A stretch of DNA of 64,000 nt from Gammaproteobacteria bacterium (GTDB lineage: Bacteria > Pseudomonadota > Gammaproteobacteria > JAJDOJ01), in the NCBI GenBank assembly GCA_026984215.1, contig JALSSO010000081.1, positions 16,657-80,656 of the forward strand, written 5' to 3'. This document shows positions 1 to 64,000 of this stretch, one piece after another. Below the pieces are notes generated by a model. That model saw only the letters and a program-made list of their open reading frames with translations, was not told where the DNA came from and ran no database searches. The position numbers and the translations under genes were made by a program. Each line of letters begins with the position of its first letter. Positions within the stretch are counted from its first letter, which is position 1.

Positions 1-306
1 TGTGGGAGACTCGGCCTGCGGCGGCTGCGGAACATCCCCGGCCGGGGGGGTCTCGTCCCGCTCCGCTCTGGTCTCCAACACCAGGATGGGCGAACCCTGC
101 GAAACCCGGTCACCGACCTTAACCAGGAGCTCCCGGACCGTGCCGGCCGCCGGCGACGGAATCTCCATGGAGGCCTTGTCCGACTCCAAGGTGATCAAGG
201 ACTGCTCGGGTTCGACCCCATCTCCGGGGGCCACCAGCACCTCGATGACCTCCACGTCCTTGAAATCGCCGATGTCCGGCACTTCCACCGTGATCGTCTC
301 GGCCAT
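1..306 (-). CDS. 5' part of a gene that begins at the ATG at 306 and runs off the window edge. Its N-terminus is a lipoyl domain ([66 protein letters not shown]...). Given the aceE-aceF order this is probably dihydrolipoyl dehydrogenase (E3) carrying an N-terminal lipoyl domain
   Basis: Manual translation of the reverse complement of 100-306 gives a canonical lipoyl domain with the ESDKA lipoyl-lysine motif. It sits 84 bp downstream of the aceF stop, where E3 normally follows E1-E2. Not in the ORF track because it is truncated by the window edge. Confidence 0.5.
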
Positions 307-390
307 GGGTTCAGGTCCTTGGTTGGTTGTTCACGAAGCAAGCCGCAGGTCACAGGTAGAACACGGCGCGTGCGTCCTCGTCCCGGTCGA

Positions 391-1686
391 CTAGAGCAAC
401 ATGCGGCGCGTGTCGGAGAGCAGTTTGTTGAGCGCACTGGTGAAACGCGCCCCGTCGGCCCCATCGATCACCCGGTGATCGTAGGACAAAGACAGCGGCA
501 AGATGAGCCGCGGGATGAATTCGCCGTCCTTGTACACGGGCTTCCATTGTGCGCGCGACACGCCCAGGATGGCCACTTCCGGCGCGTTGACGATGGGCGT
601 GAAGGCGGTGCCCCCGATCCCGCCCAGGCTGGAGATGCTGAAGGTACCCCCCTGCAGGTCCCTGGGCGAGAGCTTGCCCTCCCGCGCCCGAGTGCTCGTT
701 TCCACCAGCTCGCGGGCGATCTCCACCAGACTCTTGCGGTCGGCGTCGCGGATCACCGGCACCACCAGACCCTGCGGCGTGTCCACCGCCACGCCGATGT
801 GATAGTAGCGCTTGACGATGAGGTTCTCGCCCGCCGGGTCCAGCGAGGAATTGAACCGCGGGTACTGGCGCAGCGCCGAGACCACCGCCTTGATGAGAAA
901 GGACAGGATGGTGATCTTGACCCCCTGGCCCTGATACTCGGCGTTGAGCGCTTTGCGAAAGCTTTCCAGGTCGGTGATGTCGGCCTCGTCGAACTGGGTC
1001 ACGTGCGGAACGTGCACCCAGTTACGGTGCAGCACCTTGCCTGTGAGCCGGTTGATCCGGGTCAGCGGCTGGATCTCGATCTCGCCGAACTCGGAGAAGT
1101 CGATCTCCGGCATCGCCTCCACCGCCAGACCGCCGGCGCCGCCCCGCGCCAGGGCCTTCTTGACGAAGGCCCGCACGTCCTCCTTGCGGATCCGGCCCTT
1201 GGGCCCGGTGCCCTCCACCTGGGTGAGGTCCACACCCAGCTCGCGAGCGAAGCGACGCACGGCGGGGCTCGCGTGCGCCTTGCGGAAGGACTCCGCCGGG
1301 ATGTGGGCGGTGGGCGAGGGACGCGGCTGGGGCGGCGGCGGAGCCGGGGCCGGCGGTTCGGACTCGGACTGCGGGGGCGGCCGGTCCGGTGGCTCGGGTG
1401 CGGCCGCCTCGGCCGTCTGGGCCGCGGGGGCCTCGGACGTCTCCGCCTCCACCTCCGCCACGGCGATCAGATCCCCTTGCGAGACGCGGTCGCCCACCGC
1501 GACCTTGACCTCCCGGATCACTCCTGAGACCGGGGAAGGGATCTCCATGGAGGCCTTGTCCGATTCCAAGGTGATCAGCGAGTCCTCGGCCTGCACGCGA
1601 TCGCCGGGCTGTACCAGGACCTCGATGACCTCCACCTGATCGAAGTCCCCGATGTCGGGGACGCGGATCTCCTGCAGCTCGCTCAT
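391..1686 (-). CDS. aceF: Dihydrolipoamide acetyltransferase, the E2 component of pyruvate dehydrogenase (one lipoyl domain, Pro/Ala-rich linker, E3-binding domain, catalytic domain)
   Basis: ORF 391..1767(-). The true start is at MSELQEIRVPDIGDF (lipoyl domain with SDKASMEIP). The C-terminal catalytic domain carries the DHRVIDG motif. Lies immediately downstream of E1. Confidence 0.85.
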   Translation of the reverse strand: MSELQEIRVPDIGDFDQVEVIEVLVQPGDRVQAEDSLITLESDKASMEIPSPVSGVIREVKVAVGDRVSQGDLIAVAEVEAETSEAPAAQTAEAAAPEPPDRPPPQSESEPPAPAPPPPQPRPSPTAHIPAESFRKAHASPAVRRFARELGVDLTQVEGTGPKGRIRKEDVRAFVKKALARGGAGGLAVEAMPEIDFSEFGEIEIQPLTRINRLTGKVLHRNWVHVPHVTQFDEADITDLESFRKALNAEYQGQGVKITILSFLIKAVVSALRQYPRFNSSLDPAGENLIVKRYYHIGVAVDTPQGLVVPVIRDADRKSLVEIARELVETSTRAREGKLSPRDLQGGTFSISSLGGIGGTAFTPIVNAPEVAILGVSRAQWKPVYKDGEFIPRLILPLSLSYDHRVIDGADGARFTSALNKLLSDTRRMLL

Positions 1687-1696
1687 CTGGCGTCCC

Positions 1697-4372
1697 TCAG
1701 GCGTACAGCGGGTTGATCTTCTCGGCGTCGATGCCATAGCGGGCGATGGCCTCGGCCACCCGCTCACGCCCGATGGCCCCGTCGCGCGCCAGGGCGTGCA
1801 GGGCGGCCACGGCGACGTAATACCGGTTCACCTCGAAGTGGCGGCGCAGATTGGCGCGGGTATCCGAGCGGCCGAACCCGTCGGTGCCCAGCACCACATA
1901 GGTGCCCGGGATCCAGGCCCGCACCTGGTCGGCATAGTTCTTCATGTAATCGGTCGCCGCCACGAACGGCCCCCGCACCCCTTCCAGCACCGTCTCCAGG
2001 TACCCCTTGCGCGGCTCGGCTTCGGGATGCAGCAGGTTCCAGCGCTCCGCGTCCAGGGCGTCGCGCTTGAGCTCGTTGAAGCTGGTCACGCTCCAGATGT
2101 CGGCATCCACGTTCCAGTCCTCGCGCAGGAGATCCGCCGCGGCGATCACCTCGCGCAGGATGGCGCCACTGCCCATGAGTTGCACGCGCAGCTTGCGCCG
2201 CCCCCCTTTCCGGAAGCGGTAGATCCCCCGCAGGATGCCTTCCTCCACGCCCTTGGGCATGGGCGGCTGGGGGTAGTTCTCGTTCATGGCGGTGACGTAG
2301 TAGAAGACGTTTTCCTGGTCCACGTACATGCGTCGCATGCCGTCGTGGACGATCACCGCCAGCTCGTAGGCGAAGCCGGGGTCGTAACTCACACAGTTGG
2401 GCACGGAGGCGGCGGTGATCAGGTTGTGCCCATCCTGGTGCTGCAGCCCCTCGCCGGCCAGGGTGGTGCGCCCGGCGGTACCGCCGATGAGAAAGCCACG
2501 GGCCTGCATGTCACCGGCGGCCCAGATCAGGTCCCCCACCCGCTGGAAGCCGAACATGGAATAGAAGATGTAGAAGGGGATCATGTTGACCCCGTGGGTG
2601 CTGTAGGCGGTCGCCGCCGCGATCCAGGACGACATGGCGCCGGCCTCGGTGATGCCCTCTTCCAGGATCTGACCCCGCTTGTCCTCGCGATAGTACATGA
2701 CCTGGTCGCGGTCCTGAGGCTCGTAGAGCTGGCCCACCGAGGAATAGATACCCAGTTGGCGGAACAGCCCCTCCATGCCGAAGGTGCGCGCCTCGTCGGG
2801 CACGATGGGCACCACGTGCCGCCCGATGTTCTTGTCGCGGGTGAGCAGGGTGAGCAGGCGCACGAAGGCCATGGTGGTGGACATCTCGCGCTCCCCGCTG
2901 CCCTCGAGCAAGGGCCGGAACGTCTCCAGGGGTGGGATCTCCAGCGGGGTGCCGAGCACCTGACGCACCGGCAAGAAGCCCCCCAGCTTCTCGCGCCGGG
3001 ACTTGAGGTAGCGGATCTCCTCGCTGTCTTCGGGCGGGCGGTAGTATTTGGCCTCGGCCACCTCCTCGTCGCTGAGCGGCAGGTTGTAGCGATCCCGGAA
3101 GCGCTTCATGTCTTCCAGATCCATCTTCTTCTGGCTGTGCGTGCCCATGCGCGCCTCCCCGCTGGCGCCCATGCCGTAGCCCTTGACCGTCTTGGCCAGG
3201 ATCACCGTCGGCTGGCCCTGGTGTTTGAGGGCCGCCGCATAGGCGGCATACACCTTGTGTGGGTCGTGGCCGCCGCGGTTGAGCCGCCAGATGTCCTCGT
3301 CGGACATGGTGGCCACCATGTCCAGCAGCTCCGGGTATTTACCGAAGAAGTGCTTGCGCACGTAGGCGCCGTCCTTGGCCTTGTAGTTCTGGTAGTCGCC
3401 GTCGACCGCCTCCTCCATGCGCCGGCGCAGCAGGCCCTTGGTGTCACGGGCCAGCAGCGGATCCCAGTACCCGCCCCAGATGACCTTGATCACGTTCCAG
3501 CCGGCGCCACGGAAGATGGCCTCCAGCTCCTGGATGATCTTGCCGTTGCCGCGCACGGGCCCGTCCAGGCGCTGCAGATTGCAGTTGATCACCCAGGTGA
3601 GGTTGTCCAGGCGCTCGCGGGCAGCCAGCGAGATGGAGCCCAGGGTCTCCGGCTCGTCCACCTCGCCGTCGCCGATGATGGCCCACACGTGGCGGTCGCG
3701 TGTGTTGGCCAGGCCGCGGTCGTGCATGTAGCGCAGGAAACGGGCCTGGTAGATGCTCATGATGGGCCCGAGCCCCATGGACACCGTGGGAAACTGCCAG
3801 AAATGGGGCATGAGCCACGGGTGCGGGTAGGAGGACAACCCCTTGCCGTCCACCTCCTGGCGGAAATGATCGAGCTGCTCCTCGCTCAGGCGCCCCTCCA
3901 GAAAGGCGCGGGCATAGATGCCCGGCGAGGAGTGGCCCTGGAAATAGACCAGATCCCCCCCGTGCTCGTGGGACGGCGCCCGCCAGAAGTGGTTGAAACC
4001 CACGTCGTAGAGGGTGGCCGAAGAGGCGAAGGTGGCGATGTGCCCGCCGAGCTCCGAAGACTCGCGATTGGCCCGCACCACCATGGCCATGGCGTTCCAG
4101 CGGATGTAGGACCGGATGCGCCGCTCCATGGCGGGATCGGCATCGGGCGGCATCTTCTCCTGCAGGTGCGGGGGGATGGTGTTCACGTAGGCCGTGGTGG
4201 CCTTGTAGGGGAGATTGACGCCGGAGCGGCGCGCCTGGTCGATGAGCTGCTCGAGCAGATAGTGGGCCCGTCGCCCCCCTTCCTGCTCGATGACGGCCTC
4301 CAGGGCCTCGATCCATTCCCGGGTCTCCTCGGGATCGGGGTCGTGTTGCAGCAGGTCCGCTTCAGTATTCAT
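1697..4372 (-). CDS. aceE: Pyruvate dehydrogenase E1 component (homodimeric type, about 890 aa)
   Basis: ORF 1697..4882(-). The internal start MNTEADLLQHDPDPEETREWIEALEAV matches the AceE N-terminus; ATG verified at 4372-4370. Full-length similarity to E. coli-type E1. Confidence 0.9.
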   Translation of the reverse strand: MNTEADLLQHDPDPEETREWIEALEAVIEQEGGRRAHYLLEQLIDQARRSGVNLPYKATTAYVNTIPPHLQEKMPPDADPAMERRIRSYIRWNAMAMVVRANRESSELGGHIATFASSATLYDVGFNHFWRAPSHEHGGDLVYFQGHSSPGIYARAFLEGRLSEEQLDHFRQEVDGKGLSSYPHPWLMPHFWQFPTVSMGLGPIMSIYQARFLRYMHDRGLANTRDRHVWAIIGDGEVDEPETLGSISLAARERLDNLTWVINCNLQRLDGPVRGNGKIIQELEAIFRGAGWNVIKVIWGGYWDPLLARDTKGLLRRRMEEAVDGDYQNYKAKDGAYVRKHFFGKYPELLDMVATMSDEDIWRLNRGGHDPHKVYAAYAAALKHQGQPTVILAKTVKGYGMGASGEARMGTHSQKKMDLEDMKRFRDRYNLPLSDEEVAEAKYYRPPEDSEEIRYLKSRREKLGGFLPVRQVLGTPLEIPPLETFRPLLEGSGEREMSTTMAFVRLLTLLTRDKNIGRHVVPIVPDEARTFGMEGLFRQLGIYSSVGQLYEPQDRDQVMYYREDKRGQILEEGITEAGAMSSWIAAATAYSTHGVNMIPFYIFYSMFGFQRVGDLIWAAGDMQARGFLIGGTAGRTTLAGEGLQHQDGHNLITAASVPNCVSYDPGFAYELAVIVHDGMRRMYVDQENVFYYVTAMNENYPQPPMPKGVEEGILRGIYRFRKGGRRKLRVQLMGSGAILREVIAAADLLREDWNVDADIWSVTSFNELKRDALDAERWNLLHPEAEPRKGYLETVLEGVRGPFVAATDYMKNYADQVRAWIPGTYVVLGTDGFGRSDTRANLRRHFEVNRYYVAVAALHALARDGAIGRERVAEAIARYGIDAEKINPLYA

Positions 4373-4619
4373 AGCCACCTCGAAACCGTCCTCCCGCACC
4401 GGGTGGAGGCGGGTTCGTCGCGAAATCGCTCTAGCGCACCGCGCCCGCCGCTCCGGGCGCCGGCGCGATTCCAGGCCCGCACGCCGGTGCGCGGGGCGGC
4501 CGCAGCGCCCCCATGGGCCCCAGAAGAAAGCGACGAAGAATACCATCCCTTCTACCGCCGTGCAGACGCGCAAGGACCGGCGGATCGATTTCCCACGGCC
4601 ATTCCGGTAAGCTGCCGGC

Positions 4620-5285
4620 ATGAGCGAGCACCGCGTCGAACACCCCATCGGGAAACGGTTCCGGGGCTTCCTGCCGGTGGTGGTGGACGTGGAGACCGGC
4701 GGCTTCGACCCGAAGCGGGACGCGCTCCTGGAGATCGCCGCGGTACTGCTCCAGATGAATGAAAAGGGCTTTCTGGAGCCGGCCGAGACCATCGCCACCC
4801 AGGTGGTGCCCTTCGAGGGGGCGAATCTCGACGAGGCCTCCCTCAACGTCAACAAGATCGACCCGTTCCACCCCCTGCGCATCGCCGTGCCCGAACAGCA
4901 GGCCCTGGGTCACGTCTTCTCCAAGGTGCGCAAGGCGGTCAAGGCCAATCAGTGCACACGGGCCATCCTGGTGGGACACAACGCTGCCTTCGATCTGGCC
5001 TTCCTGAACGCGGCCGTGGAACGCACCGGCATCAAGCGTAACCCCTTTCACCCCTTCAGTGCGCTGGACACGGTCACCCTGGGTGCGGTCTGCTACGGGC
5101 AGACCGTGTTGTCACGCATCCTCGAGGCCGCCGGCATTCCTTTCGACAGCAGGGAGGCGCACTCGGCCGTGTACGACGCCCAGAAGACCGCGGAGCTGTT
5201 CTGCACCGTCGTCAACCGCTGGCATACGCTGTGCGACGCACCCGCCTGGCCGGAAGCCGGGGAGCAGGCCCAAGGTGCGGGCTGA
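4620..5285 (+). CDS. rnt: Ribonuclease T (DEDDh 3'-5' exoribonuclease)
   Basis: 221 aa. [12 protein letters not shown]...[14 protein letters not shown]...[14 protein letters not shown] exonuclease motifs typical of RNase T. Confidence 0.85.
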
Positions 5286-5350
5286 GTCACAGCCTGGCCC
5301 CCCCCATGCTCTACAATCCGGGAATATGTCACTGACATGGGGAAGGGCCG

Positions 5351-6307
5351 GTGGTCCTGGTGGATGATCTTTCCGTCCTGGTGGTGGACGACATGCAGTT
5401 CAGCCGCACGGTGGTGGCTACGGCCCTTCAGGGCGCCGGTTGCAGCGACGTGAGGCTGGCGGAGAACGCCGCCGAGGCGCTGGAAATGCTCGGCGAGCGC
5501 ACCGCGGACGTGGTGCTGGTCGACTGGGTGATGCCCGGCATGGATGGAATGGAGCTGCTGGAGGCGATCCGCCAGATGGACGATCGGACCCAGCGCTATA
5601 CCGCCGTGATCATGTTCACCGGCAAGGAGGGCGACGAGGCCATGATGGAGGCCTTCGCCCACGGCGTGGACGACTATCTGCGCAAGCCGTTCAACGACAC
5701 CGAGCTGGTCGCTCGCGTCTACGCCGCCGGGCGCATGGCCGCACTTCAGAACACCCTGCTCGAAACCGCCAATGCCATGGAGGCGGAAAACGAGCAGTTA
5801 CGCCGGATCAACGCCATCGACCCCATCACCCAGATGGGCAACCGCCGCTACGCGGTCGAGCGACTGGAGGTCCTCCTGCGCCAGGTCTCCACCCGCAACG
5901 GCGCCCTGAGCTTTTCCCTGGTGGACGTCGACGGGCTCAGGCAGATCAACGAGCGTTACGGTTACGAGGCCGGTGACGAAGTGCTCCGCGCCGTGGGCCG
6001 GCGGCTGCGCCGCTCGGTACGTCCGCTGGACGACGTGGCCCGCTGGGGCGGTGGATGTTTCGCTGTGTTGATGTACTACACCAGCGCACAACGCTCGCCC
6101 TCGGCGGCGGTGGCGCGCCTGCTCAACGTCGTCAACCGTCGCGGCATCGAGACCTCCAAGACCCGTTTGCCGGTAACCGTCTCCATCGGCTCGGTGAGCC
6201 TGGTCCACGGTGAGGCCCCGATCAGTGCCACGGTCCTCCTGGGCAAGGCCGAGGAGAACCTGATGCTGGCCAAGTCCCAGGGCCGCAACCGCATGATCCT
6301 CAACTGA
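5351..6307 (+). CDS. Response regulator: receiver domain plus a degenerate GGDEF domain (A-site GGGCF instead of GG[D/E]EF, RxxD I-site retained)
   Basis: The N-terminal REC domain carries the phospho-acceptor Asp in its expected context (VVLVDWVMPGMDGMELL). The GGDEF-family domain (INERYGYEAGDEVL ... VRPLDDVARWGGGCFAVLM) aligns to PleD CRYGGEEFVVIM. Confidence 0.75.
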   Translation: MVLVDDLSVLVVDDMQFSRTVVATALQGAGCSDVRLAENAAEALEMLGERTADVVLVDWVMPGMDGMELLEAIRQMDDRTQRYTAVIMFTGKEGDEAMMEAFAHGVDDYLRKPFNDTELVARVYAAGRMAALQNTLLETANAMEAENEQLRRINAIDPITQMGNRRYAVERLEVLLRQVSTRNGALSFSLVDVDGLRQINERYGYEAGDEVLRAVGRRLRRSVRPLDDVARWGGGCFAVLMYYTSAQRSPSAAVARLLNVVNRRGIETSKTRLPVTVSIGSVSLVHGEAPISATVLLGKAEENLMLAKSQGRNRMILN

Positions 6308-6319
6308 CCTTGCGGGATT

Positions 6320-6463
6320 TAGCAGGCCGTTGAAAAACGGCTGCGAAACCCGCCTGCGGCGTTGCGCGCTGCTCGCTCCCTCGCCTATCTCCTTGATATG
6401 TCTCGGTCGCTGCGCTGCGCGCGCCTTGCATCCGGGCTTCTCGCGACGTTTTTCAACACCCTG
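6320..6463 (+). repeat. MITE/REP-like mini inverted-repeat element, copy A. About 144 bp, with terminal inverted repeats GTTGAAAAACG...CGTTTTTCAAC. It abuts the dnaQ stop codon
   Basis: 143 of 144 nt identical to the reverse complement of 14213-14356. The 11-bp perfect terminal inverted repeats and internal dyad symmetry were seen directly in the sequence. Confidence 0.7.
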
Positions 6464-7204
6464 TTAGGTCGCCGGCCCGGACTCCAGCCTGCGCCACACA
6501 CACGCACCGCCGCTGGCCGTATCGATCTCGTCGAGTCGCGCCGCATGCGCCCGACGTTCGTCGTCGTCCGCCCGCACCACCCGCAGGCGCGGGCGGTCAG
6601 GCGGCAGCGGCCGGATCTGCTCCGAACCCGCCCCCAGCGGGTCACCCGCCAGGCTGAGCGCCACCTGTCCGCCGGTCATGGCGAGATAGACTTCGGCCAG
6701 GATGCGGGCGTCGAGTAGCGCGCCGTGCAGGTCCCGTTGGGAGTTGTCGACCCCGTAGCGCTTGCACAGGGCGTCCAGCGAGTTGCGCTGGCCCGGGTGC
6801 CGGCGCCGAGCCAGCGCCAGGGTGTCCACGATGGGACACAAGCGGTCGATGGGGGGGAGATCCCGTTCGAGTCGCGACAGCTCGGCGTTGATGAATCCCA
6901 CGTCGAAGGGGGCGTTGTGAATGATCAGCTCGGCCCCGTCCACGTAGTCCAGGAACTCGTCGACGATGTCGGCGAAACGCGGCTTGTCGGCCAGGAACGC
7001 ATTGCTGATCCCATGCACCGCCTCGGCGCCTTCTTCGATCTCCCGGTCGGGCCGCAAATAGTGGTGGAAATCACGACCGGTGACCCGCCGGTCCAACAGT
7101 TCCACACAGCCGATCTCGATGATTTGATGGCCTTGCTCCACTTCCAGGCCCGTGGTCTCGGTGTCCAGCACGATCTGTCTACGCATGCCTGCGTGCTCCT
7201 CCAC
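6464..7204 (-). CDS. dnaQ: DNA polymerase III epsilon subunit (3'-5' proofreading exonuclease)
   Basis: [10 protein letters not shown]...[12 protein letters not shown]...[14 protein letters not shown] exonuclease I-III motifs. Synteny with rnhA. The start may be the downstream Met at 7186. Confidence 0.85.
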
Positions 7205-7652
7205 GGCGCTGCATCTGCTCGATGGCCTCGTTGGCCAGGCGGTCGGCCAGCTCGTTCTCCGGGTGACCGGTGTGCCCCCGCACCCAGTGCCAGTGTACGT
7301 CGTGGCGGCGTACGGCCTCGTCCAGCCGCTCCCAGAGGTCCCGGTTCTTCACAGCCCCGCCGGAGGCCGTACGCCAGCCCCGCCGGCGCCAGCCTTCCAG
7401 CCAGTTCGTGATCCCGTTGCGCAGGTACTGGGAGTCGGTGGTCAACTCCACACGGCAGGGTCGCTTCAAGGCCTCCAGGGCTCGAATCGCGGCCATCAGT
7501 TCCATACGGTTGTTGGTGGTATGCGGCTCGGCGCCCTTGAGGTGTCGCTCGTGCCCGCCATAGCGCAACACGGCACCCCATCCACCCGGCCCCGGATTGC
7601 CCTTGCAGGCTCCGTCGGTCCAGATCTCGACCACCGGACGGGCGCCGCTCAC
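7179..7652 (-). CDS. rnhA: Ribonuclease HI
   Basis: 157 aa. [19 protein letters not shown]...TNNRMEL...[19 protein letters not shown] matches RNase H1. Confidence 0.9.
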
Positions 7653-8578
7653 CGTGGTCTCGGGACGGATCGGCCCGCAGCACCGGGCGCCGGGGCCACG
7701 CGCGCCGCCTTGGGCTCACTCAACGTGGGTTCGGCCGCCTTGCCGGGCAACAGGGCCGCGCGCGCGCGCCACGCGGGGCGCAGCGGTGTGAGCGTGGCCA
7801 CCCGCTTGATGGCATGGTGGACGTGGATCGGCCCGCCGCCCAGGCGGGTGAACGGGCGCTCCGGGTGACGAACTCCATGCCCACGTGCGGCCACCACGTG
7901 GACCGCCTTCAATTCGAAGCCGAGCAAGGCGATCCAGTCACGCACCCGACTTCCCGAATAGAAGCTGCCGCACCAGGGCGGCCGCCGGCGCTGCAGCAGC
8001 CCCCACAGTCCAAACCGGCTCCAGGGATTGAACCCGATGATGACCAGATGGCCCTCCGGAATCAGAATCCGATCCACCTCCCGCAATACCGCATGGGGAT
8101 CGCGCGAATATTCGAGTGCGTGGTGCAGAACCACCAGATCCACGCTGTCGGTTTGCACGGGCAGCGTATCGGCGCGCGCCAGTGCATCGCAATCACCGCG
8201 TATGCCGCCCAGGATGAAACGGCGTTTGATGGGGCTGGCGCGCAACAGCTTGCGGCTCGCGGCGCCGACGGTCACCACCACGCCGTAGTAACCGAACACA
8301 TCCTCGAGCAAGGGATCGAGCACCCCCTGAAGCTGGCCGCCCACGGCCCGACCCGCCGGGGTCCGATACCAGGCGGACAGACCCGTGGCCACTTCCTGCG
8401 CCGATGCCCCTGCACAGGGCACGCTCTGCTTCACCTGCCAGTCCCCGCGACACTGTGTATCCGCTACGCGCGGCGCCACACCGCCCGCGTCCGGGTCATT
8501 ATCCAGCCTGTGCCCAACGGATACCAGAATGCCGATAAATCGTGGAAACGGGCCCATCCGTCCGACCGGCTCTGGCAC
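7649..8578 (-). CDS. YafS-like class I SAM-dependent methyltransferase
   Basis: [39 protein letters not shown] closely parallels E. coli YafS (CLLAHTLPWCTDPHRLLREADRVLIDDGWLVISGFNPIS). The yafS-rnhA-dnaQ neighbourhood is conserved. The stop overlaps the rnhA start (ATGA). Exact start uncertain. Confidence 0.7.
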
Positions 8579-8792
8579 CCCCGCCCGCAGGATTACACTC
8601 TGTGCCCCGTGGGGCGGCGCCGAGCCCCCTGCGCCGCCGTGACCACCGGTGCCGGAACGTACCGGTCGGACTCCGCCGACCGGCTCATGAACGCAAAACG
8701 GCCATGCAGGTTCAGTCCAAACGGGATTGTGTTGGAACCGTGAGGAGTGGGTAGGCTATGCTCCTGGCGGACCGCGTAGAGGGATTTGCACG

Positions 8793-9620
8793 ATGAGCGC
8801 AGCGGGCGCATTGACGGTCGCCGGCCGGACACATGCGGGGCAGGTACGGACACAGAACGAGGACTACATCGGTTACGACACCCGTATCGGCGCGGTGGTG
8901 CTGGCCGACGGCATGGGCGGGTACCGCGGGGGCGAGATCGCCAGTGCCATTGCGGTCAACACCATTCTGGACCACCTGCGACGAACGCTGCCCGGCGTGC
9001 GTCCCGGCGAGATCGATCCCGACACCGGCGTGACCCGACAGGCACTGGCGGCCCGCGAGGCCATCATCCGCGCCAACGAGACCATCTACAAGACATCCCG
9101 GAGCCAGGCCCAGTACCAGGGCATGGGCACCACCGTGGTGTTGGCCGTCTTTCACGGCAATCGCATCACCATCGGACACGTGGGCGATTCCCGAATCTAC
9201 CGGCTGCGCGACAACGAGCTCGACCAGGTGACCATCGATCACACCTTGCTCCAGGAGCTGGTGGACCGGGGTTTCTACAGTCCGGGCGAGGCGAAGGCTT
9301 CGCTGAACAAAAACCTGGTCACGCGGGCGCTGGGCATCGAACCCACGGTGGCCGTGGACATCATCGAAGACGTGGTCTTTCCCGACGACATCTTCCTGCT
9401 CTGCTCGGACGGCCTCAACGACATGGTCGACGACGAGGACATCCGCCTCGTGCTCCGCTCCTACGAGGAAGACCTGGACAAGGCCGCCGACGAGCTCATC
9501 AACCTGGCCAACGAGGCCGGGGGGCGGGACAACATCTCCGCCATCCTGGTGAAGGCGACGGGCGTACCCGCACAACCCAGCCGTTCCTGGGTGCGCCGTC
9601 TGGCCGACTGGTTCAACTGA
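8793..9620 (+). CDS. PP2C-family Ser/Thr protein phosphatase (Stp-like)
   Basis: RTHAGQVRTQNEDY...VLADGMGG...GTTVVLAVF...GDSRIYR...LCSDGLNDMV...GGRDNISAILV are the PP2C motifs I-XI. ATG at 8793. Confidence 0.85.
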   Translation: MSAAGALTVAGRTHAGQVRTQNEDYIGYDTRIGAVVLADGMGGYRGGEIASAIAVNTILDHLRRTLPGVRPGEIDPDTGVTRQALAAREAIIRANETIYKTSRSQAQYQGMGTTVVLAVFHGNRITIGHVGDSRIYRLRDNELDQVTIDHTLLQELVDRGFYSPGEAKASLNKNLVTRALGIEPTVAVDIIEDVVFPDDIFLLCSDGLNDMVDDEDIRLVLRSYEEDLDKAADELINLANEAGGRDNISAILVKATGVPAQPSRSWVRRLADWFN

Positions 9621-9653
9621 AGGAAATCAGAACACGACACACGATACAAGGTC

Positions 9654-10289
9654 ATGGCCAAACTCATCGTAGGGAAAAACGGGGACATCCTGAGCGAACA
9701 CGCCATCGGCAAGGAATGCATCACCATCGGGCGCAGGCCCGACAACGACATCGTGCTGGAGCATCCCGCCGTCTCCAGCCACCACGCCCAGGTCATCACC
9801 CTGCTCAACGACTCCTTCGTCGAGGACCTGGAAAGCACCAACGGTACGTTCGTCAATGGCCGGCTCGTGCGCAAACACGCCCTGCGCGATGGTGACACCA
9901 TCACCCTGGGCGAATACTGCATCCTGTATCGCAACGAGCTCGCACCCCGTTCCGGGGAGGAGATGGAACGCACGACGGTGCTCAAGCGCCCTTCCACGCC
10001 GGCAAGGCAGTCCGGCGCATCGCCCGCCACGCTACGCATCCTGAGCGGCGGCAACACGGGACGGGAGGTTCAGCTGACCAAGTCCGTGACCACGCTCGGC
10101 AAGCCCAGTGAGGCGGTGGCCGCCATCAGCCGCAAGACACACGGATACTTCATCATCGGCGTGGAGGGCGCCGGTGATCCCGAGCGGATGTCGGTCAACG
10201 GACGGGTCCTGGGTACGCAGGCCGTCCCCCTCGGTGACAACGACATCATCGAGATCGCAGGCGTGAAAATGCAGTTCAACCTCGGCTGA
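9654..10289 (+). CDS. FHA-domain protein with two FHA-like modules
   Basis: N-terminal FHA (ITIGRRPDNDIVLEHPAVSSHHAQV...STNGTFVNG) and a second C-terminal FHA-like region (ATLRILSGGNTGREVQLT...MSVNGRVLG...IIEIAGVKMQF). Lies immediately downstream of the PP2C gene. Confidence 0.8.
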   Translation: MAKLIVGKNGDILSEHAIGKECITIGRRPDNDIVLEHPAVSSHHAQVITLLNDSFVEDLESTNGTFVNGRLVRKHALRDGDTITLGEYCILYRNELAPRSGEEMERTTVLKRPSTPARQSGASPATLRILSGGNTGREVQLTKSVTTLGKPSEAVAAISRKTHGYFIIGVEGAGDPERMSVNGRVLGTQAVPLGDNDIIEIAGVKMQFNLG

Positions 10290-10303
10290 GGCAGCCGCTC
10301 CGC

Positions 10304-11347
10304 TCACAACCCGGCCACCAGTTCCCGCAGCCGGGCGGCGCCGGGGCGCTCCACCGCGCCCCGTTCCGTCACCAGCACGTCCACCAACTCCGCGGGCGTC
10401 ACGTCGAACACTGGATTCCGCGCGCCGGCGCCTTCGGCGGCCACCGGCCGCCCAGCGCAGCGCAGCACCTCCTCGGCCGGCCGCTCCTCCACGGGGATGT
10501 CCGCCCCGCGCGGGGTGGCCAGATCCACGGTGCTGGTAGGCGCCACCACCATGAAACGGACCCCGTGGTGGCGGGCCAGCACCGCGAGCCCATAGGTGCC
10601 GATCTTGTTGGCGACGTCACCGTTGGCCGCGATCCGGTCGGCACCGACGACCACCCATTGCACGACGCCCCGGTGCAGGAGGCTGGCCGCCGCGCCCTCG
10701 CAGATCAGCTCCACGGGGATGCCCTCGGCCACCAGCTCCCAGGCCGTCAGACGCGCGCCCTGCAACCAGGGGCGCGTCTCGCCGGCGAATACGGCCCCGA
10801 CGCGGCCCTGGGCCCAGCCGCTACGGATCACCCCGAGGGCCGTCCCGTAGCCGCCGGTGGCCAGCGCCCCCGTATTGCAATGGGTGAGCACGCCGCCTCC
10901 GTCCAGGTAGGCGGCGCCCAGATCCCCCATGCGGTGATTGGCCTCCACGTCCTCCCGGTGGATCCGACCGGCCTCCGCGAGCAGGGCCTCGCGCGGGTCG
11001 CCCCAGATCTCCTCCAGCACGCGGCGCATCCGGCGCACCGCCCAGGCGAGATTGACCGCCGTGGGCCGCGCCGCCTCCAGGCGTTCCAGCTCTCGGTCCA
11101 CACGCCCCCGCCACGCGCTGCCCGGGGCGTAATGGCGGATCACGGAAAGGGCCACCCCATAGGCCGCCGCGATGCCGATGGCCGGCGCACCGCGGACCAC
11201 CATGTCACCGATGGCGGTGGCCACCGCGTCACAGGATGTGCAGCGGATCCATTGCTCGGTCCGGGGCAGCAGGCGTTGGTCCAACAACTCCAGCGCTCCA
11301 CCGCTCCAGCGCAGCGCTCGAATGGTGTCGTGTGGGCGTGTGTCCAT
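10304..11347 (-). CDS. mtnA: S-methyl-5-thioribose-1-phosphate isomerase (methionine salvage)
   Basis: ORF 10304..11416(-). The internal start [28 protein letters not shown] is the typical MtnA N-terminus; eIF-2B-like fold motifs are present. ATG at 11347. Confidence 0.85.
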
Positions 11348-11445
11348 GGTCCCTTCCCGCCGTCGTCGCACTGCAGGTCCTTCTAGCACAATCCCCTGGG
11401 AGGCGCAGTTCGGCACACACGCCCGAGCGGGTACACTTGCCTCTC

Positions 11446-12771
11446 ATGGAGCCGTGCGACCTCGTCATCGAGCCCCGCTGGATCGTGCCGGTGGAACCAG
11501 TCGGCCAAGTCCTGGAAGGACATGCGCTGGCCCTGCGGGGCACGCGCATCCAGGCCATCGCACCCGTTGCCACGCTCAGGGCGCGGTTCCCCCGCGCGGC
11601 GCGCCTGCGCCTGGATCACCATGCCCTGCTGCCGGGGCTGGTCGACGCCCACACGCACTTGGCCATGGACCTGCTGCGCGGCTACGCCGACGACCTCCCC
11701 TTGGCCGCCTGGCTCTCCGAACGCATCTGGCCGGCGGAATCGCGCTGGGTGAACGAGGACTTCGTCTACGACGGCACGCGCCTGGCCCTGGCCGAGTGCA
11801 TCCGGGGCGGTGTCACTTGTTTCAACGACATGTATTTCTTCCCCGAGATCACGGGACGCGCCGCCCGTGAGGCGGGGCTGCGCGGGCGGGTGGGCCTCAT
11901 CGTCCTGGACTTCCCCACGGTGTACGCCAACGACGCCGCCGAATACCTGGACAAGGCGGTGGCGGTGCACGACACGTTTCGCGACGATCCCCTGCTCGGC
12001 ACGGCGTTCGCGCCGCACGCGCCCTATACGGTCTCCGACGAACCCCTCCGGCGCCTGGCCACCTGGCAGGCCGAACTGGACATTCCGATCCACATGCATG
12101 TCAACGAGACCGAGCAAGAGGTGCGCGAACACATCGCCAGGCACGGCGAGCGTCCGCTGCAGCGTCTCGATCGGCTGGGGTTGCTGGGGCCCCACTTCCA
12201 GGCCGTGCACATGGTGGTGGCCGCGCCCGAGGACCGCGCCCTCTTGGCCGAGCGGGCGGCACACGCCATCCATTGCCCCGAATCGAACCTGAAACTGGCC
12301 TCCGGAATATCGCCGGTGAGCGCGCTGCTGGAAGCCGGCGTGAACTTGGCCCTGGGCACCGACGGGGCGGCCAGCAACAACGACCTCGATCTGTTCGGCG
12401 AGATGCGTACCGCCGCCCTGCTGGCGAAGGGGATCACGGGTGACGCCACCGCCCTGCCCGCGGCCCGGATTCTGGAGGCGGCCACCCTGGGTGGCGCCCG
12501 GGCCCTGGGCCTGGAGGCGGAGATCGGCTCCCTGGCGCCGGGCAAGGCGGCCGACCTGATCGCCGTGGATCTGGACGCCGCCGAGACCCTACCCTGTTAC
12601 GATGTGGTCGGTCAGCTCGTCTATGCCGCGGGCCGCCATCAGGTCACCGACGTGTGGGTGGCCGGACGGCGGCTGCTCGAAGACCGCCGCACGACCACCC
12701 TCGACCTGCCGGAGATCCTGGCGCGCGCGCGGGACTGGCAAGACCGCATCGCAGAGGAACGCAGCCCATGA
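11446..12771 (+). CDS. mtaD: 5-methylthioadenosine/S-adenosylhomocysteine deaminase (amidohydrolase, TRZ/ATZ family)
   Basis: Start MEPCDLVIEPRWIVPV at 11446. Metal-binding HTHLAMDLLRG...HMHVNET...GTDGAASNN motifs. Divergent from mtnA. Confidence 0.8.
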   Translation: MEPCDLVIEPRWIVPVEPVGQVLEGHALALRGTRIQAIAPVATLRARFPRAARLRLDHHALLPGLVDAHTHLAMDLLRGYADDLPLAAWLSERIWPAESRWVNEDFVYDGTRLALAECIRGGVTCFNDMYFFPEITGRAAREAGLRGRVGLIVLDFPTVYANDAAEYLDKAVAVHDTFRDDPLLGTAFAPHAPYTVSDEPLRRLATWQAELDIPIHMHVNETEQEVREHIARHGERPLQRLDRLGLLGPHFQAVHMVVAAPEDRALLAERAAHAIHCPESNLKLASGISPVSALLEAGVNLALGTDGAASNNDLDLFGEMRTAALLAKGITGDATALPAARILEAATLGGARALGLEAEIGSLAPGKAADLIAVDLDAAETLPCYDVVGQLVYAAGRHQVTDVWVAGRRLLEDRRTTTLDLPEILARARDWQDRIAEERSP

Positions 12772-13514
12772 ACGAGACACCATCACGACCGCAGGCCGAC
12801 GCAGCGCCCCCACACGTCAACGTCGACCCCGCCGAGATCCGCAAGTTCGAGGAGATCGCCCACCGCTGGTGGGACCCGGAAAGCGAGTTCCGCCCGCTGC
12901 ACGAGATCAACCCCCTGCGTGTGGAATGGATCGACCGCCACGCGCAACTGGCGGACAAGACCGTCTGCGACGTGGGCTGCGGCGGCGGCATCCTGGCCGA
13001 GGCCATGGCCGCACGCGGCGCCGAGGTCACGGGCATCGACCTGGGTGAGACGCCCATCACCGTGGCCCGGCTGCACCTGCTCGAGTCCGGACTGAACGTG
13101 GAATACCTGCAGACCTCGCCCGAGCACCTCGCCGAGGAGCGCCCCGGAGCCTACGACGTGGTCACTTGCATGGAGATGCTCGAACACGTCCCGGATCCCG
13201 CCTCCGTGGTCCAGGCCTGCAGCCGGCTCGCGCGACCCGGCGGCTGGGTGTTCTTCTCCACCATCAACCGCAACCCCAAGTCCTTCCTGTTCGCCATCGT
13301 GGGGGCCGAGTACGTGCTGCGCCTGCTCCCCCGGGGCACCCACGAGTACGCCCGCTTCATCCGCCCGGCGGAACTGGAGACCTGGGCGCGGAGCGCGGGC
13401 CTGGTGCCCAAGGATATGACCGGACTCACCTATAACCCGCTCACCCGCCGCTACCGCCTGGAAGACGACGTGAGCGTCAACTACATGATGGCCTTGCGGC
13501 GCGAACACGCATGA
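12768..13514 (+). CDS. ubiG: Bifunctional 3-demethylubiquinol 3-O-methyltransferase / 2-polyprenyl-6-hydroxyphenol methylase
   Basis: Internal start MNETPS...FEEIAHRWWDPESEFRPLHEINPLRVEWI...VCDVGCGGGILAE are UbiG signatures. The ATG at 12768 overlaps the mtaD stop (ATGA). Confidence 0.85.
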   Translation: MNETPSRPQADAAPPHVNVDPAEIRKFEEIAHRWWDPESEFRPLHEINPLRVEWIDRHAQLADKTVCDVGCGGGILAEAMAARGAEVTGIDLGETPITVARLHLLESGLNVEYLQTSPEHLAEERPGAYDVVTCMEMLEHVPDPASVVQACSRLARPGGWVFFSTINRNPKSFLFAIVGAEYVLRLLPRGTHEYARFIRPAELETWARSAGLVPKDMTGLTYNPLTRRYRLEDDVSVNYMMALRREHA

Positions 13515-14200
13515 CCGGGGCCGTGTTCTTCGACCTGGACGGGACCCTGGCCGACACGGCCCCGGACCTGGCCCGGGCACTGAACCGGGTGCTCGCCGAG
13601 GAGGGCCGTCCCGCCCTGCCCTACCCACGGATCCGAGCCGAGGTCTCGCGGGGCGGCACGGCGCTGATCCGGCTCGCCTTCGGCGGGACCCCGGAAGACC
13701 CGGACTTTCAGCGCCGCCGGCGCCGGTTCCTGGATCTCTACGCCGAGGGGCTGTGCGTGGAGACTCGCCTGTTTCCCGGCATCGAGACGCTGCTCGGCCG
13801 ATTGGAGGCCGCGGGCTTGCGCTGGGGCATCGTCACCAACAAACCCGCCTGGCTCACCGATCCCCTGGTGCGGCGGCTCGGCCTGGCTGGACGGGCCGCG
13901 GCGGTGGTCAGCGGCGACACCACCGATGAGCGCAAGCCCCACCCGCAACCGCTGCTCCATGCCGCGCGGGTGGCCGGCGCGGACCCAGAGGCCAGCCTTT
14001 ACGTGGGCGACGACCCACGCGACGTCCAAGCCGGCCGCGCCGCGGGCATGCGCACGCTGGGCGCCCTGTACGGCTATGTCCATCCCGACGAGGACCCGGC
14101 GCGCTGGGGCGCCGACGGACTGGTGCACGCACCTGCGGAGATTCTGAAATGGGTGCTTCGCGACGGTGTGCAGGCCGGGGGCCGCAAGGCGTTCGGCTGA
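13511..14200 (+). CDS. gph: HAD-family phosphoglycolate phosphatase
   Basis: VFFDLDGTLADTAPDL...GIVTNKP...YVGDDPRDVQAGRAAGM are HAD motifs I-III. Follows ubiG as in many gammaproteobacteria. Confidence 0.8.
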   Translation: MTGAVFFDLDGTLADTAPDLARALNRVLAEEGRPALPYPRIRAEVSRGGTALIRLAFGGTPEDPDFQRRRRRFLDLYAEGLCVETRLFPGIETLLGRLEAAGLRWGIVTNKPAWLTDPLVRRLGLAGRAAAVVSGDTTDERKPHPQPLLHAARVAGADPEASLYVGDDPRDVQAGRAAGMRTLGALYGYVHPDEDPARWGADGLVHAPAEILKWVLRDGVQAGGRKAFG

Positions 14201-14212
14201 GGGGCTCCCTAT

Positions 14213-14356
14213 CAGGGTGTTGAAAAACGTCGCGAGAAGCCCGGATGCAAGGCGCGCGCAGCGCAGCGACCGAGACATATCAAGGAGATAGGCGAGGGAG
14301 CGAGCAGCGCGCAACGCCGCAGGCGGGTTTCGCAGCAGTTTTTCAACGGCCTGCTA
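14213..14356 (-). repeat. MITE/REP-like element, copy B, in inverted orientation relative to copy A. Sits 12 bp after the gph stop
   Basis: The reverse complement is 143/144 identical to 6320-6463, with the same terminal inverted repeats. Confidence 0.7.
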
Positions 14357-14520
14357 TACCGTGCGTGCCGGTGTGGCCCCATATCCGGCGTCGCCGGCCG
14401 GTGCGCGGTGGTCCGTCCCGAACGCGCTTTCCGGACGAGCCCGCTCCCTCGTCGTGCCCGCGAACGCGAGCGTCCGGTAGGGTACCTCCGGGGTGAGAGA
14501 TGGGGCCCAACGCCGCCGGC

Positions 14521-16626
14521 TCACCGTGTCTGCCCCCCCACAGGCAGCGAAGAGCCAACTCCCCACGCCGCCAGACGTGCCTCGTCCGCCGACCAGATCT
14601 CCTGATGCAGCCGCTGCACACTCTCGGGATCGCGCAACAGGCGCATGCGTTCCGCGACCGAAAGGCATCCGGGCCCCCCGGCCAACACCCGCGCGCGCAG
14701 CTCGGCCAGCGCGGCACGCGTCGCCTCGGGCCGCCTCGTATGGGGTCGCAGCAAGGACAGGTGCAGCGCGTTGAGCGCGGGATCCGCGAGCGCCTGCGCG
14801 AAACCAGGCGCTGCCCCGCGGCGCATGCCGGCGGCGGGGGAAGCGGCCTCCTGCAACCGGCGCAAAACCGGATCCGGTGCGGTCTCGGCCGGGATCAGGA
14901 ACAGCCCCAGCCGCCGGGCGGCGGCGCCTGGACCGATGCGACTGCTCACGACCGATACGGGGACGGCGAGAATCAGCGCCACGACGATGGGTGCGATCCA
15001 GGGTAGAAACGCGGGATCGATGGAATAGACGGCCGCAGACCAAGCCAGGGCGAGCAACGATCCAGGACCATGGTGCCACAAGGCCTCGCGCCAGCCCGTT
15101 CCGGCCTCGGCGCGCCGCTGGGTGCCCCAGCCGGCCTCGCGCCCCACCAGGGTGAGGATCACATAGCGCGCATGAAACAACATTCGTACGGGCGCCAGCA
15201 AGGCGGAGAACAGGGCCTCTAGCAGCACGCTGAGAGACGCCCGCGACCAGCCCCCGTAGTCCGCCACCGCCCCACCCCTGGCGAGACTCAGCAACCCGAG
15301 CAGCTTCGGTCCGAAGAGCACCACTGCGGTGGTGCCGACCAGCCCCAGGGCCCACTCGGGTTTCCAAGACTCCGGCCAGTTGGGAAACAGCACGAAGTGA
15401 TCCGGGAAATACTGCGGGTCCGCGGTGCCGTGCTGCACGGCCGCCAACACCGTGCCCAGCACGAGCAACACGAGCCACAGCAGGGAAGACCCATAGGCCA
15501 TGATCCCGTAAAGGAACATGACCCGGTGGGTGAGCTTGAGACCGCCCTCAGAGAGCAAACGCAGATGCTGGAGGTTGCCCTGGGACCAGCGCCGGTCCCG
15601 TTTGAGTTCGTCGAGCAGTGTCGGCGGCGGCTCCTCGTAGCTGCCGGGAAGGTCGTGCGCCAGCCACACCTCCCAACCGGCGCGGCGCATGTATGCGGCT
15701 TCCACGAAGTCGTGACTCAGGATCTCGCCCCCCATCGCCGTGCGCCCGGGCAGCCGTCCCAGGGCGCAGTGGCGCATGAACGGAGCGAGGCGGATGATGG
15801 CGTTGTGTCCCCAGTAGTAGCCATCGCCCATCTGCCAATAGCTCAATCCGGCGGCGAACAGGTTGCCATAGACGTGATTGGCGAACTGCTGGATCCGGGC
15901 ATAGAGCGACTTCCGGTTCACGATCCGGGGTGCCGTCTGCAGGATGCCGATCTGACGGCGCTGCTCCATGATGCGCACCATCGCCACCAGCGTCTCCCCG
16001 GCCATCACGCTGTCGGCGTCCAGGACTACCATGTACCGGAAACCAGCCCCCCAGCGACGGCAGAAGTCCGCGATGTTGCCCGTCTTGCGTTTGATGCGTG
16101 TGCGTCGGATGCGGTAATGGATACGCTCGAAGTCGTCCTCGTCCCGGCACCAGTCGGCCCAAGCCTTTTCCTCGGCGATCCAGGTGTCGGGATCGGACGA
16201 ATCGCTCAGCACGAAGAACTCGAACGCACCGAGCTGACCGGTCTCCCGCAACGAACGGTAGGTCGCGCGCAGCCCAGCGAACACGCGCGCCACGTCCTCG
16301 TTACAGATGGGCATCACGATCGCGGTGCGCGGCAAGGGGGCGGTGTCCCGCCGGAGCGTATCCAGCACGCCGCAGACCGAGTACCGCCGCGAGGGCATCC
16401 ACCCGACCACGAAACCCGCCACCGCCGTCCAGAAGCCCAGGGAGATCCAGAAGAACAGGACCGCGAACAGCCCGACCAGCGCGAATTCCACCGGCCCGGC
16501 CCCGTGTTGTGGAAGCAGCTCGACGAAATATCGCGTGGCGATCCCGCTCTGGGTCATCGCCAGACCGAAGAGCATGAACCGGCGCCGATACGCGGTCCAC
16601 GGCCAATGCTGCAACGGGTCGGCCAT
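14521..16626 (-). CDS. opgH: Glucans biosynthesis glucosyltransferase H (osmoregulated periplasmic glucan synthase)
   Basis: 701 aa, multi-pass membrane GT2. IVMPICNED...VVLDADSVM...QGNLQHLRL are MdoH/OpgH signatures. Confidence 0.9.
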   Translation of the reverse strand: MADPLQHWPWTAYRRRFMLFGLAMTQSGIATRYFVELLPQHGAGPVEFALVGLFAVLFFWISLGFWTAVAGFVVGWMPSRRYSVCGVLDTLRRDTAPLPRTAIVMPICNEDVARVFAGLRATYRSLRETGQLGAFEFFVLSDSSDPDTWIAEEKAWADWCRDEDDFERIHYRIRRTRIKRKTGNIADFCRRWGAGFRYMVVLDADSVMAGETLVAMVRIMEQRRQIGILQTAPRIVNRKSLYARIQQFANHVYGNLFAAGLSYWQMGDGYYWGHNAIIRLAPFMRHCALGRLPGRTAMGGEILSHDFVEAAYMRRAGWEVWLAHDLPGSYEEPPPTLLDELKRDRRWSQGNLQHLRLLSEGGLKLTHRVMFLYGIMAYGSSLLWLVLLVLGTVLAAVQHGTADPQYFPDHFVLFPNWPESWKPEWALGLVGTTAVVLFGPKLLGLLSLARGGAVADYGGWSRASLSVLLEALFSALLAPVRMLFHARYVILTLVGREAGWGTQRRAEAGTGWREALWHHGPGSLLALAWSAAVYSIDPAFLPWIAPIVVALILAVPVSVVSSRIGPGAAARRLGLFLIPAETAPDPVLRRLQEAASPAAGMRRGAAPGFAQALADPALNALHLSLLRPHTRRPEATRAALAELRARVLAGGPGCLSVAERMRLLRDPESVQRLHQEIWSADEARLAAWGVGSSLPVGGQTR

Positions 16627-16641
16627 GAGTGGGGCCCGGCC

Positions 16642-17034
16642 TCAACCCTCCCGGCTGCGCACCACGCGCAGCGCCCGCAGCAGGCGTGACGGGGCGCGGG
16701 ACCCCTGCCGGCGCGGGGCCATGCTCACGCGCAGCACGAGCGGGTGGGCACTGACGCGCAGCGCATCCGGCTCACGCCCGAGGTGGAGGCGCGTCCAGAG
16801 ACTTGCATGTCCGCTGCCGGGGGTAGCCCCGTTCTCGTCGGCCAGCACCTCGTGCAACGCCTCGATCAGGGCTGGAACGGTCACTGGACCCTGGACACGC
16901 GCACGCGCCCTCTGGATGAGCCGCGAACGCGCCGCCGCGCGGATGCCGAGCGCCGCCAGATACGTGTCGGCCCGCACGAAGGCTGCCTCCGGGCATCTCT
17001 CGCGGGAAGGTCGCTGAACCCGACTCGCTTTCAT
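16642..17034 (-). CDS. Hypothetical 130-aa protein translationally coupled (ATGA) to the opgG stop, lying in the 400-bp opgG-opgH spacer
   Basis: The ATG at 17034 overlaps the opgG TGA. GC3-rich codon usage over the central part (LIEALHEVLADENGA...). No recognisable domain; could be a GC-rich artefact. Confidence 0.3.
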   Translation of the reverse strand: MKASRVQRPSRERCPEAAFVRADTYLAALGIRAAARSRLIQRARARVQGPVTVPALIEALHEVLADENGATPGSGHASLWTRLHLGREPDALRVSAHPLVLRVSMAPRRQGSRAPSRLLRALRVVRSREG

Positions 17035-18545
17035 TCTTTCCCGGCCTCCAGGTAATAAGACCAGGTCTCGGAAACCGCCTCGTCGTCGTGCCGCAGATAG
17101 GCGCGCAGTTCGACGGGCCCCCGCTCCCGCGGGCGGATCGTGAACGAGACCCTCCACCCTCCAGCCACGTCGTTGCGCGTGGCGGCGACATCCAGGACTT
17201 GGGCATTGGCGCTGCTCGAAACGACGGGGACGGGACGCGCCTCCGCGCCCAGTGCGTCCAGCGCCGGACCCTGGAAGTCCAGCACGAAATGGGTGGCGCC
17301 CTTCGGCAGCCCTTCGCCCACCCAGGTGTGCACCACGCGCGCATTGGCATCGGGGCTGACGGGACCCCCGTGCCACTCGATCCGATACGCATAATCCAGG
17401 CTCTCACCGGGCTTCACCGGCTTGCCCGTGGTCCAATACAGGACGACGTTGTCGTTGTATTCGTTGCGGGTCGGTATTTCCACGAGCTTCAGGTGCCCCT
17501 GCCCCCACGGCCCTTCCGGAATGACCCATGCCGAAGGCCGGAGTTCCATACGGGTCTCCAGATCCTGGTAACTCCCGAAGTCTCGATCGCGCTGCAACAG
17601 CCCGAATCCCCGTGGATCCGTGGTATCGAACAGGGCCACGCGCAGCCGCTTCCCGTTGACCAGCGGCCGCCAGAGCCGCTCACCGGCCCCGTCGACGAAC
17701 AGGAAACCGTCGGAGTCGTGCACTTCGGGCCGCCACTGGCCCGGCGGGCGGGCCGTGTTTTCGCCGTAGAAAAACATGCTGGTCAAGGGCGCGATGCCGA
17801 GCTCGCGAATCTCCTTGCGCGGGCACAGACGGAGTTTCACGTCCACCCGTGTCGGATCCCCGGGCACCACCGTGAACCGATAGGCCCCGGTCACGCTGGG
17901 GCTGTCCAGCAGCGCGAATATGCGGATGTGCCGGGCGTCCTGCGGTGGGCGCTCGATCCAGAACTCACGGAAAAACGGGAATTCCTCGCCGCTGTCCAGC
18001 GCCGTATCGATGGCCAGACCCCGGGCCGAGAGCCCGTAGCGTCCCCCTTTGGGCACGGCGCGGAAGTAACTGGCCCCCAGGAAGGAGATCACCTCGTCCT
18101 GGACCTGAGACCCGTTCAATGGGTAGTAGACGCGGAATCCGGCGTAGCCGAGGTCCGGGGGAATGCGGCTGCGCAGATGGCCCGCCCGTGGACCGTAATC
18201 GAAGCAGTCGGCGGAGAACGGAACGTCACGTACCTTCCCGCCGTCCAGGGCATGTATCCGCACCGTGGTCTCGTACATCATGCCCGGATGGAAGAATTGC
18301 ACGCCGAACCGGAAACCGGGGGCCCGCCACAGCGTGCATTCGGGACGGTAGCGGATGTCCCGTAACGTGTCGTAGTCGATCTCGCGCAGGAATTTCGGTA
18401 CCTTCGGCGGCGGCCGATACGGTTCCGCAGCGAGCACCGCGGCCTGGGTGGCCAGTTCCTCGAATCCGAAGGCCCATACGGGGCCGCCCCCGGCCGCCAG
18501 GCAGAAAATGCCCAGCGCAATGCCGGCAGAAAACTGAACGCGCAT
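17031..18545 (-). CDS. opgG: Glucans biosynthesis protein G (periplasmic)
   Basis: 504 aa with an N-terminal signal peptide. MdoG/OpgG family similarity throughout (FFHPGMMYETTV...YWTTGKPV...). Confidence 0.9.
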   Translation of the reverse strand: MRVQFSAGIALGIFCLAAGGGPVWAFGFEELATQAAVLAAEPYRPPPKVPKFLREIDYDTLRDIRYRPECTLWRAPGFRFGVQFFHPGMMYETTVRIHALDGGKVRDVPFSADCFDYGPRAGHLRSRIPPDLGYAGFRVYYPLNGSQVQDEVISFLGASYFRAVPKGGRYGLSARGLAIDTALDSGEEFPFFREFWIERPPQDARHIRIFALLDSPSVTGAYRFTVVPGDPTRVDVKLRLCPRKEIRELGIAPLTSMFFYGENTARPPGQWRPEVHDSDGFLFVDGAGERLWRPLVNGKRLRVALFDTTDPRGFGLLQRDRDFGSYQDLETRMELRPSAWVIPEGPWGQGHLKLVEIPTRNEYNDNVVLYWTTGKPVKPGESLDYAYRIEWHGGPVSPDANARVVHTWVGEGLPKGATHFVLDFQGPALDALGAEARPVPVVSSSANAQVLDVAATRNDVAGGWRVSFTIRPRERGPVELRAYLRHDDEAVSETWSYYLEAGKE

Positions 18546-18600
18546 GCAAGACCCGCTTTCCGAACGAAGCAGCAGATGGTTTTTTAGTATCTCAAAATAC

Positions 18601-18621
18601 GCTGATCAATGGAAAACCGAC
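18601..18621 (-). terminator. Putative intrinsic terminator downstream of merA (short stem CCGAC/GTCGG followed by a TTTTCC tract on the minus strand)
   Basis: Hairpin plus U-tract 30 bp after the merA stop. It lies inside an unusually AT-rich patch (18560-18605). Confidence 0.4.
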
Positions 18622-18652
18622 CGTTCGTCGGAACACGCGCCGCCTGTCCGGG

Positions 18653-20290
18653 TCACCCGGCGCAGCAGGACAACTGGCCGACATCCTTGCGGAAGGTCTG
18701 CGCGCAGAGCTTGAGCCCCTCGACCAGGGTCAGGTAGGGAAAGAGCCGTCCGGCCAGCTCGTCCACGGTCATGCCGGCACCGATGGCCAGGGCCGCGCTC
18801 TGGATCACCTCCCCCGCACCGGCTGCCAGCACCTGAGCGCCGAGCAGCCGCCCGTGGCGCGCGTCGGCCACCAGCTTGATGAACCCGCGGGTGTCGAAGT
18901 TGGCCAGGGCCCGGGGAACCTGCCCCAGGTCCAGGATCCGGGCCTCCGCCTCCAGGCCCCGCTGGCGCGCCTGCGTCTCGGTCAGCCCCACGCTGGCCAC
19001 CGCCGGGTCCGTGAACGTCACGGTGGGCAGCACGGAGAGGTCCAGGCGCGCATCGCCGCCCGTGAGATTGACGGCGGCCCGCGTGCCCGCCGCGGCGGCC
19101 ACGTAGACGTATTGGGGCAGCTCGGTGCAGTCGCCGGCGGCGTAGATGTGAGAAACCGAGGTGCGCAGATGGTCATCGACGAGGATCGCACCCTGGACAT
19201 CGGTCTCGACACCGATGCGTTCCAGACCCAGCCCGGCGGTGTTGGGCGTGCGCCCGGTGGCCACCAGCAGCCGGTCGCCTTCGATCACACCGTGCCGGGT
19301 CTCCAGGACAAAACCGCCGACCCCGTGCCTGACGGCGGTGGGTACGGTGTCGCAAAGCACGCGGATCCCCTCGGCCTCGAAGGCGGCGCGCAGCCCCGCC
19401 CCCAGGGCTGGATCCTCTCGCGAGAGCAGGCGGCTGCGCGCGAGGATCGTCACCGCCGCGCCGAGCCGCCGGAAGGCCTGGCCCAGCTCCACGGCCACCA
19501 CCGAGCCGCCCAGAATCACCAAATGCTCCGGGACCGTCTCCGCCGCCAAGGCCTCGGTGGAGGTCCAGAACGGCGTGTCGGCGAGTCCCGGAATCTCAGG
19601 AACGGCCGGCCGCGCGCCGGTGGCGATCAGCACGCCCTCGGCTCGAACCTCGGTCTCGGTCCCGTCCGCGTGGCGCACGAGCAGCCTGTGGGGGGTCGCG
19701 AAACGAGCCCGGCCCCGCAGCAGCCGGATGGTCTCCCGACCCTCCAGGAGGGCCTCGTACTTGACGTGGCGCAGCTCGGCGACCCGCGCCTGCTGCTGGC
19801 GCAGCTGGGCGGCCCGGTCGACGGCGGGCACGCAATGGGCCAACCCTTCGAACGGATGCCGAGCCTGCAGATGGGCGATCTCCGCCAGGCGGATGAGAAT
19901 CTTCGAGGGCACACAACCCACGTTCACGCAGGTCCCGCCCAGCACCGGGGCGGCCTCCACGAGCGTTACCTGCGCGCCACGCGAGGCGGCCTCCAGCGCC
20001 GCCGCGAAGGCCGCCGAGCCACCGCCCACGATGGCGATCCGGGTCGCGGGGCCGCCGGCCATCGACTCGGACCGCGGGCGTTCCTCCAGCAGTCGCGCTC
20101 GGTAGCCGCTCTCCGCCACGGCTCGTACCAGGGCCTCCGGCGACACCCCCTGATCCACCTCCACCCGCGCCGTGGCGCTGGCGAAATCCACATGCGCCCG
20201 CACCCCCGGCACGGCGTTCAGGGCCGCCTCGACGCTGCGCGCGCAGTGCTCGCAGGTCATGCCCGTGATCCGCAGCGACCTGCGGTTCAT
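18653..20290 (-). CDS. merA: Mercuric reductase with an N-terminal HMA (NmerA) domain
   Basis: The start MNRRSLRITGMTCEHC (GMTCxxC heavy-metal-associated motif), the redox-active GTCVNVGCVPSK and the C-terminal vicinal cysteines ...QLSCCAG are all diagnostic of MerA. ATG at 20290 overlaps the merT stop. Confidence 0.9.
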   Translation of the reverse strand: MNRRSLRITGMTCEHCARSVEAALNAVPGVRAHVDFASATARVEVDQGVSPEALVRAVAESGYRARLLEERPRSESMAGGPATRIAIVGGGSAAFAAALEAASRGAQVTLVEAAPVLGGTCVNVGCVPSKILIRLAEIAHLQARHPFEGLAHCVPAVDRAAQLRQQQARVAELRHVKYEALLEGRETIRLLRGRARFATPHRLLVRHADGTETEVRAEGVLIATGARPAVPEIPGLADTPFWTSTEALAAETVPEHLVILGGSVVAVELGQAFRRLGAAVTILARSRLLSREDPALGAGLRAAFEAEGIRVLCDTVPTAVRHGVGGFVLETRHGVIEGDRLLVATGRTPNTAGLGLERIGVETDVQGAILVDDHLRTSVSHIYAAGDCTELPQYVYVAAAAGTRAAVNLTGGDARLDLSVLPTVTFTDPAVASVGLTETQARQRGLEAEARILDLGQVPRALANFDTRGFIKLVADARHGRLLGAQVLAAGAGEVIQSAALAIGAGMTVDELAGRLFPYLTLVEGLKLCAQTFRKDVGQLSCCAG

Positions 20291-20643
20291 GGCAGGAACA
20301 ACGTGCCGTAGTAAGGGAAGGCCACCAGCATCACAGCCACCAGCGCCACGCCCCAGAACACCCGACGCGCCCGGCGCCGGGCCGGCGAGACGGCGCATGC
20401 ACCCTGCGTCCCGCAAACGGCCGGCACCCGGTACAACCGCCAGCCGGCCAGCCCGAGCAGCGCCGCGGTGAGGCCGATGAACACCGGCCGGTACGGCGCC
20501 AGTGCCGTGACCGCGCTCATCCAGGCCCCGCCAAGCCCGAGCGTTGCAAGTACGAACGGCCCGAGGCAGCAGGCCGAGGCGCCCAAGGCGGTGAGCAGGG
20601 CGGCGGCCAGGCCAGGCGCGTTGCCAGGTTCTACATCCGGCAT
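20287..20643 (-). CDS. merT: Mercuric ion transport protein MerT
   Basis: 119 aa from MPDVEPGNAPGLAAALLTALGASACCLGPFVLATLGLGGAW. It has the TM1 CC pair and a second Cys pair (CGTQGAC), matching Tn501/Tn21 MerT topology. Confidence 0.85.
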   Translation of the reverse strand: MPDVEPGNAPGLAAALLTALGASACCLGPFVLATLGLGGAWMSAVTALAPYRPVFIGLTAALLGLAGWRLYRVPAVCGTQGACAVSPARRRARRVFWGVALVAVMLVAFPYYGTLFLP

Positions 20644-20694
20644 GAAGACAGCTCCGCACGCAAGTGCATGATCGAACCACACCGGATTGTGCGG

Positions 20695-20717
20695 TCCGTA
20701 CCGAGGTACGGAGTCAA
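20695..20717 (-). promoter_or_regulatory. MerR-type operator/promoter: perfect dyad TCCGTAC-N4-GTACGGA abutting a TTGACT -35, with the 19-bp spacer characteristic of Pmer
   Basis: On the merT-coding strand the sequence reads cTTGACTCCGTACCTCGGTACGGACCgcacaat. Tn21/Tn501 Pmer reads TTGACTCCGTACATGAGTACGGAAGTAAGGT. Located 52-75 bp upstream of the merT ATG. Confidence 0.65.
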
Positions 20718-20778
20718 GGCCCGCGCCGTCGCACGGACGGGCGGGCGACGCCCCCCTGGCGCACCCCCACGGCGGGGC

Positions 20779-22074
20779 TCAAAACGACAGGAACAGCCCG
20801 TAGCCCATGGTGAGCACGCCCAGCAGGACCAGACCGAGGAAGGCCGTGCGCTGGACGCGCCAACCACCGATGGTGACCGCGTAGATCGCCTTGAGGAAGT
20901 TGTTGCTGCCGGCGGCGATGAACAGGGCACCGGCCAGGCTGTGCATGCCCGCGGCGCGGTAGTGCCCGTTGAGCAGGGACAGCACGAAGGGGTCGATGTC
21001 CGTGAACCCCACCACGAAGGACAGGGCCTGGAGGCCGGCGTTGCCGAACCGGTGCAGCACCGCGTCGGTGAGCACCAGCATCACGATGAACAGCACTGCG
21101 AACAGGGCGGCGGTACCCAATTCCAGGGGGTTGTGCCCGGCGGCCTCGTCGCGCGTCTCCCGGGACGCCTGCCCCGCGCGGGCGCGTAACACGCCGTAAC
21201 CGATGGCCGCCAGGCCGAACATCGTGAACGGCACCGCCGTGGCGGGAAAGAAGTCGCGGTTCAACAGGAGCACCAGGGCGAGCAGGCGCAGATACATCAT
21301 CCCCGAGGCCGCGATGGTGGCGGCGGCCAGGGGAGCCCGCGCGCCGGGCTCCACGCGGCTGCGCCGGGCCAGCACGATGGTGGTGGCGGTGCTCGAATAC
21401 AGGCCGCCCAACAGACCCGTGACCAAGTAACCCTGCCGGGGAAACAGATAGCGCTGGAGGATGTATCCGAGATAGGAAATGCCCGAGATGGCCACCACCG
21501 CCACCCAGATCTTGTAGGGCGTGGCGGGCAGCCATTCGGCCACCGGCCGGTCGGGCATCAGGGGGAGGATCACCGCGGCCAGCAGGAGGAACTTGGCCAG
21601 GGTGACCAGCTCCCCCGGCGCGATGCGTTCGCTCAACCGATGCGTGAACGGCCGGGCGTTGAGCACGAACACCACCGCCACGAACAGCAACACGAGAAAC
21701 CACGGGGGCAGCAAGGTGGCGCTGGGACCGTAGGTATACACCACCAGAGCGATCAAAGGCTGCAGGATGCCCGTCTGCCCCGCACGGAGCTTCTGGTGAT
21801 AGAACAGCAAATAGAAGAGCACCACCGCGGCCATGCCCCCCAGATACAGCCGCCAGGCGGGGTCCAGGGCGTGGAGGACGAAGCCCAACAGGGCGATGAA
21901 GGTCAAGGTGCGTGCACTGCCGGCCTTGACGTGCGAGCCCTCGGCGTGATCGGCGTTCTTCGACAGCAGGTACTCGCGCATCTCCAGCCCGGTGAGAAAG
22001 CCGAACAGCCCCACCAGGAGGAAGCGCGCCCAGAGCGCGGAGAGCAATGGTGCGAACTGGGCGCCCTCAGCCAT
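20779..22074 (-). CDS. MgtC-N-terminal plus DUF4010-family integral membrane protein
   Basis: 431 aa, about 10 TM segments. Has the MgtC/SapB-like N-terminus followed by the DUF4010 architecture. Confidence 0.65.
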   Translation of the reverse strand: MAEGAQFAPLLSALWARFLLVGLFGFLTGLEMREYLLSKNADHAEGSHVKAGSARTLTFIALLGFVLHALDPAWRLYLGGMAAVVLFYLLFYHQKLRAGQTGILQPLIALVVYTYGPSATLLPPWFLVLLFVAVVFVLNARPFTHRLSERIAPGELVTLAKFLLLAAVILPLMPDRPVAEWLPATPYKIWVAVVAISGISYLGYILQRYLFPRQGYLVTGLLGGLYSSTATTIVLARRSRVEPGARAPLAAATIAASGMMYLRLLALVLLLNRDFFPATAVPFTMFGLAAIGYGVLRARAGQASRETRDEAAGHNPLELGTAALFAVLFIVMLVLTDAVLHRFGNAGLQALSFVVGFTDIDPFVLSLLNGHYRAAGMHSLAGALFIAAGSNNFLKAIYAVTIGGWRVQRTAFLGLVLLGVLTMGYGLFLSF

Positions 22075-22207
22075 GTGCGAAACTCACCCCCCGGGCCTCG
22101 GTGGATCAACGGTTGGCCGAAACGGGTTCATGCCCGCGACTATGCAGAGACCGCTCCCGCAAGGCAAGCGCCACCGCCCCGCTGGAGGCACCCAGCGGCC
22201 CGCCGGG

Positions 22208-22984
22208 TCACGGCCGCCCGCCTGCCCAGCCATCGCATCCGAAGAGACGACGCCGTCCCGCGCCGGCCAGGGCCAGCACCGCAAGCGCCCACACGATCGC
22301 CGGGCCGGAGGGCAGATCGAGGGCCGCGGACACCGCTAGACCCACCGCATAGCCCAGCGCCCCGATCAGGTACCCGCGGACCAGCGCCGTCGGCGGATCC
22401 AGCCCCCGCACCGCCAGTGCGGGTAGGATCAGGGTCGCGAATACGAGGTACACGCCCACGAGCTGGACCGAGGCGGTCACCGCCACGGCGAATACGAGAT
22501 AGAAGACCACCCCTGCCGGGCGCAGCGCGTGGACGAGGAGCAGCCCTGCGTACAGTACCGCCACCACGGCCAACTGGCGCCAACCCACCCACAGGATCTG
22601 TCCCGCCAGCAGGGCCTTGATCTGCTCCCCGCCATGGGGGTGATCGGCCACCGCGAGCAGGCTGGCGGTGACGGTGAGCACGAAGGCCACGCCGATGAGC
22701 GCCTCTTGGATCTGTGGCCAGCACCGCTCGAGTCCGTGGAGGATGGCGGCGCCGATCAACGCACTGGCCCCGGCGGCGAGCTGCACCTGCCAGTCCCCGC
22801 CGTGGAACCCCAATGCCTCGGCGGCGATGACGCCGAGACCGGCCATCTGGGCCGCGGCCAGGTCTCTGAAAATGATCCCGCGGGCGAGCACCTGGCGTCC
22901 CAGCGGTAGGTGCGTGGACAGCACCAGTAGTCCCGCCGCGAAGGCCGGGAGCAACACCCCCAGATCGAAGGCACCCCAGTTCAC
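22208..22984 (-). CDS. ABC-3 family metal (Zn/Mn/Fe) transporter permease (ZnuB/MntB-like)
   Basis: Membrane protein with the ABC-3 signature (...ALIGAAILHGLER...). GTG start at 22984 (VNWGAFDLGVLLP), overlapping the upstream SBP remnant. No cognate ATPase gene anywhere nearby. Confidence 0.7.
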   Translation of the reverse strand: MNWGAFDLGVLLPAFAAGLLVLSTHLPLGRQVLARGIIFRDLAAAQMAGLGVIAAEALGFHGGDWQVQLAAGASALIGAAILHGLERCWPQIQEALIGVAFVLTVTASLLAVADHPHGGEQIKALLAGQILWVGWRQLAVVAVLYAGLLLVHALRPAGVVFYLVFAVAVTASVQLVGVYLVFATLILPALAVRGLDPPTALVRGYLIGALGYAVGLAVSAALDLPSGPAIVWALAVLALAGAGRRRLFGCDGWAGGRP

Positions 22985-23698
22985 TGCAGGGCCTGGTGGA
23001 GCCGGGCCAGCGTCACATCGAACAATCCATAAAGGTCGTCCGCGCCCGGGGCCCCGCCCACGGTGAAGGGCAACACGGCCACGGGGATGCCGGTCTGCTC
23101 CGAGAGCCACTGTGCCGGCCGCAGGTCCATGTAGGCGGCCCGGAGGATCACGCGGGCGGGCTCGCGCGCCAGGCGCTGTTTCAATGCAGCCAGATGGCCG
23201 GGCGTGGGTGGGATTCCCGGCTTGGGCTCGAGCTCACCCACGCGCTTCAGGCCCAACCAGTCCTCGAGATACACCCACTGATCGTGGTGGACCACGATCG
23301 GCAGGCCACGCAGATCGGCCCCCTGGCGGCTCCAGCGCCCGGCGCCAGTCGGCCTCGAACCGTTTCCAGCGGGCCGCGTAGTCCTCGGCGTGTCCTGGAT
23401 CCAGTCGGCCAAGCCGCCGCGCCAACGCCTCGGCGATCTTCAACAGCCGTCGCGGATCGAGATGCACATGGGGATTGCCCTGTGGATGGATGTCTCCTTC
23501 GGCGCGGCTCAGACGCTTCGGGATCTCGAGCAGACGCACCTGCCGGGCCGCCAGGAAATGGCCCGGCGCGCCCGGCTGAACGGGGAAGACGCCGCGCAAC
23601 GACTGCGGCCCGATGAACGTGCTTTGTGGTATATCAACCCAAAAGGCGAGGCGGCGGCCGGCTTGCACGGCGCCAAACGGAGGGGAAGATGCCGACAA
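22981..23698 (-). pseudogene. Remnant of a TroA/ZnuA-family periplasmic metal-binding protein: 5'-truncated, with a +1 frameshift in a C5 homopolymer (23319-23323)
   Basis: Two overlapping frames (ORFs 23234..23698 and 22981..23412) together give GNPHVHLDP...YAARWKRFEADWRRALEPPG|ADLRGLPIVVHHDQWVYLEDWLGL...IPVAVLPFTVGG, which is a ZnuA-like sequence. Removing one C restores the frame. The N-terminal roughly 100 aa and the signal peptide are absent; the region is occupied by ppk2 on the other strand. Confidence 0.55.
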
Positions 23699-24540
23699 CC
23701 GATTATCGGACGCGCTTCAGGATCGCGCCGGGCACGCGGGTGCGGTTGCGGGACCACGACCCGGGTTACAAGGACCGGCACCGATCCAAGAAAGAGGCCG
23801 CCCCCGAGATCGAACGCTACGCCCGGCGCCTGCGCGAGCTCCAGTACCTGCTCTACGCCGAGGGGCGGCGCAGTCTGCTGATCGTCCTGCAGGCCCTGGA
23901 TGCGGGCGGCAAGGACGGCACCATCCGCCACGTGCTCGGCTACATGAATCCCCAGGGCTGCCGCGTGCACGCCTTCAAGGTCCCCACCCCCGAGGAGGCC
24001 GCCCACGATTTCCTGTGGCGCGTGCACCAGGCGGCTCCACGTATCGGGGAGGCGGCCATCTTCAACCGCTCCCACTACGAGGACGTGCTCGTGACCCGCG
24101 TGCACGGCTTGGTGTCCAAGTCCGAGTGCAAGGCCCGCTACGCGCACATCAACGCCTTCGAGCGGTTGCTGGCCGACCGCGCTACGGTGATCCTGAAGTT
24201 CTTCCTGCACATCAGCGCCGAAGAACAACTGCGCCGTTTCCGCAAGCGACTCGACGATCCCAAACGCTGGTGGAAACTCAGCGAGGCCGACTTCGAGGAA
24301 CGTCGGTACTGGGACGCCTATCAGGAAGCCTACGAAGACGCCCTGTCCCGGTGCAGTACCGAACACGCCCCCTGGTTCGTCATCCCGGCCGACCACAAGT
24401 GGTTCCGCAACTTGGCCGTTTCCCGGATCGTGGTCGAAACCCTGGAGGCACTGGACATGTCCTTTCCGCCCCCCAAGGTGGACATCGAGGCCCTGCGGGC
24501 ACGCTGGCGGGAACTCGCCGGAAAGGAACGGGAATCCTGA
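23689..24540 (+). CDS. ppk2: Polyphosphate kinase 2 family (polyphosphate:nucleotide phosphotransferase)
   Basis: 284 aa. LLIVLQALDAGGKDGTIRHV (Walker A-like), ...FNRSHYEDVLV..., ...KFFLHISAEEQLRRFRKR... are PPK2 motifs. Good RBS ggaggggaag before the ATG at 23689. Confidence 0.85.
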   Translation: MPTTDYRTRFRIAPGTRVRLRDHDPGYKDRHRSKKEAAPEIERYARRLRELQYLLYAEGRRSLLIVLQALDAGGKDGTIRHVLGYMNPQGCRVHAFKVPTPEEAAHDFLWRVHQAAPRIGEAAIFNRSHYEDVLVTRVHGLVSKSECKARYAHINAFERLLADRATVILKFFLHISAEEQLRRFRKRLDDPKRWWKLSEADFEERRYWDAYQEAYEDALSRCSTEHAPWFVIPADHKWFRNLAVSRIVVETLEALDMSFPPPKVDIEALRARWRELAGKERES

Positions 24541-24648
24541 CCGCGGCCGACGCCGCGGTCGCCGACCCTTGCGCACGATCAATCCCCCTTTTCGCCCGGG
24601 CAATTAGCGTATAGGACCCGTTCGGTCCGACGAGAGGAGGGTTCCACC

Positions 24649-25698
24649 ATGGCCGACATCCAAGCACTGCTCGGCGACGAGGCCGAGGATTTGCTCACGC
24701 ACGTCTGCACCACCATCCCCAAGGAACGCCTGCATCCACCGGGGCCGGACTACGTGGACCACGTGGTGGCACCCAAGGACCGCAACCCGCGGGTGTTGCG
24801 CAACCTGCAGGCGCTGTTCGACCACGGCCGCCTCGCCGGCACCGGATATCTCTCCATCCTGCCGGTGGACCAAGGCGTGGAGCACTCGGCTGGCGCCTCT
24901 TTCGCGCCCAATCCGGACTATTTCGATCCGGAGAACATCGTGCGCCTGGCCATCGAGGGTGGCTGCAACGCCGTGGCCTCCACGCTGGGCGTGCTGGGCT
25001 CGGTGGCCCGCAAGTATGCGCACCGGATCCCATTCATCCTCAAGATCAACCACAACGAGCTGCTCACCTACCCCAACCATTACGATCAGACGCTGTTCGC
25101 CAGCGTGGAACAGGCCTTCGACATGGGCGCGGTGGCCGTCGGCGCCACCGTCTACTACGGCTCGCCCGAATGCCGGCGCCAGATCCAGGAGGTCAGCGAG
25201 GCATTCCAGCACGCCCACGAACTCGGCATGGCCACGGTCCTGTGGGCCTATCTGCGCAACAGCGCCTTCAAGAAGGACGGCGTCGACTACCACACCGCCG
25301 CCGATCTCACGGGACAGGCCAACCACTTGGCGGCCACCATCGACGCCGACATCGTCAAGCAGAAACAGGCTCAGACCAACGGCGGTTACACCGCCATCGG
25401 GTTCGGACGCACCCACCCCTGGGTCTACGAGCGGCTGACCTCGAACCACCCCATCGACCTGGTGCGTTACCAAGTGGCCAATTGCTACATGGGTCGCGTG
25501 GGGATGATCAACTCCGGCGGCGCTTCCGGCAGGGACGATCTGGCCCAGGCCGTGCGCACGGCGGTGATCAACAAACGCGCCGGAGGGATGGGACTGATCT
25601 CGGGCCGCAAGGCCTTCCAGAAACCCATGGCCGAGGGCATCGAGTTGCTGCACCACATCCAGGACGTCTATCTCTCCCCGGACGTGACCCTCGCCTGA
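24649..25698 (+). CDS. fbaB: Class I fructose-bisphosphate aldolase (FbaB type)
   Basis: Near-colinear with E. coli FbaB ([25 protein letters not shown]...[12 protein letters not shown]...[17 protein letters not shown]). Confidence 0.9.
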
Positions 25699-25728
25699 GC
25701 CGAGCGCCACGCGACGGAGCGAGCACGA

Positions 25729-26955
25729 GTGCTCAATGCCCTGGAGGTGATGGGCATCGCCATCGTGGCCGGGCTGGCCGCGGGCAGGCTTGCCGAGCGC
25801 ATCTCGGTCCCCTCGGTGGCCGGCTACGTAGTGGTCGGCGTACTCCTGGGCGAGTCCGTATTCGGCGTGTTCAATGCGACAGTGCTCGATCGGATGGGCA
25901 TCGTGGGCGACCTGGCCCTGGGGATCATCGCCTTCTCCATCGGCGGAGAGTTGGAATGGCGGGTGGTCCGCCGACTCGCCCGTTCGCTGTTCCCCATCGT
26001 GCTGCTGGAGGCCTTTGGCGCCATGGTGGCGGTTACGGGCGCGGTCTGGTGGCTGACCGCGGACCCGCCGCTCGCCCTGGTGCTGGGAGCGATCTCGGCG
26101 GCCACCGCGCCGGCGGCCACGATCATGGTGGTTCGTGAGCTGCGAGCCTCCGGGGTACTGACCCGCACCCTCATGGCCGTGGTCGGCATCGACGACGCCA
26201 TCGCGCTGGTGCTCTACGGAGTCGGCTCGGCGATGGCCAAGGCCATGCTGACGGGCGGGGCCGAAGTCTCCTGGACCGCGGTGGGCGCGGCCGCGGGCTG
26301 GGAGATCGGTGGCGCGCTGGCCCTGGGTGCGGCCGCCGGTCTGGCGGTGGGACCGCTGCTGTCGCGTCTCGACTCGCGCGAGCACGTGTTGTCGCTGGCC
26401 GTCGGCGCCCTGGTGGGCATCGCCGGCGTGGCCGAGTGGCTGGACTTCTCGCCCCTGCTGGCGAACATGACCTTCGGTGTACTGCTCATCAACATCGCCC
26501 CCATCTCCACCCGAGCGCTGGTGGAGGACGTATCGCTGCTGGGTGCGCCGATCCTCATCGGGTTCTTCGTGCTGGCCGGGGCGCACCTGCGGGTCGACCT
26601 CCTGCCCGCCCTGGGCCTGCTCGGATTGGTCTATCTGCTGGCCCGCATGGCGGGCAAGGTCTCCGGTGCCTGGTTGGGCGCCGTGCTTTCCGGCGCCGAC
26701 CCCCAGGTCCGCCGCAACATCGGACTCGGCCTGCTTTCGCAGGTGGGCATCGCCATCGGCCTGTCGCTGGTGGTGGCCAACGAGTTCTCCGCCTACGGAG
26801 AGGCGGGAAGACGGCTGGCCGTCACGGTGATCAACGTACTGCTGGCCACCACGGTGGTGACCGAGGTGGTCGGCCCCTGGCTCACCCGACAAGCCCTGAT
26901 CCGGGCCGGAGAAGCCGGACGCATGGACGAGGAACCCAGGAGAACGGTCCCATGA
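25729..26955 (+). CDS. Cation:proton antiporter (Na+/H+ exchanger family, PF00999-like)
   Basis: 408 aa, 11-12 TM segments. N-terminal ...GRLAERISVPSVAGYVVVGVLLGESVFGV... is typical of CPA antiporters. Confidence 0.8.
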   Translation: MLNALEVMGIAIVAGLAAGRLAERISVPSVAGYVVVGVLLGESVFGVFNATVLDRMGIVGDLALGIIAFSIGGELEWRVVRRLARSLFPIVLLEAFGAMVAVTGAVWWLTADPPLALVLGAISAATAPAATIMVVRELRASGVLTRTLMAVVGIDDAIALVLYGVGSAMAKAMLTGGAEVSWTAVGAAAGWEIGGALALGAAAGLAVGPLLSRLDSREHVLSLAVGALVGIAGVAEWLDFSPLLANMTFGVLLINIAPISTRALVEDVSLLGAPILIGFFVLAGAHLRVDLLPALGLLGLVYLLARMAGKVSGAWLGAVLSGADPQVRRNIGLGLLSQVGIAIGLSLVVANEFSAYGEAGRRLAVTVINVLLATTVVTEVVGPWLTRQALIRAGEAGRMDEEPRRTVP

Positions 26956-27296
26956 AACGCCTGCTCATGGTCAACCTGCACGAAATCGAATTTCTGGAGG
27001 AGACGCTCCGGATCCTGGCCCGGGCGCATGTGACCGATTGTGTGGTCCAGGAGGCCGAGTCGGTGGTCAGCCATCACACCGGCGACACCCTTGAGCCCAG
27101 CGTCATGGCCTCCATCGCCGGCCTGTTCAAGCAGGAACGCAACATCAATTACCTGATCCATGCGATCCTCGACGAGGACTGCTGCGCCTGGGTGGCCGAG
27201 CGGCTGCGCGCACTCTACAAGGAAGACCGCTACGCCTGTTCTTTCTGGTTCGTCCCCATCGAGCAGTACTGGTATCACAAAAACCCCGCCGAATGA
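26952..27296 (+). CDS. Small (114 aa) soluble protein translationally coupled to the antiporter. Its predicted beta-alpha-beta-beta-alpha-beta arrangement is compatible with a PII-like (ferredoxin-like) fold
   Basis: The ATG at 26952 overlaps the antiporter TGA (ATGA). MKRLLMVNLHEIEFLEETLRILARAHVTDCVVQEAESVV...INYLIHAIL..DEDCCAWVAERLRALYK...CSFWFVPIE. Fold assignment is an inference from the sequence pattern only. Confidence 0.5.
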   Translation: MKRLLMVNLHEIEFLEETLRILARAHVTDCVVQEAESVVSHHTGDTLEPSVMASIAGLFKQERNINYLIHAILDEDCCAWVAERLRALYKEDRYACSFWFVPIEQYWYHKNPAE

Positions 27297-27433
27297 CCCC
27301 TCGCGGGCGGGTGTGGAGCGCTGGAAAAAGCGCCGCTGCACGCATCGGCAACTCGGAAGGCATGCACCATGACTCCACTCGACTTGACCGATGAACAGGC
27401 CGGCCCCTGCGCAAGGCGCTCGCCATCCACCCT

Positions 27434-30082
27434 GTGGAGCCGCATCGGGAGGTGGCCGACACCGAGCATGAGGCATTTCGTGAAGCACTCAAGGCGCAAG
27501 CGCAGTCCCTCAAAGAGATCCTGGCGCAGCTGCCCGGAGGGGAGAGAGCCCGACGCCCGGGCGGGGCACGACGCATGACCGGGACCTGCATCGAGCTGCC
27601 GCAGGAGCTGGCGCACCTGCGCACACTGGCCCTGGACCTTCGCTGGTCCTGGAGTCACGTGGCCGATGCGCTCTGGGAACACATCGACCCGGTCCTGTGG
27701 CGGCGCACCCGCAACCCCTGGCTCATCCTGCAAACCGTGGGCGCGGCGCGGCTGCGCGAGCTGGCGGCCGAGCCCCGATTCCGCGCGCTGCTCGAGGAGC
27801 TGGAGCGCGAACGCCAGGCCGCCCACGGCTCACCGGCCTGGTTCGCGCGCACCCACCCCGATGGCCGCCTGCGCTGTGTGGCCTACTTCAGTATGGAGTA
27901 TGGGCTCACCGAAGGCCTGCCGGTCTATTCCGGCGGTCTCGGGGTGCTCGCCGCCGATCATCTGAAGACCGCGAGCGAGCTGGGCGTGCCCCTGGTGGCG
28001 GTGGGGCTGTTGTACCAACAGGGCTATTTCCGGCAAGGTCTGGACCCATCGGGCGCCCAACTCGCCTTCTTTCCTTTCAACGACCCCACCCAACTGCCGG
28101 TGCAGCCGTTGCGTGACGCCGGCGGCGAGTGGCTGCACGTGGCCATCCCCCTGCCCGGCCGCGCCCTGTGGCTGCGCGCCTGGGAAGTGCAGGTGGGCCG
28201 GGTGCGGCTCTGCCTGCTGGACAGTAACAGCCCGCTCAACAGCCCGCCCGACCGAGGCATCACCAGCGAGCTCTACGGCGGCGGACCCGGGCTGCGCCTG
28301 CAGCAGGAGATGGTCCTGGGCATCGGCGGATACCGGCTGCTGGAGACACTGGGTCACACGCCCGACGTGTGCCACCTGAACGAAGGCCACAGCGCGTTCG
28401 CGGTGCTCGAACGCGCACGATACTTCATGCAGGCGAACGACGTACCCTTCGCCGTGGCGCTCAACGCCACCCGCGCGGGCAACCTGTTCACCACGCACAC
28501 GCCCGTCGAGGCGGGCTTCGACCGGTTTACCCCCGAGCTGTTCGCGCACACCATGGGCCCTTACGCGGCCGAGCTCGGCCTGCCCATGGAGGCACTCCTG
28601 GCGCTGGGCCGAGCCCGCCCGGAAGACGCCGCCGAGCCTTTCCAAATGGCCTGGCTGGCCCTGCATGGGGCCGGCGCGGTGAACGGCGTCAGCCGGCTGC
28701 ACGGGGCGGTGAGCCGTGGTCTGTTCCAGCCCTTGTTTCCACGCTGGCCCACCCCCGAGGTCCCGGTGGGGCACGTGACCAATGGGGTCCACGTGCCCAG
28801 CTGGGACTCCCCGGCCGCCGACCGTCTGTGGACCCAGGCCTGCGGCAAGGCCCGCTGGCGCGAGGCCTCCGGCGCCATGGAGACGGCCATCCGCGCCCTG
28901 GACGACCGTACGCTCTGGGAGCTGCGCAGTGAAAACCGGCGCCGGCTCGTCGAGTGGGCACGCAGGCGTCTGGCCCGGCAGAGCCGCCAGTGGGGTCCCC
29001 CCATCGCCTCGCCCGAGACCGCCCTGGACCCCGATGTCCTGACCTTGGGCTTCGCCCGCCGCTTCGCCACCTACAAGCGGCCCAACCTGCTCCTGCACGA
29101 TCCGGACCGGCTCGAGCGGCTGCTCCGCGACCCACGTCGGCCGGTGCAGCTCCTCGTCGCCGGCAAGGCGCACCCCCTGGACCGGCCCGGACAGGCCTTG
29201 ATCCAGACCTGGAACCGCTTCATTCGCGACCGCGGGCTGCACCACCGGGTGGTATTCCTGGTGGACTATGATCTCGACATGGCCGAGCACTTGACCGCAG
29301 GGGCGGATCTCTGGATCAACACACCGCGTCGCCCCTGGGAGGCCTGCGGCACCAGCGGCATGAAGCCCCTGGTCAACGGCGGACTCAACCTCTCGGAGCT
29401 CGACGGCTGGTGGGCCGAGGCCTGGCGGCCCGGGGTGGGCTGGGCGCTCGGCGACGGCGGCGAGCACGGCGACGATCCGGACTGGGACGCCCACGAAGCC
29501 GGCCGGCTCTACGACCTGCTGGAGCAGGAGGTGATCCCGGCCTTCTACGAGCGGGACGCGCATGGCATCCCCACGCGCTGGGTGACCATGATGCGCGAGA
29601 GCATGGCGACGCTCACGCCTCGCTTCTCCACCAACCGCATGCTCCGGGAATACGTGGAAACCCACTACCTGACCCTGGCCGAGGCCCACCGGGCCCGCGC
29701 GCGCGATCATGCGGCCCTCGCCCGTGACATCACGCGCTGGCGGAACACCATCGAGAGGCACTGGGACCTTCTGCGGTTCGGCGCGGTGCGCGCCACACGG
29801 CACGGCGAACGACTGGTGTTCGATGTCGAGGCGTATCTGGACGACCTGCCCCTCGAGGCGGTCCGTATGGAGATCTACGCCGACCCACCGGAGCCGGGCG
29901 GCGCCCCGGAAATCCATGCCGCCGAGCACATGGAGCAGCTGGCGGGCGCCGTCAACGGGCACCGGTTCCGTTGCGCGTTCGCGACCACCCGCCCGCCGGA
30001 GCACTATACCCCACGGCTCGTGCCCTACCATCCGCAGGTCAGCCTGCCCCTGGAATGCCCCCGCATCCTATGGCAGCGCTAG
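27434..30082 (+). CDS. glgP: Alpha-glucan (glycogen/maltodextrin) phosphorylase, GT35 bacterial alpha-glucan-phosphorylase subtype
   Basis: 882-aa ORF. ...VAYFSMEYGL...GGLGVLAADHLK...TTHTPV...ARRFATYKRPNLLL...GTSGMKPLVNGGLNLSELDGWW are GT35 motifs, including the pyridoxal-phosphate Lys region. The start may be the downstream Met near 27575. Confidence 0.85.
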   Translation: MEPHREVADTEHEAFREALKAQAQSLKEILAQLPGGERARRPGGARRMTGTCIELPQELAHLRTLALDLRWSWSHVADALWEHIDPVLWRRTRNPWLILQTVGAARLRELAAEPRFRALLEELERERQAAHGSPAWFARTHPDGRLRCVAYFSMEYGLTEGLPVYSGGLGVLAADHLKTASELGVPLVAVGLLYQQGYFRQGLDPSGAQLAFFPFNDPTQLPVQPLRDAGGEWLHVAIPLPGRALWLRAWEVQVGRVRLCLLDSNSPLNSPPDRGITSELYGGGPGLRLQQEMVLGIGGYRLLETLGHTPDVCHLNEGHSAFAVLERARYFMQANDVPFAVALNATRAGNLFTTHTPVEAGFDRFTPELFAHTMGPYAAELGLPMEALLALGRARPEDAAEPFQMAWLALHGAGAVNGVSRLHGAVSRGLFQPLFPRWPTPEVPVGHVTNGVHVPSWDSPAADRLWTQACGKARWREASGAMETAIRALDDRTLWELRSENRRRLVEWARRRLARQSRQWGPPIASPETALDPDVLTLGFARRFATYKRPNLLLHDPDRLERLLRDPRRPVQLLVAGKAHPLDRPGQALIQTWNRFIRDRGLHHRVVFLVDYDLDMAEHLTAGADLWINTPRRPWEACGTSGMKPLVNGGLNLSELDGWWAEAWRPGVGWALGDGGEHGDDPDWDAHEAGRLYDLLEQEVIPAFYERDAHGIPTRWVTMMRESMATLTPRFSTNRMLREYVETHYLTLAEAHRARARDHAALARDITRWRNTIERHWDLLRFGAVRATRHGERLVFDVEAYLDDLPLEAVRMEIYADPPEPGGAPEIHAAEHMEQLAGAVNGHRFRCAFATTRPPEHYTPRLVPYHPQVSLPLECPRILWQR

Positions 30083-30223
30083 CCCGAATGCCGCACCAGG
30101 TCGCCGTCTGCGGGGCCGGCTGCGCGACGAGCCGCTACGTGGCCTTGCAAGCGATTCGGGGAAGTACACGTTATACCTGCGACCACCTGCCAGACACAGC
30201 CCACCCACGAGGAGGAGGCCACG

Positions 30224-32602
30224 ATGAATCCGACCGAACCGTCCCCCGCCCTGTCGGAGGAGACCCTGCGGCGCATCGACGCCTGGTGGCGCGCCGCCAA
30301 CTACCTTTCGGTGGGGCAGATCTTCCTGATGGACAACCCCCTGCTCGAGGAGCCGTTGCGCCCGGAACACATCAAGCCCCGCCGCCTCGGGCACTGGGGA
30401 ACCTGCCCCGGCCTCAACCTTCTCTACGCCCACATGAACCGGGCCATCCGCCAGTGGGACCTGAATGCCATCTACATCACCGGTCCCGGCCACGGCGGCC
30501 CGGCCCTGGTGGCCAATACCTGGCTGGAGGGCACCTATTCGGAGCTGTACCCCGAGGTTTCCCTCGATCGCGAGGGAATGCGTAGGCTGTTCCGGCAGTT
30601 CTCCTTCCCGGGCGGGGTACCGAGTCATTGCGCCCCGGAAACACCGGGATCCATCCACGAGGGCGGAGAGCTGGGCTACTCGCTGGCGCACGCCTTCGGC
30701 GCGGTGTTCGACAATCCCGACCTGCTCGCCCTGTGCGTGGTCGGCGATGGGGAGGCGGAGACCGGTCCCCTGGCCACCGCCTGGCACGCCAACAAGTTCC
30801 TCAATCCGGCGCGCGACGGGGCCGTGCTCCCGGTACTGCATCTGAACGGCTACAAGATCGCCAACCCCACCGTGCTGGCACGTATCGCGGACGAGGACCT
30901 GATCCGACTGTTCGAGGGTTACGGCTACCGTCCCCATCTGGTGGCCGGGAACGCCCCCATGGACGTCCACCGGCGGCTGGCCGCCACGCTGGACACCGTC
31001 ATCGGCGAGATCCGCACCATCCAGGAACAAGCCCGCCGCGGGGGCGAGGCGACCCTCCCCCGCTGGCCCATGATCGTACTGCGCACCCCCAAGGGCTGGA
31101 CCGGTCCCAAGGAAGTGGACGGCAAACGGGTCGAGGACTTTTGGCGCAGCCACCAGGTGCCCATCCCGGAGGCCACCACCCCCGCCCATCTGCGGCTACT
31201 CGAGGATTGGATGAAGCGCTACCGGCCGGAGGAACTGTTCGATGAACGGGGGCGCCCCCATGCGGAGATCACGGCGCTCGCCCCGGCGGGCGGGCGGCGC
31301 ATGGGGGCCAACCCGCATGCCAATGGCGGCCTCCTGCTCAAGCCCCTACGTCTGCCCGACTTCGGCAGGTACGCCCTGGAAGTGAAGCAGCCGGGCGCAG
31401 TCCTGGGCGAGGCCACGCGACGGCTGGGTGAATACCTGCGCGACGTGATGCGCCTGAACGCAGACCGTGCGAACTTCCGCGTCATGGGCCCCGACGAGAC
31501 GGATTCCAACCGGCTCAGCGCACTGTTCGAGGCCACCGACCGAGCCTGGATGGCGAAATGCTACGACTACGACGAGCATCTGGCCCCGGACGGGCGGGTG
31601 ATGGAGATCCTCTCCGAGCACACCTGCCAGGGTTGGCTGGAGGGCTATCTGCTCACGGGACGGCACGGCTTGTTCTCCTGCTACGAGGCCTTCATCCACA
31701 TCGTGGACTCCATGTTCAACCAGCACGCCAAGTGGCTGAAGGTGTGCCGCGAGATCCCCTGGCGCGCGCCCATCGCCTCGCTCAACATCCTGCTCACCTC
31801 GCACGTCTGGCGCCAGGACCACAACGGTTTCTCACACCAGGACCCGGGCTTCATCGATCACGTGGTGAACAAGAAGGCCGACATCGTGCGCGTGTATCTG
31901 CCGCCGGACGCCAACTGCCTGCTCTGCGTGGCCGACCAGTGTCTACGCTCGCGTAACCTGGTGAACGTGATCGTGGCCGGCAAGCAACCCGAGCCGCAGT
32001 GGCTGGACCTGGAGGCGGCCATCGCTCATTGCGCCGAGGGCATCGGCATCTGGGAATGGGCCAGCAACGACCAGGACCGCAAGCCCGACCTGATCATGGC
32101 CTGCTGCGGTGACGTGCCCACCATCGAGACCCTGGCGGCCGTGGATCTGCTACGCGGCCTGGCGCCCGAGCTGAAGATCCGCGTCATCAACGTGGTGGAC
32201 CTCATGACCCTGCAGCCGCACGAGGAGCATCCCCACGGCAAGACCGACAAGGCGTTCGACGCCCTGTTCGGCACGGACATCCCGGTGATCTTCGCCTTCC
32301 ACGGCTATCCCTGGCTCATCCACCGCCTCATGTACCGGCGGCACTGCCATCGGCATCTGCACGTGCGCGGCTACAAGGAGGAAGGCACGACCACCACCCC
32401 CTTCGACATGGTGGTGCGCAACGACCTGGACCGCTTCCACCTGGTCATGGACGCCGCCGACCGCGTGCCGGCGCTGGCCGAGCGCGCCGGACACATCCAT
32501 CAGGCCATGCGCGAGAAGCTGGTCGAACACCGCATCTACATCACCGAGCACGGCCAGGACATGCCCGAGATCCGCGGCTGGCGCTGGCCGCAGGGGACAT
32601 GA
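30224..32602 (+). CDS. xfp: Xylulose-5-phosphate/fructose-6-phosphate phosphoketolase
   Basis: 792 aa. The N-terminal ...[18 protein letters not shown]...[10 protein letters not shown]..., the ThDP-binding ...GPGHGGPA... and ...EGGELGYSL... are XFP hallmarks. Confidence 0.9.
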
Positions 32603-32734
32603 CAGGACGAGGTCACCCCGTCGAGAGCCCACGCAAGATCGGCCTGACCGTGACATTCGACGGCGCCCGAGGCGATGCGGACCGCAAGGCGCCGGCGACA
32701 GTCCGCGACAAACCATGAGGAGAGAAAGATCCCC

Positions 32735-32911
32735 ATGAAACCGGAAGAGAAAGAGAAGGAATCCGAAAAGCTGCGACGGGCCATCCGTTGGATCGCCGCC
32801 CGGCACGGAGACCGGCGCCGGCTGATCGAGGAGGCCAGCCTACGGTTCGACCTCTCCCCGGGCGACGAGGAATTCCTGTTGCGGCATTTCGCCGGCGCCC
32901 GGGAGGAATGA
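32735..32911 (+). CDS. Small hypothetical protein (58 aa: MKPEEKEKESEKLRRAIRWIAARHGDRRRLIEEASLRFDLSPGDEEFLLRHFAGAREE)
   Basis: Strong RBS (gaggagagaaag) 7 nt before the ATG. Charged, helical. No family recognised. Confidence 0.35.
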   Translation: MKPEEKEKESEKLRRAIRWIAARHGDRRRLIEEASLRFDLSPGDEEFLLRHFAGAREE

Positions 32912-33023
32912 GCCGCGGGCCATCCAGTGGGCCCGTTCCTCGTGGCGCCGCAGCCACCTACCAGACCGTCCCGCCCAGGCCCGCGCCGGGCTTGGAGCGA
33001 ACCGAACCAGGGAGGAAACGACC

Positions 33024-34418
33024 TTGCGAATCCGTTTTCACGGCGCCGACCGGGAGGTGACGGGGTCCTGTCACCTGGTGGAATGCGCGGGCAAACGCAT
33101 CCTGATCGACTGCGGCCTGTATCAGGGCGGCGGCGAGCTGGACGAGATCAACCGCCGGCCGTTCGGCTTCGATCCGGCCTCGATCGATGTGCTGCTCCTG
33201 ACGCACGCCCACCTGGACCACTGTGGCCGCATTCCCCTGCTGGTGGCCGAAGGGTTTCGCGGCGAGATCATCACCACCTCGGCCACCCGGGAGCTGAGCC
33301 GCCTGGTGTTGCTCGACGCGGCCCACCTGCAGGAGGAGGAGGCCGAGCGCAAGGCGCGGCATGCGGCACGCCACAGGGGGCGGCGCGTGCGAGTGGAACC
33401 CCTGTACACCACGCTGGACGCCCTCAACAGCCTGGACTTCTTCGGGCGCGTGGCCGAGTACGGGCGACCGCTGGAGCTGGGTGCCGGCATCCGCGCCAGC
33501 TTTCACGATGCGGGCCACATCCTCGGCTCGGCCAGCGTGCTCCTGACGCTCGAGGAAGGCGGCCGCCGGCGGCGCGTGCTGTTCTCCGGAGACATCGGAT
33601 ACGGCGGCCGACCCATCCTGCGCGATCCGCAGCCGCCCTCCGAGGTCGATGTGCTGGTCATGGAGACCACGTACGGCGACCGGCGCCACAAGGCCCTGCA
33701 ACCCTCGCTGGAGGAACTCTACGGCGCGATCGAGACGACCCTCCAGGGGGGCGGTAACGTCGTGATCCCGACGTTTGCGCTGGAGCGGGCCCAGGAGGTG
33801 CTCTTCTACCTGCGCGAGGCCGTGGAAAGCGGGCGCCTGCCGCGTGCCCTGCAGGTATTCCTGGACTCACCCATGGCCATCTCCGCCACCGAGATCTTCC
33901 GCCGTCACCCGGAATGCTACGACGCCCAGACCGCGGAACTGTTTCGCAACGGCAGGGACCCTTTCGCACTGCCCAACCTGCACTTCACGCGCGAGGCCGC
34001 CCAGTCCATGGCCCTGAATCACATCCACGCCGGGGCGGTGATCATGGCCGGCTCCGGGATGTGTACCGGCGGGCGGGTGCGCCATCACCTGAAGCACAAT
34101 CTGTGGCGGGACGAGTGCAGCGTCGTCTTCGTCGGCTACGCCGCGCACGGCACCCTAGCGCGCATCATCATCGACGGGGCCAAAAAGGTGAAACTCTTCG
34201 GCGAGGAGATCCCCGTGCGCGCCCGCATCCACACCATCGGAGGCTTCTCCGCGCACGCCGACGCCCGGGAACTGATGCACTGGCTGGAGGCCGTGGGCCG
34301 GCCGAAGCGCATCTTCCTGGTCCACGGGGAAGAACACGCCATGGGCGCGTTCGCGCGCCACCTCCACCACGCACGGGTCTCCATGCCGAGACTCGGGGAG
34401 ACCTTCGAGATCGACTGA
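33024..34418 (+). CDS. MBL-fold metallo-hydrolase of the beta-CASP RNA-metabolising family (RNase J/CPSF-like)
   Basis: HxHxDH metallo-beta-lactamase motif (LLLTHAHLDHCGRIPLL), beta-CASP motifs (...VMETTYGDRRH..., ...IGGFSAHAD...) and an RMMBL C-terminus. Confidence 0.8.
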   Translation: MRIRFHGADREVTGSCHLVECAGKRILIDCGLYQGGGELDEINRRPFGFDPASIDVLLLTHAHLDHCGRIPLLVAEGFRGEIITTSATRELSRLVLLDAAHLQEEEAERKARHAARHRGRRVRVEPLYTTLDALNSLDFFGRVAEYGRPLELGAGIRASFHDAGHILGSASVLLTLEEGGRRRRVLFSGDIGYGGRPILRDPQPPSEVDVLVMETTYGDRRHKALQPSLEELYGAIETTLQGGGNVVIPTFALERAQEVLFYLREAVESGRLPRALQVFLDSPMAISATEIFRRHPECYDAQTAELFRNGRDPFALPNLHFTREAAQSMALNHIHAGAVIMAGSGMCTGGRVRHHLKHNLWRDECSVVFVGYAAHGTLARIIIDGAKKVKLFGEEIPVRARIHTIGGFSAHADARELMHWLEAVGRPKRIFLVHGEEHAMGAFARHLHHARVSMPRLGETFEID

Positions 34419-34521
34419 CACGAGACACCGGGGTACTTGCGAATCTGCTCCTGGACCCGTATCCACGCGCGTGAAATCCCATCCGTTGCGCACCCATTTT
34501 TTCAAGGCCGCGGCATCGCCA

Positions 34522-35520
34522 TCACGATTCGAGCGTGCGCACGCTCACCCGCGCCATGAGTTCGGTCAGATCACCGGGCGAAAACAGCTCCGTACCCGGC
34601 CGGCCGACCGTACCGGCACCACAGGCGACCGCCAAGCGCAACGCGTTGTCGAAACGATCGCCGCGGGCAAGGGCGCAGACGAGCCCTGCCAACATGGAGT
34701 CTCCGGCACCCACGGTGGAATCCACCCGCACGCTCGGGGCGGTGGCGTAGTAGGTTTTCGGCCCCGCCGCGAGCAGTGCACCGTCTCCGCCCAACGACAC
34801 GCACACCAGATCGATCCCGCCGCGTTGTAAACGCTGGGCTTCCGCGGCCACCGCGGCCACGTCGTCCAGCGCCCTGCCCGCCAGTTCGGCGAGTTCGTAG
34901 CGATTGGGTTTGATCAGAAAAGGGTGTGCCGCCACGGCCGCACGGAGTGACCGGCCGTGCGTGTCCACTACGGGCCGCCCCCCCTGGGCTCGGATCCGAC
35001 GCGTCAGGGACGCATACAGATCCGGTGGCAGGCCGGGTTGCAACGTTCCGGTGAGCACGCCGAAACCCGAGCCCGTGGTGGCCACGAAACTCTCCTGCAG
35101 GCGTTCCAGCGTCGCCTCCGGTACGGCCGGCCCCACCCCACTGATCTCGTATTGGTTGCCCGTGTCACGCTCGACAGCCGTGCCATTGATACGCGTCTCC
35201 CCCGCGACGCGCTCGAAGGTCAGCGTGTCGATGCGCCCGCGCAGCAGTCGTTCCAGAAAGCCGCCTGTCTCCCCGGCGAGCACGCAGAAAGTGTGAGCCG
35301 GAACCTGGAGCCGCTTCAGCGCCCGAGCCACGTTGATGCCATTGCCGCCCGGGTCGTACCGGGTGGCCCGGGCATGGACCTTTCGGTCCGGAAGGAGCCG
35401 ATCGATCTCGTAGGTCATGTCCACGGCCGGATTGAGCGTCAGCACCGCCACGGGCGGGGGCCGACCCGCGGCATCGCCTCGCATGGGAGCAGGGACGACT
35501 CGGCCCTCCTGCATCGCCAC
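34522..35520 (-). CDS. PfkB-family carbohydrate kinase (1-phosphofructokinase / 6-phosphofructokinase II-like)
   Basis: N-terminal LNPAVDMTYEI..., ...DPGGNGINVARAL and the C-terminal anion hole ...VDSTVGAGDSMLAGLV are PfkB/ribokinase-family signatures. Confidence 0.8.
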   Translation of the reverse strand: MAMQEGRVVPAPMRGDAAGRPPPVAVLTLNPAVDMTYEIDRLLPDRKVHARATRYDPGGNGINVARALKRLQVPAHTFCVLAGETGGFLERLLRGRIDTLTFERVAGETRINGTAVERDTGNQYEISGVGPAVPEATLERLQESFVATTGSGFGVLTGTLQPGLPPDLYASLTRRIRAQGGRPVVDTHGRSLRAAVAAHPFLIKPNRYELAELAGRALDDVAAVAAEAQRLQRGGIDLVCVSLGGDGALLAAGPKTYYATAPSVRVDSTVGAGDSMLAGLVCALARGDRFDNALRLAVACGAGTVGRPGTELFSPGDLTELMARVSVRTLES

Positions 35521-38022
35521 TCACCCGCCCCCGGGGCGTGGGCGACCCGTATGCCCAGGCTGCCGGAGGACGTCCAGGAACCGCCGGTGGCGGGGCACTT
35601 CGTGGCGCAGGTGCCGGTAGACCTGCACTTTGACCAGATCGGTGACCAGTGCCGAGCCCAGAGAATAGCCCCAGATCAGCGCGATCTCCGGCCAACTGAT
35701 CGGCGCGATGACCCCGAAACCGTAGGCCGCGAACAAGGTAGCGGCCAGTTTGGTGATCACCGCTGACCAGATCATGATGGGCGCCGGCCACGGACGCTCC
35801 CAGAAATGCCCTTTGGTGCGGGCCACGAACAGCACCAGGTGGCCGGCCACCGCCATCTTGAGGAACACATAGGTCTGGATCTGCGGCACGTCGAGCCGCA
35901 ACCAATCCATGGCCAGCAGCAGCATCCCGAAGCTGCCCACTACGCCCACCAAACCCATGGCCGTGGCCACCGTGATGACCTGGCGCATATCCCAGCGCAC
36001 CGGCCGTCGCGACAGCCCCGTGCGGTCGTAGGCGATGGTCATGATGGGCACGTCGTTGAAGAAGGCCAGCAGGATGATCATGATCGCGGTGATGGGATAG
36101 AAGCCGAAAAAGATCATCGCCAACACCACGAAGAACATGACCCGGATGGTCTCGCTGATCCGGTACACCGCATAGGCGTTCATGCGCTCGAAAATACGCC
36201 GGGCCTCCTCGATAGCCTGCACGATCACCGCCAGCCCCGGTGCGGTGAGCACCAAGTCGGCCGCGGCACGTGCCGCGTCGGTCGCCCCACTCACCGCGAT
36301 CCCCACGTCGGCCTGCTTGAGTGCGGGCGCGTCGTTGACGCCGTCGCCCGTCATACCGGTGATGTGACCGCGGGCTTGCAGCAGCCGCACGATGCCGAAC
36401 TTGTGTTCGGGGAAGACCTCGGCGAAACCGTCGGCCGCCTCCACCCGTTCGACGGCCTTCCCGTCGGGTGTCCCCCCCGGATCCAACGGGAGCGCACTGG
36501 CGGGTAGGATCTGCCCACCCAAGCCGAGCTTGCGGGCGATCTGTCGCGCGATGGACAGATTGTCTCCCGTCACCATCTTGACCCGCACGCCGTATTCACG
36601 GGCGCGTGCGATGGTGTTGGCCGAGTCCTGGCGGGGCGGGTCGAACAGCGAGAGGATGCCGAGCAGGGTCCAATGCTCGCCCCCCGGTCCCCTGCGTGCC
36701 ACGGCCAGGGCACGGTAGCCATCGGCCGCAAAGGACTCGACCACCTGCTCCGCGCGACGGCGCTGTGCCGTGTCCATCTGCGCCAGATCCAGCACCACCT
36801 GGGGCGCCCCCTTGGTCACTCGGAACCGGCGCCCTTGCCCGTCCTCGACCAAGGCCTCGGTGCGCTTGCGCACCGGATCGAAGGGCACGAACTCCACCTG
36901 CCGATAGCGCTCCAGCACGGCTCGGTCGGCAAGTCCCTCCAGCACCGCCTCGTCGATGGCGTCCCGGTCCTCGGCCCTGGACGCCAGCGCGGCCGCCAAC
37001 AGCACCGCCTGCTCGTCGGACGCGGCGAAGACCTCGATCCGCCCCAGGGTGAGCCGGTTCTGGGTGAGGGTGCCGGTCTTGTCCGAACACAGCACGTCCA
37101 TGCTGGCCATCTCCTCGATGGATTCCAGCCGCGTGACGATGGCCTTCATGCGCGACAGCACCATGGCACCCACCGCCATGGTCATGGACAGTACCGCCGG
37201 CATGGCCACCGGAATGGAGGCCACGGTGAGAATCAGGGCGAACTGGACCACTTCCAGCCAGGGCGATCCACGGTGGAGCTGGACCAGCACGAGCACCACC
37301 ACCAGGGCCAGACTCACGTAGATCAGGTAGTCGCCTATGGTGAGCACGGCCTTCTGGAAATGGGACACCGTCTCGGCCTGCTCCACCAGCCCGGCCGTTT
37401 TGCCGAAGCGGGTGCGCGTGCCGGTGGCGGTGACCTCGGCCACTACCTCACCCTGTTTGACCACCGTTCCCGAAAAGGCTTCGTCGCCCCGGCGCTTGGT
37501 CACCGGCAGCGACTCGCCGGTGAGGGCGGACTGGTCCACACTGAGGTAGTCGCCCTGTACGATACGCACGTCGGCCGGAATGACGTCGCCCAGGCGTATG
37601 CGGATAATGTCGCCGGGGACGAGCTGCGCCGCGTCGATCTCCTGCCAGCGGCCGTCGCGCAGCACTCGGGCCCGCCGCGCGAGCTGTTTCTTCAGAGCTT
37701 CGACTGCGTTGCCAGCGGTGTATTCCTGCCAGAACCCCACTGCCGCGTTGAACACCAGCAACGCCGTGATGATCCAGAAGTCCACCCAGTGTCGCACCAA
37801 GGCCGAGAGCACCGCCGCCACTTCGATCATCCACGGGATCGGCCCCCAGAAATACCCGGCCAGGCGGCGCAACGGCGAGACCTTCTTCTCCGGTAGCGCG
37901 TTGGGACCATAACGGGCCAGGCGGCGTTCGGCTTCCTCGGCGCTCAGGCCACCCGATGGGATATCGACGTCACTGGACGGAGCTTGGATCGTGGGGTCCA
38001 CGGCCTTTCCTCGGTATCGCAT
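35521..38022 (-). CDS. P3A-type plasma-membrane H+-ATPase homologue (P-type ATPase)
   Basis: 833 aa. ...TGESLPV..., the phosphorylation motif CSDKTGTLT, ...MTGDGVNDAPALKQADVGIAV.... The overall layout resembles fungal/plant PMA-type pumps also found in some bacteria. Confidence 0.85.
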   Translation of the reverse strand: MRYRGKAVDPTIQAPSSDVDIPSGGLSAEEAERRLARYGPNALPEKKVSPLRRLAGYFWGPIPWMIEVAAVLSALVRHWVDFWIITALLVFNAAVGFWQEYTAGNAVEALKKQLARRARVLRDGRWQEIDAAQLVPGDIIRIRLGDVIPADVRIVQGDYLSVDQSALTGESLPVTKRRGDEAFSGTVVKQGEVVAEVTATGTRTRFGKTAGLVEQAETVSHFQKAVLTIGDYLIYVSLALVVVLVLVQLHRGSPWLEVVQFALILTVASIPVAMPAVLSMTMAVGAMVLSRMKAIVTRLESIEEMASMDVLCSDKTGTLTQNRLTLGRIEVFAASDEQAVLLAAALASRAEDRDAIDEAVLEGLADRAVLERYRQVEFVPFDPVRKRTEALVEDGQGRRFRVTKGAPQVVLDLAQMDTAQRRRAEQVVESFAADGYRALAVARRGPGGEHWTLLGILSLFDPPRQDSANTIARAREYGVRVKMVTGDNLSIARQIARKLGLGGQILPASALPLDPGGTPDGKAVERVEAADGFAEVFPEHKFGIVRLLQARGHITGMTGDGVNDAPALKQADVGIAVSGATDAARAAADLVLTAPGLAVIVQAIEEARRIFERMNAYAVYRISETIRVMFFVVLAMIFFGFYPITAIMIILLAFFNDVPIMTIAYDRTGLSRRPVRWDMRQVITVATAMGLVGVVGSFGMLLLAMDWLRLDVPQIQTYVFLKMAVAGHLVLFVARTKGHFWERPWPAPIMIWSAVITKLAATLFAAYGFGVIAPISWPEIALIWGYSLGSALVTDLVKVQVYRHLRHEVPRHRRFLDVLRQPGHTGRPRPGGG

Positions 38023-38089
38023 CGGCCGCGCAGTGTATCACCGCCCCCGGAACGGACACTGAATCCTAATCAAGCGGGGACGACCCACA

Positions 38090-39336
38090 TCAAGTCTTGG
38101 AGGCGCCCGGATCCGGAAGCCGCAACGAGAGCAGTGCCGCGGCCAGTACGAAGGCCGCCGACCACCACAGGCAACCCTGCAGACCGTGGCGCTGATAGAC
38201 CCACCCCGATAGCACCGTTCCGGCCAGCCGTCCGGCCGCGTTGGACATGTAATAGAAACCCACACTCATTGCCACGCGGTCGCGGTCCGAATAGGCCAGG
38301 ATCAGATACGAGTGCACCGCCGAGTTGACGGCGAACACCACGCCGAACAGGATCAGGCCGCCGACGATGACCGGCTGCGGCGGCCAGCCTTGCCGCAGGG
38401 CCAGGGCGATGCCCGCCGGAAACAAGGCCAGCGCGAAGGCCCACATACGGGCCGTGCTCCCACCCGGCCCCCTTCCGTGACGGCTGTGCCCGAGGAGCCG
38501 AGGCGCGCCCGCCTGGACGAATCCGTAGCCGATCACCCACAGGGCCAGGAACCCTCCCACGCGCATGAAATCCCAGCCCAGCACGTCGTACAGGAACACC
38601 GGCAACCCCACCACGAACCACACGTCGCGCGAGCCGAACAGGAAAAAGCGTGCCGCAGACAACCAGTTGATGGCCGCCACGCGGGAGAAGACCTGGGTGA
38701 ATCTGGGCTTGGAGTGCATCCGCCCCACCCCGTGCGGCAGCAACCATGCGGTGACCAGGAGCACCACGGCGAGCAGTCCCGCCAGAACCCCCAGTGCCCA
38801 ACGGAACCCCACCGTCTGCAACAGCGCCGCCCCGACGAAGAAGCCCGCCCCCTTCAGCGCGTTCTTGGAGCCGGTGAGCACCGCCACCCAGCGGAACAGG
38901 CGAGAGCCGCCGCCCGCCTCGCCCGACAGGGCCTTGACCGAGGCCTTGGCCGACATCTTGTTAAGATCCTTGGCGATGCCGGACAGGGCCTGCGCGGCCA
39001 TCACGTAGGGCACGCTCAACCAGGCGTTCGGTACCGTGAGCAGGAGCAGCGCCACCACCTGAAGCGCCATGCCCAGATGCATGGTCAGATTGAGTCCGAC
39101 GCGCGCCCCCAGCCAGCCGCCCACCAAGTTCGTGACCACGCCGAAGAACTCGTAGAACAGGAACAGCATGGCGATCTCGAAGGGCGAATAGCCCAGCCGG
39201 TGGAAATACAGCACCACCAGCATGCGGATCGCCCCGTCGGTGACCGTGAACGCCCAGTAGCCGGCGGTGACGACCAGGTAGTTGCGCAGATCGGATTGCA
39301 CGGACGAGGCCTGCGGAAAACCGGATCCGCTCGCCA
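38090..39336 (-). CDS. MFS-family transporter (about 12 TM segments)
   Basis: Lies within ORF 38090..40333(-); the upstream 330 codons have no coding character. Probable GTG start at 39336 (VASGSGFPQ...LVVTAGYWAFTVTDGAIRML = TM1), preceded by GGAGA. Typical MFS loop motifs. Confidence 0.7.
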
Positions 39337-39550
39337 CTATGCCAAAGTCTCCGTACGATAAGAAACGGGCCCCTCGCCCGGACTTGCTCGCGGTCAAAAA
39401 GGCGGCGCCGCATTTCGGAAGGCCGACCGAACGGCGCACGGGCCGGACACAAAACCTCCAGCGGGGGCGGCCCTCGCGACCGGTCGGAACGGCCGCACGC
39501 CACGGGATGGTGAACACGGCGCCTCTCTCGAGCGGGAGCTTTCCATTCAC

Positions 39551-40720
39551 ATGACACGGTGCCATGCTTGGTGCATGGCTTCGCGCACCTCCGAGAAGGC
39601 CTTCGGCTGGTCCTGGCGCGTCGGCGTCTTCGCCGGCATCGCGGTCTATGTGCACGCGACCTTCGTGATCCTGATCCTCTGGATCGCGCTGAGCTACTGG
39701 CTGTCCACCCACAGTGTGGCGGCGATGCTCGAAGGAGTCGGCTTCATCCTGGCCCTGTTCGGCTGCGTGGTGTTGCACGAGTTCGGACATGCCCTGACGG
39801 CCCGGCGCTACGGCATCCGCACGCGGAGCATCACCTTGCTGCCCATCGGTGGCGTGGCCTCCCTGGAGAAGATGCCGGACGACCCCCGGCACGAAATCCT
39901 GGTGGCCCTGGCAGGCCCGGCCGTGAACATCGTCATCGGCCTCGGCATCTGGGTGCTCCTGCGCCTGTCGGGGGCCGCCGCGGGACTCGGCGACCTCGGG
40001 CTGACCTCCGGCTCCTTCCTGGAGCGGCTCATGCTGCTGAACTTCATGCTGGCCGGTTTCAACCTGATCCCCGCCTTCCCCATGGACGGCGGACGGGTGT
40101 TGAGGGCCTGGCTCTCGCTGCGCATGGATCCGGTGCGGGCCACCCGGGCGGCGGCGTCCATCGGCCAGGCGCTGGCCCTGTTCCTGGGCTTGCTCGGGCT
40201 GTTCTACAACCCGTTCCTGCTGTTCATCGCGCTGTTCGTCTGGATCGGAGCGGCGGCCGAATCCGGCACCACCGAGCTGCGCACGGTGCTCCAGGGCGTG
40301 ACCGTGGACCAGGCCATGCGCAGGGAGATCCACACCCTGTCCCCGGAAGACCGGCTGTCACACGCCGTCGAGCTCACCCTGGCCGGGTCCCAGAAGGACT
40401 TTCCGGTGGTGGATCCGCGCGGGCGGGTGGTCGGCATCCTGACCCACCTGGACCTCCTGCGCGGTCTGCGCGAGTCGGCAGAGACGGGACGTGTTGCGGA
40501 GTTCATGCGCACGGACTTCGAGCGGGCCCATGCCCGGGAGCCGCTGCAGGCGGTGTTCGACCGCCTGCAGGCCTGCGGATGCCGGGTGGTGCCGGTGTTG
40601 GACCACTCCGGCTCACTGGTGGGGCTACTCGATCTGGACAACATTTCCGAGCTGTTCCAGATCCGCGCCGCCCTGCGCGAACACCACACCGCCCACCCCT
40701 CCGGCGGACGGCTGCTGTAG
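39551..40720 (+). CDS. Site-2 protease (M50 zinc metalloprotease) with tandem C-terminal CBS domains
   Basis: HEFGHAL zinc motif within a TM helix, plus the second motif ...AFPMDGGRVL. The C-terminal CBS pair is ...VTVDQAMRREIHTLSPED... then ...AEFMRTDFERAHAREPL.... The start may be the Met at 39575. Confidence 0.8.
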   Translation: MTRCHAWCMASRTSEKAFGWSWRVGVFAGIAVYVHATFVILILWIALSYWLSTHSVAAMLEGVGFILALFGCVVLHEFGHALTARRYGIRTRSITLLPIGGVASLEKMPDDPRHEILVALAGPAVNIVIGLGIWVLLRLSGAAAGLGDLGLTSGSFLERLMLLNFMLAGFNLIPAFPMDGGRVLRAWLSLRMDPVRATRAAASIGQALALFLGLLGLFYNPFLLFIALFVWIGAAAESGTTELRTVLQGVTVDQAMRREIHTLSPEDRLSHAVELTLAGSQKDFPVVDPRGRVVGILTHLDLLRGLRESAETGRVAEFMRTDFERAHAREPLQAVFDRLQACGCRVVPVLDHSGSLVGLLDLDNISELFQIRAALREHHTAHPSGGRLL

Positions 40721-40736
40721 CGGCCGGACACGACGA

Positions 40737-40767
40737 GGCCCCCGGCAAAGCCGGGGGCCTTCTGTCT
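40737..40767. terminator. Bidirectional intrinsic terminator between the convergent S2P and rpoH genes (10-bp GC stem GGCCCCCGGC/GCCGGGGGCC, loop AAA, then a T-tract)
   Basis: Perfect hairpin with flanking A/T runs on both strands, in a 68-bp convergent gap. Confidence 0.55.
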
Positions 40768-40788
40768 GGACGTCGTTCCCCGACCCGG

Positions 40789-41652
<864 letters not shown>

Positions 41653-41726
41653 CGCTCACCACCTCCTTCTTGGCTTGTTCTGCAACTCCCCCGAGCGGAT
41701 CCGGCGGAGCCAGTCTGTATCCGAGT

Positions 41727-41753
41727 TTAGCACTCTCACGATGAGAGTGCTAA
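41727..41753. promoter_or_regulatory. Perfect CIRCE element (HrcA operator): TTAGCACTC-N9-GAGTGCTAA, 74-100 bp upstream of the rpoH start codon
   Basis: The sequence ttagcactc tcacgatga gagtgctaa matches the CIRCE consensus TTAGCACTC-N9-GAGTGCTAA at 18 of 18 positions. Confidence 0.7.
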
Positions 41754-41813
41754 CCACCGGAAAAGTTCACGGCTTTGGCATCGGATTTTCCATCGCCGTG
41801 CCGAGGGCAGGGC

Positions 41814-43361
41814 TCAGGAGACGATACGCGGCTTGAGCAACAGGGACTTGGCGGTCATCTGGGGCGGCTGGGGGATGCCCATGAGCTGCAGGATGGTCGG
41901 GGCTATATTGCTGATCCCCCCGCCGGTCAGCAGCTGCCAGGGCTGCTCGTCGATGACCAGACACGGCACCGGATACAGCGTATGCTGGGTGTGGGGCTCG
42001 CCGGTGACCGGATCGACCATCTCGTCGCAATTGCCGTGGTCGGCGGTGAGCAGCACCGAGACGCCGTTGTCCACCGCCGCGTCCAGCACCCGCCCCACGG
42101 CCTCGTCGAGCGCCTCCACCGCGCGGATGATGGCCTCGCGCTTGGCGGTGTGCCCCACCATGTCGCCGTTGGCGAAATTGACCACGATCCAGGCGTACTC
42201 CGGGTTCTCCAGGGCATGGACCACGTGGTCGGCCACCTCATAGGCGCTCATCTCGGGTTTCTGATCGTAGGTGGCCACCCGGGGCGAGGGGACCATGACC
42301 CGGTCCTCGCCGTCATAAGGCTGCTCCCGCCCCCCGTTGATGAAAAACGTGACGTGCGCGTACTTCTCCGTCTCGGCGCAGTGGAACTGACGAAGCCCCG
42401 CCTCGGATATGATCTTGCCGAGCGTGGTGCGGGGCACCTCGGGACGGAACGCGATCGAGCACGGGTAGTGAGCGTCGTACTCGGTCATGGTGACCACGCT
42501 CACGGGCAGGAAGTCGCCCCGTTCGAAGTGATCGAAATCCCGCGTGGCCAAGGCCTTGACCAGCTGGCGCGGCCGGTCGTTGCGGAAATTGAAGAACACC
42601 ACCACGTCCTCGGGACTCATGGGCAAACAAGGGGGCAGTACGGTGGGCGGGATGAACTCGTCGCCCAAACCCCGCTCGTAGGCCGCGTCGATGGCCTCGG
42701 TGGCGTTCCTGGCCTGCTCGCCCTCGCAACGGACGATGGCCCGCCAGGCCTTTTCGGTACGGTCCCAGCGCTTGTCACGGTCCATGGCGTAATACCGTCC
42801 CATGACCGTGGCGATCGCCCCGTCCGCCTCGTACAAGGCCTCTTCCAGAAACGGCAGGTAGTCCTTGGCCATGCGCGGCGGGGTGTCGCGCCCGTCGGTG
42901 ATCATGTGCACCAGGGGCTTGACGCCGTGCCGTTTGCACAGGTCGATCAGGGCCAGCAGATGCCGGATGTGCGAATGGACCCCCCCGTCCGAGACCAGAC
43001 CGATCAGGTGGACCGGCCGCTTGGTGTCCTGCGCCTTGCGCATGGCGAACAGGAAGGCGGGATTGTCGTAGAAACTGCCGTCCTCGATGGCCTCGTCGAT
43101 CCGCACCAGATCCTGCCGGATGATGCTCCCGCAGCCGATGGTGATGTGCCCGACCTCGGAGTTGCCCATCTGCCCAGGCGGCAATCCCACCGCACGCCCC
43201 GAGGCCTCCAGGGTGGTATGCGGATGGGTCGAGAAATAATGATCCAGGCGCGGGGTGTCGGCCAGCACGACGGCGTTGTTGGCCTTGCTCGGATTGCAGC
43301 CGAACCCATCCAGGATGACCAGCAAGGCACGGCGACGGATCTGAATCGGTTCTTCAGGCAT
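41814..43361 (-). CDS. gpmI: 2,3-bisphosphoglycerate-independent phosphoglycerate mutase
   Basis: 515 aa. ...LVILDGFG...NSEVGHITIGCG...TDGRDTPP...ADHGNCDEM... are iPGM motifs. Confidence 0.9.
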   Translation of the reverse strand: MPEEPIQIRRRALLVILDGFGCNPSKANNAVVLADTPRLDHYFSTHPHTTLEASGRAVGLPPGQMGNSEVGHITIGCGSIIRQDLVRIDEAIEDGSFYDNPAFLFAMRKAQDTKRPVHLIGLVSDGGVHSHIRHLLALIDLCKRHGVKPLVHMITDGRDTPPRMAKDYLPFLEEALYEADGAIATVMGRYYAMDRDKRWDRTEKAWRAIVRCEGEQARNATEAIDAAYERGLGDEFIPPTVLPPCLPMSPEDVVVFFNFRNDRPRQLVKALATRDFDHFERGDFLPVSVVTMTEYDAHYPCSIAFRPEVPRTTLGKIISEAGLRQFHCAETEKYAHVTFFINGGREQPYDGEDRVMVPSPRVATYDQKPEMSAYEVADHVVHALENPEYAWIVVNFANGDMVGHTAKREAIIRAVEALDEAVGRVLDAAVDNGVSVLLTADHGNCDEMVDPVTGEPHTQHTLYPVPCLVIDEQPWQLLTGGGISNIAPTILQLMGIPQPPQMTAKSLLLKPRIVS

Positions 43362-43435
43362 CAGGTTCTCGCGATCGTTCGGGGCGGAAGCCGGGCCGCC
43401 CCTGACCCGGGCGCGGATTCTACCAGCTTCGGGGG

Positions 43436-44305
43436 TCAGTCGGCGCGGGGGGCGCCCGAGGTGTCGTGCTCTTCCCGCTCGGCGGCGTCGAGCTCGGCCT
43501 CCATCTCGGCATCGCTCATGACCGCCCCGCCGGCCGCATCCCCGGACCGTTCCCGTTCCGCCCGGCGCTTGACCAGGATCCGCGAGAAAAGAATCCCCAA
43601 CTCAAACAACAGCCACATGGGGATGGCCAGTAGCGTCTGGGAGATGACGTCCGGGGGCGTGAGCAGCATGCCGACGACGAACACACCCACGACCACATAG
43701 GGGCGCTTCTTGGCCAAGGCCTCGGGGGTGGTCACGCCCATCATCACCAGGACCACCGTCACGATGGGCACCTCGAAGGCGGCCCCAAAGGCCAGAAAGA
43801 CCAGGATGACGAAATCCAGATAGCGGGAGATGTCCGTCATCACCGTCACCCCCTCGGGCGCCGAGGCGGTGAAGAAGGCGAAGGCCAGCGGGAACACCAC
43901 GAAGTAGGCGAAGGCCATGCCCAGGTAGAACAACAAGGTACTGGAGACCAGGATCGGCGCCACCAACCGTCGCTCGTGCCGGTACAACCCCGGCGCCACG
44001 AAGGCCCACACCTGATAGAGGATGAACGGCATGGCCAACACCACCGCAAGCAACAGGGCCAGCTTGAAGGGGATGAGAAACGGGGCCGCCACGTCGATGG
44101 CGATCATGGTGCTGCCTTGGGGAAGCTGCCGGGTCAACGGCCCGGCCAGCACCGTGTAGATGCGGTTGGCGAACGGGGCCAGCGCGACAAACACCACCAG
44201 CACCGCCAGCACCGCACGCAGGAGCCGGTCGCGCAGCTCCACCAGGTGCGACAGGAAGCTTTCTTCCTTGTCGGCCTCAGGCTCGGTGTGTGGGTTTTCC
44301 GTCAT
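43436..44305 (-). CDS. tatC: Twin-arginine translocase subunit TatC
   Basis: 289 aa, 6 TM segments. N-terminal ...[12 protein letters not shown]... and ...[16 protein letters not shown]... are TatC motifs. The annotated start overlaps the tatB 3' end. Confidence 0.9.
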
Positions 44306-44762
44306 CGGGAGCGGTCACGGGCTGGGCGGACTGCGGGCTTGCGTCGGGCGGCGAGGAAGCCGGCTCCCGCCGCAGTAATTCCGTCGCGGAGGACGGCGCG
44401 CCAGACTCGACTCGGGCCGCGGTCTGGTCCGCCGGAGAGGCCTCGGCACCGCGCTGGATCTGCTCCTCGATGGCCTGTACGAGGCTGTCCGTCTCTCCGA
44501 GTTCCTCGCGGACCTCGGCCTGGGTCTCCTCCAACATGCCCCGCAACTGCTCGATCTCGCTCTGCTGCTTGTTGAGCATCTCGCGCAGTTCTTCGGCCCG
44601 CAACTCGCGCTCGATATCGGAGCGCACGCTGGCGACGAAGCGCTTGGCCTTGCCCACCCACAGCCCGGCCTTGCGGGCGACACCGGGCAGGCGCTCCGGA
44701 CCGATCACGAGCAGCGCCACGATGAAGACGACAACGAGTTCCCAGAACCCCAGATCGAACAT
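44277..44762 (-). CDS. tatB: Twin-arginine translocase subunit TatB
   Basis: [38 protein letters not shown]: TM helix, amphipathic helix, then an acidic tail. Confidence 0.85.
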
Positions 44763-44866
44763 GACGGAAGCGGACTGCGTTCAGCCGGCGGAGCCGAGAC
44801 CCGACACCCGGGGGCGGGCGGAAAACGGACCGACCCGTGGAGGAACCCCGTGCCCGCGGGGCCTAC

Positions 44867-45114
44867 TCAAGCCTTGGCCTTGCTGTCGGTCTTGGTCTCG
44901 GCACCCGTGGCACCGGCTTCCTGGTGCTCGACCTGCTTGGCCGCGGCTTCGTCCTTGGACTCGTCGGCCTCGGCCGACTTCATCGCCTGCTTGAAGTTCT
45001 TGATGGCGGTGCCCAGGTCACCGCCCACGTTGCGCAGTTTCTTGGTGCCGAACAGGAGGACGATGATCGCCAGAACGATCAACAACTGCCAGATGCTGAT
45101 TCCACCGAATCCCA
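44867..45114 (-). CDS. tatA: Twin-arginine translocase subunit TatA
   Basis: Internal start [35 protein letters not shown] (ATG at 45114); 82 aa. Confidence 0.85.
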
Positions 45115-45134
45115 TGATGTGCTCACTCCAGTAT

Positions 45135-45464
45135 TCAGTTGGGGGCGGAACGCCGGGCCTTCTCCTCCAGCCCGGAGAGGCCGAAGCGTCCGCCGAGAAC
45201 GGCCAGCACGTCCCGGGGTCCCATGCCCTGCTGCGCCAGCAGCACCATGCAATGGAACCACAGATCGGCGGTCTCCTCGGCGATCCGCCGACGATCCCCA
45301 TCCTTGGCGGCCATGACCAGCTCCGTGGCCTCTTCGCCGATCTTTTTCAAAATGGCATCGAGCCCCTTTCTGTAGAGGCTGGCCACGTAGGAGCGCCCGG
45401 CGTCCGCGGTCTTCCGTTGCTCGAGGACCTCGGCCAGTCGTTGCAGGATCTCGCCGTGTTCCAT
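45135..45464 (-). CDS. hisE: Phosphoribosyl-ATP pyrophosphatase
   Basis: 109 aa. ...[31 protein letters not shown]...[13 protein letters not shown] is the HisE signature. Confidence 0.85.
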
Positions 45465-45582
45465 GCGCCGCGCTCCCGGATCTCGCTGTGCGGGGCGGGA
45501 ATCCGGCCAGCATCGGAGCGGTGTCCCTTCGTCCGGCGCCGTCGAATCCCCTTGATGTCCCTATCCTAACGCAAACCGCGGT

Positions 45583-46350
45583 TCATCGTCGCACGGGAAT
45601 GCCCGCCGCCGCCATGTGACGCTTGGCTTCGGCGATGGTGTATTCGCCGAAGTGGAAGATGCTGGCCGCGAGCACCGCATCCGCCTTGCCTTCGGTGACC
45701 CCCTCGACCAGGTGGTCCAAGGTACCCACCCCGCCGGAGGCGATCACCGGGATGCGTACCGCCTCGCTGATGGTGCGGGTGAGCGCCAGATCGAACCCGG
45801 ACTTGGTCCCGTCCCGGTCCATGCTGGTCAACAGGATCTCGCCGGCGCCATAGGATGCCATCTTGCGCGCCCAGGCCACGGCATCCAGTCCGGTGGGCTT
45901 GCGGCCGCCGTGGGTGAAGATCTCCCAGCGCGGCGGGTCCTGCGCCACCTGCTTGGCGTCGATGGCCACGACGATGCACTGGGAACCCACTTTGTCGGCG
46001 GCCTCCCGCACGAACTCCGGATCGAATACCGCCGCGGTGTTGATGGCCACCTTGTCGGCACCCGCCGTGAGCATGCGCCGAATGTCCTCCACCTTGCGGA
46101 TGCCGCCACCCACCGTCAGTGGAATGAACACCTCGGCGGCCACGTCCTCCACCACGTGCACGATGGTCTCACGGTCGTCGGAGCTGGCCGTGATGTCCAG
46201 GAAGGTGATCTCGTCGGCCCCCTCCCGGTCGTAGCGCCGGGCGATCTCCACCGGATCGCCTGCGTCCCGGATGTCCACGAAACGCACCCCCTTGACCACG
46301 CGGCCGGCGTCCACGTCCAGGCAGGGGATGATCCGCTTGGCCAGGGTCAT
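45583..46350 (-). CDS. hisF: Imidazole glycerol phosphate synthase, cyclase subunit
   Basis: Internal start [24 protein letters not shown]... (ATG at 46350). The upstream part of the long ORF is a GC artefact. Confidence 0.9.
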
Positions 46351-47093
46351 TGCGTGTCTGCCCCGTGCCGATCGGCGTAGGCCTGGGCCTCGGCCAGGTC
46401 GAGGGTCCCTTCGTAGAGCGCTCGGCCGATGATGGCCGCCTCGATTCCCTCGTCCTCCACGGCGCACAGGGCCTCCACGTCGGCCATGGTGCTCACCCCA
46501 CCCGAGGCGATGACCGGCACCCGCACGGCCTGGGCCAGGCGCACCGTGGCCTCCACGTTGACGCCCTGCATCATGCCGTCGCGGCTGATGTCCGTATAGA
46601 CGATGGCCGCCACCCCGTCGTCCTCGAAGCGCCGGGCCAGATCGATCACGTCGTGGTGGGACAACTTGGACCAGCCGTCGGTGGCCACCCTGCCTTCGCG
46701 GGCGTCCAGGCCCACGATGATGTGGCCGGGGAATTCCAGGCACAGATCGTTGACGAAGTGCGGGGCGGAGACCGCCTTGGTGCCGATGATGACATACTGC
46801 ACACCCGCGTCCAGGTAGGCCTGCACGGTGTCGGCGTCGCGGATTCCCCCGCCCACCTGGATCGGCAGGTCCGGGAACCGCTCGGCGATGCGGTGGATCA
46901 CACCGGCATTGACCGGCTCACCCCGCTTGGCGCCGTCCAGGTCCACCAAGTGCAGACGCCGGGCCCCGGCATCGACCCAACGGGCGGCCATTTCCACGGG
47001 GTCGTCGGAGAACACGGTCACATCGTTCATGTCGCCCTGACGCAGACGCACGCAGTGACCGTCTTTCAGATCGATGGCTGGAATCAGGAGCAT
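46347..47093 (-). CDS. hisA: Phosphoribosylformimino-5-aminoimidazole carboxamide ribotide isomerase
   Basis: [17 protein letters not shown]...VGGGIRD...IASGGVS are HisA signatures. Confidence 0.9.
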
Positions 47094-47148
47094 GGGTTCT
47101 GGCTCGTCGGTGGTTTGCTCGGTTTGCCGGACGGCGGGGCGCAGTCGT

Positions 47149-47805
47149 TCAGGGCGCCTGACCGTCCCAACGCGCGAAGTTCTCCAGCAGACGGATCCCG
47201 GCCTGGGCGCTCTTCTCGGGATGGCTCTGGATGGCGAACACGTTGTCGTGTCCGAGCGCCGAGGTGAAGGGGATGCCGTAGTCGGTCACCCCGAGACGCA
47301 GCGCCTCGGCCGTGGGATCGGCATAGTAGCTGTGCACGAAATAGAAATAGCTGTCCTGTGGGATGCCCCGCCACAAGGGGTGCGGTCCGGTCTGATGGAC
47401 GGTGTTCCAGCCCATGTGCGGTATCTTGAGCGCGCGCCCGGCCGGGAGCGCATCCAAGGCGGCGGCAAAGGACTTCACCCGACCCGGAAACACGCCCAGA
47501 CAGGCGGTGCCCCCATTCTCCTCGCTGGACTCCAGAAGCACTTGCATGCCCATGCACACGCCGAGAAACGGCTTGCTGCGCACGGCCTCCACGATGGCCT
47601 CGTCCAGACCCGTCTCGCGCAGGGCGCGCATGCAGTCGGCCGCGGCCCCCTGACCCGGGAACACCACGCGGTCGGCCCGCCGCACCACTGCGGGCTGCGA
47701 ACTGATCCGTACGACCGTATCGGCGGGCGCCACGTGTTCCAGCGCCTTGGCCACCGAGCGCAGGTTACCCATCCCGTAATCCACGATCACGATCGTTGCG
47801 GCCAT
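47149..47805 (-). CDS. hisH: Imidazole glycerol phosphate synthase, glutaminase subunit
   Basis: [19 protein letters not shown]...GVCMGMQVL...HSYY..., a class I glutamine amidotransferase. Confidence 0.9.
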
Positions 47806-47853
47806 CGTTATGCTGTTTCGGCTCCGATTCGGGGGCGAAAGTTCCTCGAGCGC

Positions 47854-48447
47854 TCAGACGAGGGTGCCCTTGGTGGAGGGGGTCCGACCTTCCATGCGCG
47901 GGTCGGGCTCCACGGCGGCCCGCACCGCCCGCCCGAAGGCCTTGAACACGGTTTCGGCCATGTGGTGGGCGTTGCGCCCCCGCAGGCAGTCGACGTGCAG
48001 CGTGGCGCGGGCGTGATTCACGAATCCCTGGAAGAACTCCCGGAACAAGTCCACGTCGAAGGCGCCGATGCGGGCGCGTGGGTATTCGACGTGGTATTCC
48101 AACCCGGGCCGGCCGGAGAAGTCGACCACCACCCGGGACAGCGCCTCGTCCAGTGGCACGTACGCGTGACCGTAGCGCTGGATGCCACGCTTGTCGCCCA
48201 ACGCGCGCTCGAAGGCCTGACCCAGCGTGATGCCGATGTCCTCCACCGTGTGGTGGTCGTCGATGTGCCGATCGCCCCGGGCGCGGATCTCCAGATCCAG
48301 CATCCCATGCCGGGCCACCTGATCCAGCATGTGCTCCAAGAAAGGCACCCCGGTGTCGAAATCCGCCGCCCCGGTACCGTCCAGATCCAGACGCACCTGG
48401 ATCTGGGTCTCCAGGGTGTCGCGCCGGACCTCTGCGTTGCGACTCAT
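47854..48447 (-). CDS. hisB: Imidazoleglycerol-phosphate dehydratase
   Basis: Internal start [26 protein letters not shown] (ATG at 48447). ...[11 protein letters not shown]...[10 protein letters not shown] motifs. Confidence 0.9.
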
Positions 48448-48499
48448 GCCCGCTCCTCGAATCCGTGGACCCGCATGTCTCCCGGCCGGAAGATCCGGT

Positions 48500-48970
48500 T
48501 CAGCGGATTCTATCATCGCCCGCGCCCGGGGGCCCCACCTCCAGCCAGAAGGTCACCGGCCCGTCGTTGGTGAGTTCCACCGCCATGTGGGCGCCGAACC
48601 GGCCCGTTTCGCAGGCGCCGTGCAGGGCACGGGCGCGTTCCACGAACCGCTGGTAGAGGCGCCTGCCCTCGCCGGGGTCGGCGGCCTGCGAGAAGCTCGG
48701 CCGCAGCCCCTTGCGGGTGTCGGCGGCCAGGGTGAACTGAGAGACCACCAGCAACCCCCCGCCCGTATCGGAGAGACTGCGGTTCATCCGCCCCGCGCCG
48801 TCCGGGAAAACGCGATAGCGCAGCACGCGCTCCAGCAGGCGGTCCGCCTCGCGCTCCGTGTCGCCGGCCACCACTCCCAGGAACACCAGCAGTCCCGCGC
48901 GGATCTCGCCCACGATCTCACCCTCCACCAGCACGCGGGCCCTCGTCACCCGTTGCAGCAATGCGATCAT
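48500..48970 (-). CDS. dtd: D-aminoacyl-tRNA deacylase
   Basis: Internal start [33 protein letters not shown]...[17 protein letters not shown] (ATG at 48970). Confidence 0.85.
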
Positions 48971-49287
48971 GTCCCAGTCCTCATCCCGGCGCCGCCCGAT
49001 ACTTGGCACCGGCTCATGGCGGCGTCGGAAACATCCTACGGCACGCACCGCGCAACACCTACAGGGCACACATCCATCGGCCATGGGCGGAAAGGGGTGG
49101 GACCCGGAAAATGCTCACCATGGCAACGGAAGCCGGATCCCCGCGGACCACCAGGGAAGGCGGGCACCGGGGGATCATCAGGAACCGCGGACGCGGCGAT
49201 GGAAGCGCCGCGCGCCGCGGGCCACTGGGAAACAGTGGAAAGGGACTGCGCACTCGACGCGTGCATTCCGGCCAGGACGGCCCTTGA

Positions 49288-49312
49288 CCCGGCGAGGGAT
49301 CGCCGGGTTTTT
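49288..49312 (+). terminator. Intrinsic terminator oriented for the plus strand (8-bp stem CCCGGCGA/TCGCCGGG, loop GGGA, then TTTTT), at the end of a 340-bp gene-free region
   Basis: The T5 tract follows the hairpin only on the plus strand; minus-strand polarity does not fit. No plus-strand CDS lies upstream of it. Confidence 0.45.
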
Positions 49313-49940
49313 CTATGGGCGCCCGTCCAGCCACGCGAGCAGGCGGTCGCGCTCCCCGCAACCCAGAACACCCTTCGGCGAAGCTGCCAGTGCCCTGAGC
49401 AAGCGGGCCATTTCATCCGGTGAGGACAACGAGGCGTGCGGTCCTTGGCGGGGATCCAGCATGGCGATCAGAAACGCCATCATACCCCGGTCCGAGGCCA
49501 ACCCCCGCTCATCCACCACCACCAGGCCGGCGTGCTGCTCCAGCACGGTCTGCACGAACATGCCGGGTGCCTGGCGCCCTCGCGTTCCAGCAACTGGAGC
49601 ATCATCGAGGGCGCAGCTCGGCGAGCGCGATTTGACGACCATACCGCGCAGATCCGGATAACGCTCCAGAAAGCGCCGGGCGGCCGCCCGCAGGGCCGCG
49701 GTGTGATCCCGGTGGGGAGGATTCACGCCGCGGACACGGACGCCACCGATGCCACCCACCAGTTCGATGGGCTCACGGGGTACACCCAACCCGATCTCCA
49801 CCTCGGGACAAACCGGAACCAAACGGAACAAATGCCGCAGCAACTCCAGCACCGGCCGGGCCGGCCGCGCCGTCGCGTCATAGCGCACGGGGTGCCCAAG
49901 GAGGCAGGCGCTCACGGCGATCGGAAGCGCAGCCCCCTGA
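49313..49940 (-). CDS. DUF523 (TudS-like) plus DUF1722 two-domain protein
   Basis: ...ALPIAVSACLLGHPVRYDATA...LVPVCPEVEIGLGVPREPIEL matches the DUF523 N-terminus, and the C-terminal half resembles DUF1722. The start is unresolved (no in-frame ATG near the conserved N-terminus). It must lie below about 49955 because a terminator hairpin for the upstream gene sits at 49957-49981. Confidence 0.55.
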
Positions 49941-49956
49941 GGCCGGCAACGCAAAG

Positions 49957-49981
49957 AGCCGGACCCCGAAGGTCCGGCTCC
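49957..49981 (-). terminator. Intrinsic terminator of the EGKCG-repeat peptide gene (10-bp stem GAGCCGGACC/GGTCCGGCTC, loop CCGAA, T-rich tail on the minus strand)
   Basis: Perfect 10-bp GC-rich hairpin 33 bp after the 50014 stop, followed on the coding strand by tctttgcgtt. Confidence 0.55.
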
Positions 49982-50013
49982 CGGTTTACCTCCAGACGTG
50001 GTCGGGACGGACG

Positions 50014-50361
50014 TTACTTCTTCATGCCGCCGCACTTGCCCTCGCCGCACTTGCCCTCACCCTTCTTGTCAGGCTTGGCTGCCTTGTCCATGTTGCCGCA
50101 TTTGCCCTCGCCTTTCTTGTCGGACTTGGCCCCCTTGTCCATGTTGCCGCATTTGCCCTCGGCATCCTTCATCTGTTTTTCCATCATGCCGCCGCACTTG
50201 CCCTCGCCATCCTTGCCGGCCACCATGTAACCATCGGCCAGACGCGTCATGCCGAAGGGGTTTTCCGTGGCGCCAGCACCACCCATGGCAAGGGTGGAGG
50301 CCAGCGCGATGCCGGCGGCGGTGACCGTGGCGGTCTTGGCACAGGTCTTCTTACTCATCAT
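50014..50361 (-). CDS. Small secreted Cys/Gly/Lys/Met-rich repeat protein: Sec signal peptide followed by five EGKCG motifs inside about 17-aa tandem repeats (KKGEGKCGNMDKAAKPD...)
   Basis: MMSKKTCAKTATVTAAGIALASTLAMGGAGA|TENPF...GEGKCGGMMEKQMKDAEGKCGNMDKGAKSDKKGEGKCGNMDKAAKPDKKGEGKCGEGKCGGMKK. The DNA contains near-perfect 51-bp tandem repeats. Strong RBS ggagagaggag. Its own terminator lies downstream. Confidence 0.65.
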   Translation of the reverse strand: MMSKKTCAKTATVTAAGIALASTLAMGGAGATENPFGMTRLADGYMVAGKDGEGKCGGMMEKQMKDAEGKCGNMDKGAKSDKKGEGKCGNMDKAAKPDKKGEGKCGEGKCGGMKK

Positions 50362-50392
50362 CGATCTCCTCTCTCCGAGTCTGTACTGCGCG

Positions 50393-50482
50393 AACAGGCC
50401 GTCGAAAAACGGTCGCGAAAGCCGGTCGCTGCGTCGTGTCTCCGCGCGCCGGGCGCTCGAAACACTCGCGACGTTTTCAACC
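50393..50482 (+). repeat. Short diverged member of the MITE/REP-like family: the termini are conserved and the central roughly 50 bp are deleted
   Basis: aggccgtCgaaaaacggTCgcgaaaGcc ... ctcgcgacgttttcaac aligns to both ends of the 144-bp element. Sits between the DUF302 gene and the EGKCG peptide gene. Confidence 0.5.
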
Positions 50483-50557
50483 GCCTTCCAAGGCGCCCCA
50501 TCTCGGGGCGCACAACCAGGGTACGCACCCAGGGGTTGGTTGGATGCATCCAGCGGC

Positions 50558-51037
50558 TCAGGGCCCGGCGGTGGCTTCGTCGATCGCCGCCACGATGGCG
50601 TCCTCCACCTCGGCCAGCACCTTCCCCGCGGGGCTGGATCCAGCCACCACGGTGGGACGGACGAACAATACCGTAGTCCGCCCTCCCCTGTGAATCACCG
50701 TGACGCGCTGGGGACACAGGGCCAGCATGTCCGGGTCCTCGTTGCCCACGCGGTTGGCGTACCATCCGTTGCAGACCACCAGCACGCGAATGGCTTCCAG
50801 CCCGTTGCGGTTGTAGTCCTCGCCCCATTGGTCCCGAAACCGAGCGATGTTCGCTCCGATGTCGGCCTCGAACACCACCCACATGCGATGCGCCTCGAGC
50901 GCCTCGTGCAGGGCTTCGTACACTTCGTCCACGGGGGCCTGCACGCTTTTCTTGTAAAGCACCCCCGCGGCGTGCGCGGTGCCCGCGCTCAGCAGAATCG
51001 TCACCCAGGCGACCCGCAGCATCCAATGTGGTTTCAT
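50558..51037 (-). CDS. DUF302-domain protein with an N-terminal signal peptide
   Basis: Internal start MKPHWMLRVAWVTILLSAGTAHAAGVLYKK (ATG at 51037). ...VFEADIGANIARF... fits DUF302. The upstream extension of the long ORF is an artefact. Confidence 0.65.
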   Translation of the reverse strand: MKPHWMLRVAWVTILLSAGTAHAAGVLYKKSVQAPVDEVYEALHEALEAHRMWVVFEADIGANIARFRDQWGEDYNRNGLEAIRVLVVCNGWYANRVGNEDPDMLALCPQRVTVIHRGGRTTVLFVRPTVVAGSSPAGKVLAEVEDAIVAAIDEATAGP

Positions 51038-51165
51038 TGCGGTTGCTCCCGATTCGGTCTCGGAGTTGGTTATCCTAGCAGGGCCTCCAACACAGCGAGA
51101 GGCCGCACGCAGGATGCACGCGGCCGGGACCGAGGCATGCACGGATATGCAGCGGCATCGGGTAA

Positions 51166-53084
<1,919 letters not shown>

Positions 53085-53094
53085 TCGAGCACCC

Positions 53095-53517
53095 TCAGCC
53101 CACCAGGAGTTTGACGAGGGCCACCACCAGCGCCCCGGTTCCCAGCGTGATGCTGACCGACCAGCGCATGAAGCGATCCATGCGACGGTTGAGTTCCAGC
53201 AGTTGGGTTTCGATGGATTCAAAACGCTTGTCCCCCTGCTCGAAGCGCTTGTCGATTTGCTCGAAACGCTTCTCCACCTGCTCGAAACGCTTGTCGATTT
53301 GTTCGAAACGCTTCTCCACCTGCTCGAAACGCTTCTCCATGAGCCGGAAGCCCTGTTCCATGAGCTCCCGCTGGTGCTTGAGCTCCTCCTCCACCCGCAC
53401 CAGGCGCTCACGCAGCTCGAGCTCGTAGACGGCTGGCGGCTTGCCCAGCGACTGCTCGGCCAACCACTCGCCCAGGTGCGCCTTGATGAATTCGATGTCT
53501 TCCCGGCTGAGCGCCAC
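53095..53517 (-). CDS. Tail-anchored coiled-coil protein with six tandem heptads ([M/V/I/G][E/D]KRFE[Q/S]) and a C-terminal TM helix
   Basis: GTG start at 53517. ...MEKRFEQVEKRFEQIDKRFEQVEKRFEQIDKRFEQGDKRFESIETQL...RWSVSITLGTGALVVALVKLLVG. The DNA shows 42-bp direct repeats at 53200-53340. Confidence 0.55.
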   Translation of the reverse strand: MALSREDIEFIKAHLGEWLAEQSLGKPPAVYELELRERLVRVEEELKHQRELMEQGFRLMEKRFEQVEKRFEQIDKRFEQVEKRFEQIDKRFEQGDKRFESIETQLLELNRRMDRFMRWSVSITLGTGALVVALVKLLVG

Positions 53518-53581
53518 GGCCTACCTCCCGACCTTTGGTTTCCCAATTATAGGGTTATCGGGCGACCGCCCTCGGCCCCCC

Positions 53582-54115
53582 TCATGCCCCGCTCCCATGA
53601 CGGTCTTTGAGTCGCACGTAATGGGCGGCGATGTACGCCATGTACTCGAGCTCACGATCCGTTAGCCGACGCGCGCGACGCGCGGGTTGACCCAGCCACA
53701 GCCAGCCGCCTTCGATGCGCCGGCCCGGCGGAACCAGGCAGCCCGCCCCGAGCATGGCCCGCGGCTCGATCACCGCCCGGTCCAACACCACGCTGTTGAC
53801 CCCGATGAAGGCACCGTCGCCCACGGTGCAGGCGTGGAGCACCGCCCGGTGCCCCACGGTCACCTCCGCGCCCACCGTCAGCGCGATCCCGCCGGGGTTA
53901 TAGGGGGAGTCGTGCGAGACGTGCAGCACGGCGCCGTCCTGGATGTTGCTCCGCGCCCCCACACGGATCTCCTGCACGTCGCCCCGTAATACGGCCTGCG
54001 GCCAGATGGACACATCGTCCTCCAGCACCACCCGTCCCACCACCACGGCGGAGGGATCCACATGCACCCTGCGGCCGAACCTCGGAGAGATCCCCTCGAA
54101 CGTCCGGATCGTCAT
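53582..54115 (-). CDS. Gamma-class carbonic anhydrase family protein (left-handed beta-helix; YrdA/PaaY-like)
   Basis: Hexapeptide repeats with zinc ligands (...AVLRGDVQEIRVGARSNIQDGAVLHV... HRAVLHACTVGDGAFIG). Confidence 0.8.
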   Translation of the reverse strand: MTIRTFEGISPRFGRRVHVDPSAVVVGRVVLEDDVSIWPQAVLRGDVQEIRVGARSNIQDGAVLHVSHDSPYNPGGIALTVGAEVTVGHRAVLHACTVGDGAFIGVNSVVLDRAVIEPRAMLGAGCLVPPGRRIEGGWLWLGQPARRARRLTDRELEYMAYIAAHYVRLKDRHGSGA

Positions 54116-54121
54116 GAGAGA

Positions 54122-55471
54122 TCACCGCATGGTCACCAACTCTTCGGCGCTGGTGGGATGAATGGCCACGGTGTCGTCCAAATCGCGCTTGGTCGCCCCC
54201 ATGCGCAAGGCCACGGCGAAACCCTGCAGCATCTCGTCCACCCCCGGCCCGATGAGATGACAGCCGACCACCCGTTCCCTGGGCCCCACACAGACCAGCT
54301 TCATGGCCGTACGCGGTTTGCGCTCGGTCAGTGCGTGGTACATGGAAACGAAGCGCGTTTGGTACACCTTCACCGCCGGACCGTGCCGCTCCCGCGCTTC
54401 GGTTTCGCTGAGTCCCACGGTTCCCAACGGCGGATGGGAAAACACCACCGTGGGAATCCACTCGTAGTCCAAATGCCGTTGCGGTTGGCCGCCGAACAGG
54501 CGGTCGGCCAAGCGCCTGGCGGCCGCGATGGCCACCGGGGTGAGCTGCACGCCGCCCGTGACGTCGCCCACCGCATAGATCCCCGCTACGTTGGTATTCT
54601 GATACCGGTCGGTGACGATCTCGCCGCCGGGTCCGGTCTCGATTCCAACCGCCTCCAGGCCGAGGCCTTCGGTATGGGGACGTCGCCCCGTGGCCCAGAT
54701 CACCGCGTCCAGGTCCTCCGTGACGTGACCATGACCGCAGACCAGCGTCCTGCGGCCGTCGGGCTGGAGTTCCACGTGATCCACGCGCGTACCCGGAAAC
54801 AGGTCGATCCCCTGGTCCAGCATGGCCTCCATGAGCCCGTCGCGAAGCATGCCGTCGAAACGGCGCAGGAGCTGCTCGCCGCGCAGGAACAGGCTGACCT
54901 CGCTACCCAGCGCATGGAGCACGCCGACCAGTTCGGCGGCGATATAACCCGCTCCCACCACGGCCACCCGGCGCGGCAGGGCCTCGAGCTCGAAAAAGCC
55001 GTCGGACGTGATGCCCAGTTCCGCGCCGGGTACTTCGGGCACTTGCGCACGACTCCCCGTGGCGACGACCACATGATCCGCTTCCAGACGCCGCCGACCG
55101 ACTTGCAGGACATGCGCCTCCAGAAACCGCGCCTTGCCCTCGATGAGATCCACCTCGGCGTCGGCCAGATAATTGCGGTACCAGCTGTTGATGCCGGCGA
55201 TGTAACGCTCGCGCCGCTCCACCAGCGCCGCCCAGTCGAAATCCTCCACGGAGATCGAGAATCCATAGCCACGGGCATCGTGCAGGGCGTGGGCGAACTG
55301 CGCCGCATACCACATGATCTTCTTGGGCACGCAACCCCGGTTCACGCAGGTCCCGCCCAGGCGCCCCGCCTCCACCACGGCACAGCGAGCCCCGTGGGCC
55401 GCCGCGCGCTCCACCACCGAAAGTCCGCCCGAGCCGGCGCCGATGGCGATCAGATCGTAGTGTTCTGGCAT
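54122..55471 (-). CDS. gor: Glutathione-disulfide reductase
   Basis: Internal start [16 protein letters not shown] (ATG at 55471). The redox-active [13 protein letters not shown] and the C-terminal [12 protein letters not shown] are typical of Gor. Confidence 0.85.
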
Positions 55472-55519
55472 ACTGGAAGGTTCGCGTAACGGTCCCGCCA
55501 TGCTGCAGTAAGCCCGGCC

Positions 55520-56422
55520 ATGCGTCAAACCCATGCCACCTCCCGCCCCGGCGCCACCCGTACCCTGCAAGAGCGGCTGCGAGCCTATGCGCAGCTCATC
55601 CGTCTGGACCGGCCCATCGGGATCTGGTTGCTGCTCTGGCCCACTTTGTGGGCCCTGTGGATCGCTTCGAAAGGCCACCCCGACCCCGAGGTCGTGGCCG
55701 TCTTCGTGGCCGGCGTGGTGCTCATGCGTTCGGCCGGCTGCGCCATCAACGACTTCGCGGACCGCCACGTCGATCCCCTGGTCACCAGGACCCGCGACCG
55801 CCCGCTGGCCCGCGGCGCCATCCGTCCGGCCGAGGCACTGGCGGTGTTCGCGGCCCTGAGCCTCACGGCCTTCCTGCTGGTGTTGCAACTCAACGCCCTG
55901 ACCGTGAAGCTGGCCGTGGGAGGCGTGGCGCTGGCGGCCAGCTACCCCTTCATGAAACGATTCCACCACCTGCCCCAGGTCCATCTGGGGGCCGCCTTCG
56001 GCTGGGCGGTGCCCATGGCCTTCGCGGCCCAGACCGGCACCCTCCCGCCTCCCGAAGGCTGGCTGTTGTTCCTGGCCACCGTGTTCTGGGCCACGGTCTA
56101 TGACACCTTTTATGCCATGGCCGACCGCGAGGACGACCTACGCGTGGGCGTGAAGAGCACGGCCATCCTGTTCGGCCGCCACGACCGACTGATGGTGGGC
56201 CTGCTGCAGCTCGCCCTGCTCGCCACCCTGGCCGCAGTGGGCCTGTTCGCCGGACTGGGCTGGCCGTATGCGGTCGCACTCGGCGCCGGCGCAGGGCTGA
56301 TGGGCTATCACCAGTGGCTGGCGCGCAACCGGGATCCGGGGGGCTGCTTCCGTGCCTTCCTGCACAACAACTGGTTCGGACTGGTGATCTTCGCCGGCAT
56401 CGCCGCCTCCTACGCCTTGTGA
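55520..56422 (+). CDS. ubiA: 4-hydroxybenzoate octaprenyltransferase
   Basis: ...[21 protein letters not shown]... and the Asp-rich motif ...[12 protein letters not shown]... place it in the UbiA prenyltransferase family. Confidence 0.85.
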
Positions 56423-57139
56423 GGTCGGGTGCGGGCCACGGCCCATAGATCCACGCGAGCGGCCCCAGCGCGACGCAGGACACGGGCCAGTTCGGCCGTG
56501 GTGGCGCCCGTGGTCACCACGTCGTCCAACACGGCCACGTGCATGCCCGCAAAATCGCCCCGCGCGGCGAAGGCCCCGCGCACGTTGCGCCGGCGCGTGC
56601 GCAGATCGGCGCCCACCTGGGCGGGCGTGGCCCGCACCCGCCGCACGCCACGGCAGTCCAGGTCCACACCCAGACGTCGGCGCAGCGCCCGGCCGATCTC
56701 TACCGCCTGATTGAATCCGCGCGTGCGCAGTCGCTCGCGATGCAGCGGCACCGGAACCACGCACCGGGGCAGTGCCCCGGCCTCCTCCAGACGCCCCGCC
56801 AGCAACGCGCCGAGCAGGGGCACCAGGGAGAGGCGTGCGTGGAACTTGAGATCCTGGATCCAACGGTCCACGGGAGGCGCGTACATCAGGGGAATCACCG
56901 CCGTATCGAAGGGCGGCGGCCGGCGCAGGCAGGCGCCGCACACGCCGACCCCGGAGGCGGGCAGCGGGAGGCCGCAACGCCGGCAGCCGACGTCGATCCA
57001 GGGCAGGTCGGCGCGACAGCCCGCGCACAGATCCAGCCCTCCCTCGCCCGGCGCCCCGCACCCCACGCAGACCGGCGGCCAGGCCAGCGCGGTCAGCCCC
57101 TTTGCAAGCCGGGCCAGATGGCCGATCATTGACTGCCCG
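56410..57139 (-). CDS. comF: ComF-family protein (phosphoribosyltransferase domain with an N-terminal Cys4 zinc finger)
   Basis: Internal start MIGHLARL...WPPVCVGCG...CAGCRADL (ATG at 57139). The C-terminal PRTase motif is [16 protein letters not shown]. Divergent from bioB. Confidence 0.7.
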
Positions 57140-57162
57140 CAGCGAAGCACGGCCCCTCCCCC

Positions 57163-58137
57163 ATGGATACCGACCCGATCCGACACGACTGGACCCGCGA
57201 GGAAATTCTGGACCTGCTCGCCCTGCCCTTCAACGACCTGCTCTACCGGGCGCAGACGGTCCATCGGCGCTTCCACGAACCGAACACGGTGCAAGCCAGC
57301 ACCCTGCTTTCCATCAAGACCGGGGGCTGCCCCGAAGACTGCGCCTACTGCCCGCAGAGCGTGCATCACGACGTGCCCCTGCAGCGCGAGCGACTGCTCC
57401 AACCCGCCGAGGTGCGGCAGGCCGCCCGCCGAGCGCGCCAGGCCGGCGGAGAACGCTTCTGCATGGGGGCGGCCTGGCGTCAGCCCAGCGACCGGCAGCT
57501 CGAGCACGTGCTGGAGATGATCCGGGTGGTGAAGGAGGAAGGTTTGGAGACCTGCGTCACGCTGGGCATGCTCACCGAGACCCAGGCCCGGCGGCTCGCG
57601 GCGGCCGGTCTGGATTATTACAACCACAACCTGGACACCGCGCCCGAGTTCTACGGCTCCATCATCACCACCCGCCAGTACGAGGACCGTCTGCGGACCC
57701 TGGAGCACGTGCGCCGGGCGGGAATCAAGGTCTGCTGCGGCGGAATCCTGGGCCTGGGCGAGGATCGTTCGGTACGCGCCGGGCTGCTCGCGCAGCTCGC
57801 CACCCTGCCCGAGCATCCCCACTCGGTGCCCATCAATCTACTGGTGCAGGTGGAGGGTACGCCGCTGCACGGCACCCCACGGCTCGACCCGCTGGAATTC
57901 GTGCGCACGGTGGCTGCCGCGCGCATCCTCATGCCACGGGCGCAGGTGCGCCTGTCGGCCGGGCGCGAACAGATGAGCGACGAGTTGCAGGCCCTGTGCT
58001 TCCTAGCCGGGGCCAACTCCGTGTTCTACGGAGAGCGCCTGCTCACCCAGGCCAACCCGGCCGAGGACCGCGACCGGGCGTTGTTCGAACGGCTGGGCCT
58101 GCGGGTGGGCCGCCTGGATACCGGCCTCAACGCCTGA
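57163..58137 (+). CDS. bioB: Biotin synthase (radical SAM)
   Basis: ...[19 protein letters not shown]... is the CxxxCxxC radical-SAM motif, and the C-terminal cluster ...CVTLGML... fits BioB. Confidence 0.9.
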
Positions 58138-58435
58138 CCGCGTCGAGGCTCACCACCGGCTCGTCGCCCACCACTTCGGCGCTGTGCACGGCCCCGGCAG
58201 GCACATGCAACATGTCCCCCGCTTCCAGCACCACCGTCCGGCCGCCCATGGTCATCCGGAATCTGCCGGACAACACCCCGTCGATCTTGTCCACCGCATG
58301 CGTGTGATCCGGGAAGAACGTGCCCGGCGGGTAGACATACCGGGTCACGACGTAGCCCAGGGATTCCAGGCGGCGGCGCATGGCCGACTCGGTGAGGGGA
58401 CCGTCGCGTTGTTCGTCCCAGTGATCGAGCCGCAT
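58127..58435 (-). CDS. Small cupin-domain protein
   Basis: Internal start MRLDHWDEQ... (ATG at 58435). ...[50 protein letters not shown] is a cupin 2 conserved barrel. Confidence 0.55.
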
Positions 58436-58515
58436 GGATCGTCCTCCTTCGCTGACATGGCCCAGCCATGGGAGTGTAGCGCAGCGGCCGGTGTCCTCCG
58501 GAGCCTGGCGAGGCG

Positions 58516-59184
58516 GTGAACCGGACTGGATCACCCGGCCTGTTCGTGACCGGCACCGACACCGGCGTAGGCAAGACCTGGGTGGCGGCGGCCTTGGCGC
58601 GCGTCCTGCATCGGCGCGGAATGCGCGTCCGCGCCCGCAAGCCGGTGGAAAGCGGCTGGACGCAGGCCGCCGCCAGCGACGCCGCACAACTGCGGGAGGC
58701 GGCGGGGGCTTGGGAAGCCTTGGATCGGGTCTGTCGTTGGCGGTTCCCCGAACCGGTCTCGCCGGCATTGGCCTCTCGGCGCAGCGCTGCGGGCCTGACC
58801 GTCTCGCGGCTCGCCGAGACCTGTCTGGCGGGGGAAGGCGGGTTCGTCCTGGTGGAAGGGGCGGGCGGTTTCCTGTCCCCCATCGCCGAAGATGGCCTGA
58901 ACGCGGACCTGGCCCTGGTGCTGGGTTTCCCGGTCTTGGTGGTGGCGGCCGACCGCCTGGGCGCGGTGAACCACACCCTGCTCACCCTGGAAGCCGTGCG
59001 GCGCCGCAGGCTGCACGTGGCCGGGGTGGTGCTCAATGCGGTCCAACCCGAAGCCGGCCGCCTCGAGAACGCCGCCGAGATCCACCGGCTGGCTGGGCTG
59101 GCCGTGGCGTCGATCCCCCACGGCGGCGATCCCTCACACGCGCTTGTGCCCTGGCTGGACACCCTCTGCCCGCGCGTGCGCTGA
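58516..59184 (+). CDS. bioD: ATP-dependent dethiobiotin synthetase
   Basis: ...GLFVTGTDTGVGKTWVAAALA..., ...VLVEGAGG... and P-loop are BioD motifs. Confidence 0.8.
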   Translation: MNRTGSPGLFVTGTDTGVGKTWVAAALARVLHRRGMRVRARKPVESGWTQAAASDAAQLREAAGAWEALDRVCRWRFPEPVSPALASRRSAAGLTVSRLAETCLAGEGGFVLVEGAGGFLSPIAEDGLNADLALVLGFPVLVVAADRLGAVNHTLLTLEAVRRRRLHVAGVVLNAVQPEAGRLENAAEIHRLAGLAVASIPHGGDPSHALVPWLDTLCPRVR

Positions 59185-59276
59185 CGGGAGAATCGGGTGT
59201 GCCCAGCGGGAAATGGGCCCGGCCCCCGCGCATGTCTCGCCGCCGAGCCGCTCCCACGCCGGTGAACACCGTGCCC

Positions 59277-59306
59277 ACGAAAAAGGCGGCCCGGAGGCCG
59301 CCTTCC
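59277..59306 (-). terminator. Intrinsic terminator for fba (9-bp stem AAGGCGGCC/GGCCGCCTT, loop CGGA, with a T5 tract on the minus strand). May also serve bioD
   Basis: Perfect hairpin with a flanking A-run on plus and T-run on minus, in the convergent bioD/fba gap. Confidence 0.55.
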
Positions 59307-59333
59307 TCGGGACGCCGAAAGGAACCGCCCCGA

Positions 59334-60398
59334 TCAGTTCACCTTCGGATCCAGCTCGCCGCTGGCATAGCGCTTGACCATGGTCTCCAGATCGATCGGC
59401 TTGATCTTGGAGGCATTGCCCGCGGTGCCGAAGGCCTCGTAACGGGCCTTGCAGATCTCCTTCATGGCGTCTTTGGATGCCTTGAGATACTTGCGCGGAT
59501 CGAAGTTCTTGGGATTCTCGGCCAGGTGCCGGCGGATGGCGCCCGTGGAGGCCAGGCGCAGATCGGTGTCGATATTGACCTTGCGCACGCCGTGCTTGAT
59601 GCCCTCCTGGATCTCCTCCACCGGCACACCGTAGGTCTCGCCGATGTCGCCGCCGTATTCGTGGATGATCGCCAGCCAGTCCTGGGGCACGGAGGAGGAG
59701 CCGTGCATCACGAGATGCGTGTCCGGAATCCTGGCATGGATCTCCTTGACCCGTTCGATGGCCAGGATGTCGCCCGTGGGCGGGCGGGTGAACTTGTATG
59801 CGCCGTGGGAGGTCCCGATGGCGATGGCCAGGGCATCCACCCCGGTCTTTCTGACGAAGTCGGCGGCCTGGTCGGGATCGGTGAGCAGCTGATCCATACT
59901 GAGCTTGCCCTCGGCCCCGGAACCGTCCTCTTCGCCCGCCATGCCGGTCTCCAGCGAACCCAGGCAGCCCAGCTCGCCTTCCACCGAGACGCCGCCGGCA
60001 TGGGCCATCTCGCAGACCTTGCGCGTGACCTCCACGTTGTAGTCGTAGGTGGAGGGCGTCTTCATGTCGGGCATGAGGGATCCGTCCATCATCACCGAGG
60101 TGAAACCGAGCTGGATGGAGCGCAGGCACACGCCTGGATCGGCGCCGTGGTCTTGGTGCACCACGATGGGAATGTCCGGCCACTGCTCCGCGGCCGCCTG
60201 CATGAGATGGCGCAGGAAGGGGGCGCCCGCGTAGGCGCGGGCCCCGGCCGAGGCCTGCATGATGACCGGGCTGTCGGTCTCGGCGGCGGCTTCCATGATG
60301 GCGTGAACCTGTTCCAGGTTGTTCACGTTGAAGGCCGGCACGCCATAATCGTGTTCGGCTGCATGGTCCAGCAACTGTCGTAGCGTGATCAGGGCCAT
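59334..60398 (-). CDS. fba: Class II fructose-1,6-bisphosphate aldolase (Calvin-cycle/glycolytic CbbA/FbaA type)
   Basis: 354 aa. ...[11 protein letters not shown]...HQDHG...GTSHGAYKF...MHGSSSVP... are class II FBA motifs. Confidence 0.9.
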
Positions 60399-60482
60399 GG
60401 TGTTCTCCTCTTCTGGTTGAGCTGGAAACGGTGGTGCCCGCTCCGCCCTGCCGGGCGGGGCGCGACACCGACGCGGGGACGA

Positions 60483-61961
60483 CTATTGCTCGGCATCGAC
60501 CAGTTCACCGACGCGCACGATCTTCATGGCGTTGGTGCCTCCGTCGACGCCCATCAGGTCCCCCTTGGTGATGATCACCAGGTCGCCGTCCTCGACCACC
60601 CCGCGCGCCTTGAGCAACTCGATGGCGTCACGGTTGGCCTGGGCATGGCTGGTGTGCACCGTCTTGATGTTGGCCGGATAGACCCCGCGGTAGAGGGTCA
60701 CCTTGCGACTGGTGTGCACATGGCGCGTGAGCGCGTAGATGGGGATGCCCGAGCTGATCCGGGACATCCACAGGGGCGTGGACCCGGACTCGGTCAGCGC
60801 CGCGATGGCCCGCACGCCCAGATGATTGGCGGTATACATGGTGGCCATGGCGATGGCCTCGTCCACGCGCTGGAAACGCGTGTGAATGCGGTGATCCGAG
60901 CGCGTGGCCACCGGCTGGGCCTCGGCGGCCCGGCAGATCCGCCCCATGGCCTTGACCACCTCCACCGGATACTCACCCGAAGCCGTCTCCGCCGAGAGCA
61001 TGACCGCATCGGTGCCGTCCAGCACGGCGTTGGCCACGTCGAAGACCTCCGCGCGCGTGGGGATGGGGCTGTGGATCATGCTCTCCATCATCTGCGTGGC
61101 CGTGATCGCCACGCGGTTGAGCGTGCGGGCCTTGTGGATGAGCCGTTTCTGCACGGCCGGCAGCTCGGCGTCGCCGATCTCCACGCCGAGATCACCGCGC
61201 GCGATCATGATCCCGTCCGAGGCGAGGATGATCTCGTCGACCACCTCCAGCGCCTCGGGTCGCTCGATCTTGGCGATGATCCCGCCGGTGCCGCCCGCCT
61301 GGCGCAGGAGCAGGCGCGCCTCGCGCACGTCCTCGGCGTCCCGCGGGAACGAGACGGCCAGATAGTCCACCCCCAGCTCGGCGGCCAGTTCGATGTCGGC
61401 GCGGTCCTTCTCCGTCAAGGCGGGGGCGGAGAGTCCGCCGCCGAACCGGTTGATGCCCTTGCTGTCGCTCAGCGGGCCGCCCACGCGCACGCGCGTGACG
61501 ATCTCTTCGCGCGAGACCTGCTCCACGTCCAGCACGAGGCGTCCGTCGTCCAGAAGCAGCACGTCCCCCGGCCGCACGTCCTCCGGCAACCGTTGGTAGG
61601 CGATGCCCACCCGCTCCACGGTGCCGGCGTCCGGGGCCAGCCGGGTATCCAGGACGAACGGCTCGCCCTCCTCGAGCACCACGCACCCCTCGGCGAAGCG
61701 CTCGATCCGGATCTTCGGCCCCTGCAGGTCGCCCAGGACTCCGATGTGGCACTGTTGCGCCTCGCAGAACGCGCGCACCCGGCGAACCCGCTCACGGTGT
61801 GCTTCGGGCGTGCCGTGGGAGAAATTGATCCGCACCACGTCGACGCCCGCCGCCAACACCGCCTCCAACACCCCATCGGCATCCGTCGCCGGACCGATGG
61901 TGGCGATGATCTTGGTGCGGCGATGGCCGCGTGCATGTTCCTGGGCGTTCGACTCGGGCAC
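60483..61961 (-). CDS. pyk: Pyruvate kinase
   Basis: ...RRTKIIATIGPATD...NFSHG..., ...MVARGDLGVEI... and the C-terminal allosteric domain. Probable GTG start at 61961 (no in-frame ATG near the conserved N-terminus). Confidence 0.8.
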   Translation of the reverse strand: MPESNAQEHARGHRRTKIIATIGPATDADGVLEAVLAAGVDVVRINFSHGTPEAHRERVRRVRAFCEAQQCHIGVLGDLQGPKIRIERFAEGCVVLEEGEPFVLDTRLAPDAGTVERVGIAYQRLPEDVRPGDVLLLDDGRLVLDVEQVSREEIVTRVRVGGPLSDSKGINRFGGGLSAPALTEKDRADIELAAELGVDYLAVSFPRDAEDVREARLLLRQAGGTGGIIAKIERPEALEVVDEIILASDGIMIARGDLGVEIGDAELPAVQKRLIHKARTLNRVAITATQMMESMIHSPIPTRAEVFDVANAVLDGTDAVMLSAETASGEYPVEVVKAMGRICRAAEAQPVATRSDHRIHTRFQRVDEAIAMATMYTANHLGVRAIAALTESGSTPLWMSRISSGIPIYALTRHVHTSRKVTLYRGVYPANIKTVHTSHAQANRDAIELLKARGVVEDGDLVIITKGDLMGVDGGTNAMKIVRVGELVDAEQ

Positions 61962-61968
61962 GGATCCG

Positions 61969-63168
61969 TCAGGCGGTCTCGCCCGCCGCGGTCGCGGCGC
62001 GCTCCTCGAGGATCGCCACGGCCGGCAGCTTCTTGCCTTCGAGGAACTCCAGGAAGGCGCCGCCGCCGGTGGAGATGTAAGAGATGCGCCCGGCCAGGCC
62101 GTACTTGTCCACGGCCGCCAGGGTGTCTCCGCCCCCGGCGATGGAGAAGGCATCGGATTCGGCGATCGCCTCGCCGACGATCCGGGTCCCTTCACCGAAC
62201 TGGTCGAACTCGAACACACCCAGAGGGCCGTTCCAGACGATGGTCCCCGCCGCCTTCATCATTTCCGCGTACCGGGCGGCGGTCTCGGGGCCGATGTCGA
62301 AGATCATGTCGTCGTCGGCCACCTCGTCCACCTTCTTGATGACCGCCTCGGCCGACTCGGAGAACGCTTTGCCCACCACCACGTCCGTGGGCACGGGGAT
62401 CTCCCCGCCCTTGGCGCGGGCGGCCTCCATCAGGCGCCTGGCCTCGTCCACCAGATCGGGCTCGTACAAGGACTTGCCCACGTTGTAACCGGCTGCGGCG
62501 ATGAAGGTGTTGGCGATGCCGCCGCCGGGAATGAGCTGGTCGACCACCTTGGACAACGATTCCAGCACGGTGAGCTTGGTGGAGACCTTGGATCCGCCCA
62601 CGATGGCCACCATGGGACGGGCCGGATCGTGCAGCGCCTTGCCCAGGGCCTCCAGCTCGGCGGCCAGCAGCGGGCCGGCACAGGCCACCGGGGCGTACTT
62701 GGCCACCCCGTGGGTGGATGCCTGGGCGCGATGGGCGGTGCCGAAGGCGTCCATGACGTACACGTCGCACAGGGCGGCGTACTTGCGGGCCAACGCGTCG
62801 TCGTTCTTCTTCTCGCCCGGGTTGAACCGGACGTTCTCCAGCAGCACCACCTCACCCTCGGCCACCTGCGGCGGGTTGTCGAGATAGTCCTGGATCAGAC
62901 GCACCTGACGACCGAGCAGCTCAGAGAGGTGCTCGGCCACGGGACGCAGTGAGTACTGTTCCTCGTAGACCCCTTCGGTGGGCCGGCCCAGGTGGGACAT
63001 GAGCATCAGGCGCGCGCCCTGCCCGATGGCCTGCTCGATGGTGGGCAGGCTGGCGCGGATCCGCTTGTCGCTCGCGACCTTGCCGTCCTTGATGGGGACA
63101 TTGAGGTCCTCACGGGAAAGCACGCGCTTCCCGGCGAGATCCAGGTCGGTCATTTTGATGATGGACAT
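61969..63168 (-). CDS. pgk: Phosphoglycerate kinase
   Basis: Internal start [25 protein letters not shown] (compare E. coli [16 protein letters not shown]). ATG at 63168. Confidence 0.9.
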
Positions 63169-63268
63169 GGGGGAATTCCTCGGACTTCCGAATGCAGCGC
63201 GATGAGGCGCGACGCCGCCCCTGCCGGATCGCGGCAGGGGCGTTTCGTCCGCCGGGTCGGAACGACGG

Positions 63269-64000
<732 letters not shown>

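What the first reader, a model, noticed from the sequence alone, without database searches (positions are those of the whole stretch)
6320..14356. Two 143/144-identical copies of a 144-bp MITE/REP-like element in inverted orientation bracketing a 7.7-kb housekeeping block
The element has 11-bp perfect terminal inverted repeats (GTTGAAAAACG / CGTTTTTCAAC), extended imperfect terminal inverted repeats and internal dyad symmetry, so it folds into a long hairpin. Copy A directly abuts the dnaQ stop codon and copy B lies 12 bp after the gph stop, with no target duplication obvious. Near-identity of the copies implies recent mobilisation or gene conversion. As inverted repeats 7.7 kb apart they could mediate inversion of the yafS-rnhA-dnaQ...ubiG-gph segment. 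Their transcribed portions (ORF-like MRAARSLAYLLDMSRSL... in both) would form stable 3'-UTR stem-loops that could act as transcript stabilisers or terminators for dnaQ and gph.
Basis: seen in the sequence. Interest (0 to 1): 0.55.

Follow-up and report, generated by a model that had tools for sequence, protein, structure and literature searches.

The report
Two copies of an IS5-type MITE
The two near-identical 141-bp hairpin repeats are recent insertions of a small non-coding transposon (a MITE). It is moved by IS5-family transposases and tends to land on stop codons, which is ordinary biology, except that its central part is shared by MITEs carrying three different sets of transposase-recognition ends.

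Summary
Arms 6320-6473 and 14203-14356 form a 97%-complementary inverted pair.

The unit is 141 bp: copy A 6323-6463 (+) and copy B 14213-14353 (-), 140/141 identical. It has 16-nt terminal inverted repeats, CAGGSYGTTGAAAAAC.

The same repeats end 1.32-1.34-kb IS5-family insertion sequences annotated as ISPst12 and ISDisp1, which duplicate CTAG, TTAA or TTAG. Relatives with 86-90% identical DnaQ lack the element at the dnaQ junction, and the 86% relative also at the gph junction. Nine more insertion sites of the same subfamily occur in metagenomes. More than 118 related copies occur in about 45 Beta- and Gammaproteobacterial genomes.

So it is a non-autonomous IS5-type MITE, most likely mobilised in trans. 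It is not a REP element, a local duplication or a gene.

No inversion, canonical terminator or promoter was found.

One unexpected point: a central module of about 66 nt is 76-87% conserved between MITE classes. Their ends match three IS5-family transposase clades that are only 23-27% identical. The hairpin is kept by compensatory changes. What the central module does is unknown.

The parts
6319..6322 (.). Target-site duplication of copy A, left copy (TTAG)
   Evidence: identical to 6464-6467. The first base co-varies between the two flanks when copies A and B are compared.
6323..6463 (+). MITE copy A, 141 bp, core in + orientation
   Evidence: It lies between the convergent GGDEF response regulator (+) and dnaQ (-).
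6323..6338 (+). Left terminal inverted repeat of copy A, CAGGCCGTTGAAAAAC
   Evidence: Matches the TIRs of ISPst12, ISDisp1 and related ISs over at least 15 of 16 nt in four of the five ISs examined; the Burkholderia SFA1 IS differs at 1-2 positions.
6359..6424 (+). Central module of copy A, about 66 nt. It is conserved across MITE classes with different ends. Its apex is TATC-TCCTT-GATA.
   Evidence: (alignment columns 40-105).
6448..6463 (-). Right terminal inverted repeat of copy A, CAGGGTGTTGAAAAAC on the - strand
6464..6467 (.). Target-site duplication of copy A, right copy (TTAG). Bases 6464-6466 (TTA) are the TAA stop codon of dnaQ on the - strand.
6464..7186 (-). dnaQ-like 3'-5' exonuclease gene (240 aa) whose stop codon was the insertion target
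   Evidence: (PF00929), and (100% match to P0001).
5351..6307 (+). Response-regulator/GGDEF gene, convergent with dnaQ
13511..14200 (+). HAD phosphatase (gph-like) gene that ends 12 nt before copy B
14209..14212 (.). Target-site duplication of copy B: CTAT on the + strand, ATAG in element orientation
14213..14353 (-). MITE copy B, 141 bp, core in - orientation, 140/141 identical to copy A
14252..14317 (-). Central module of copy B
14354..14357 (.). Target-site duplication of copy B, second copy (CTAT)
14521..16626 (-). Family-2 glycosyltransferase gene, convergent with gph
50395..50483 (+). Decayed, shorter relative of about 89 bp. It has the same kind of ends (CAGGCCGTCGAAAAAC ... GTTTTCAACCGCCT) but lacks the central module.

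Best explanation
[quoted passage not shown] It has no coding capacity and ends in the 16-nt terminal inverted repeats recognised by one clade of IS5-family transposases, the ISPst12/ISDisp1 type.

A transposase supplied in trans by such an IS cut the target at a 4-bp NTAR site (TTAG, ATAG) and inserted the element. Repair of the staggered cut duplicated the 4 bp. This step is inferred.

In a 68% G+C genome, YTAR sites that tolerate an insertion are largely stop codons and gene ends. Copy A landed exactly on the TAA of dnaQ, and the duplication regenerated the stop. Copy B landed 8 nt (14201-14208) after the gph stop, so the element body starts 12 nt after it.

Both insertions are recent and lineage-specific. 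The inverted arrangement around the 7.7-kb block is a by-product of two independent insertions, not a functional unit.

Shown here: the anatomy, the target duplications, the matching autonomous ISs, the element-free sites in relatives, and the dispersed family. Inferred: trans-mobilisation by an ISPst12/ISDisp1-like transposase in this host.
For: Anatomy:
- 141 bp, 16-nt TIRs and perfect 4-bp flanking duplications at both copies.

Autonomous elements with the same ends:
- P. putida pW2 IS: 1332 bp, CTAG/CTAG.
- Burkholderia sp. SFA1 IS: 1335 bp, CTAG/CTAG, 368-aa DDE transposase.
- An IMG/VR contig IS: 1328 bp, CTAG/CTAG.
- ISPst12 in a P. aeruginosa plasmid: 1331 bp, CTAG/CTAA. ISDisp1 in a Diaphorobacter plasmid: 1321 bp, TTAA/TTAA.
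- The transposases have DUF772 + DDE_Tnp_1. They score 260-288 bits on NCBIfam NF033581 'IS5 family transposase', cutoff 140.
- PMC3735179 reports that ISPst12 makes TTAG duplications and inserts at CTAG.

Mobility:
- A relative with 90% identical DnaQ has only 9 nt between dnaQ and the GGDEF gene. An 86% relative has 43 nt. Its 20.7-kb syntenic region holds no element at either site. The window spacer is 156 nt, which equals 11 + 141 + 4.

Dispersion:
- Nine further insertion sites of the same subfamily occur in JGI metagenomes. Three copies are 137-138/141 identical to the window copy. TSDs are CTAG, CTAA and TTAG.
- At least 118 genome loci from about 45 genomes carry the core.
- Of the 97 elements examined, most are 141-143 bp with matching 4-bp flanks.

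Stop-codon landing:
- In 29 of 51 NTAR-flanked elements the duplication supplies the stop codon of an open frame of at least 80 codons. The figure is 21% for all YTAR sites in the same loci.
Against: - No IS5-family transposase is present in the 64-kb window or in the flanks of the genome loci. The source of transposase in this host is therefore not shown.
- The MITE shares only the 16-nt TIR with the known ISs, not their subterminal sequence. It is not a simple deletion derivative.
- Copy B's target ATAG departs from strict YTAR.
- The empty sites come from relatives with 86-90% identical DnaQ, whose stop codon is TGA. No exact pre-insertion TTAG allele was seen.
Confidence: 0.9

Rival explanations
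1. Beyond being a MITE, the element carries a selected central module: the roughly 66-nt apical part of the hairpin. This module could help transposition by bending the DNA. For example, a host factor such as IHF bound at the exact centre could bring two ends only 141 bp apart together. Alternatively it could act in RNA as a processing or stabilising hairpin.
For: - Between MITE classes, the TIRs and outer arms are 42-55% identical. The inner arm, which the search pattern did not fix, is 76-87% identical.
- The classes' ends match IS5-family ISs whose transposases are only 23-27% identical.
- The hairpin is kept by compensatory changes. 96.7% of cells are paired and 21 of 33 pairs show double changes, against 28-51% paired in the slid controls. 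This includes interior pairs 32/115, 33/114, 36/111, 37/110 and 52/96.
- Diverged unselected copies keep the apex through TATC/GATA to TACC/GGTA.
- The reverse strand of the apex reads TATCAANNAGATA. That is 8 of the 9 specified positions of the IHF consensus WATCAANNNNTTR (consensus recalled from memory), centred on the element.
Against: - The loci were collected with an exact 25-base core pattern, so conservation of that stretch is partly built in.
- TIR covariation is required by any transposon.
- Within-class comparisons do not consistently show a slower centre. In class III the inner arm is 0.80 against 0.86 for the outer arm.
- Palindromes can be homogenised by template switching without any selection.
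- No Rfam family matches.
- Orientation relative to flanking genes shows no significant bias, 17 versus 9 in tandem contexts with crude gene calls.
- The IHF match is one short near-consensus.
Confidence: 0.25
2. The copies have been co-opted as 3'-end RNA elements (terminators or stabilisers) for dnaQ, gph and their convergent neighbours.
For: - Both copies sit in convergent intergenic regions directly after stop codons.
- Family-wide, the convergent context is the most common: 27 of 60, against about a quarter expected.
- The hairpin is very stable.
Against: - No intrinsic-terminator pattern. The T run lies inside the stem, not after it.
- Position at gene ends is explained by the YTAR target plus purifying selection.
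- Relatives function without the element at the same junctions.
- No expression data are available.
Confidence: 0.15
3. The two copies arose by a local inverted duplication or are kept identical by gene conversion. They are not mobile.
For: Only one mismatch separates the two copies, which lie 7.7 kb apart.
Against: - Each copy has its own, different 4-bp duplication.
- Nothing beyond the 141 bp is shared.
- Equally similar copies sit at nine unrelated sites elsewhere.
- Matching ISs exist.
Confidence: 0.02
4. It is a REP/BIME-type element spread by a RAYT (IS200/IS605-like) transposase.
For: It is palindromic, extragenic and multi-copy.
Against: - It is 141 bp with 16-nt TIRs and 4-bp target duplications. 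REPs are 20-40 nt, lack both features and carry a GTAG-type head (from established knowledge).
- The ends match DDE IS5-family elements.
Confidence: 0.02

Closest known systems
ISPst12 and ISDisp1 (IS5 family insertion sequences of Pseudomonas and Comamonadaceae plasmids)
   Same: They have essentially the same 16-nt terminal inverted repeat, CAGGCCGTTGAAAAA(A/C/T/G). They make 4-bp duplications of CTAG, CTAA, TTAA or TTAG (PMC3735179).
   Different: The ISs are 1.32-1.34 kb and encode a 360-aa DDE transposase. The window element is 141 bp, non-coding, and shares nothing with them beyond the TIR.
Bacterial MITEs such as the Correia element (Neisseria), ERIC/IRU (enterobacteria), Nezha and Chunjie (all recalled from memory)
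   Same: All are short non-coding elements with terminal inverted repeats, target duplications, hairpin potential, many copies and intergenic positions near gene ends. Correia also has a central IHF site (from memory).
   Different: The sequences are unrelated. Correia duplicates TA and its parent transposase is unknown. Here the duplication is 4-bp NTAR and the parent-type ISs are identified. The shared centre with interchangeable ends was not recalled for those families.
REP/BIME elements
   Same: Extragenic palindromes at the 3' ends of genes.
   Different: REPs have no TIRs and no target duplication, are 20-40 nt, and are linked to RAYT transposases. These defining features are not met here.

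Membership tests
MITE (non-autonomous DDE transposon derivative) | Small size (well under about 500 bp) and no coding capacity | tested here: met
   The element is 141 bp. ORFs through it have no Pfam match. Classes differ by 1-2-nt indels.
MITE (non-autonomous DDE transposon derivative) | Terminal inverted repeats | tested here: met
   16-nt TIRs, 14/16 matching in the window copies and 14/14 in the compared positions of most relatives.
MITE (non-autonomous DDE transposon derivative) | Site-specific target duplication flanking each copy | tested here: met
   TTAG/TTAG and ATAG/ATAG in the window. 4/4 matching flanks in most of the 97 elements examined and in the metagenome copies.
MITE (non-autonomous DDE transposon derivative) | Multiple dispersed copies | tested here: met
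   Two copies plus one decayed relative in the window. Nine other sites of the same subfamily. At least 118 loci of the wider family. The copy number in this organism's own genome is not testable from 64 kb.
MITE (non-autonomous DDE transposon derivative) | Presence/absence polymorphism (empty sites) | tested here: met
   Relatives with 86-90% identical DnaQ lack the element at the dnaQ junction. The 86% relative also lacks it at the gph junction. The sites are not sequence-identical to the inferred pre-insertion site.
IS5 family (ISPst12/ISDisp1 clade) derivative | TIRs matching those of an autonomous IS that encodes an IS5-family DDE transposase | tested here: met
   Five ISs with the same TIR. 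Transposases reach NF033581 at 260-288 bits against a cutoff of 140.
IS5 family (ISPst12/ISDisp1 clade) derivative | 4-bp duplication at YTAR-type targets | tested here: met
   Window TTAG and ATAG. Family-wide CTAA, CTAG, TTAG and TTAA. ISs CTAG and TTAA. Supported by the literature.
IS5 family (ISPst12/ISDisp1 clade) derivative | A matching transposase source in the same cell | not testable with these tools
   None is present in the 64-kb window or in the locus flanks. The whole genome is not available here.
IS5 family (ISPst12/ISDisp1 clade) derivative | Actual mobilisation by that transposase | not testable with these tools
   This needs a transposition assay.
REP/BIME | 20-40-nt imperfect palindrome without TIRs or target duplication, RAYT-associated | tested here: not met
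   141 bp with TIRs and a TSD.
Intrinsic (Rho-independent) terminator | GC-rich stem-loop followed directly by a T run | tested here: not met
   No site at either copy on either strand.
Any Rfam RNA family | Score at or above the family's gathering threshold | tested here: not met
   No match in the window. Only chance-level hits appear at E up to 10.

The most novel reading that the evidence does not exclude
The 141-143-bp element is a modular 'universal passenger'. A conserved apical hairpin module of about 66 nt has repeatedly acquired the terminal repeats of at least three distantly related IS5-family transposase clades: ISPst12/ISDisp1-type, a Ralstonia/Caballeronia-type with GGAAACGCTGATTAAT ends, and an IS1246-like type with GGGCACCTCGAAAAACC ends.

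On this reading the module is kept because it does something. The most plausible role is as a host-factor (IHF-like) bending site that lets two ends only about 140 bp apart synapse. Alternatively it may be an RNA or DNA hairpin that makes insertions at stop codons harmless.
Probability: 0.25. Interest if true: 0.6.

Novelty: new member of a known kind. Interest (0 to 1): 0.35.

Why it matters
For this window the result is mostly annotation.
- The repeats should be marked as IS5-type MITE insertions.
- The dnaQ stop codon is a regenerated target duplicate.
- Short-read assemblies break at these repeats. The ENA contig L126 ends exactly at the last base of copy B.

More generally, the family is abundant in poorly studied chemolithotrophic Beta- and Gammaproteobacteria. 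These include Nitrosomonas, Halothiobacillus, Gallionellaceae, Thiobacillus, Rhodocyclaceae and Porticoccaceae. I found no description of it in the searchable literature.

Its stop-codon landing shows how a target preference (YTAR) lets a transposon spread in GC-rich genomes without killing genes.

The shared centre combined with swapped ends would, if functional, give a testable case of what a MITE needs besides its terminal repeats.

Tried and rejected
Longer patterns were used afterwards.
- ISGlo4 (IS5-like), which lies next to a same-TIR MITE on Trichlorobacter pGLOV01, was checked as a parent. Its ends do not match.
- Full-text searches for the TIR and core sequences, and for MITE/IS701/YTAR/Nitrosomonas terms, found no description of the family.
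- IS701 and ISAs1 were considered as parents from memory (4-bp YTAR duplication; CAGGG ends). They were dropped once IS5-family ISs with exact TIR matches were found.
- The exact-protein look-up of the 246-aa dnaQ ORF failed because of the wrong start codon. The 240-aa form matched.
- Crude ORF-based orientation analysis was noisy. For example, it mis-called the gene next to copy B. It is used only as a rough indication.
- The core is absent from IMG/VR and present in 1 of 72,556 plasmids. No obvious phage or plasmid vector was identified.
- I first assumed a betaproteobacterial host. DnaQ relatives instead point to a Chromatiales/Thiohalobacter-like gammaproteobacterium.


Full report
**1. 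Observation**

The repeat finder finds one long inverted pair in the window: 6320-6473 and 14203-14356, 154 nt, 97% complementary, 7729 nt apart. I aligned copy A with the reverse complement of copy B. Similarity starts and stops abruptly.

- The shared unit is CAGG...CCTG, 141 bp. Copy A is 6323-6463 and copy B is 14213-14353.
- There is one internal mismatch.
- The ends are 16-nt inverted repeats, CAGGCCGTTGAAAAAC and CAGGGTGTTGAAAAAC.
- This 16-mer pattern occurs five times in the window against 0.09 expected.
- The fifth match is a decayed, shorter relative at 50395-50483.
- The element folds into one long hairpin, -67 and -74 kcal/mol, z about -6.

**2. Target duplications**

The bases just outside the element are TTAG on both sides of copy A. 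They are ATAG on both sides of copy B in element orientation, which reads CTAT on the + strand.

The only position that differs between the two copies on the left flank differs in the same way on the right flank. These bases are therefore site-specific 4-bp target duplications, not part of the element.

The right duplicate of copy A, 6464-6467, contains the TAA stop codon of dnaQ on the - strand.

**3. Gene context**

Pfam confirms the following:
- a response-regulator/GGDEF gene (+, ends 6307);
- dnaQ-like (-), then rnhA (-), a methyltransferase (-), FHA (+), mtnA-like (-), an amidohydrolase (+) and a ubiG-like methyltransferase (+);
- a HAD phosphatase (+, ends 14200);
- a family-2 glycosyltransferase (-, ends 14521).

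Both copies lie between convergent genes.

**4. Parent-type insertion sequences**

A low-stringency BLASTN of the element against plasmids gave 20-nt end-only matches. These proved to be other MITEs with the same ends and YTAG flanks but unrelated interiors:
- P. aeruginosa RW109 plasmid;
- a Cupriavidus necator plasmid;
- Trichlorobacter pGLOV01.

A 30-nt TSD+TIR query then found full-length elements:

| Host record | IS length | Flanking 4 bp |
|---|---|---|
| P. putida pW2 | 1332 bp | CTAG/CTAG |
| Burkholderia sp. SFA1 plasmid p3 | 1335 bp | CTAG/CTAG |
| IMG/VR contig | 1328 bp | CTAG/CTAG |
| ISPst12, P. aeruginosa plasmid | 1331 bp | CTAG/CTAA |
| ISDisp1, Diaphorobacter plasmid | 1321 bp | TTAA/TTAA |

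The last two names are those given by PGAP annotation.

Their transposases carry DUF772 + DDE_Tnp_1. They score 260-288 bits on NCBIfam NF033581 'IS5 family transposase', cutoff 140. A published analysis states that ISPst12 makes TTAG duplications and inserts at CTAG (PMC3735179).

The MITE shares only the TIR with these ISs, not their subterminal sequence.

**5. Evidence of insertion**

The exact DnaQ exists in public assemblies, and its relatives place the host among Chromatiales/Thiohalobacter-like Gammaproteobacteria.

- In a relative with 90% identical DnaQ, dnaQ and the GGDEF gene are 9 nt apart.
- In an 86% relative they are 43 nt apart.
- The window spacer is 156 nt, which equals 11 + 141 + 4.
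- The 20.7-kb syntenic region of the 86% relative has the same gene order and no element at either junction.

A closely related strain (ENA contig L126) has both copies in the same arrangement. That contig stops exactly at the last base of copy B.

So both insertions are lineage-specific and recent, and no inversion has been fixed.

**6. Dispersion**

A metagenome scan with a subfamily-specific 24-mer found nine other insertion sites.
- Three copies are 137-138/141 identical to the window copy.
- Flanks are CTAG, CTAA or TTAG.

The near-identity of the window pair therefore reflects a recent burst. It does not need gene conversion.

- MAGs of Nitrosomonas, Halothiobacillus, Porticoccaceae, Gallionellaceae, Rhodocyclaceae, Thiobacillus, Azoarcus and one Geobacteraceae;
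- cultured Tepidimonas aquatica, Tepidiphilus olei, Halothiobacillus sp. DCM-1 and Tibeticola sediminis.

**7. Family anatomy**

Of 97 elements with full flanks, most are 141-143 bp with matching 4-bp flanks. They fall into classes by their ends.

| Class | Ends | Target duplication |
|---|---|---|
| I | CAG(G/C)..GTTGAAAAAC | YTAR |
| II | GGAAACGCTGATTAAT and variants | YTAR |
| III | GGGCACCTCGAAAAACC | 4 bp of any sequence |

- Class II ends match a 1210-bp IS5-family IS in Caballeronia (flanks CTAA/CTAA), and ends in Ralstonia and Burkholderia.
- Class III ends match the 1276-bp IS on pWW0, which I recall as IS1246.
- The three transposase types are 23-27% identical to one another.

Between classes, identity by region is as follows:
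- TIRs 42-55%;
- outer arms 43-50%;
- inner arm 76-87%, a region the search pattern did not fix.

RNAalifold and pair counting show the hairpin is maintained.
- 96.7% of cells are paired, against 28-51% in the slid controls.
- 21 of 33 pairs show double changes, including interior pairs.
- Diverged copies found by BLAST rather than by the pattern keep the apex by compensatory change.

The picture is a conserved centre, arms that evolve by compensation, and class-specific ends. Part of this is built in by the way the loci were collected, and TIR covariation is expected for any transposon. I treat a function for the centre as an open hypothesis with probability about 0.25. The apex reads TATCAANNAGATA on one strand, one mismatch from the IHF consensus as I recall it. 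This was not tested.

**8. Stop-codon landing**

In 29 of 51 NTAR-flanked elements the duplication supplies the stop codon of an open frame of at least 80 codons, on both sides in five of them. The figure is 21% for all YTAR sites in the same loci.

With crude gene calls, the convergent context is the most frequent, 27 of 60.

This fits a YTAR target preference plus loss of gene-disrupting insertions. It explains why copy A 'abuts' dnaQ.

**9. What it is not**

- No Rfam family matches.
- There is no sigma-70 promoter or intrinsic-terminator pattern at either copy.
- The ORFs across the element have no Pfam match.
- REP/BIME features are not met.
- No transposase lies in the window.

**10. Verdict**

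This is an ordinary biological object: two recent insertions of a non-autonomous IS5-type MITE.
- The target duplication was missed.
- The 'REP-like' label does not hold.
- The coding hint does not hold.

The wider family appears undescribed in the searchable literature. Its shared centre with interchangeable ends is the only feature that goes beyond routine.

Noticed in passing
window 50014-50361 (-), with repeats at 50013-50217: A 115-aa secreted-looking protein with repeated GEGKCG units. It matches NCBIfam NF050137, 'HvfA family oxazolone/thioamide-modified RiPP metallophore' (34.9 bits, cutoff 19.5; ORF; repeat families D4 and D7). The decayed MITE relative at 50395-50483 lies 34 nt upstream of its start codon.
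   Followed up: partly
window 53095-53517 (-), repeats at 53219-53386: A 140-aa protein containing 21-nt tandem repeats that encode (E/D)KRFEQ(V/I) heptads. Only weak coiled-coil-type family hits were found.
   Followed up: partly
window 40-282 and 1420-1662: A 243-nt direct repeat, 71% identical, 1380 nt apart. It lies beside the pyruvate dehydrogenase E1 gene (1697-4882, -) and may represent repeated lipoyl domains of an E2 gene.
   Followed up: no
L121 3005-3176, L122 about 2870-3016, L123 3005-3284: MITEs in P. aeruginosa, Cupriavidus and Trichlorobacter plasmids have the same CAGGCCGTTGAAAA ends and YTAG flanks but completely unrelated interiors. The ISPst12/ISDisp1-type transposases therefore serve several unrelated passengers.
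   Followed up: partly
L169, L171, L216 (Halothiobacillus MAGs): Some class III elements carry an extra insert of about 21 nt (AACGCAAAGCTGGCGTCAGCCCGC) inside one or both arms. This suggests a second, nested small repeat.
   Followed up: no
L126 (ENA ERZ27262647 k141_186449) and L261 (Logan SRR7968113): Short-read contigs of the same or a near-identical strain end at or just inside the MITE. The element therefore fragments assemblies of this organism.
   Followed up: partly
window 4620-5285 (+): A second RNase_T-family exonuclease gene lies two genes from dnaQ. The position is conserved in relatives.
   Followed up: no

Follow-up and report, generated by a model that had tools for sequence, protein, structure and literature searches.

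The locus considered here raises the question of how a mercury operon is controlled when it carries a MerR-type operator and has no merR beside it, and whether such a unit reached its present position as a cassette. The window, by which we mean the whole 64-kb stretch of DNA that was analyzed, contains merT and merA, both intact, on the minus strand at 18653–20643, as a two-gene mercury-detoxification unit. This is probably an intact, chromosomal, narrow-spectrum mer operon that Hg(II) induces by way of a MerR whose gene lies elsewhere in the genome: both genes are firmly identified and their catalytic motifs are in place, the promoter geometry fits both Tn501-type and clade-specific mer promoters, and the same layout of an operator without merR recurs in other loci, including a pair of loci in Thiomonas delicata.

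Composition of the mer unit

MerT moves Hg(II) across the inner membrane; within MerA, NmerA hands the metal to the C-terminal Cys pair, and reduction to volatile Hg(0) follows. The merA gene (18653–20290, minus strand) encodes a mercuric reductase of 545 aa with an NmerA (HMA) domain, identified by family models, Pfam and motifs: it scores above the cutoffs of both NF010311 (781.5 bits, cutoff 600) and TIGR02053 (549.5 bits, cutoff 454.45), and its Pfam domains are an N-terminal HMA followed by Pyr_redox_2 and Pyr_redox_dim. The NmerA motif GMTCEHC occupies residues 10–16, the FAD/NADPH redox-active site CVNVGC residues 121–126, and the C-terminal vicinal CC residues 542–543. The merT gene (20287–20643, minus strand) encodes the inner-membrane Hg(II) transporter (118 aa), recognized by the Pfam MerT model (PF02411; 106.2 bits, gathering cutoff 32.9) and by Cys pairs at 25/26 and 77/83, so that both pairs expected of MerT, one in TM1 and a second in a cytoplasmic loop, are present. 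It lies below the NCBIfam equivalog cutoff (NF010314, 91.6 bits versus 150) and, judged by these sequence scores, is a divergent MerT and not a Tn21-type equivalog.

A Shine-Dalgarno sequence, GGAG, can be read 8 nt 5′ of the merT ATG (20652–20655, minus strand), and the merT stop overlaps the merA start in the 4 nt ATGA, an overlap already described in an earlier note on this DNA and confirmed by our reading; it couples the translation of the two genes. The same 118-aa merT gene call is found in metagenome contigs L001 and L002, and two metagenome assemblies made independently (contigs of 10.8 and 2.6 kb), traced through an exact match to the DUF4010 protein, carry the mer locus in identical form, so that it is stable in the population.

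The earlier note had also recorded that no MerR ORF diverges from the promoter, that merP, merD and merE are missing while MerA has its own NmerA, and that a DUF4010 gene lies upstream in the same direction; each of these statements held. Searches with tblastn using MerR, CueR and ZntR probes gave nothing below E = 1 in the 64-kb window, and a MerR-family HMM built from 81 sequences and run on the 944 ORFs of 30 aa or longer from all six frames had its best match (E = 0.068) on a TatA/B gene; merP, merC, merD and merE were likewise absent from the window. The six-frame search also revealed no remnant of merR close to the promoter and no small mis-annotated ORF there, the latter an objection that the note had raised against itself. 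Without a linked merR, the unit must either be served by a regulator from another locus or be expressed at a basal level, which is how we would reword the earlier and well-supported statement that it depends on a regulator in trans or is constitutive. Within the unit, MerT would take Hg(II) inward and MerA, with its NmerA, would reduce it to Hg(0); merP would not be needed, because MerT is able to import Hg(II) by itself and MerA has a metal-binding NmerA of its own.

The promoter, its operator and the gap toward DUF4010

Pattern matching places a MerR-type operator at 20695–20712, a perfect 7-4-7 dyad (TCCGTAC-CTCG-GTACGGA), and the pattern TCCGTAC-N4-GTACGGA has no other match in the 64 kb even when two mismatches are allowed (expected 0.09). 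The −35 hexamer TTGACT, read at 20712–20717 on the minus strand, shares its last T with the dyad and is found as TTGACT in 22 of 25 aligned relatives. Both half-sites and the −35 are identical to those of the Tn501-type promoter in L049, a locus typed via its MerR (99% identical to the Tn21 MerR probe), which upholds the earlier claim of near-identity to the Tn21/Tn501 mer promoter. The spacer of 19 bp given with that claim has to be corrected: CACAAT (20686–20691, minus strand), 20 nt 3′ of the −35, is the only hexamer with an A at its second and a T at its sixth position at 18–21 nt from the −35 and thus the sole credible, if weak, putative −10 (4/6 matches), and a 19-nt spacer would give GCACAA (1/6). 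Of 26 aligned mer promoters, 19 have the 20-nt geometry, among them those of most of the closest relatives. Spacers of 19–20 bp are typical of MerR-family promoters, which need activator-induced distortion (PMC9909328), and the arrangement of TTGACT, 20 nt with the dyad inside, and CACAAT is that of a MerR promoter. Such a sigma-70 promoter, with the MerR dyad between −35 and −10, would be nearly silent alone; a Hg(II)-loaded MerR dimer on the dyad would underwind and kink the spacer and so switch the promoter on, and the cognate MerR would be encoded outside the 64-kb window and act in trans. A perfect palindrome (14/14) placed so exactly argues for continued use.

The co-directional DUF4010 gene is separated from merT by 135 nt, in which we found no convincing intrinsic terminator, so that read-through could contribute to merTA expression. 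Upstream of the −35, past the DUF4010 stop, lies a GC-rich hairpin (20719–20746, minus strand; 11 bp with one bulge, 5-nt loop, no U-tract), which is present in the minimum-free-energy fold of 20683–20790, a region of ordinary folding energy (z = −0.95); it is a possible, if unproven, insulator against read-through. A dedicated RNA structure in either intergenic region was rejected, as the fold energies are ordinary in both (z = −0.95 and −0.82), and the window gave no Rfam matches. A functional link between DUF4010 and mer was rejected too, since a DUF4010 gene occurs in 0 of 80 MerA loci, and among the homologues examined merT never lies 3′ of DUF4010.

This setting, together with the lack of any MerR-family gene within 64 kb, would suit an orphaned promoter: the genome would have no cognate MerR, whether lost or never co-acquired, and merTA would be expressed constitutively at a low level from a poor promoter with a 20-nt spacer, by read-through from DUF4010, or both, giving weak and non-inducible resistance. 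We regard this as unlikely, though less so than the other alternatives discussed below. A perfect palindrome so ideally placed with respect to the −35 should decay when it is not used, and merT and merA are intact and exceed family cutoffs; the distribution of the dyad among relatives, described below, also speaks against it.

The flanks and the question of insertion

The mer unit had been described as inserted between opgG and the DUF4010 gene, with an AT-rich patch at 18560–18605 as the cassette junction. The patch is indeed AT-rich (41% GC), and of all intergenic 46-mers in the window the one with the least GC falls within it; its role as a junction is contradicted by a conserved block of 44 nt upstream of opgG (18583–18626, minus strand), which includes AGCGTATTTTGAGATACT and contains TGAGATACT, an extended −10-like element. 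This block matches the β-CASP-opgG spacer of L084, the nearest relative found, on a contig without merA; the local alignment scores 40 against 15.2 ± 2.1 for shuffled sequences, and none of 1000 shuffles reaches 40. As the AT-rich block is conserved 5′ of opgG where there is no merA, the patch is the upstream region of opgG itself, and the mer-specific sequence ends about 26 nt past the merA stop, where the opgG block begins. Nor does the patch contain the terminator that had been placed in it: a pattern scan found a weak terminator-like hairpin 3′ of merA (CCGAC-GAACG-GTCGG at 18617–18631, followed by TTTT; 18613–18631 in all, minus strand) just outside, with a stem of only 5 bp and its 3′ half already within the opgG-conserved block, and matches to the terminator pattern are not enriched (two, with 1.4 expected in shuffles).

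Could merTA nevertheless be a recently acquired cassette between DUF4010 and opgG? Its GC content of 72–73%, against 66–67% for the two flanking genes, might suggest so, and the slot 5′ of opgG differs in every relative examined: opgG is preceded by arsJ and a merR-like gene in L083, by a β-CASP gene in L084 and by bolA in L085. However, the excess of GC comes from the first and second codon positions, and the codon usage of merA is host-like (bias B = 0.205 versus a window median of 0.237; GC3 0.89). We found no direct or inverted repeats flanking the module and no tRNA. Neither integrase nor transposase domains turned up among the 25 predicted proteins that were scanned, which include those of every gene adjoining the module and cover 1.7–41.7 kb and 44.3–44.8 kb of the window; the genes scanned near the module are housekeeping genes. 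An empty DUF4010-opgG site was not found in the relatives examined, where both flanks lie in different contexts each time, DUF4010 homologues occupying five other contexts and never adjoining opgG. Host-like codons, the lack of flanking repeats and the lack of an empty-site comparator thus leave the inserted cassette unsupported. The β-CASP gene, which adjoins opgG in L084, is here 14.5 kb away on the opposite strand, and this displacement points to a rearrangement of a larger block rather than to a 2-kb insertion. Among plasmids, the best mer DNA has 69% identity over 68% of the query, and among 185,579 species genomes the best MerA is about 65% identical. Taken with the host-like codons and the native AT-rich block, this makes recent acquisition of a cassette, in our judgement, distinctly improbable.

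Three more specific histories were tried and rejected: recent transfer from known plasmids, as no plasmid record covers at least 80% of the query; a repeat-mediated inversion, as the similarity between the regions 3′ of β-CASP and of merA in a MAFFT alignment is not significant; and the merR-like gene of L083 as the relic of a former mer locus, as L083 has no dyad above chance and the gene follows arsJ.

Operators without a linked merR and their candidate regulators

The layout seemed unusual when first noted, and proves less so. Among 54 related mer loci for which 3 kb or more of upstream and 1 kb or more of downstream sequence were available, a linked Hg-type merR is missing in 12, and in 10 of these the HMM finds no MerR-family ORF at all; the proportion is higher among the closest loci with adequate flanks (8 of 20). 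The operator dyad is kept in nine of the 12 merR-less loci, from several lineages, which argues against an orphaned promoter. A further merR-less case, L101, has the identical 22-mer, and Thiomonas delicata DSM 16361 has both a merR-linked copy (L030) and a merR-less copy (L031) with the same operator. In a published survey, merR was found near merA in 195 of 272 operons (71.7%), and from its figures (71.7%, 8.1%) we derive that about 20% had neither merR nor arsR nearby (PMC3466566), a proportion that an orphaned promoter could equally claim in its favor. A merR apart from the mer genes was described for Thiobacillus ferrooxidans E-15 (Inoue et al., 1991, as cited in PMC1142338). The split layout is therefore real but ordinary, being common in related bacteria and known since 1991.

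The nearest loci are chromosomal merT(-merP)-merA loci without merR in Thiohalobacter, Acidiferrobacteraceae and Sedimenticola MAGs and in Thiomonas delicata (L003, L013, L014, L017, L031, L101). They share the promoter TTGAC(T/A)+CCGTAC-N4-GTACGG, in most of them with a spacer of 20 nt, and no ORF of the MerR family occurs within up to 10 kb to each side; their MerA and MerT proteins, the closest found, are 59–65% and about 44–54% identical, respectively. These loci differ in retaining merP between merT and merA, whereas here merT overlaps merA directly, and in having unrelated neighboring genes. With Tn501/Tn21 the locus shares MerT, a MerA that has an NmerA domain and the full set of catalytic cysteines, the −35 and half-sites, and an over-long spacer with activation by DNA distortion. 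In those transposons, however, merR is divergent from merT-merP-(merC)-merA-merD-(merE); here the divergent merR, merP, merC, merD, merE, transposon ends and, within the scanned genes, a transposase are all missing, the spacer is 20 nt instead of 19 with CACAAT in place of TAAGGT as −10, MerA is only about 56–57% identical, and plasmid-borne operons reach no more than 69% identity at the DNA level. Without merR/P/D/E and flanking repeats, the unit falls outside the transposon-borne Tn21/Tn501 type.

Acidithiobacillus (Thiobacillus) ferrooxidans E-15, a sulfur oxidizer, resembles it, so far as the cited account goes, in having chromosomal mer structural genes with a non-adjacent regulator. The transporter there is reportedly MerC rather than MerT, and its merR copies are said to have been mapped experimentally, whereas for the present locus no merR was found in the 64 kb. 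In Synechocystis sp. PCC 6803 the MerR-like regulator Slr0701 and MerA are likewise unlinked and MerA expression is nonetheless Hg-inducible (PMC6741143); this cyanobacterial system lacks merT, and the account cited describes no Tn501-like operator. Against documented split systems of this kind, our locus is a modest addition, a merP-less merTA operon unlinked to merR in an uncultured Chromatiales-like gammaproteobacterium. The retained operator is a useful marker for regulation in trans, and pipelines that demand a merR beside merA would miss regulated operons like this one, which are frequent in the closest lineages.

The operator alone does not identify its regulator. The exact 22-bp sequence TTGACTCCGTACCTCGGTACGG also lies 32–47 nt 5′ of MerR-like genes in 32 of 46 metagenome contigs; their products are 38–60% identical to Tn21 MerR, and a thioredoxin gene comes next in each of the four long contigs inspected, so the dyad by itself is no proof that the regulator senses Hg(II). 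This occurrence at thioredoxin-linked genes, the weak −10 and possible DUF4010 read-through are the observations that sit least easily with a MerR acting in trans.

The dyad might thus be bound by a MerR-family paralogue of another regulon, for example one of thiol stress or metalloids, and mercury detoxification would be switched on together with that regulon, and not through an Hg(II) sensor dedicated to it. The closest full-length OpgG relative does have a MerR-like gene after arsJ, adjoining opgG, which scores 132 bits against TIGR02051, below the cutoff of 150.85, and has three aligned Cys. No such paralogue occurs in the window, however, and the MerR-like proteins concerned could themselves sense Hg(II). 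To our knowledge, all characterized promoters of this type 5′ of merT or merA are served by a Hg-responsive MerR, which also counts against control from another regulon, and we give the idea little credence. Slightly less probable still is its fuller form, in which there is no dedicated Hg(II)-MerR at all and the perfectly kept operator is served by a MerR-like regulator of another regulon; the candidates would be the thioredoxin-linked MerR-like proteins of soil contigs with the 22-bp operator, or the product of the arsJ-linked gene. Were this so, mercury reduction would be wired into a broader thiol or metalloid stress response.

The merT-merA Unit and its Promoter

On the minus strand, a gene for a DUF4010 membrane protein (20779-22074), co-directional with the mercury genes as the earlier note had it, is followed after a 135-nt gap by merT (20287-20643; 118 aa) and merA (18653-20290; 545 aa), and after a further 107 nt by opgG (17031-18545), a small ORF and opgH. 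The same note's overlap of merT stop and merA start (ATGA) is present in the sequence, and a GGAG lies 8 nt 5' of the merT ATG. At 106 bits, MerT is above the Pfam gathering score of 32.9, but it falls short of the Tn21-type NCBIfam equivalog cutoff (91.6 vs 150); Cys25/26 and Cys77/83 are in place. MerA exceeds both NCBIfam mercuric-reductase cutoffs (781.5 vs 600; 549.5 vs 454), has an HMA domain at its N-terminus and retains its full set of functional cysteines: GMTCEHC in NmerA, the redox-active CVNVGC and the C-terminal CC. Two independent metagenome assemblies contain identical gene calls (118 aa and 545 aa) between the same neighbours, and the contigs sharing this locus are 99.87% (L001, across 9.9 kb) and 100% (L002, across 2.6 kb) identical to the window. 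The analysis shows an intact transporter and reductase, translationally coupled and provided with a MerR-type promoter.

In that promoter the -35 element TTGACT (20712-20717, minus strand) directly precedes the dyad TCCGTAC-CTCG-GTACGGA (20695-20712). A search of the 64 kb that tolerated two mismatches still gave this dyad as its single match, against 0.09 expected. Mer locus L049, with a MerR 99% identical to the Tn21 probe, has a Tn501-type promoter in which the -35 and the two half-sites are the same as here, bearing out the near-identity to Tn21/Tn501 Pmer that had been proposed. The proposed 19-bp spacer did not hold: the hexamer at 19 nt is GCACAA, and A2 and T6, which are essential, occur together only in CACAAT, at a spacing of 20 nt. 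When the window promoter was aligned with 25 mer promoters of related loci, the 20-nt layout was seen in 19 of the 26, most of the closest relatives among them, whereas Tn501-like promoters have a 19-nt spacer. Both lengths are inside the range of 19-20 bp typical for MerR-family promoters, which require activator-induced DNA distortion (PMC9909328).

Probable Regulation Without a Linked merR

Probes for MerR, CueR, ZntR, MerP, MerC, MerD and MerE, all except CueR and ZntR validated by 90-99% matches in Tn21-like loci, gave no match in the window below E = 0.05. A MerR-family profile HMM built from 81 sequences of related loci and run with filters off against every six-frame ORF of 30 aa or more in the window (944 in all) reached a best E of only 0.068, in a TatA/B gene, so a hidden merR ORF, the objection that the earlier note had raised against itself, was not found; its statement that merR, merP, merD and merE are lacking from the window stands.

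Such a layout is not very unusual. When related mer loci were limited to those with 3 kb or more of upstream and 1 kb or more of downstream sequence, 42 of the 54 had an Hg-type merR within 1.5 kb and 12 did not. The literature is concordant: merR is near merA in 195 of 272 mer operons (merT in 54%, merP in 49%; PMC3466566), merR is reported to lie at a distance from the mer structural genes of Thiobacillus ferrooxidans (Inoue et al., 1991, cited in PMC1142338), and MerR and MerA are unlinked in Synechocystis (PMC6741143). Absence of merR extends to 8 of the 20 loci with a MerA at least 58% identical to that of the window, and a CCGTAC-N4-GTACGG dyad is kept before the first mer gene in 9 of the 12 merR-less loci. 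The HMM detected its positive controls and found no MerR-family ORF in the available DNA of 10 of these 12, nor in the related locus L101. Thiomonas delicata DSM 16361 has two operons that share an operator, one linked to merR (L030) and one lacking it (L031).

We consider regulation in trans by a genuine MerR more likely than not: a dimer of Hg(II)-MerR, with its gene at another site, would bind the dyad and realign the -35 and -10, MerT would import Hg(II) once the promoter is activated, and MerA would reduce it to Hg(0) via NmerA and the C-terminal cysteines. An orphaned promoter, with basal or read-through expression, is unlikely to our reading; in its favor, DUF4010 has no convincing terminator after it, only a GC-rich hairpin with no U-tract. 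Less probable again is control by a MerR-like paralogue from another regulon, an idea that arises because the exact promoter 22-mer, TTGACTCCGTACCTCGGTACGG, unexpectedly precedes a MerR-like gene and thioredoxin in metagenome contigs: it occurs in 46 JGI contigs (L093-L138; for example L098 at 1014-1835, and L099, L110 and L123), in 32 of them with a MerR-like gene lying 32-47 nt downstream in the same direction, and in the four long, high-GC contigs inspected that gene is followed by a thioredoxin (WCGPC), with no mer genes. Trans or basal control, as first suggested, is the sensible reading; the original observation was correct and its interpretation partly right. The unit adds to the known class of merR-unlinked mer loci.

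The Question of an Inserted Cassette

Insertion of the unit between opgG and DUF4010, as had been claimed, is not supported. The codon usage of merA is host-like (GC3 0.89; B = 0.205 relative to the other 39 genes, median 0.237), and the higher codon-bias value of merT equals that of another similarly long gene. No direct or inverted repeats were found bracketing the module, no tRNA in the window, and no integrase or transposase domains in the genes scanned between 1.7 and 41.7 kb, which are housekeeping genes (pyruvate dehydrogenase E1, RNase H, opgGH, PPK2, aldolase, phosphoketolase and others). Among plasmid-borne mer sequences, the best match reaches 69% identity and covers 68% of the query, and the top MerA identity across 185,579 species genomes is about 65%.

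Comparison of the junction among relatives, as had been proposed, gave different neighbours each time: opgG is preceded by arsJ and a MerR-like gene in L083, by a beta-CASP hydrolase gene in L084 and by bolA in L085, and the neighbours of DUF4010 homologues differ in every case examined. The opgG/DUF4010 neighbourhood is rearranged, and the relatives examined offered no empty site that would define an insert.

The AT-rich patch beyond merA, taken earlier for a cassette junction, is indeed AT-rich (41% GC, with the lowest-GC 46-mer among the intergenic regions of the window), but it is opgG's own upstream region, because 44 nt of it (18583-18626, including AGCGTATTTTGAGATACT), starting about 26 nt past the merA stop, form a block that aligns significantly with the DNA preceding opgG in L084 (about 2984-3030; none of 1000 shuffles scored as high). 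The L084 contig, from a Chromatiales MAG, has the beta-CASP gene immediately before opgG and no merA; its OpgG and beta-CASP proteins are 78% and 82% identical to those of the window. Judged from sequence conservation, the patch probably includes the opgG promoter, and the block is probably that promoter or a regulator site, since one stretch is identical at 18 of 18 positions between lineages whose OpgG proteins are 78% identical; the block also holds TGAGATACT, an extended -10-like element.

Other Features of the Neighbourhood

The beta-CASP/RMMBL hydrolase gene at 33024-34418 is orthologous to that at 1489-2880 of L084 (82% identity); it adjoins opgG there and lies 14.5 kb away on the opposite strand here, which points to a rearrangement of the block between the two. 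Of the full-length OpgG relatives, the closest (68% identity) is in L083, where positions 1644-3378 hold arsJ (593 bits) and then a 148-aa MerR-like gene that adjoins opgG on its upstream side, the place taken by merTA in the window; the product of this MerR-like gene scores 132 bits on the MerR model TIGR02051, under the 150.85 cutoff, and three of its cysteines align with MerR Cys82, Cys117 and Cys126.

Directly upstream of DUF4010, what looks like a decayed zinc-uptake cluster (22208-23412, minus strand) comprises an ABC-3 (ZnuB-like) permease beside a C-terminal ZnuA fragment covering only Pfam positions 153-261 of 263, and no ZnuC was seen ahead of the divergent PPK2 gene. An Arg-rich ORF of 127-130 aa without a Pfam match lies between opgG and opgH, overlapping both (window 16642-17034, minus strand; L083 4951-5343; L085 11082-11465), and three lineages retain it, at 30-39% identity and with the MAPR motif invariant throughout.

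A 154-nt element occurs twice, inverted and 97% complementary (6320-6473 and 14203-14356); it looks MITE- or REP-like because terminal inverted repeats (GTTGAAAAAC...GTTTTTCAAC) bound the copy that was read. It is precisely at the second copy that L001, otherwise 99.87% identical, departs from the window. Runs of 21-nt tandem repeats (53219-53386) in ORF 53095-53517 and of GCCGCACTTGCCCTCGCC-type units (50013-50217) in ORF 50014-50361, both on the minus strand, suggest that these ORFs encode repetitive proteins.

What the first reader, a model, noticed from the sequence alone, without database searches (positions are those of the whole stretch)
25729..27296. CPA-family antiporter translationally coupled to a small soluble protein whose predicted topology fits a PII-like fold
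The 114-aa downstream ORF overlaps the antiporter stop (ATGA), which implies stoichiometric co-expression. Its predicted beta-alpha-beta-beta-alpha-beta arrangement with a long loop between beta2 and beta3 (SHHTGDTLEPSVMASIAGLFKQERN) resembles PII/SbtB-type signalling proteins, which gate transporters such as SbtA and AmtB in response to adenylates or cAMP. A PII-like regulator dedicated to a Na+/H+ exchanger-family antiporter is, as far as I know, not a described pairing. The pair sits among carbon-storage genes (fbaB, glgP, xfp), which suggests energy- or carbon-status gating of ion or bicarbonate transport.
Basis: inference. Interest (0 to 1): 0.5.

Follow-up and report, generated by a model that had tools for sequence, protein, structure and literature searches.

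The report
PII-like partner of CPA2 antiporter
A cation/proton antiporter gene overlaps a small gene for a PII-type signalling protein, and this uncharacterised pairing recurs across many bacterial phyla, so it probably marks an unstudied way of switching such antiporters on and off.

Summary
A 408-aa CPA2-type antiporter (25729-26955) and a 114-aa ORF (26952-27296) overlap by ATGA, with an AGGAG site 9 nt upstream.

The small protein matches no Pfam, NCBIfam or PDB sequence. Its AlphaFold model (pLDDT 85.6) has the predicted beta-alpha-beta-[26-residue loop]-beta-alpha-beta fold. The 50 best Foldseek PDB hits listed are all PII, GlnK, SbtB or PotN.

Sequence links it to Pfam P-II through relatives. 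It belongs to a wider PII-like family (183 clusters or more). That family lies immediately beside ~400-aa, KTN-less CPA2 antiporters in more than ten named bacterial lineages. Three layouts occur: one downstream gene, two tandem paralogs (Clostridia), or a PtsN-like EIIA fusion upstream (Planctomycetota).

All 18 loci of the window's subgroup keep the pairing. About 54 of 68 loci of the antiporter clade have an adjacent PII-like gene.

The carbon-gene context is not conserved. The canonical PII nucleotide-binding loop is absent, so adenylate or cAMP sensing is unsupported. Nothing suggests bicarbonate transport.

The most likely function is a ligand-responsive regulatory subunit that gates the antiporter through its T-loop. 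That step is inferred, not shown. I found no description of this pairing in the papers I could search.

The parts
25729..26955 (+). CPA2-type cation/proton antiporter, 408 aa. It is membrane-only, with no KTN/RCK domain.
   Evidence: Pfam PF00999 E = 8.8e-27. The family profile's best PDB hit is T. thermophilus NapA, E = 3.6e-11. AlphaFold2 pLDDT is 88.6, with TM-score 0.75-0.82 to MjNhaP1, NapA and PaNhaP.
26191..26196 (+). Codons for D155-D156, the CPA2 'DD' ion-binding motif of the antiporter.
   Evidence: Invariant in 30 family members. It aligns with the IDD motif of NapA.
26938..26942 (+). Shine-Dalgarno-like AGGAG inside the antiporter's 3' end, 9 nt before the small ORF's ATG.
   Evidence: Read directly from the sequence. 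Purine-rich GGAG/GGGG stretches occupy the same position in relatives.
26952..26955 (+). ATGA overlap: the start codon of the small ORF overlaps the stop codon of the antiporter.
   Evidence: It is conserved in 7 of 8 gammaproteobacterial loci and in most metagenome loci.
26952..27296 (+). PII-like small soluble protein, 114 aa, the proposed regulatory subunit of the antiporter.
   Evidence: AlphaFold2 pLDDT 85.6 with beta-alpha-beta-beta-alpha-beta topology. The top 50 Foldseek PDB hits are all PII/GlnK/SbtB/PotN. Relatives link it to Pfam P-II.
27063..27140 (+). T-loop equivalent (residues 38-63), carrying the conserved E48-P49 ... A56-G57-L58-F59-K60 motif.
   Evidence: In the model this is a long, lower-confidence beta2-beta3 loop. 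The motif aligns with 'EVPIFAGLR' of the wider family and with 'KMPLFASFW' of the EIIA fusions.
27216..27242 (+). B-loop equivalent (residues 89-97, YKEDRYACS). It is highly conserved but lacks the Gly-rich nucleotide-binding motif of canonical PII.
   Evidence: Conservation is. In the profile-profile alignment, Y94-A95-C96-S97 fall on GlnB G87-D88-G89-K90.

Best explanation
The two genes form one conserved module. The first encodes a KTN-less CPA2 cation/proton antiporter. The second, translationally coupled to it, encodes a cytoplasmic PII-like protein.

The small protein is a divergent gammaproteobacterial member of an uncharacterised PII-superfamily branch whose members are almost always encoded next to this antiporter clade.

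The most likely mechanism follows GlnK-AmtB and SbtB-SbtA. The PII-like protein would bind the cytoplasmic face of the antiporter through its long, conserved beta2-beta3 T-loop. It would switch transport off or on according to a small ligand bound in the cleft formed by the beta2 start, the T-loop base, the B-loop and the C-terminus.

Shown here: the fold, the homology chain to PII, the conserved pairing and coupling, the intact catalytic motifs of the antiporter, and the conserved T-loop motif. Inferred: physical binding, gating through the T-loop, ligand dependence, and which ion is transported.

K+ or Na+ against H+ is the likeliest transport activity. The ligand is unknown, and in this subgroup it is probably not bound the way canonical PII binds ATP or ADP.
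For: Fold:
- The AlphaFold2 model has pLDDT 85.6 and a ferredoxin-like core with a 26-residue beta2-beta3 loop.
- The 50 best Foldseek PDB matches are all PII/GlnK/GlnB/SbtB/PotN. E-values run from 3e-5 to 4e-4 over roughly 100-109 alignment columns.

Homology chain:
- L006's 110-aa protein is 49% identical to the window family (hhalign E = 1e-42) and gives a weak P-II hit.
- L010's 133-aa protein matches the window family at 91% probability and Pfam P-II at E = 7.5e-5.
- L010's 129-aa neighbour passes the P-II gathering score, 26.7 against 25 bits.
- 16 of 56 antiporter-adjacent small proteins hit PF00543.
- 36 of them form one phmmer-connected cluster with the window protein.
- The profile of that cluster retrieves canonical PII as 12 of its 13 best PDB hits, in register.

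Pairing:
- 18 of 18 loci of the subgroup have the antiporter directly upstream.
- The ATGA junction is conserved.
- Of about 68 loci with a short antiporter of this clade, about 38 have a stand-alone PII-like gene downstream, 1 has one upstream, and 15 have an EIIA + PII-like fusion upstream.
- 4 of 4 members retrieved through the PII-like profile alone also sit directly after a Na_H_Exchanger gene.
- Pairwise identities of the two proteins correlate across 29 loci, r = 0.85.

Antiporter:
- NapA is the closest solved relative. D155-D156 are invariant and K310 is conserved. The fold is CPA.

Precedent:
- CPA1, CPA2 and SbtA share one elevator fold (PMC9477730).
- PII-family proteins gate AmtB and SbtA by direct binding (PMC10710835).
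Against: - The window protein itself gives no Pfam, NCBIfam or PDB sequence hit. Its own profile does not align with canonical PII. Membership therefore rests on fold plus transitive homology.
- The canonical nucleotide-binding B-loop is missing.
- All solved relatives of the antiporter are dimers (established knowledge, not a tool result), whereas PII proteins are trimers. A review notes that PII control has so far seemed limited to transporters that can work as trimers (PMC10710835).
- About 15 loci of the antiporter clade have no adjacent PII-like gene.
- No interaction or transport data exist.
Confidence: 0.6

Rival explanations
1. The small protein is an obligatory structural or assembly subunit of the antiporter, or a chaperone for it. 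It would make a 'two-component' CPA2 transporter of the KhtT-KhtU or AmhM-AmhT kind, needed for activity or stability but not sensing any signal.
For: Translational coupling implies roughly matched synthesis. The pairing is conserved. The canonical PII nucleotide-binding loop is lost in this subgroup. Two-component CPA2 systems are known (established knowledge).
Against: The most conserved residues sit at the positions of the PII ligand cleft and in the T-loop, which is what a sensor looks like. In other phyla the same domain is fused to a PtsN-like EIIA signalling domain. About 15 antiporters of the clade lack an adjacent partner.
Confidence: 0.15
2. The PII-like protein mainly regulates other targets, for example carbon or energy enzymes. 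The antiporter would be only a co-expressed neighbour or a membrane anchor, in the way GlnK bound to AmtB sequesters DraG.
For: In this window the pair lies in a same-strand run: ppk2, fbaB, antiporter, PII-like gene, glgP, xfp. PII proteins typically have several targets (PMC10710835). SbtB also controls glycogen metabolism (PMC8654305, abstract).
Against: The carbon-gene context is not conserved. Only L011 shares fbaB, and no locus shares glgP, xfp or ppk2. Flanks differ in L001, L002 and L005. The only constant neighbour across phyla is the antiporter.
Confidence: 0.1
3. The small protein is not a PII relative. It would be another ferredoxin-like ligand-binding domain, such as RCK_C/TrkA_C, ACT or a CutA-like metal binder, that resembles PII by convergence. 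One version has the conserved His and Cys residues sensing a metal or redox state.
Against: Foldseek's listed top 50 are exclusively PII-type proteins and include the T-loop region. Transitive profile links lead to PF00543, not to TrkA_C or ACT. No TrkA_C, TrkA_N, ACT or CutA Pfam hit appeared for the window protein even at E up to 1. C96 is Ser in several members.
Confidence: 0.08
4. The 114-codon ORF is a chance open reading frame in GC-rich DNA and encodes nothing.
For: High-GC DNA produces many long spurious ORFs. Dozens are listed around this locus.
Against: There are 39 conserved homolog clusters with 22 invariant columns. The codon-position GC pattern is 0.62/0.35/0.83. Position and junction are conserved across loci. 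The structure prediction is confident.
Confidence: 0.01

Closest known systems
SbtB-SbtA (cyanobacterial PII-like regulator of the Na+/HCO3- symporter)
   Different: The partner here is a PF00999 CPA2 cation/proton antiporter with a DD motif, not SbtA. CPA relatives are dimers, whereas SbtA is a trimer. There is no C-terminal CGPxGC redox loop; the protein ends ...YWYHKNPAE. The Gly-rich nucleotide-binding B-loop is absent. There is no detectable sequence similarity to SbtB.
GlnK-AmtB (canonical PII gating the ammonium channel)
   Same: The PII gene and the transporter gene sit in one operon. The core fold and T-loop architecture match, and GlnK structures are among the best Foldseek hits. The proposed mechanism, plugging the cytoplasmic face with the T-loop, is modelled on it.
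   Different: The window protein has no PF00543 hit. It lacks the T-loop uridylylation/adenylylation site Tyr51 of GlnK/GlnB, and no equivalent Tyr occurs in its loop. No ATP/ADP/2-oxoglutarate-binding residues are retained. The partner is an antiporter rather than an Amt channel.
Two-component and KTN/RCK-regulated CPA2 systems (KhtT-KhtU, AmhM-AmhT, KefC with KefF, CpaA)
   Same: A CPA2 membrane protein of about 400 aa works with a separately encoded or fused small cytoplasmic ligand-binding module. The likely physiological role, K+/Na+-H+ homeostasis, is similar. KefC is among the antiporter's structural matches.
   Different: The soluble module here is PII-like, not RCK/KTN (TrkA_N, TrkA_C) or flavodoxin-like. 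None of those Pfam families is matched, and the fold hits are PII. c-di-AMP, the known ligand of KhtT and CpaA, is not expected in most Gammaproteobacteria (established knowledge, not tested).
Other PII-like families tied to transporters (PotN with PotABCD; CPII with DAB/carboxysome loci; DUF3240 and PII-NG with heavy-metal efflux genes)
   Same: These are small PII-like proteins encoded beside a transport system, with modified ligand specificity. PotN (7o4x), CPII (5d4l) and DUF3240 (3ce8) all appear among the structural matches.
   Different: This is a different sequence family. It matches neither Pfam DUF3240 nor P-II at threshold, and no NCBIfam model covers it. It also has a different transporter partner.

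Membership tests
PII superfamily (PII-like fold) | Ferredoxin-like beta-alpha-beta-beta-alpha-beta core of about 110 residues | tested here: met
PII superfamily (PII-like fold) | Long flexible T-loop between beta2 and beta3 | tested here: met
   Residues 38-63 form a 26-residue loop with lower pLDDT of 60-68. The loop carries a motif conserved across the wider family.
PII superfamily (PII-like fold) | Detectable sequence or profile relationship to Pfam P-II (PF00543) | tested here: inconclusive
   The window protein has no hit. Relatives do link to it: L006 E = 0.01; L010 23.5 and 26.7 bits against a cut-off of 25; 16 of 56 neighbours hit P-II. The chain back to the window family is by hhalign at 91% and 100% probability. 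The broad profile against canonical PII gives only 28% probability, although in register.
PII superfamily (PII-like fold) | Homotrimer with ligand clefts between subunits | not testable with these tools
   Only monomer prediction was available. It needs AlphaFold-Multimer, SEC-MALS or a structure.
Canonical PII (GlnB/GlnK) | Gly-rich B-loop (TGxxGDGKIF) and basic residues R38, K58, K90, R101, R103 that bind ATP/ADP | tested here: not met
   In the in-register alignment, Y94-A95-C96-S97 replace G87-D88-G89-K90 and Y108 replaces R101. The wider family keeps a GxG at this place, but the window's subgroup does not.
Canonical PII (GlnB/GlnK) | Passes the Pfam PF00543 gathering score and is linked to nitrogen genes (amtB, glnA) | tested here: not met
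   There is no PF00543 hit. The neighbours are an antiporter, fbaB and glgP. The window holds no canonical glnB or glnK.
SbtB | Encoded with SbtA, and carries the C-terminal CGPxGC redox loop | tested here: not met
   The partner is PF00999, not SbtA. The C-terminus is ...EQYWYHKNPAE, with no CGPxGC.
CPA2 monovalent cation:proton antiporters (TC 2.A.37) | Na_H_Exchanger domain with the 13-TM CPA elevator fold | tested here: met
   PF00999 E = 8.8e-27. TIGR00932 CPA2 gives a weak hit. The model has pLDDT 88.6, with TM-score 0.75-0.82 to NapA, MjNhaP1 and PaNhaP; KefC is also hit.
CPA2 monovalent cation:proton antiporters (TC 2.A.37) | Asp-Asp ion-binding motif and partner Lys (NapA D156-D157 and K305) | tested here: met
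   D155-D156 are invariant and K310 is at least 90% conserved in 30 sequences. They align with the IDD and GK motifs of NapA.
KTN/RCK-regulated CPA2 systems (KefC, KhtTU, AmhMT) | Fused or separately encoded TrkA_N/TrkA_C (RCK) regulatory domain | tested here: not met
   The antiporter ends about 25 residues after its last helix. Neither protein gives a TrkA_N or TrkA_C hit. The small protein's fold hits are PII, not RCK.

The most novel reading that the evidence does not exclude
A previously uncharacterised PII-like family is the standard regulatory subunit of KTN-less CPA2 antiporters in more than ten named bacterial lineages. It comes in interchangeable forms: a single gene, two tandem paralogs, or a fusion to a PtsN-like EIIA domain. 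That would couple cation/proton exchange to metabolic or PTS-Ntr signalling. The gammaproteobacterial branch in this window would have rebuilt the ligand cleft with His, Cys, Tyr and Trp in place of the Gly-rich loop, and would sense a ligand that is new for PII proteins. A trimer-type regulator acting on a dimeric elevator transporter would also be a new structural solution.
Probability: 0.4. Interest if true: 0.7.

Novelty: new variant of a known kind. Interest (0 to 1): 0.55.

Why it matters
PII and PII-like proteins are among the most widespread signal integrators in bacteria. Their known transporter targets are AmtB, SbtA, nitrate, urea and polyamine ABC systems.

CPA2 antiporters control cytoplasmic pH, K+ and Na+. 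Their known regulators are KTN/RCK domains, glutathione adducts and c-di-AMP. How the many membrane-only CPA2 proteins that lack such domains are regulated is largely unknown.

This module would give a concrete and testable answer for one large clade. It would extend the PII principle to a new transporter class with a different oligomeric state.

The EIIA fusions and the TrkH/TrkA neighbourhood suggest a link to the PTS-Ntr/K+ network. The pair is short (408 + 114 aa) and easy to express, so binding, ligand screening and transport assays are straightforward.

Tried and rejected
- **L085 fusion.** An apparent natural antiporter-PII-like fusion in L085 would have been Rosetta-stone evidence. It was an artefact of my ORF-extension script. 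L085 has a normal TAG stop and a separate gene 18 nt downstream, like L062.
- **Antiporter C-terminal tail.** I tested the conserved '...TKxAxxKAGEaG' tail as a possible docking site. It is present whether or not a partner gene is adjacent, so it is not diagnostic.
- **Special divergence of the window's subgroup.** Rejected. At matched antiporter divergence (36-46% identity), PII-like identity is 23.0% between the subgroup and the others, against 24.7% among the others.
- **Direct sequence searches with the window protein or its family profile.** Pfam, NCBIfam and PDB gave nothing useful. A profile search of 1.84 billion representatives found only 11.
- **hhalign of the family profile against canonical PII.** No significant match.
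- **AFDB50 fold search.** That library was not available.
- **Promoter and terminator scan.** Uninformative in this GC-rich DNA. There were no promoter-like sites and only weak terminator-like hairpins.
- **RNase P neighbours.** 17 of the small ORFs downstream of antiporters turned out to be RNase P protein, behind a different, long antiporter type in Planctomycetota. I excluded them.
- **Literature.** Eight searches found no description of the pairing. Borrelia BB0017 ('GlnB-like domain') is an unrelated membrane protein. The reviews by Selim & Alva 2024 and Forchhammer et al. 2022 could not be read.
Full report
**1. The observation**

The window holds an ORF at 25729-26955 (+, GTG start, 408 aa) that matches Pfam Na_H_Exchanger (E = 8.8e-27). 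A 114-codon ORF follows at 26952-27296. Its ATG overlaps the antiporter's TGA as ATGA. An AGGAG lies 9 nt upstream of that ATG (26938-26942).

The small ORF is a real gene, for three reasons:
- GC at codon positions 1/2/3 is 0.62/0.35/0.83 in its own frame.
- A search of 5.8 billion proteins found 39 homolog clusters of 108-124 aa at 52-87% identity, with 22 invariant columns.
- Its position relative to the antiporter is conserved (section 4).

**2. What the small protein is**

It matches nothing directly. Pfam and NCBIfam give no hit. Neither does any PDB sequence, whether searched with the single protein or with the family profile. A profile search of 1.84 billion representatives found only 11 proteins, so at the sequence level this is a small, isolated family.

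With the 40-sequence alignment, AlphaFold2 gives a confident model (pLDDT 85.6, pTM 0.75). The elements are beta1 2-9, alpha1 12-24, beta2 29-37, a 26-residue lower-confidence loop 38-63, beta3 64-74, alpha2 75-87 and beta4 96-102.

**3. The sequence bridge to PII**

I looked at what follows more distant relatives of the antiporter.
- In L006 (antiporter 52% identical) the next gene encodes a 110-aa protein. It is 49% identical to the window family (hhalign E = 1e-42) and on its own gives a weak Pfam P-II hit (E = 0.01).
- In L010 (44%) two small genes follow the antiporter. The 133-aa product matches the window family at 91% probability and Pfam P-II at E = 7.5e-5. The 129-aa product passes the P-II gathering score, 26.7 against 25 bits.
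- Of 56 small ORFs found directly after antiporters of this clade, 16 hit PF00543, with a best E-value of 4.4e-7.
- 36 of the 56 form a single phmmer-connected cluster that includes the window protein (alignment A3).
- The A3 profile retrieves canonical PII/GlnK as 12 of its 13 best PDB hits. All are in register, though each is marginal (E = 0.02-0.09).
- hhalign of A3 against canonical GlnB/GlnK is also in register but weak (28% probability, E = 6e-4).

Fold and transitive homology together make PII-superfamily membership well supported. Direct membership in Pfam P-II is not met.

**4. The pairing**

*The window's own subgroup.* Every one of the 18 distinct loci examined has a ~408-aa Na_H_Exchanger gene immediately upstream on the same strand. 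The loci are from Gammaproteobacteria, Chromatiaceae and Methylomonas, plus L006 and two low-GC relatives. Most have the ATGA junction. One (L014) has an 8-nt overlap. The low-GC members have a short gap with a GGAGG site.

*The wider antiporter clade.* An antiporter-based scan of one genome per species returned 80 loci from more than ten named bacterial lineages. Those with a short (~400 aa) antiporter, together with the loci fetched by protein look-up, make about 68 loci. They break down as follows:

| Arrangement | Loci |
|---|---|
| Stand-alone PII-like gene directly downstream | about 38 |
| Stand-alone PII-like gene directly upstream | 1 |
| 270-aa PtsN-like EIIA + PII-like fusion directly upstream | 15 |
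| No adjacent PII-like gene | about 15 |

The fusion protein has a PtsN-like PTS_EIIA_2 domain (E = 1e-28; TIGR01419 E = 1e-25) followed by a C-terminal PII-like domain. As a group those C-terminal domains match A3 at 95.9% probability (E = 6e-9).

*The reverse direction.* Four family members retrieved through the PII-like profile alone all sit directly after a Na_H_Exchanger gene. In Clostridia two PII-like paralogs follow the antiporter. In L095 the module lies in the cluster TrkH, TrkA, a 270-aa protein, EIIA, antiporter, PII-like.

*Co-inheritance.* Pairwise identities of antiporter and partner correlate across 29 loci (r = 0.85), as expected for a unit inherited together.

*Annotation status.* The broad family has at least 183 clusters. 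A few Clostridia members are labelled 'P-II family nitrogen regulator' by NCBI or UniRef, and most are 'hypothetical'. No NCBIfam model covers any branch.

**5. The antiporter**

Its family profile is closest to Thermus NapA, a CPA2 member (E = 3.6e-11). D155-D156 are invariant and align with NapA's Asp-Asp site. K310 aligns with NapA K305.

The AlphaFold2 model (pLDDT 88.6) superposes on MjNhaP1, NapA, PaNhaP, SOS1, NHA2 and KefC, with TM-scores of 0.75-0.82 for the first three. There is no KTN/RCK domain. The protein ends about 25 residues after its last helix. It is therefore a catalytically intact, membrane-only CPA2-type cation/proton exchanger. Ion selectivity cannot be read from the sequence.

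**6. How it most likely works**

CPA1, CPA2 and SbtA share the same crossover elevator fold (PMC9477730). GlnK and SbtB inhibit AmtB and SbtA by inserting their T-loops into the cytoplasmic face (PMC10710835).

The wider family has a strongly conserved T-loop motif, 'EVPIFAGLR'. The window's subgroup keeps its core, E48-P49 ... A56-G57-L58-F59-K60. The EIIA fusions have 'KMPLFASFW'. A conserved loop on a fast-evolving small protein is what one expects of a docking element.

I therefore propose ligand-dependent T-loop docking that locks or releases the antiporter. This step is inference.

The ligand is open. In the in-register alignment, the subgroup's invariant residues fall on the positions of the canonical nucleotide cleft but with different chemistry:

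| Window subgroup | Canonical GlnB |
|---|---|
| D29-C30 | G27-M28 |
| R93-Y94-A95-C96-S97 | I86-G87-D88-G89-K90 |
| Y108 | R101 |

The wider family retains a GxG at the B-loop position.

**7. What is not supported**

*The carbon-storage context.* The description is true of this window: ppk2, fbaB, antiporter, PII-like gene, glgP and xfp lie on one strand, with 30 nt between fbaB and the antiporter. It is not conserved, though. Only L011 (86% identical antiporter) shares fbaB, and no locus shares glgP, xfp or ppk2. Elsewhere the flanks are cytochrome oxidase, ribosomal proteins, ftsK and others.

*Bicarbonate transport.* Nothing points to it.

**8. Open problems**

- All solved relatives of the antiporter are dimers (established knowledge, not a tool result), whereas PII proteins are trimers.
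- About 15 antiporter loci lack an adjacent partner.
- The oligomeric state and the ligand of the small protein are unknown.

**9. Novelty**

Eight full-text searches found no paper describing a PII-like partner of a CPA antiporter. The one survey most likely to list such families, Selim & Alva 2024, could not be read.

PII-like control of a co-encoded transporter is a known principle. New here are the target class, the sequence family, the EIIA-fused form and the altered cleft. I rate it a new variant of a known kind, of moderate to good interest (0.55).

Noticed in passing
window 22981-23698 (-): znuA appears split by a frameshift. Two overlapping ORFs in different frames each match part of the Pfam ZnuA profile: 22981-23412 matches positions 153-261 and 23234-23698 matches positions 90-141. 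They lie next to an ABC-3 permease at 22208-23110. This is either a pseudogene or a sequencing error.
   Followed up: partly
L058:3109-3921, and the equivalent genes in L050, L054, L056, L059, L060, L061, L064, L066, L071, L072, L075, L081, L082, L083: 270-aa proteins made of a PtsN-like PTS EIIA domain plus a C-terminal PII-like domain, encoded directly upstream of the short antiporter. Most are in Planctomycetota. I know of no description of this domain fusion.
   Followed up: partly
L095:1-4363: Gene cluster TrkH, TrkA, a 270-aa protein with weak PAS hits, a 150-aa stand-alone EIIA, the antiporter, and a 120-aa PII-like gene. It places the module in a K+ homeostasis neighbourhood.
   Followed up: partly
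L010:5213-6006; L009:5971-6765; L091:4001-4784; L092:4001-4814; L093:4001-4810: In Clostridia the antiporter is followed by two different PII-like paralogs, 133-148 aa and 116-129 aa. L009 has two tandem antiporters and then the two paralogs. This hints at hetero-oligomers.
   Followed up: partly
L010:1-606: A second pair of small proteins with weak Pfam P-II hits (147 aa, cut by the locus end, and 115 aa) lies upstream of an adhE-like gene and not next to an antiporter.
   Followed up: no
e.g. L032:2496-7480, L041:4001-9128, L087:2433-7393: Pirellulales and Phycisphaerae carry tandem arrays of two or three long (~550-590 aa) antiporters with a conserved C-terminal extension ('LPVV..GVLD..RR.SAEVL.RQ.KAD'). 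In 17 loci an rnpA (RNase P protein) gene follows the last one. No PII-like gene follows them.
   Followed up: no
window 23626-32602 (+): Same-strand run of ppk2, a class I FbaB-type aldolase, the antiporter, the PII-like gene, a GlgP-like alpha-glucan phosphorylase (DUF3417 + Phosphorylase) and phosphoketolase. Further glycolytic genes lie elsewhere in the window: iPGM at 41814-43361, pyruvate kinase at 60483-62219 and PDH E1 at 1697-4882.
   Followed up: partly
window 18653-20680 (-) and 20779-22074 (-): A MerA-like pyridine-nucleotide disulphide oxidoreductase with an N-terminal heavy-metal-associated (HMA) domain sits next to a DUF4010 membrane protein. A P-type cation ATPase lies at 35521-38022 (-).
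   Followed up: no

Follow-up and report, generated by a model that had tools for sequence, protein, structure and literature searches.

A CIRCE-type operator superimposed on a predicted sigma-E-type promoter upstream of rpoH in a gammaproteobacterial contig

Introduction

Among the closest described systems are the CIRCE elements of the groESL and hrcA-grpE-dnaK operons, for which Bacillus subtilis provides the paradigm. The rpoH-associated element considered here shares with them the identical 9-N9-9 inverted repeat, a position in a heat-shock promoter or leader, and the presumed GroEL-dependent repressor. The classical targets are chaperone operons, whereas the target here is rpoH, a regulator gene. 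The promoter geometry also differs: at groE and hrcA, a TTGACA-N17-TATAAT promoter lies just upstream and CIRCE starts at about +1, whereas the rpoH operator lies within the promoter itself.

Association of CIRCE with rpoH has precedents. Work by Permina and Gelfand from 2003 reportedly found CIRCE at rpoH in several beta- and gammaproteobacteria, and a 2007 study by Ueki and Lovley reportedly concerns such an element as well. In Geobacter sulfurreducens, a perfect CIRCE was predicted at -51 of rpoH (Rodionov et al. 2004, PMC545781, Table 8), and the same authors cite Permina and Gelfand 2003 for the beta-, gamma- and epsilon-proteobacteria (PMC545781). The G. sulfurreducens element resembles ours in lying directly upstream of rpoH (at -51, as against -75 to -101 here) and in leading to the same inference, namely that HrcA controls sigma-32 synthesis; it differs in belonging to a deltaproteobacterium rather than a gammaproteobacterium, and Table 8 of PMC545781 mentions no overlap with a sigma-E-type promoter. 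The CIRCE-rpoH arrangement described below adds one more case to a known design, the general idea having been in print since 2003-2004.

The second relevant system is the sigma-E-dependent control of rpoH. Such transcription has been shown experimentally for the P3 promoter of E. coli and for fam, the rpoH homologue of B. bronchiseptica (PMC3490749), and the RpoE consensus comprises a -35 element GGAACTT and a -10 element TCAAA (Rhodius et al. 2006, PMC1312014). A Burkholderia sigma-factor paper that we consulted contains nothing on rpoH promoters. The E. coli rpoH locus has no CIRCE, the organism has no HrcA, and P3 is unguarded, whereas at the locus described here the spacer and -10 element of the corresponding promoter double as the left half of a predicted HrcA operator.

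Results and discussion

A perfect CIRCE in the gpmI-rpoH spacer

We analyzed a 64-kb stretch of gammaproteobacterial DNA, referred to as the window, in which rpoH (40789..41652, minus strand; 287 aa) is the presumed regulated gene. Its identity as the sigma-32 gene follows from matches above cutoff to two NCBIfam models, TIGR02392 (rpoH_proteo, 408.7 bits against a cutoff of 323) and NF005143 (424.3 bits), and a Shine-Dalgarno sequence GGAGG can be read at 41662..41666 (minus strand), 9 nt before the ATG. The co-directional upstream neighbor is gpmI (41814..43361, minus strand; TIGR01307, 662 bits), beyond which lie tatC, tatB and hisFAHB.

Within the 161-bp spacer between gpmI and rpoH, the sequence TTAGCACTCTCACGATGAGAGTGCTAA at 41727-41753 (minus strand) matches TTAGCACTC-N9-GAGTGCTAA with 0 mismatches, that is, at 18/18 positions and with a spacer of exactly 9 nt. 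It thereby has the defining form of CIRCE, a 9-bp inverted repeat TTAGCACTC / GAGTGCTAA separated by 9 nt. Read in the direction of rpoH it is TTAGCACTC tcatcgtga GAGTGCTAA, with nt 1 at 41753 and nt 27 at 41727; read on the forward strand it is TTAGCACTC-tcacgatga-GAGTGCTAA. The perfect CIRCE with a 9-nt spacer that the initial annotation had reported at these positions is therefore confirmed, as is its placement upstream of the sigma-32 start codon, the dyad spanning 75-101 nt upstream of the rpoH ATG.

The dyad is the sole CIRCE match in the 64-kb window even when as many as 3 mismatches are allowed. No match arose in any of 100 dinucleotide shuffles of the window, and base composition predicts 1.3e-7 chance occurrences per window. 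The host genome has a G+C content of 67%, against which the A+T-rich dyad stands with all 18 positions intact.

The gpmI-rpoH spacer was also considered as a site of transcription termination. A scan of 41400-42100 returned no terminator-like site between the two genes. The dyad is followed by ACTCGGATAC, which contains no T-run, and it does not have the combination of G+C-rich stem and T-run that characterizes an intrinsic terminator.

Conservation of the dyad at rpoH across Beta- and Gammaproteobacteria

Our comparison set consisted of 80 rpoH loci from Beta- and Gammaproteobacteria, one genome per species, chosen as the best matches to the window's RpoH. The nearest sampled RpoH, that of Ectothiorhodospira shaposhnikovii, is only 70% identical. 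A CIRCE with at most 3 mismatches is present 50-260 nt upstream of rpoH in 49 of the 80 loci and is perfect in 34, although these loci are mutually related and were picked by similarity to the query, so that the counts are not independent events. All nine of the closest dyad-carrying relatives show 0-1 mismatch. Carriers among the Gammaproteobacteria are Ectothiorhodospira, Woeseiaceae, Steroidobacteraceae, Dyella, Arenimonas and one Pseudoalteromonas, and carriers among the Betaproteobacteria are many, including Cupriavidus, Ralstonia, Pandoraea, Trinickia, Nitrosomonas, Thiobacillus and Rhodocyclaceae. The sampled rpoH loci of Enterobacterales, Vibrio, Pseudomonas, Aeromonas, Haemophilus and Francisella contain no CIRCE. 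The carriers thus cover two classes, and their flanks beyond the motifs do not align with one another.

An independent, unbiased sample was obtained by scanning metagenome contigs for perfect CIRCEs and classifying 120 listed loci by the gene that each precedes. Among those listed, groES/groEL follows in 41 cases, hrcA in 33, rpoH in 9 and dnaK in 1, the rest being short or unclassified; rpoH accordingly accounts for roughly 1 in 9 of the classifiable perfect CIRCEs in this list. The arrangement is not the unusual one that the initial annotation had implied, given 49/80 rpoH loci, 9 of the 120 listed metagenome CIRCEs, and a published case in Geobacter sulfurreducens.

The genes upstream of rpoH differ from locus to locus. 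The most common upstream gene is ftsX (TIGR00439), found at 36 loci (36/77), and this ftsX-rpoH synteny occurs in CIRCE-bearing and CIRCE-less lineages alike. The ftsYEX-rpoH order is the classical synteny. In the window, rpoH instead ends a co-directional run hisB-hisH-hisA-hisF-tatB-tatC-gpmI-rpoH (40789-48516) and does not lie beside ftsYEX. Neither gpmI nor tatC is found upstream of rpoH in any of the 80 relatives, gpmI occupying that position in the window only. Since 49/80 loci carry the dyad even though their upstream genes differ, the dyad tracks rpoH and not the upstream gene, and the gene order indicates that rpoH was relocated behind hisBHAF-tatBC-gpmI together with its promoter/operator module.

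These observations bear directly on the possibility that the dyad is a chance palindrome or a leftover gpmI terminator, which the initial annotation had kept as its fallback. The dyad does lie downstream of the gpmI stop codon and is capable of forming a hairpin. Against this stand the expectation of 1.3e-7 per window, the missing T-run and terminator call, and the finding that 49 relatives carry the dyad while none of the 80 has gpmI upstream of rpoH. We therefore rejected this candidate as extremely improbable: conservation, neighbor genes and chance expectation together refute it. Because the same 18 positions are kept in 49/80 loci whatever the upstream gene, we regard the dyad as a selected rpoH operator; like other CIRCEs, it is located in a heat-shock promoter or leader, and this location is conserved at orthologous rpoH loci. 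Judged by this conservation, the dyad is an authentic operator of CIRCE type that selection has maintained at rpoH.

Several individual loci illustrate the range of the arrangement. On one contig (L028), perfect CIRCEs occur at 2850-2876 and 5051-5077, with rpoH and groES-groEL only 1.2 kb apart, so that one organism uses the identical element at both; the groES CIRCE on this contig is preceded by a TTGACA-N17-TAGATT promoter. In Pseudoalteromonas luteoviolacea (L047), a perfect CIRCE at 2926-2952 lies upstream of rpoH with TCTAA at the -10 register described below and no GGAACTT -35, and the other sampled Alteromonadales (L026 and L036) have no CIRCE at rpoH. In Lysobacteraceae and Nevskiales, a symmetric variant of the dyad, TTAGCAGTC-N9-GACTGC(T/C)AA, is found at rpoH, in which C7>G is accompanied by G21>C (L011, 2945-2971; L043, 2948-2974; L010, 2906-2932; L078, about 2948-2974). 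This variant could represent an operator of reduced strength, or HrcA proteins whose specificity has drifted. In X. campestris (L078), the left arm has decayed further, to CCGGCAGTC, and the sigma-E-type promoter is retained. Finally, two Pseudomonas loci carry cAGTGCTAg (L015) or cAGTGCTAc (L041) after a sigma-E (AlgU)-type promoter, about 40-60 nt upstream of the rpoH ATG; these match the right arm of CIRCE at 7/9 and 6/9 positions, respectively, at nearly the same position as in CIRCE-bearing relatives, and may be relic half-sites in a dyad-less lineage.

A sigma-E-type promoter in register with the dyad

When the 50 rpoH-associated sites (the 49 loci plus the window) were stacked on the dyad, two further conserved elements with the look of promoter motifs emerged, which would not be apparent from any one sequence. 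The recurring pattern is GGAACTT 9-10 nt upstream of the dyad together with a dyad spacer that starts T/C-A-A or TCA, which amounts to GAACTT-N16/17-TC(T/C)(A/C)A, the form of a sigma-E (RpoE/ECF02)-type promoter. Of the 50 rpoH-associated sites, 32 have a -35-like hexamer at offsets -15/-16 (background 0.0018 per position), and the full pattern, with the -10 element at CIRCE nt 8-12, is found in the window and in 30/49 loci. Five loci, of which four belong to Burkholderiaceae and one to Nevskiales, have a promoter of this type that stops 0-5 nt short of the dyad. The association is specific to rpoH: an in-register sigma-E -35 accompanies 37/59 rpoH sites and 0/75 perfect CIRCEs at groE, hrcA or dnaK (Fisher 6e-18).

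In the window, this promoter reads tGAACTT-N16-TCTCA (41769-41742), which has the sequence of an rpoH P3-type sigma-E promoter. The predicted -35 element GAACTT (41763..41768, minus strand) lies 9 nt upstream of CIRCE, and the predicted -10 element TCTCA (41742..41746, minus strand) follows 16 nt past it as CIRCE nt 8-12, in the register shared with the 30 loci; its first 2 nt close the left arm and its other 3 nt open the spacer. Two features make the window's version weaker than the family pattern, namely a -35 without the first G of GGAACTT and a -10 that falls below the family consensus. From the promoter geometry, the predicted transcription start falls some 6 nt beyond the -10, where spacer and right arm meet (41734..41736, minus strand). 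Such a start, at about 41735, would lie within the dyad and yield a leader of about 83 nt. The spacer TCATCGTGA (41736-41744) also happens to lengthen the palindrome to 12 bp with a loop of 3 nt (TCA...TGA). A comparable 3-bp extension is seen in only 2/50 rpoH-associated sites, and in the window it is probably a by-product of the TCTCA -10.

Comparison with E. coli (L202) places this promoter in a wider family. E. coli rpoH P3 reads GAACTT-N16-TCTGA with the end of its -10 at 92 nt from the ATG; the window reads GAACTT-N16-TCTCA with the corresponding distance at 89 nt. The motif common to the two is also kept at rpoH across Gamma- and Betaproteobacteria, so that a P3-type promoter is conserved at orthologous positions in other genomes, and the CIRCE-less Enterobacterales, Pseudomonas and Vibrio retain the sigma-E promoter alone. 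In motif and in distance to the ATG alike, the window promoter corresponds to E. coli rpoH P3. The initial annotation had set this locus apart from the classical control of rpoH by sigma-70/sigma-E promoters; that contrast falls away, as the equivalent of P3 is present here and CIRCE is superimposed on it.

The directional character of these motifs also helps in weighing whether the dyad acts mainly as an RNA hairpin that tunes the stability or processing of rpoH mRNA in transcripts that read through from gpmI or begin at an upstream promoter. The CIRCE stem-loop has been reported to affect mRNA stability or processing in some Gram-positive operons. With no terminator between gpmI and rpoH, read-through RNA would include the entire dyad; folding of the spacer region yields an 11-bp CIRCE hairpin, with a stability slightly above that of shuffled sequences (z = -2.0); and the symmetric TTAGCAGTC-N9-GACTGCTAA of Lysobacteraceae and Nevskiales preserves complementarity. 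Symmetric changes of the arms are, however, equally expected of a dimeric DNA-binding protein, and the arms are kept at the exact HrcA consensus, beyond what complementarity alone would need. A transcript from the predicted sigma-E start, which lies inside the dyad, would be without the left arm, and in 37/50 sites the palindrome is not extended into the spacer. Moreover, the spacer bias is one-sided, favoring T/C-A-A at the 5' end without a complementary preference at the 3' end, which fits a promoter element and neither a stem nor a dimer contact. We consider a primary role as an RNA hairpin unlikely.

The rpoH mRNA thermosensor of E. coli relies on temperature-labile pairing between the region of the start codon and a segment within the coding sequence. 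In the minimum-energy fold of the window's predicted 296-nt rpoH mRNA, the Shine-Dalgarno sequence and AUG are paired locally, in a structure whose stability does not exceed that of shuffles (z = +0.32), and no Rfam family matches the rpoH leader.

A possible extended -10 element at the right arm

The stack also points to a second promoter element at the other end of the dyad. In the window, TGCTAAACT (41724..41732, minus strand), made up of CIRCE nt 22-27 and the next 3 nt, is a possible extended -10 element of sigma-70 type; most relatives read TGCTAA(a/t)AT at this place, which can be likened to the extended -10 TGnTATAAT. Offsets 28 and 29 of the rpoH-associated stack are A in 41/50 and T in 47/50 sites, and this 'AT' follows 48/59 rpoH-associated CIRCEs as against 6/75 others (Fisher 5e-19). 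Similarly, a hexamer that matches TATAAT at 4/6 positions or more is found at 46/50 rpoH sites and at 13/75 others. The window's own hexamer, TAAACT (4/6), is weaker than the family consensus, and a generic sigma-70 promoter scan of the gpmI-rpoH spacer returned no promoter. We treat the right arm plus "aAT" as a putative extended -10 sigma-70 promoter.

The flanking GGAACTT and aAT distinguish rpoH CIRCEs from those at groE and hrcA. Both were also considered as parts of an extended HrcA site, a candidate that we rejected because they are absent from groE- and hrcA-associated CIRCEs.

Proposed control of rpoH

Taken together, the operator and the promoter motifs suggest that the dyad is probably a functional HrcA operator built into the rpoH promoter region, with occlusion of the promoter by HrcA as the putative mechanism. 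In this scheme, the left arm of the dyad and the first bases of its spacer would serve as spacer and -10 of the sigma-E-type promoter, and an HrcA dimer on the dyad would cover the sigma-E-type -10 and start as well as the putative extended -10 promoter, thereby blocking RNA polymerase. Following the HrcA-GroE titration model (PMC6032397), GroEL would keep HrcA active under non-stress conditions and rpoH transcription would be low; unfolded proteins would then titrate GroEL, HrcA would leave the dyad, and rpoH would be transcribed by E-sigmaE and/or E-sigma70 until restored chaperone capacity closed the dyad again. That HrcA binds here, which promoter or promoters are active, and how strongly and in which direction rpoH responds are all predictions from the sequence.

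The scheme presupposes that the organism encodes both HrcA and RpoE, as we infer it does. For a cognate HrcA, indirect support comes from L028, where CIRCE accompanies both rpoH and groESL. NCBIfam annotation of the 64-kb window contains no hrcA, groESL, dnaK or rpoE, and an HMM built from 24 HrcA ORFs adjoining metagenomic CIRCEs found no match in the window or within +/-3 kb of the rpoH loci. An RpoH identical to that of the window is on record only on the ENA metagenome contig ERZ27262647 k141_40441 (L081). By coordinate arithmetic, this contig begins at about window position 23953 and continues for some 39.7 kb beyond the right end of the window, which indicates that the window belongs to a different assembly, longer or overlapping, of the same organism or one nearly identical to it.

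The absence of hrcA from the 64 kb searched would also be expected if the gene had been lost from the lineage, leaving a functionless or slowly decaying relic of the dyad. Decayed rpoH dyads do exist in the same register, with 5 mismatches in X. campestris (L078) and 4 in another sampled locus (L006). Such a history fits poorly with the window, where 18/18 positions are intact in a 67% G+C genome in which an A+T-rich 27-mer should erode, and with the 0-1 mismatch seen in all nine of the closest dyad-carrying relatives; lineages known to lack HrcA, for their part, keep nothing recognizable. A relic is therefore quite improbable, and we favor a functional HrcA operator.

The idea in the initial annotation that HrcA and GroEL act upstream of sigma-32 gains support from the conservation of the operator at rpoH, although the arrangement is neither rare nor new. 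The one detail that is possibly undescribed is the fixed register of promoter and operator. We found no description of this CIRCE/promoter register or of the extended -10 feature in the literature accessible to us. That many Beta- and Gammaproteobacteria share an rpoH module of about 45 bp, in which a single HrcA dimer site sits within two promoters in fixed register, is a proposal that we put forward tentatively and consider less likely than not to be at once correct and undescribed.

Should this reading of the module be true, sigma-32 synthesis would be gated jointly by envelope stress (through sigma-E) and by cytoplasmic folding stress (through GroEL/HrcA), and E. coli P3 would represent this sigma-E-type promoter in a lineage that has lost HrcA. 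Indeed, the comparison suggests that P3 is a stripped-down form of a commoner design. Where both circuits exist, HrcA/GroEL and sigma-32 would be wired in series at the rpoH promoter, with the same base pairs also taking the sigma-E input. In E. coli, chaperone feedback on sigma-32 is post-translational only; series wiring would amount to a transcriptional chaperone feedback on sigma-32. For annotation purposes, the window's rpoH should be entered under two regulons, those of HrcA and RpoE, as a predicted member of each.

Other genes in the window

Some further genes in the window merit brief mention. At 35521-38022 (minus strand) lies a gene for an 833-aa P-type ATPase of the plasma-membrane proton-efflux type IIIA (TIGR01647, 1003 bits), a family typical of fungi and plants and uncommon on a gammaproteobacterial contig; it adjoins a gene for an ArsJ-like MFS transporter (about 38090-39300). 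A 464-aa metallo-beta-lactamase/beta-CASP protein is encoded at 33024-34418 (plus strand), with sub-threshold matches to the type VII CRISPR protein Cas14 (418 bits, cutoff 800) and to archaeal aCPSF1, and is probably a beta-CASP ribonuclease. Finally, an otherwise housekeeping region contains, at 18653-20680 (minus strand), the gene for an N-terminally extended mercuric reductase, MerA (780 bits).

Follow-up and report, generated by a model that had tools for sequence, protein, structure and literature searches.

A short gene in the 64-kb window (the whole stretch of DNA that was analysed) encodes a secreted protein in which EGKCG motifs are repeated and interspersed with Met- and Lys-rich linkers. 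A first-pass annotation had read the product as a Cys-repeat protein resembling metallophore or RiPP precursors of the MNIO-modified (bufferin-like) kind, and had added that no function had been characterised for this architecture. The locus raises the question to which family the protein belongs, and how a precursor of this kind might act at a place where the genes for its tailoring enzymes do not accompany it.

The hvfA-like gene and its product

The gene and the parts of the encoded precursor are located as follows.

50014..50361, minus strand: hvfA-like gene, an ORF for a 115-aa precursor, with its stop codon at 50014-50016
50269..50361, minus strand: Sec-type signal peptide, residues 1-31, MMSKKTCAKTATVTAAGIALASTLAMGGAGA followed by T (sequence inspection and alignment with family members)
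50206..50268, minus strand: conserved N-box TENPFGMTRLADGYMVAGKDG, between signal peptide and core (alignments A1 and A4)
50017..50205, minus strand: core with five EGKCG motifs, Met/Lys/Asp-rich linkers and the C-terminal sequence EGKCGEGKCGGMKK (translation and NF050137)
50044..50161, no strand assigned: 51-bp tandem repeat, equivalent at the protein level to the 17-aa unit EGKCGNMDK(G/A)AK(S/P)DKKG, two full copies and a partial one (TRF)

The full 115-aa translation consists of MMSKKTCAKTATVTAAGIALASTLAMGGAGA, TENPFGMTRLADGYMVAGKDG and EGKCGGMMEKQMKDAEGKCGNMDKGAKSDKKGEGKCGNMDKAAKPDKKGEGKCGEGKCGGMKK, in this order, and agrees in length and in the presence of a Sec signal peptide with what had been read from the DNA before. 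A 114-aa form is possible from the second ATG at 50358, and it is this form that occurs in public assemblies as protein P0001, with residue-for-residue identity. The GC3 of the ORF is 0.82, which is typical of genes in the window genome (the window has 68% G+C). By inspection, the signal peptide shows a K-rich n-region, a hydrophobic core and an AGA/T cleavage context, and all homologues have a signal peptide with which it can be aligned. Within the N-box that follows, N33, P34, F35, L40 and G43 are invariant and Y44 is conserved in at least 90% of the sequences of alignment A1 (18 sequences, numbered from the second Met); in alignment A4 (68 sequences) F35 is invariant and P34 and G43 are conserved in at least 90%. 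The mature part contains exactly five Cys, all of them inside an EGKCG motif as claimed earlier, and the sixth Cys of the precursor sits in the signal peptide. The last two of the five motifs are in tandem and make up the C-terminal end EGKCGEGKCGG, where the EGKCG at E101-G105 is invariant in 18/18 sequences of A1 and the final EGKCG at E106-G110 is at least 90% conserved. AlphaFold2 (68 sequences) returned a mean pLDDT of 48.7, no secondary structure and no confident fold, a prediction that fits a flexible peptide and is otherwise uninformative.

The two full 51-nt copies of the tandem repeat, at 50044-50094 and 50095-50145, are flanked on both sides by partial copies. Considering that the full copies are 86% identical and that TRF gives 89% (period 51, 2.3 copies), the 'near-perfect' repeat of the first-pass annotation was an overstatement. 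Its expectation that the copy number would vary was borne out by the comparison with relatives, as P0002 and P0003 are one 51-bp unit short (the number of 17-aa units differs).

Three further elements surround the gene.

50366..50376, minus strand: Shine-Dalgarno-like sequence GGAGAGAGGAG, located 4 nt upstream of the first ATG and 7 nt upstream of the second (read from the sequence)
49948..49980, minus strand: candidate intrinsic terminator, a hairpin (GAGCCGGACC / GGUCCGGCUC) with a UUUGCGUU tail, 33 nt past the stop codon
50362..50557, no strand assigned: spacer of 196 bp between the DUF302 gene and the hvfA-like gene, with a REP/MITE-like element at about 50395-50480

The Shine-Dalgarno-like sequence upstream of the hvfA-like gene is strong. 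A promoter scan found no sigma-70-like promoter in the spacer upstream of the gene, and Rfam returned chance-level matches only across 49700-51300. The element in the spacer resembles a partial second copy at 6320-6455, and its description as a MITE copy is therefore supported in part. A terminator had also been ascribed to the gene: the G+C-rich hairpin stem at about 49956-49980 appears in both the MFE and the centroid folds and carries the UUUGCGUU tail. Owing to its weak U tract, however, the hairpin was passed over by a consensus terminator scan, and its fold energy is not unusual (z = -1.5).

Assignment to the HvfA/oxazolin family

The protein matched the NCBIfam model NF050137 ('HvfA family oxazolone/thioamide-modified RiPP metallophore', KCGExKCG_twice domain) over three stretches, with 34.9 bits against a cutoff of 19.5. 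The score with NF050188, the equivalog model for H. influenzae HvfA, was 26 bits against a cutoff of 95, and the window protein is therefore a family member and not an HvfA equivalog. In Pfam, no family was recovered with the 115-aa product at E<=1, DUF2282 (PF10048) included, on which ground an assignment to the bufferin Buf1 family was rejected. The pentapeptide MXKDX repeat family (TIGR02953) was likewise rejected, being absent from the NCBIfam scan at E<=1.

A homologue search in 5.8 billion proteins yielded 129 relatives, 120 of which were listed. All of these 120 share a three-part layout, composed of a signal peptide, an N-terminal box with the consensus (E/D)NPFxMxxLxxGYMVA, and EGKCG repeats that usually end in EGKCGEGKCGG. 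The NPF..L..GY box after the signal peptide is a feature of the family that we derived from this homologue set, and the window protein has it. One sequence that came into consideration as a second copy in the window genome, P0074, was rejected because it is K/F/I-rich and unlike a genome of 68% G+C. We consider it almost certain that the window gene encodes a precursor of the HvfA/oxazolin (Buf_EGKCG, captophorin) family. The earlier reading of the product as a secreted metallophore- or RiPP-precursor-like protein was thus of the right kind. The statement that the architecture lacked a characterised function does not hold: it is that of the HvfA/oxazolin family, for which there is an NCBIfam model of its own as well as published biochemistry (PMC11252979, PMC13097082, bioRxiv 10.64898/2026.06.05.730506). 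In fact, the literature already covers the family with its chemistry and its metal, stand-alone precursors are on record too, and the curated model names the gene.

HvfA of H. influenzae is a 95-aa protein with a Sec signal and three AEGKCGEGKCG motifs, in which the MNIO HvfB modifies six Cys, and does so only with HvfC present (PMC11252979). Once modified, HvfA takes up about six Cu(I) at high affinity. Unmodified HvfA keeps 2-3 Cu(I), but it does not compete with BCA, which shows the binding to be weak; moreover, its Cys form disulfides (PMC11252979). The modification, originally described as oxazolone/thioamide, has been reassigned to 5-thiooxazole (bioRxiv 10.64898/2026.06.05.730506; PMC13097082), the signature of which is a change of -4 Da per Cys and an absorbance near 305 nm (PMC13097082, PMC11252979). 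Cys modification together with Cu(I) binding has been published only for HvfA, FonA and NgoA (PMC13097082, PMC11252979), and the class was given the name captophorins (PMC13097082). The specificity of FonBC was probed in single-position tests, in which A, R or T was tolerated at motif position 3 and only A was accepted in place of G at motif position 5, and a minimal single-repeat FonA substrate was not modified in vitro (PMC13097082). Under the name 'Buf_EGKCG/oxazolin' the family was described as comprising around 2,000 proteins with 17-residue repeats, and according to the legend of Figure 3 in that study some of the precursor genes stand alone, a minority arrangement that is thus recognised (PMC12452194). 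The family is Sec-exported (PMC11252979; PMC12452194), its experimental study dates from 2024, and the documented metal is Cu(I), whereas the first-pass annotation had thought of Hg(II) and other soft metals, bound through thiols and thioethers, as well.

Tailoring genes in the window and in the family

The first-pass annotation had reported that no MNIO or DUF2063 gene lies within 10 kb of the peptide gene, and this absence could be extended to the complete 64-kb window. A tblastn search over the whole window, in which HvfB and HvfC were represented by three queries each and DoxX by one, gave nothing at E<1, and Pfam scans of around 40 selected long ORFs of the window revealed neither PF05114 (MNIO) nor PF09836/PF22106 (HvfC). 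The scanned ORFs represented only housekeeping genes, MerA, a glutathione reductase and decayed ABC fragments. Given that hvfB and hvfC are not found in the 64-kb window, the gene is a stand-alone precursor gene, and it is in this respect alone that it is unusual. The mercury and metal-transport genes that had been indicated earlier are present in the window.

18653-20680: MerA, confirmed in the window
22208-23412: decayed ABC-3/ZnuA fragments, confirmed in the window

The connection that had been drawn from the peptide to the mer gene is circumstantial, as mer is located about 30 kb away.

Elsewhere in the family the tailoring genes are commonly at hand. The genes of the distant homologues P0015 and P0017 directly precede genes with PF05114 and PF09836/PF22106 domains, with a DoxX gene beside P0017, and at the locus of P0078, where the gene table shows HvfC only, tblastn reveals an uncalled hvfB between hvfA and hvfC. 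We surveyed the loci in species-representative genomes using a 12-sequence alignment and the pattern EGKCGEGK, and recovered at least 80 loci with 37-56% identity, a set that leaves out the window's own genome and its sister genomes. Eight of these loci were cut off by contig ends, hence 72 were informative. Among the matches listed, hvfB was found by tblastn at a distance of at most 1 kb from hvfA in 63/72 informative loci, and in 62 of these 63 hvfC was there too. In 2/72 loci hvfB was located farther off within the locus, and in the remaining 7/72 the flanks proved free of hvfB over 5 kb or more in both directions, so that these represent stand-alone genes (both counts again among the matches listed).

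A small clade with a separate precursor

The closest relatives of the window protein (P0002, P0003, P0004 and P0007) are 65-80% identical to it in alignment A1 and 59-68% identical by whole-gene tblastn. The HemB proteins of these relatives are 91-94% identical to that of the window, and the nearest named taxa, Ectothiorhodospira and Thioalkalivibrio, follow at about 80%; we infer that the genomes make up a small clade of uncultured gammaproteobacteria that is probably related to the Ectothiorhodospiraceae. The gene order of the clade is hemB (divergent), hvfA, DUF523, and in 3/4 related genomes dtd-hisB comes next. No hvfB, hvfC or DoxX was found in the available flanks (up to 10 kb) of the four related genomes. 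A scan of metagenome contigs with a clade-specific DNA pattern gave only one further copy of the P0004 genome.

The pairwise dN/dS of hvfA against the relatives is 0.15-0.36, at a dS of 0.65-0.74. The hvfA-like gene is therefore maintained by selection, and this selection is purifying within the clade. The window genome and all four relatives have kept both the N-box and the double motif at the end of the peptide. In P0004 and P0007 variants of the motif with the sequence EGTCA occur, and considering the fact that each of the two substitutions is tolerated by FonBC, this weakly suggests that the constraints of an MNIO may still act on the peptides of the clade. The genomes thus document a small clade whose precursor gene has stayed apart, in a stable manner, from the genes for tailoring.

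The DUF302 and DUF523 neighbours

Two co-directional genes of other families flank the hvfA-like gene.

50558..51037, minus strand: DUF302 gene, 159 aa, with a signal-peptide-like N-terminus, upstream and co-directional (PF03625, 37.6 bits against a cutoff of 23)
49313..49954, minus strand: DUF523 / 2-thiouracil-desulfurase-like gene, downstream and co-directional (PF04463, 103 bits); the start is uncertain and the TTG at 49954 a guess

The first-pass annotation had presented the peptide gene and the DUF302 gene as a pair. The upstream, co-directional PF03625 gene is indeed there, but the adjacency is not conserved, as the relatives carry remnants or none. In the genome of P0007 (L092/L093) DUF302 is represented by a 33-aa C-terminal remnant with 79% identity and in that of P0004 (L003-L005/L096) by a degenerate 111-aa trace with 32% identity, and in the genome of P0002 (L095) the 295 bp between hemB and hvfA leave no room for the gene. 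Within the clade, DUF302 is intact in the window genome alone. Furthermore, neither a DUF302 nor a DUF523 neighbour was observed at 80 other HvfA loci, among the matches listed. Judging from these remnants, the DUF302-hvfA adjacency appears to be ancestral to the clade and in the course of being lost while hvfA persists, which argues against an obligate partnership; DUF302 is probably not a functional partner of hvfA.

The DUF523 gene is the neighbour of hvfA that the clade conserves. It is positioned 41-96 bp 3' of hvfA in the related genomes and was seen after hvfA in L003, L092/L093 and L094; in P0002 the contig stops within the downstream gene, which was left without an assignment. Across full-length relatives DUF523 is 48-59% identical, compared to 79-93% for the neighbouring genes. 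It evolves as fast as hvfA, and both evolve faster than their neighbours. In genomes as closely related as these (HemB 91-94%), common descent is enough to account for the shared gene order.

Proposed mechanism and its alternatives

The reading that we favour, and to which we attach a reasonably good chance, is that of a stand-alone HvfA/oxazolin precursor which is modified in trans and sequesters Cu(I). The multinuclear non-haem iron oxidase HvfB (PF05114), together with its RRE-containing partner HvfC (PF09836/PF22106), would oxidise the five EGKCG Cys to 5-thiooxazoles, either ahead of Sec export or in the course of it, and the mature peptide, periplasmic or secreted, would sequester Cu(I) with high affinity. 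As hvfB and hvfC are not found in the 64-kb window, the modification would depend on enzymes acting in trans, with their genes in another part of the genome, which we hold to be roughly an even bet or somewhat better. Both the modification chemistry and the copper binding are attributed to the window peptide by analogy with the published family members. Signs that function has been retained are the purifying selection, the kept N-box and double motif, the tolerated EGTCA variants and the strong Shine-Dalgarno-like sequence. Against modification in trans speak the lack of hvfBC and DoxX in the window and in the flanks of the sister genomes, the unreached cutoff of NF050188 and the presence of mostly one EGKCG per 17 residues; the single-repeat FonA substrate that stayed unmodified in vitro and the AlphaFold pLDDT of 48.7 were also counted against it.

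The main alternative, possible though rather unlikely, is that the peptide functions independently of an MNIO. In that case hvfBC would have been lost or would never have been linked, and the unmodified peptide would be a thiolate/thioether binder of Cu(I) or other soft metals, or a periplasmic thiol/disulfide buffer. The lack of hvfBC in the 64-kb window as well as in the flanks of four sister genomes is in line with such a role, like the fact that this arrangement has been stable over a dS of about 0.7 with the gene still under purifying selection, and so are the Met-rich linkers and the 2-3 Cu(I) that unmodified HvfA retains (PMC11252979). However, the latter binding is weak and the Cys of unmodified HvfA form disulfides (PMC11252979), the Met/Lys-rich linkers are equally common in operon-linked members of the family, and the retention of the N-box and of the EGKCG/EGTCA motif space preferred by MNIOs would be hard to explain without an enzyme. 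That an EGKCG lineage actually became MNIO-independent, its peptide being an unmodified thiolate/thioether metal or redox buffer or else being processed by something other than an MNIO, we regard as improbable.

The flanking genes could also be taken as evidence for a clade-specific unit, in which the periplasmic DUF302 protein would assist the peptide, or modification of Cys or sulfur would fall to the DUF523/TudS-like Fe-S protein in place of the usual enzymes. The short distance of 41-96 bp between hvfA and DUF523 in the related genomes (with the downstream gene of P0002 cut by a contig end), the pace at which both outrun their neighbours in evolution, and the position of DUF302 directly upstream in the window genome, a gene type that has been noted at a metal-resistance island (PMC7760498), may be quoted in its favour. 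Yet hvfA is intact in the two sister genomes with DUF302 remnants and in the third that has no room for the gene, a DUF302 or DUF523 neighbour occurs at 0/80 other HvfA loci among the matches listed, the order in five such closely related genomes (HemB 91-94%) is what descent predicts, and a hairpin separates hvfA from DUF523, all of which makes this unit very improbable. Finally, low complexity, a tandem DNA repeat, the lack of a Pfam match and the lack of a confident AlphaFold structure are what one might see in a decaying pseudogene or in a spurious ORF that arose from a slipping 51-bp repeat. Considering that the window genome and its four relatives all have an unbroken copy, that dN/dS is well below 1, and that the ORF combines a GC3 of 0.82 with a Shine-Dalgarno-like sequence and a score above the cutoff of a curated family model, this scarcely credible explanation is effectively refuted.

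With this locus, a large and actively studied family of copper-sequestering RiPPs gains a further member of environmental origin. If hvfBC is present elsewhere in the genome, the gene encodes an ordinary distal precursor acting in trans; if hvfBC is absent from the genome, the clade would provide a natural test of the role of an unmodified EGKCG peptide. Neither outcome alters the current understanding of the family, and the current NCBI annotation rules would already name the gene.

Comparison with known systems

One parallel is methanobactin (MbnA/MbnBC), in which an MNIO likewise turns Cys residues of a ribosomal peptide into Cu(I) ligands. There, however, the leader peptide is not a Sec signal, the ligands are oxazolone/thioamide groups, the product serves copper acquisition and not sequestration, and the precursor is unrelated. 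The bufferins Buf1 (DUF2282) and Buf2 (Buf_6/12Cys) are Sec-exported, Cys-containing, MNIO-modified copper-binding RiPPs (PMC11626156), but they belong to another precursor family, with a different Cys context, and the window protein has no DUF2282 Pfam match.

With the Buf_EGKCG/oxazolin group (PMC12452194) the window protein shares the 17-residue periodicity, the EGKCG motif, the Sec signal and the occurrence in Pseudomonadota, and the stand-alone organisation is among those listed for that group. In the main type described there, each 17-residue repeat carries two EGKCG and a beta-helix is predicted, whereas the repeats of the window protein mostly hold one motif and gave no confident AlphaFold fold. 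FonA (fontiphorin) of Fontimonas thermophila is encoded in a compact fonABC unit, unlike the window gene, as no such enzymes are present in the 64-kb window. Its core of EGKCG repeats is alike; an MNIO with its PME1 partner turns the Cys of FonA into 5-thiooxazole, which yields a copper-binding product (PMC13097082), and the motif positions of the window and sister peptides fall within the substitutions that FonBC tolerates (PMC13097082).

A further system for comparison is HvfA (NTHI1441) of non-typeable Haemophilus influenzae (PMC11252979). It differs in genetic context, hvfA being part of an hvfA-hvfB-hvfC-DoxX operon and the window gene standing alone, and in the layout of the protein. HvfA is built from three regular AEGKCGEGKCG double motifs and has an N-terminal disulfide pair, whereas the window protein combines single motifs, separated by Met/Lys/Asp linkers, with one double motif and lacks the Cys pair in its N-terminal region. 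What the two have in common is a length of about 100 aa, the succession of Sec signal, N-terminal region and EGKCG repeats, the tandem EGKCGEGKCG and the same NCBIfam domain model, NF050137.

Genes flanking hvfA

A DUF523/TudS-like gene lies directly 3' of hvfA throughout the clade, and upstream of hvfA remnants of a DUF302 gene were recovered from sister genomes:

49313-49954 (-), window: DUF523/TudS-like gene
10389-11048, L003: DUF523/TudS-like gene
653-1387, L093: DUF523/TudS-like gene
362-1027, L094: DUF523/TudS-like gene
4733-4831, L092: DUF302 remnant
56-154, L093: DUF302 remnant
9575-9865, L003: DUF302 remnant

The identity of the DUF523/TudS-like gene between genomes is only 48-59%, compared to 79-93% for the adjoining housekeeping genes; in the window its start codon is uncertain and the public gene call covers 82 aa only. 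The DUF302 remnant of L092/L093 is a C-terminal piece (33 aa, 79% identity) and that of L003 a trace of 111 aa (32% identity). These remnants represent differing stages of decay of one gene. Within the window, the spacer between the DUF302 gene and hvfA holds a REP/MITE-like intergenic element that occurs twice, with the ends CAGGCCGTyGAAAAACGG ... CTCGCGACGTTTT common to both copies:

50395-50480: REP/MITE-like copy in the spacer
6320-6455: second REP/MITE-like copy

More distant genes of the window

18653-20680 (-): MerA, mercuric reductase with HMA domain (780 bits to NF010311, whose cutoff is 600)
20779-22074: DUF4010 gene, adjoining merA
22208-23412 (-): ABC-3 permease and ZnuA, partial profile matches only
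53095-53517 (-): 140-aa repeat protein
54122-55471 (-): glutathione reductase, adjoining the former (NF004776, 632 bits)

The true start of MerA is probably internal to the 675-aa ORF. The gene lies around 30 kb from hvfA and the two are not linked. The first-pass annotation had reported a decayed metal ABC transporter, and this was borne out: the partial matches cover profile positions 170-253 of 258 (ABC-3 permease) and 153-261 of 263 (ZnuA), and the region looks like a Zn/Mn ABC transporter in decay. The 140-aa protein, which carries EKRFEQ(V/I)(E/D)KRFEQ repeats in tandem as well as a hydrophobic C-terminal tail, had no match in Pfam or NCBIfam, and neither its gene nor that of the glutathione reductase was present between ubiA and aroE in the gene tables of L003/L004 or L092, which are sister loci.

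Other arrangements within the HvfA family

6001-7093, L006: tandem pair of HvfA-type precursors

The two distinct precursors of L006 (127 and 152 aa) precede a single HvfB/HvfC pair; such an enzyme pair is evidently not restricted to one precursor. A partial cluster of a second kind is found in L050 and L079, where hvfA is followed by DoxX and neither hvfB nor hvfC occurs within 8 kb of hvfA. Finally, the homologs P0072, P0095 and P0109, in which EF-hand domains are embedded in EGKCG-repeat proteins, correspond to the type that PMC12452194 refers to as Buf_EGKC|EF-hand.
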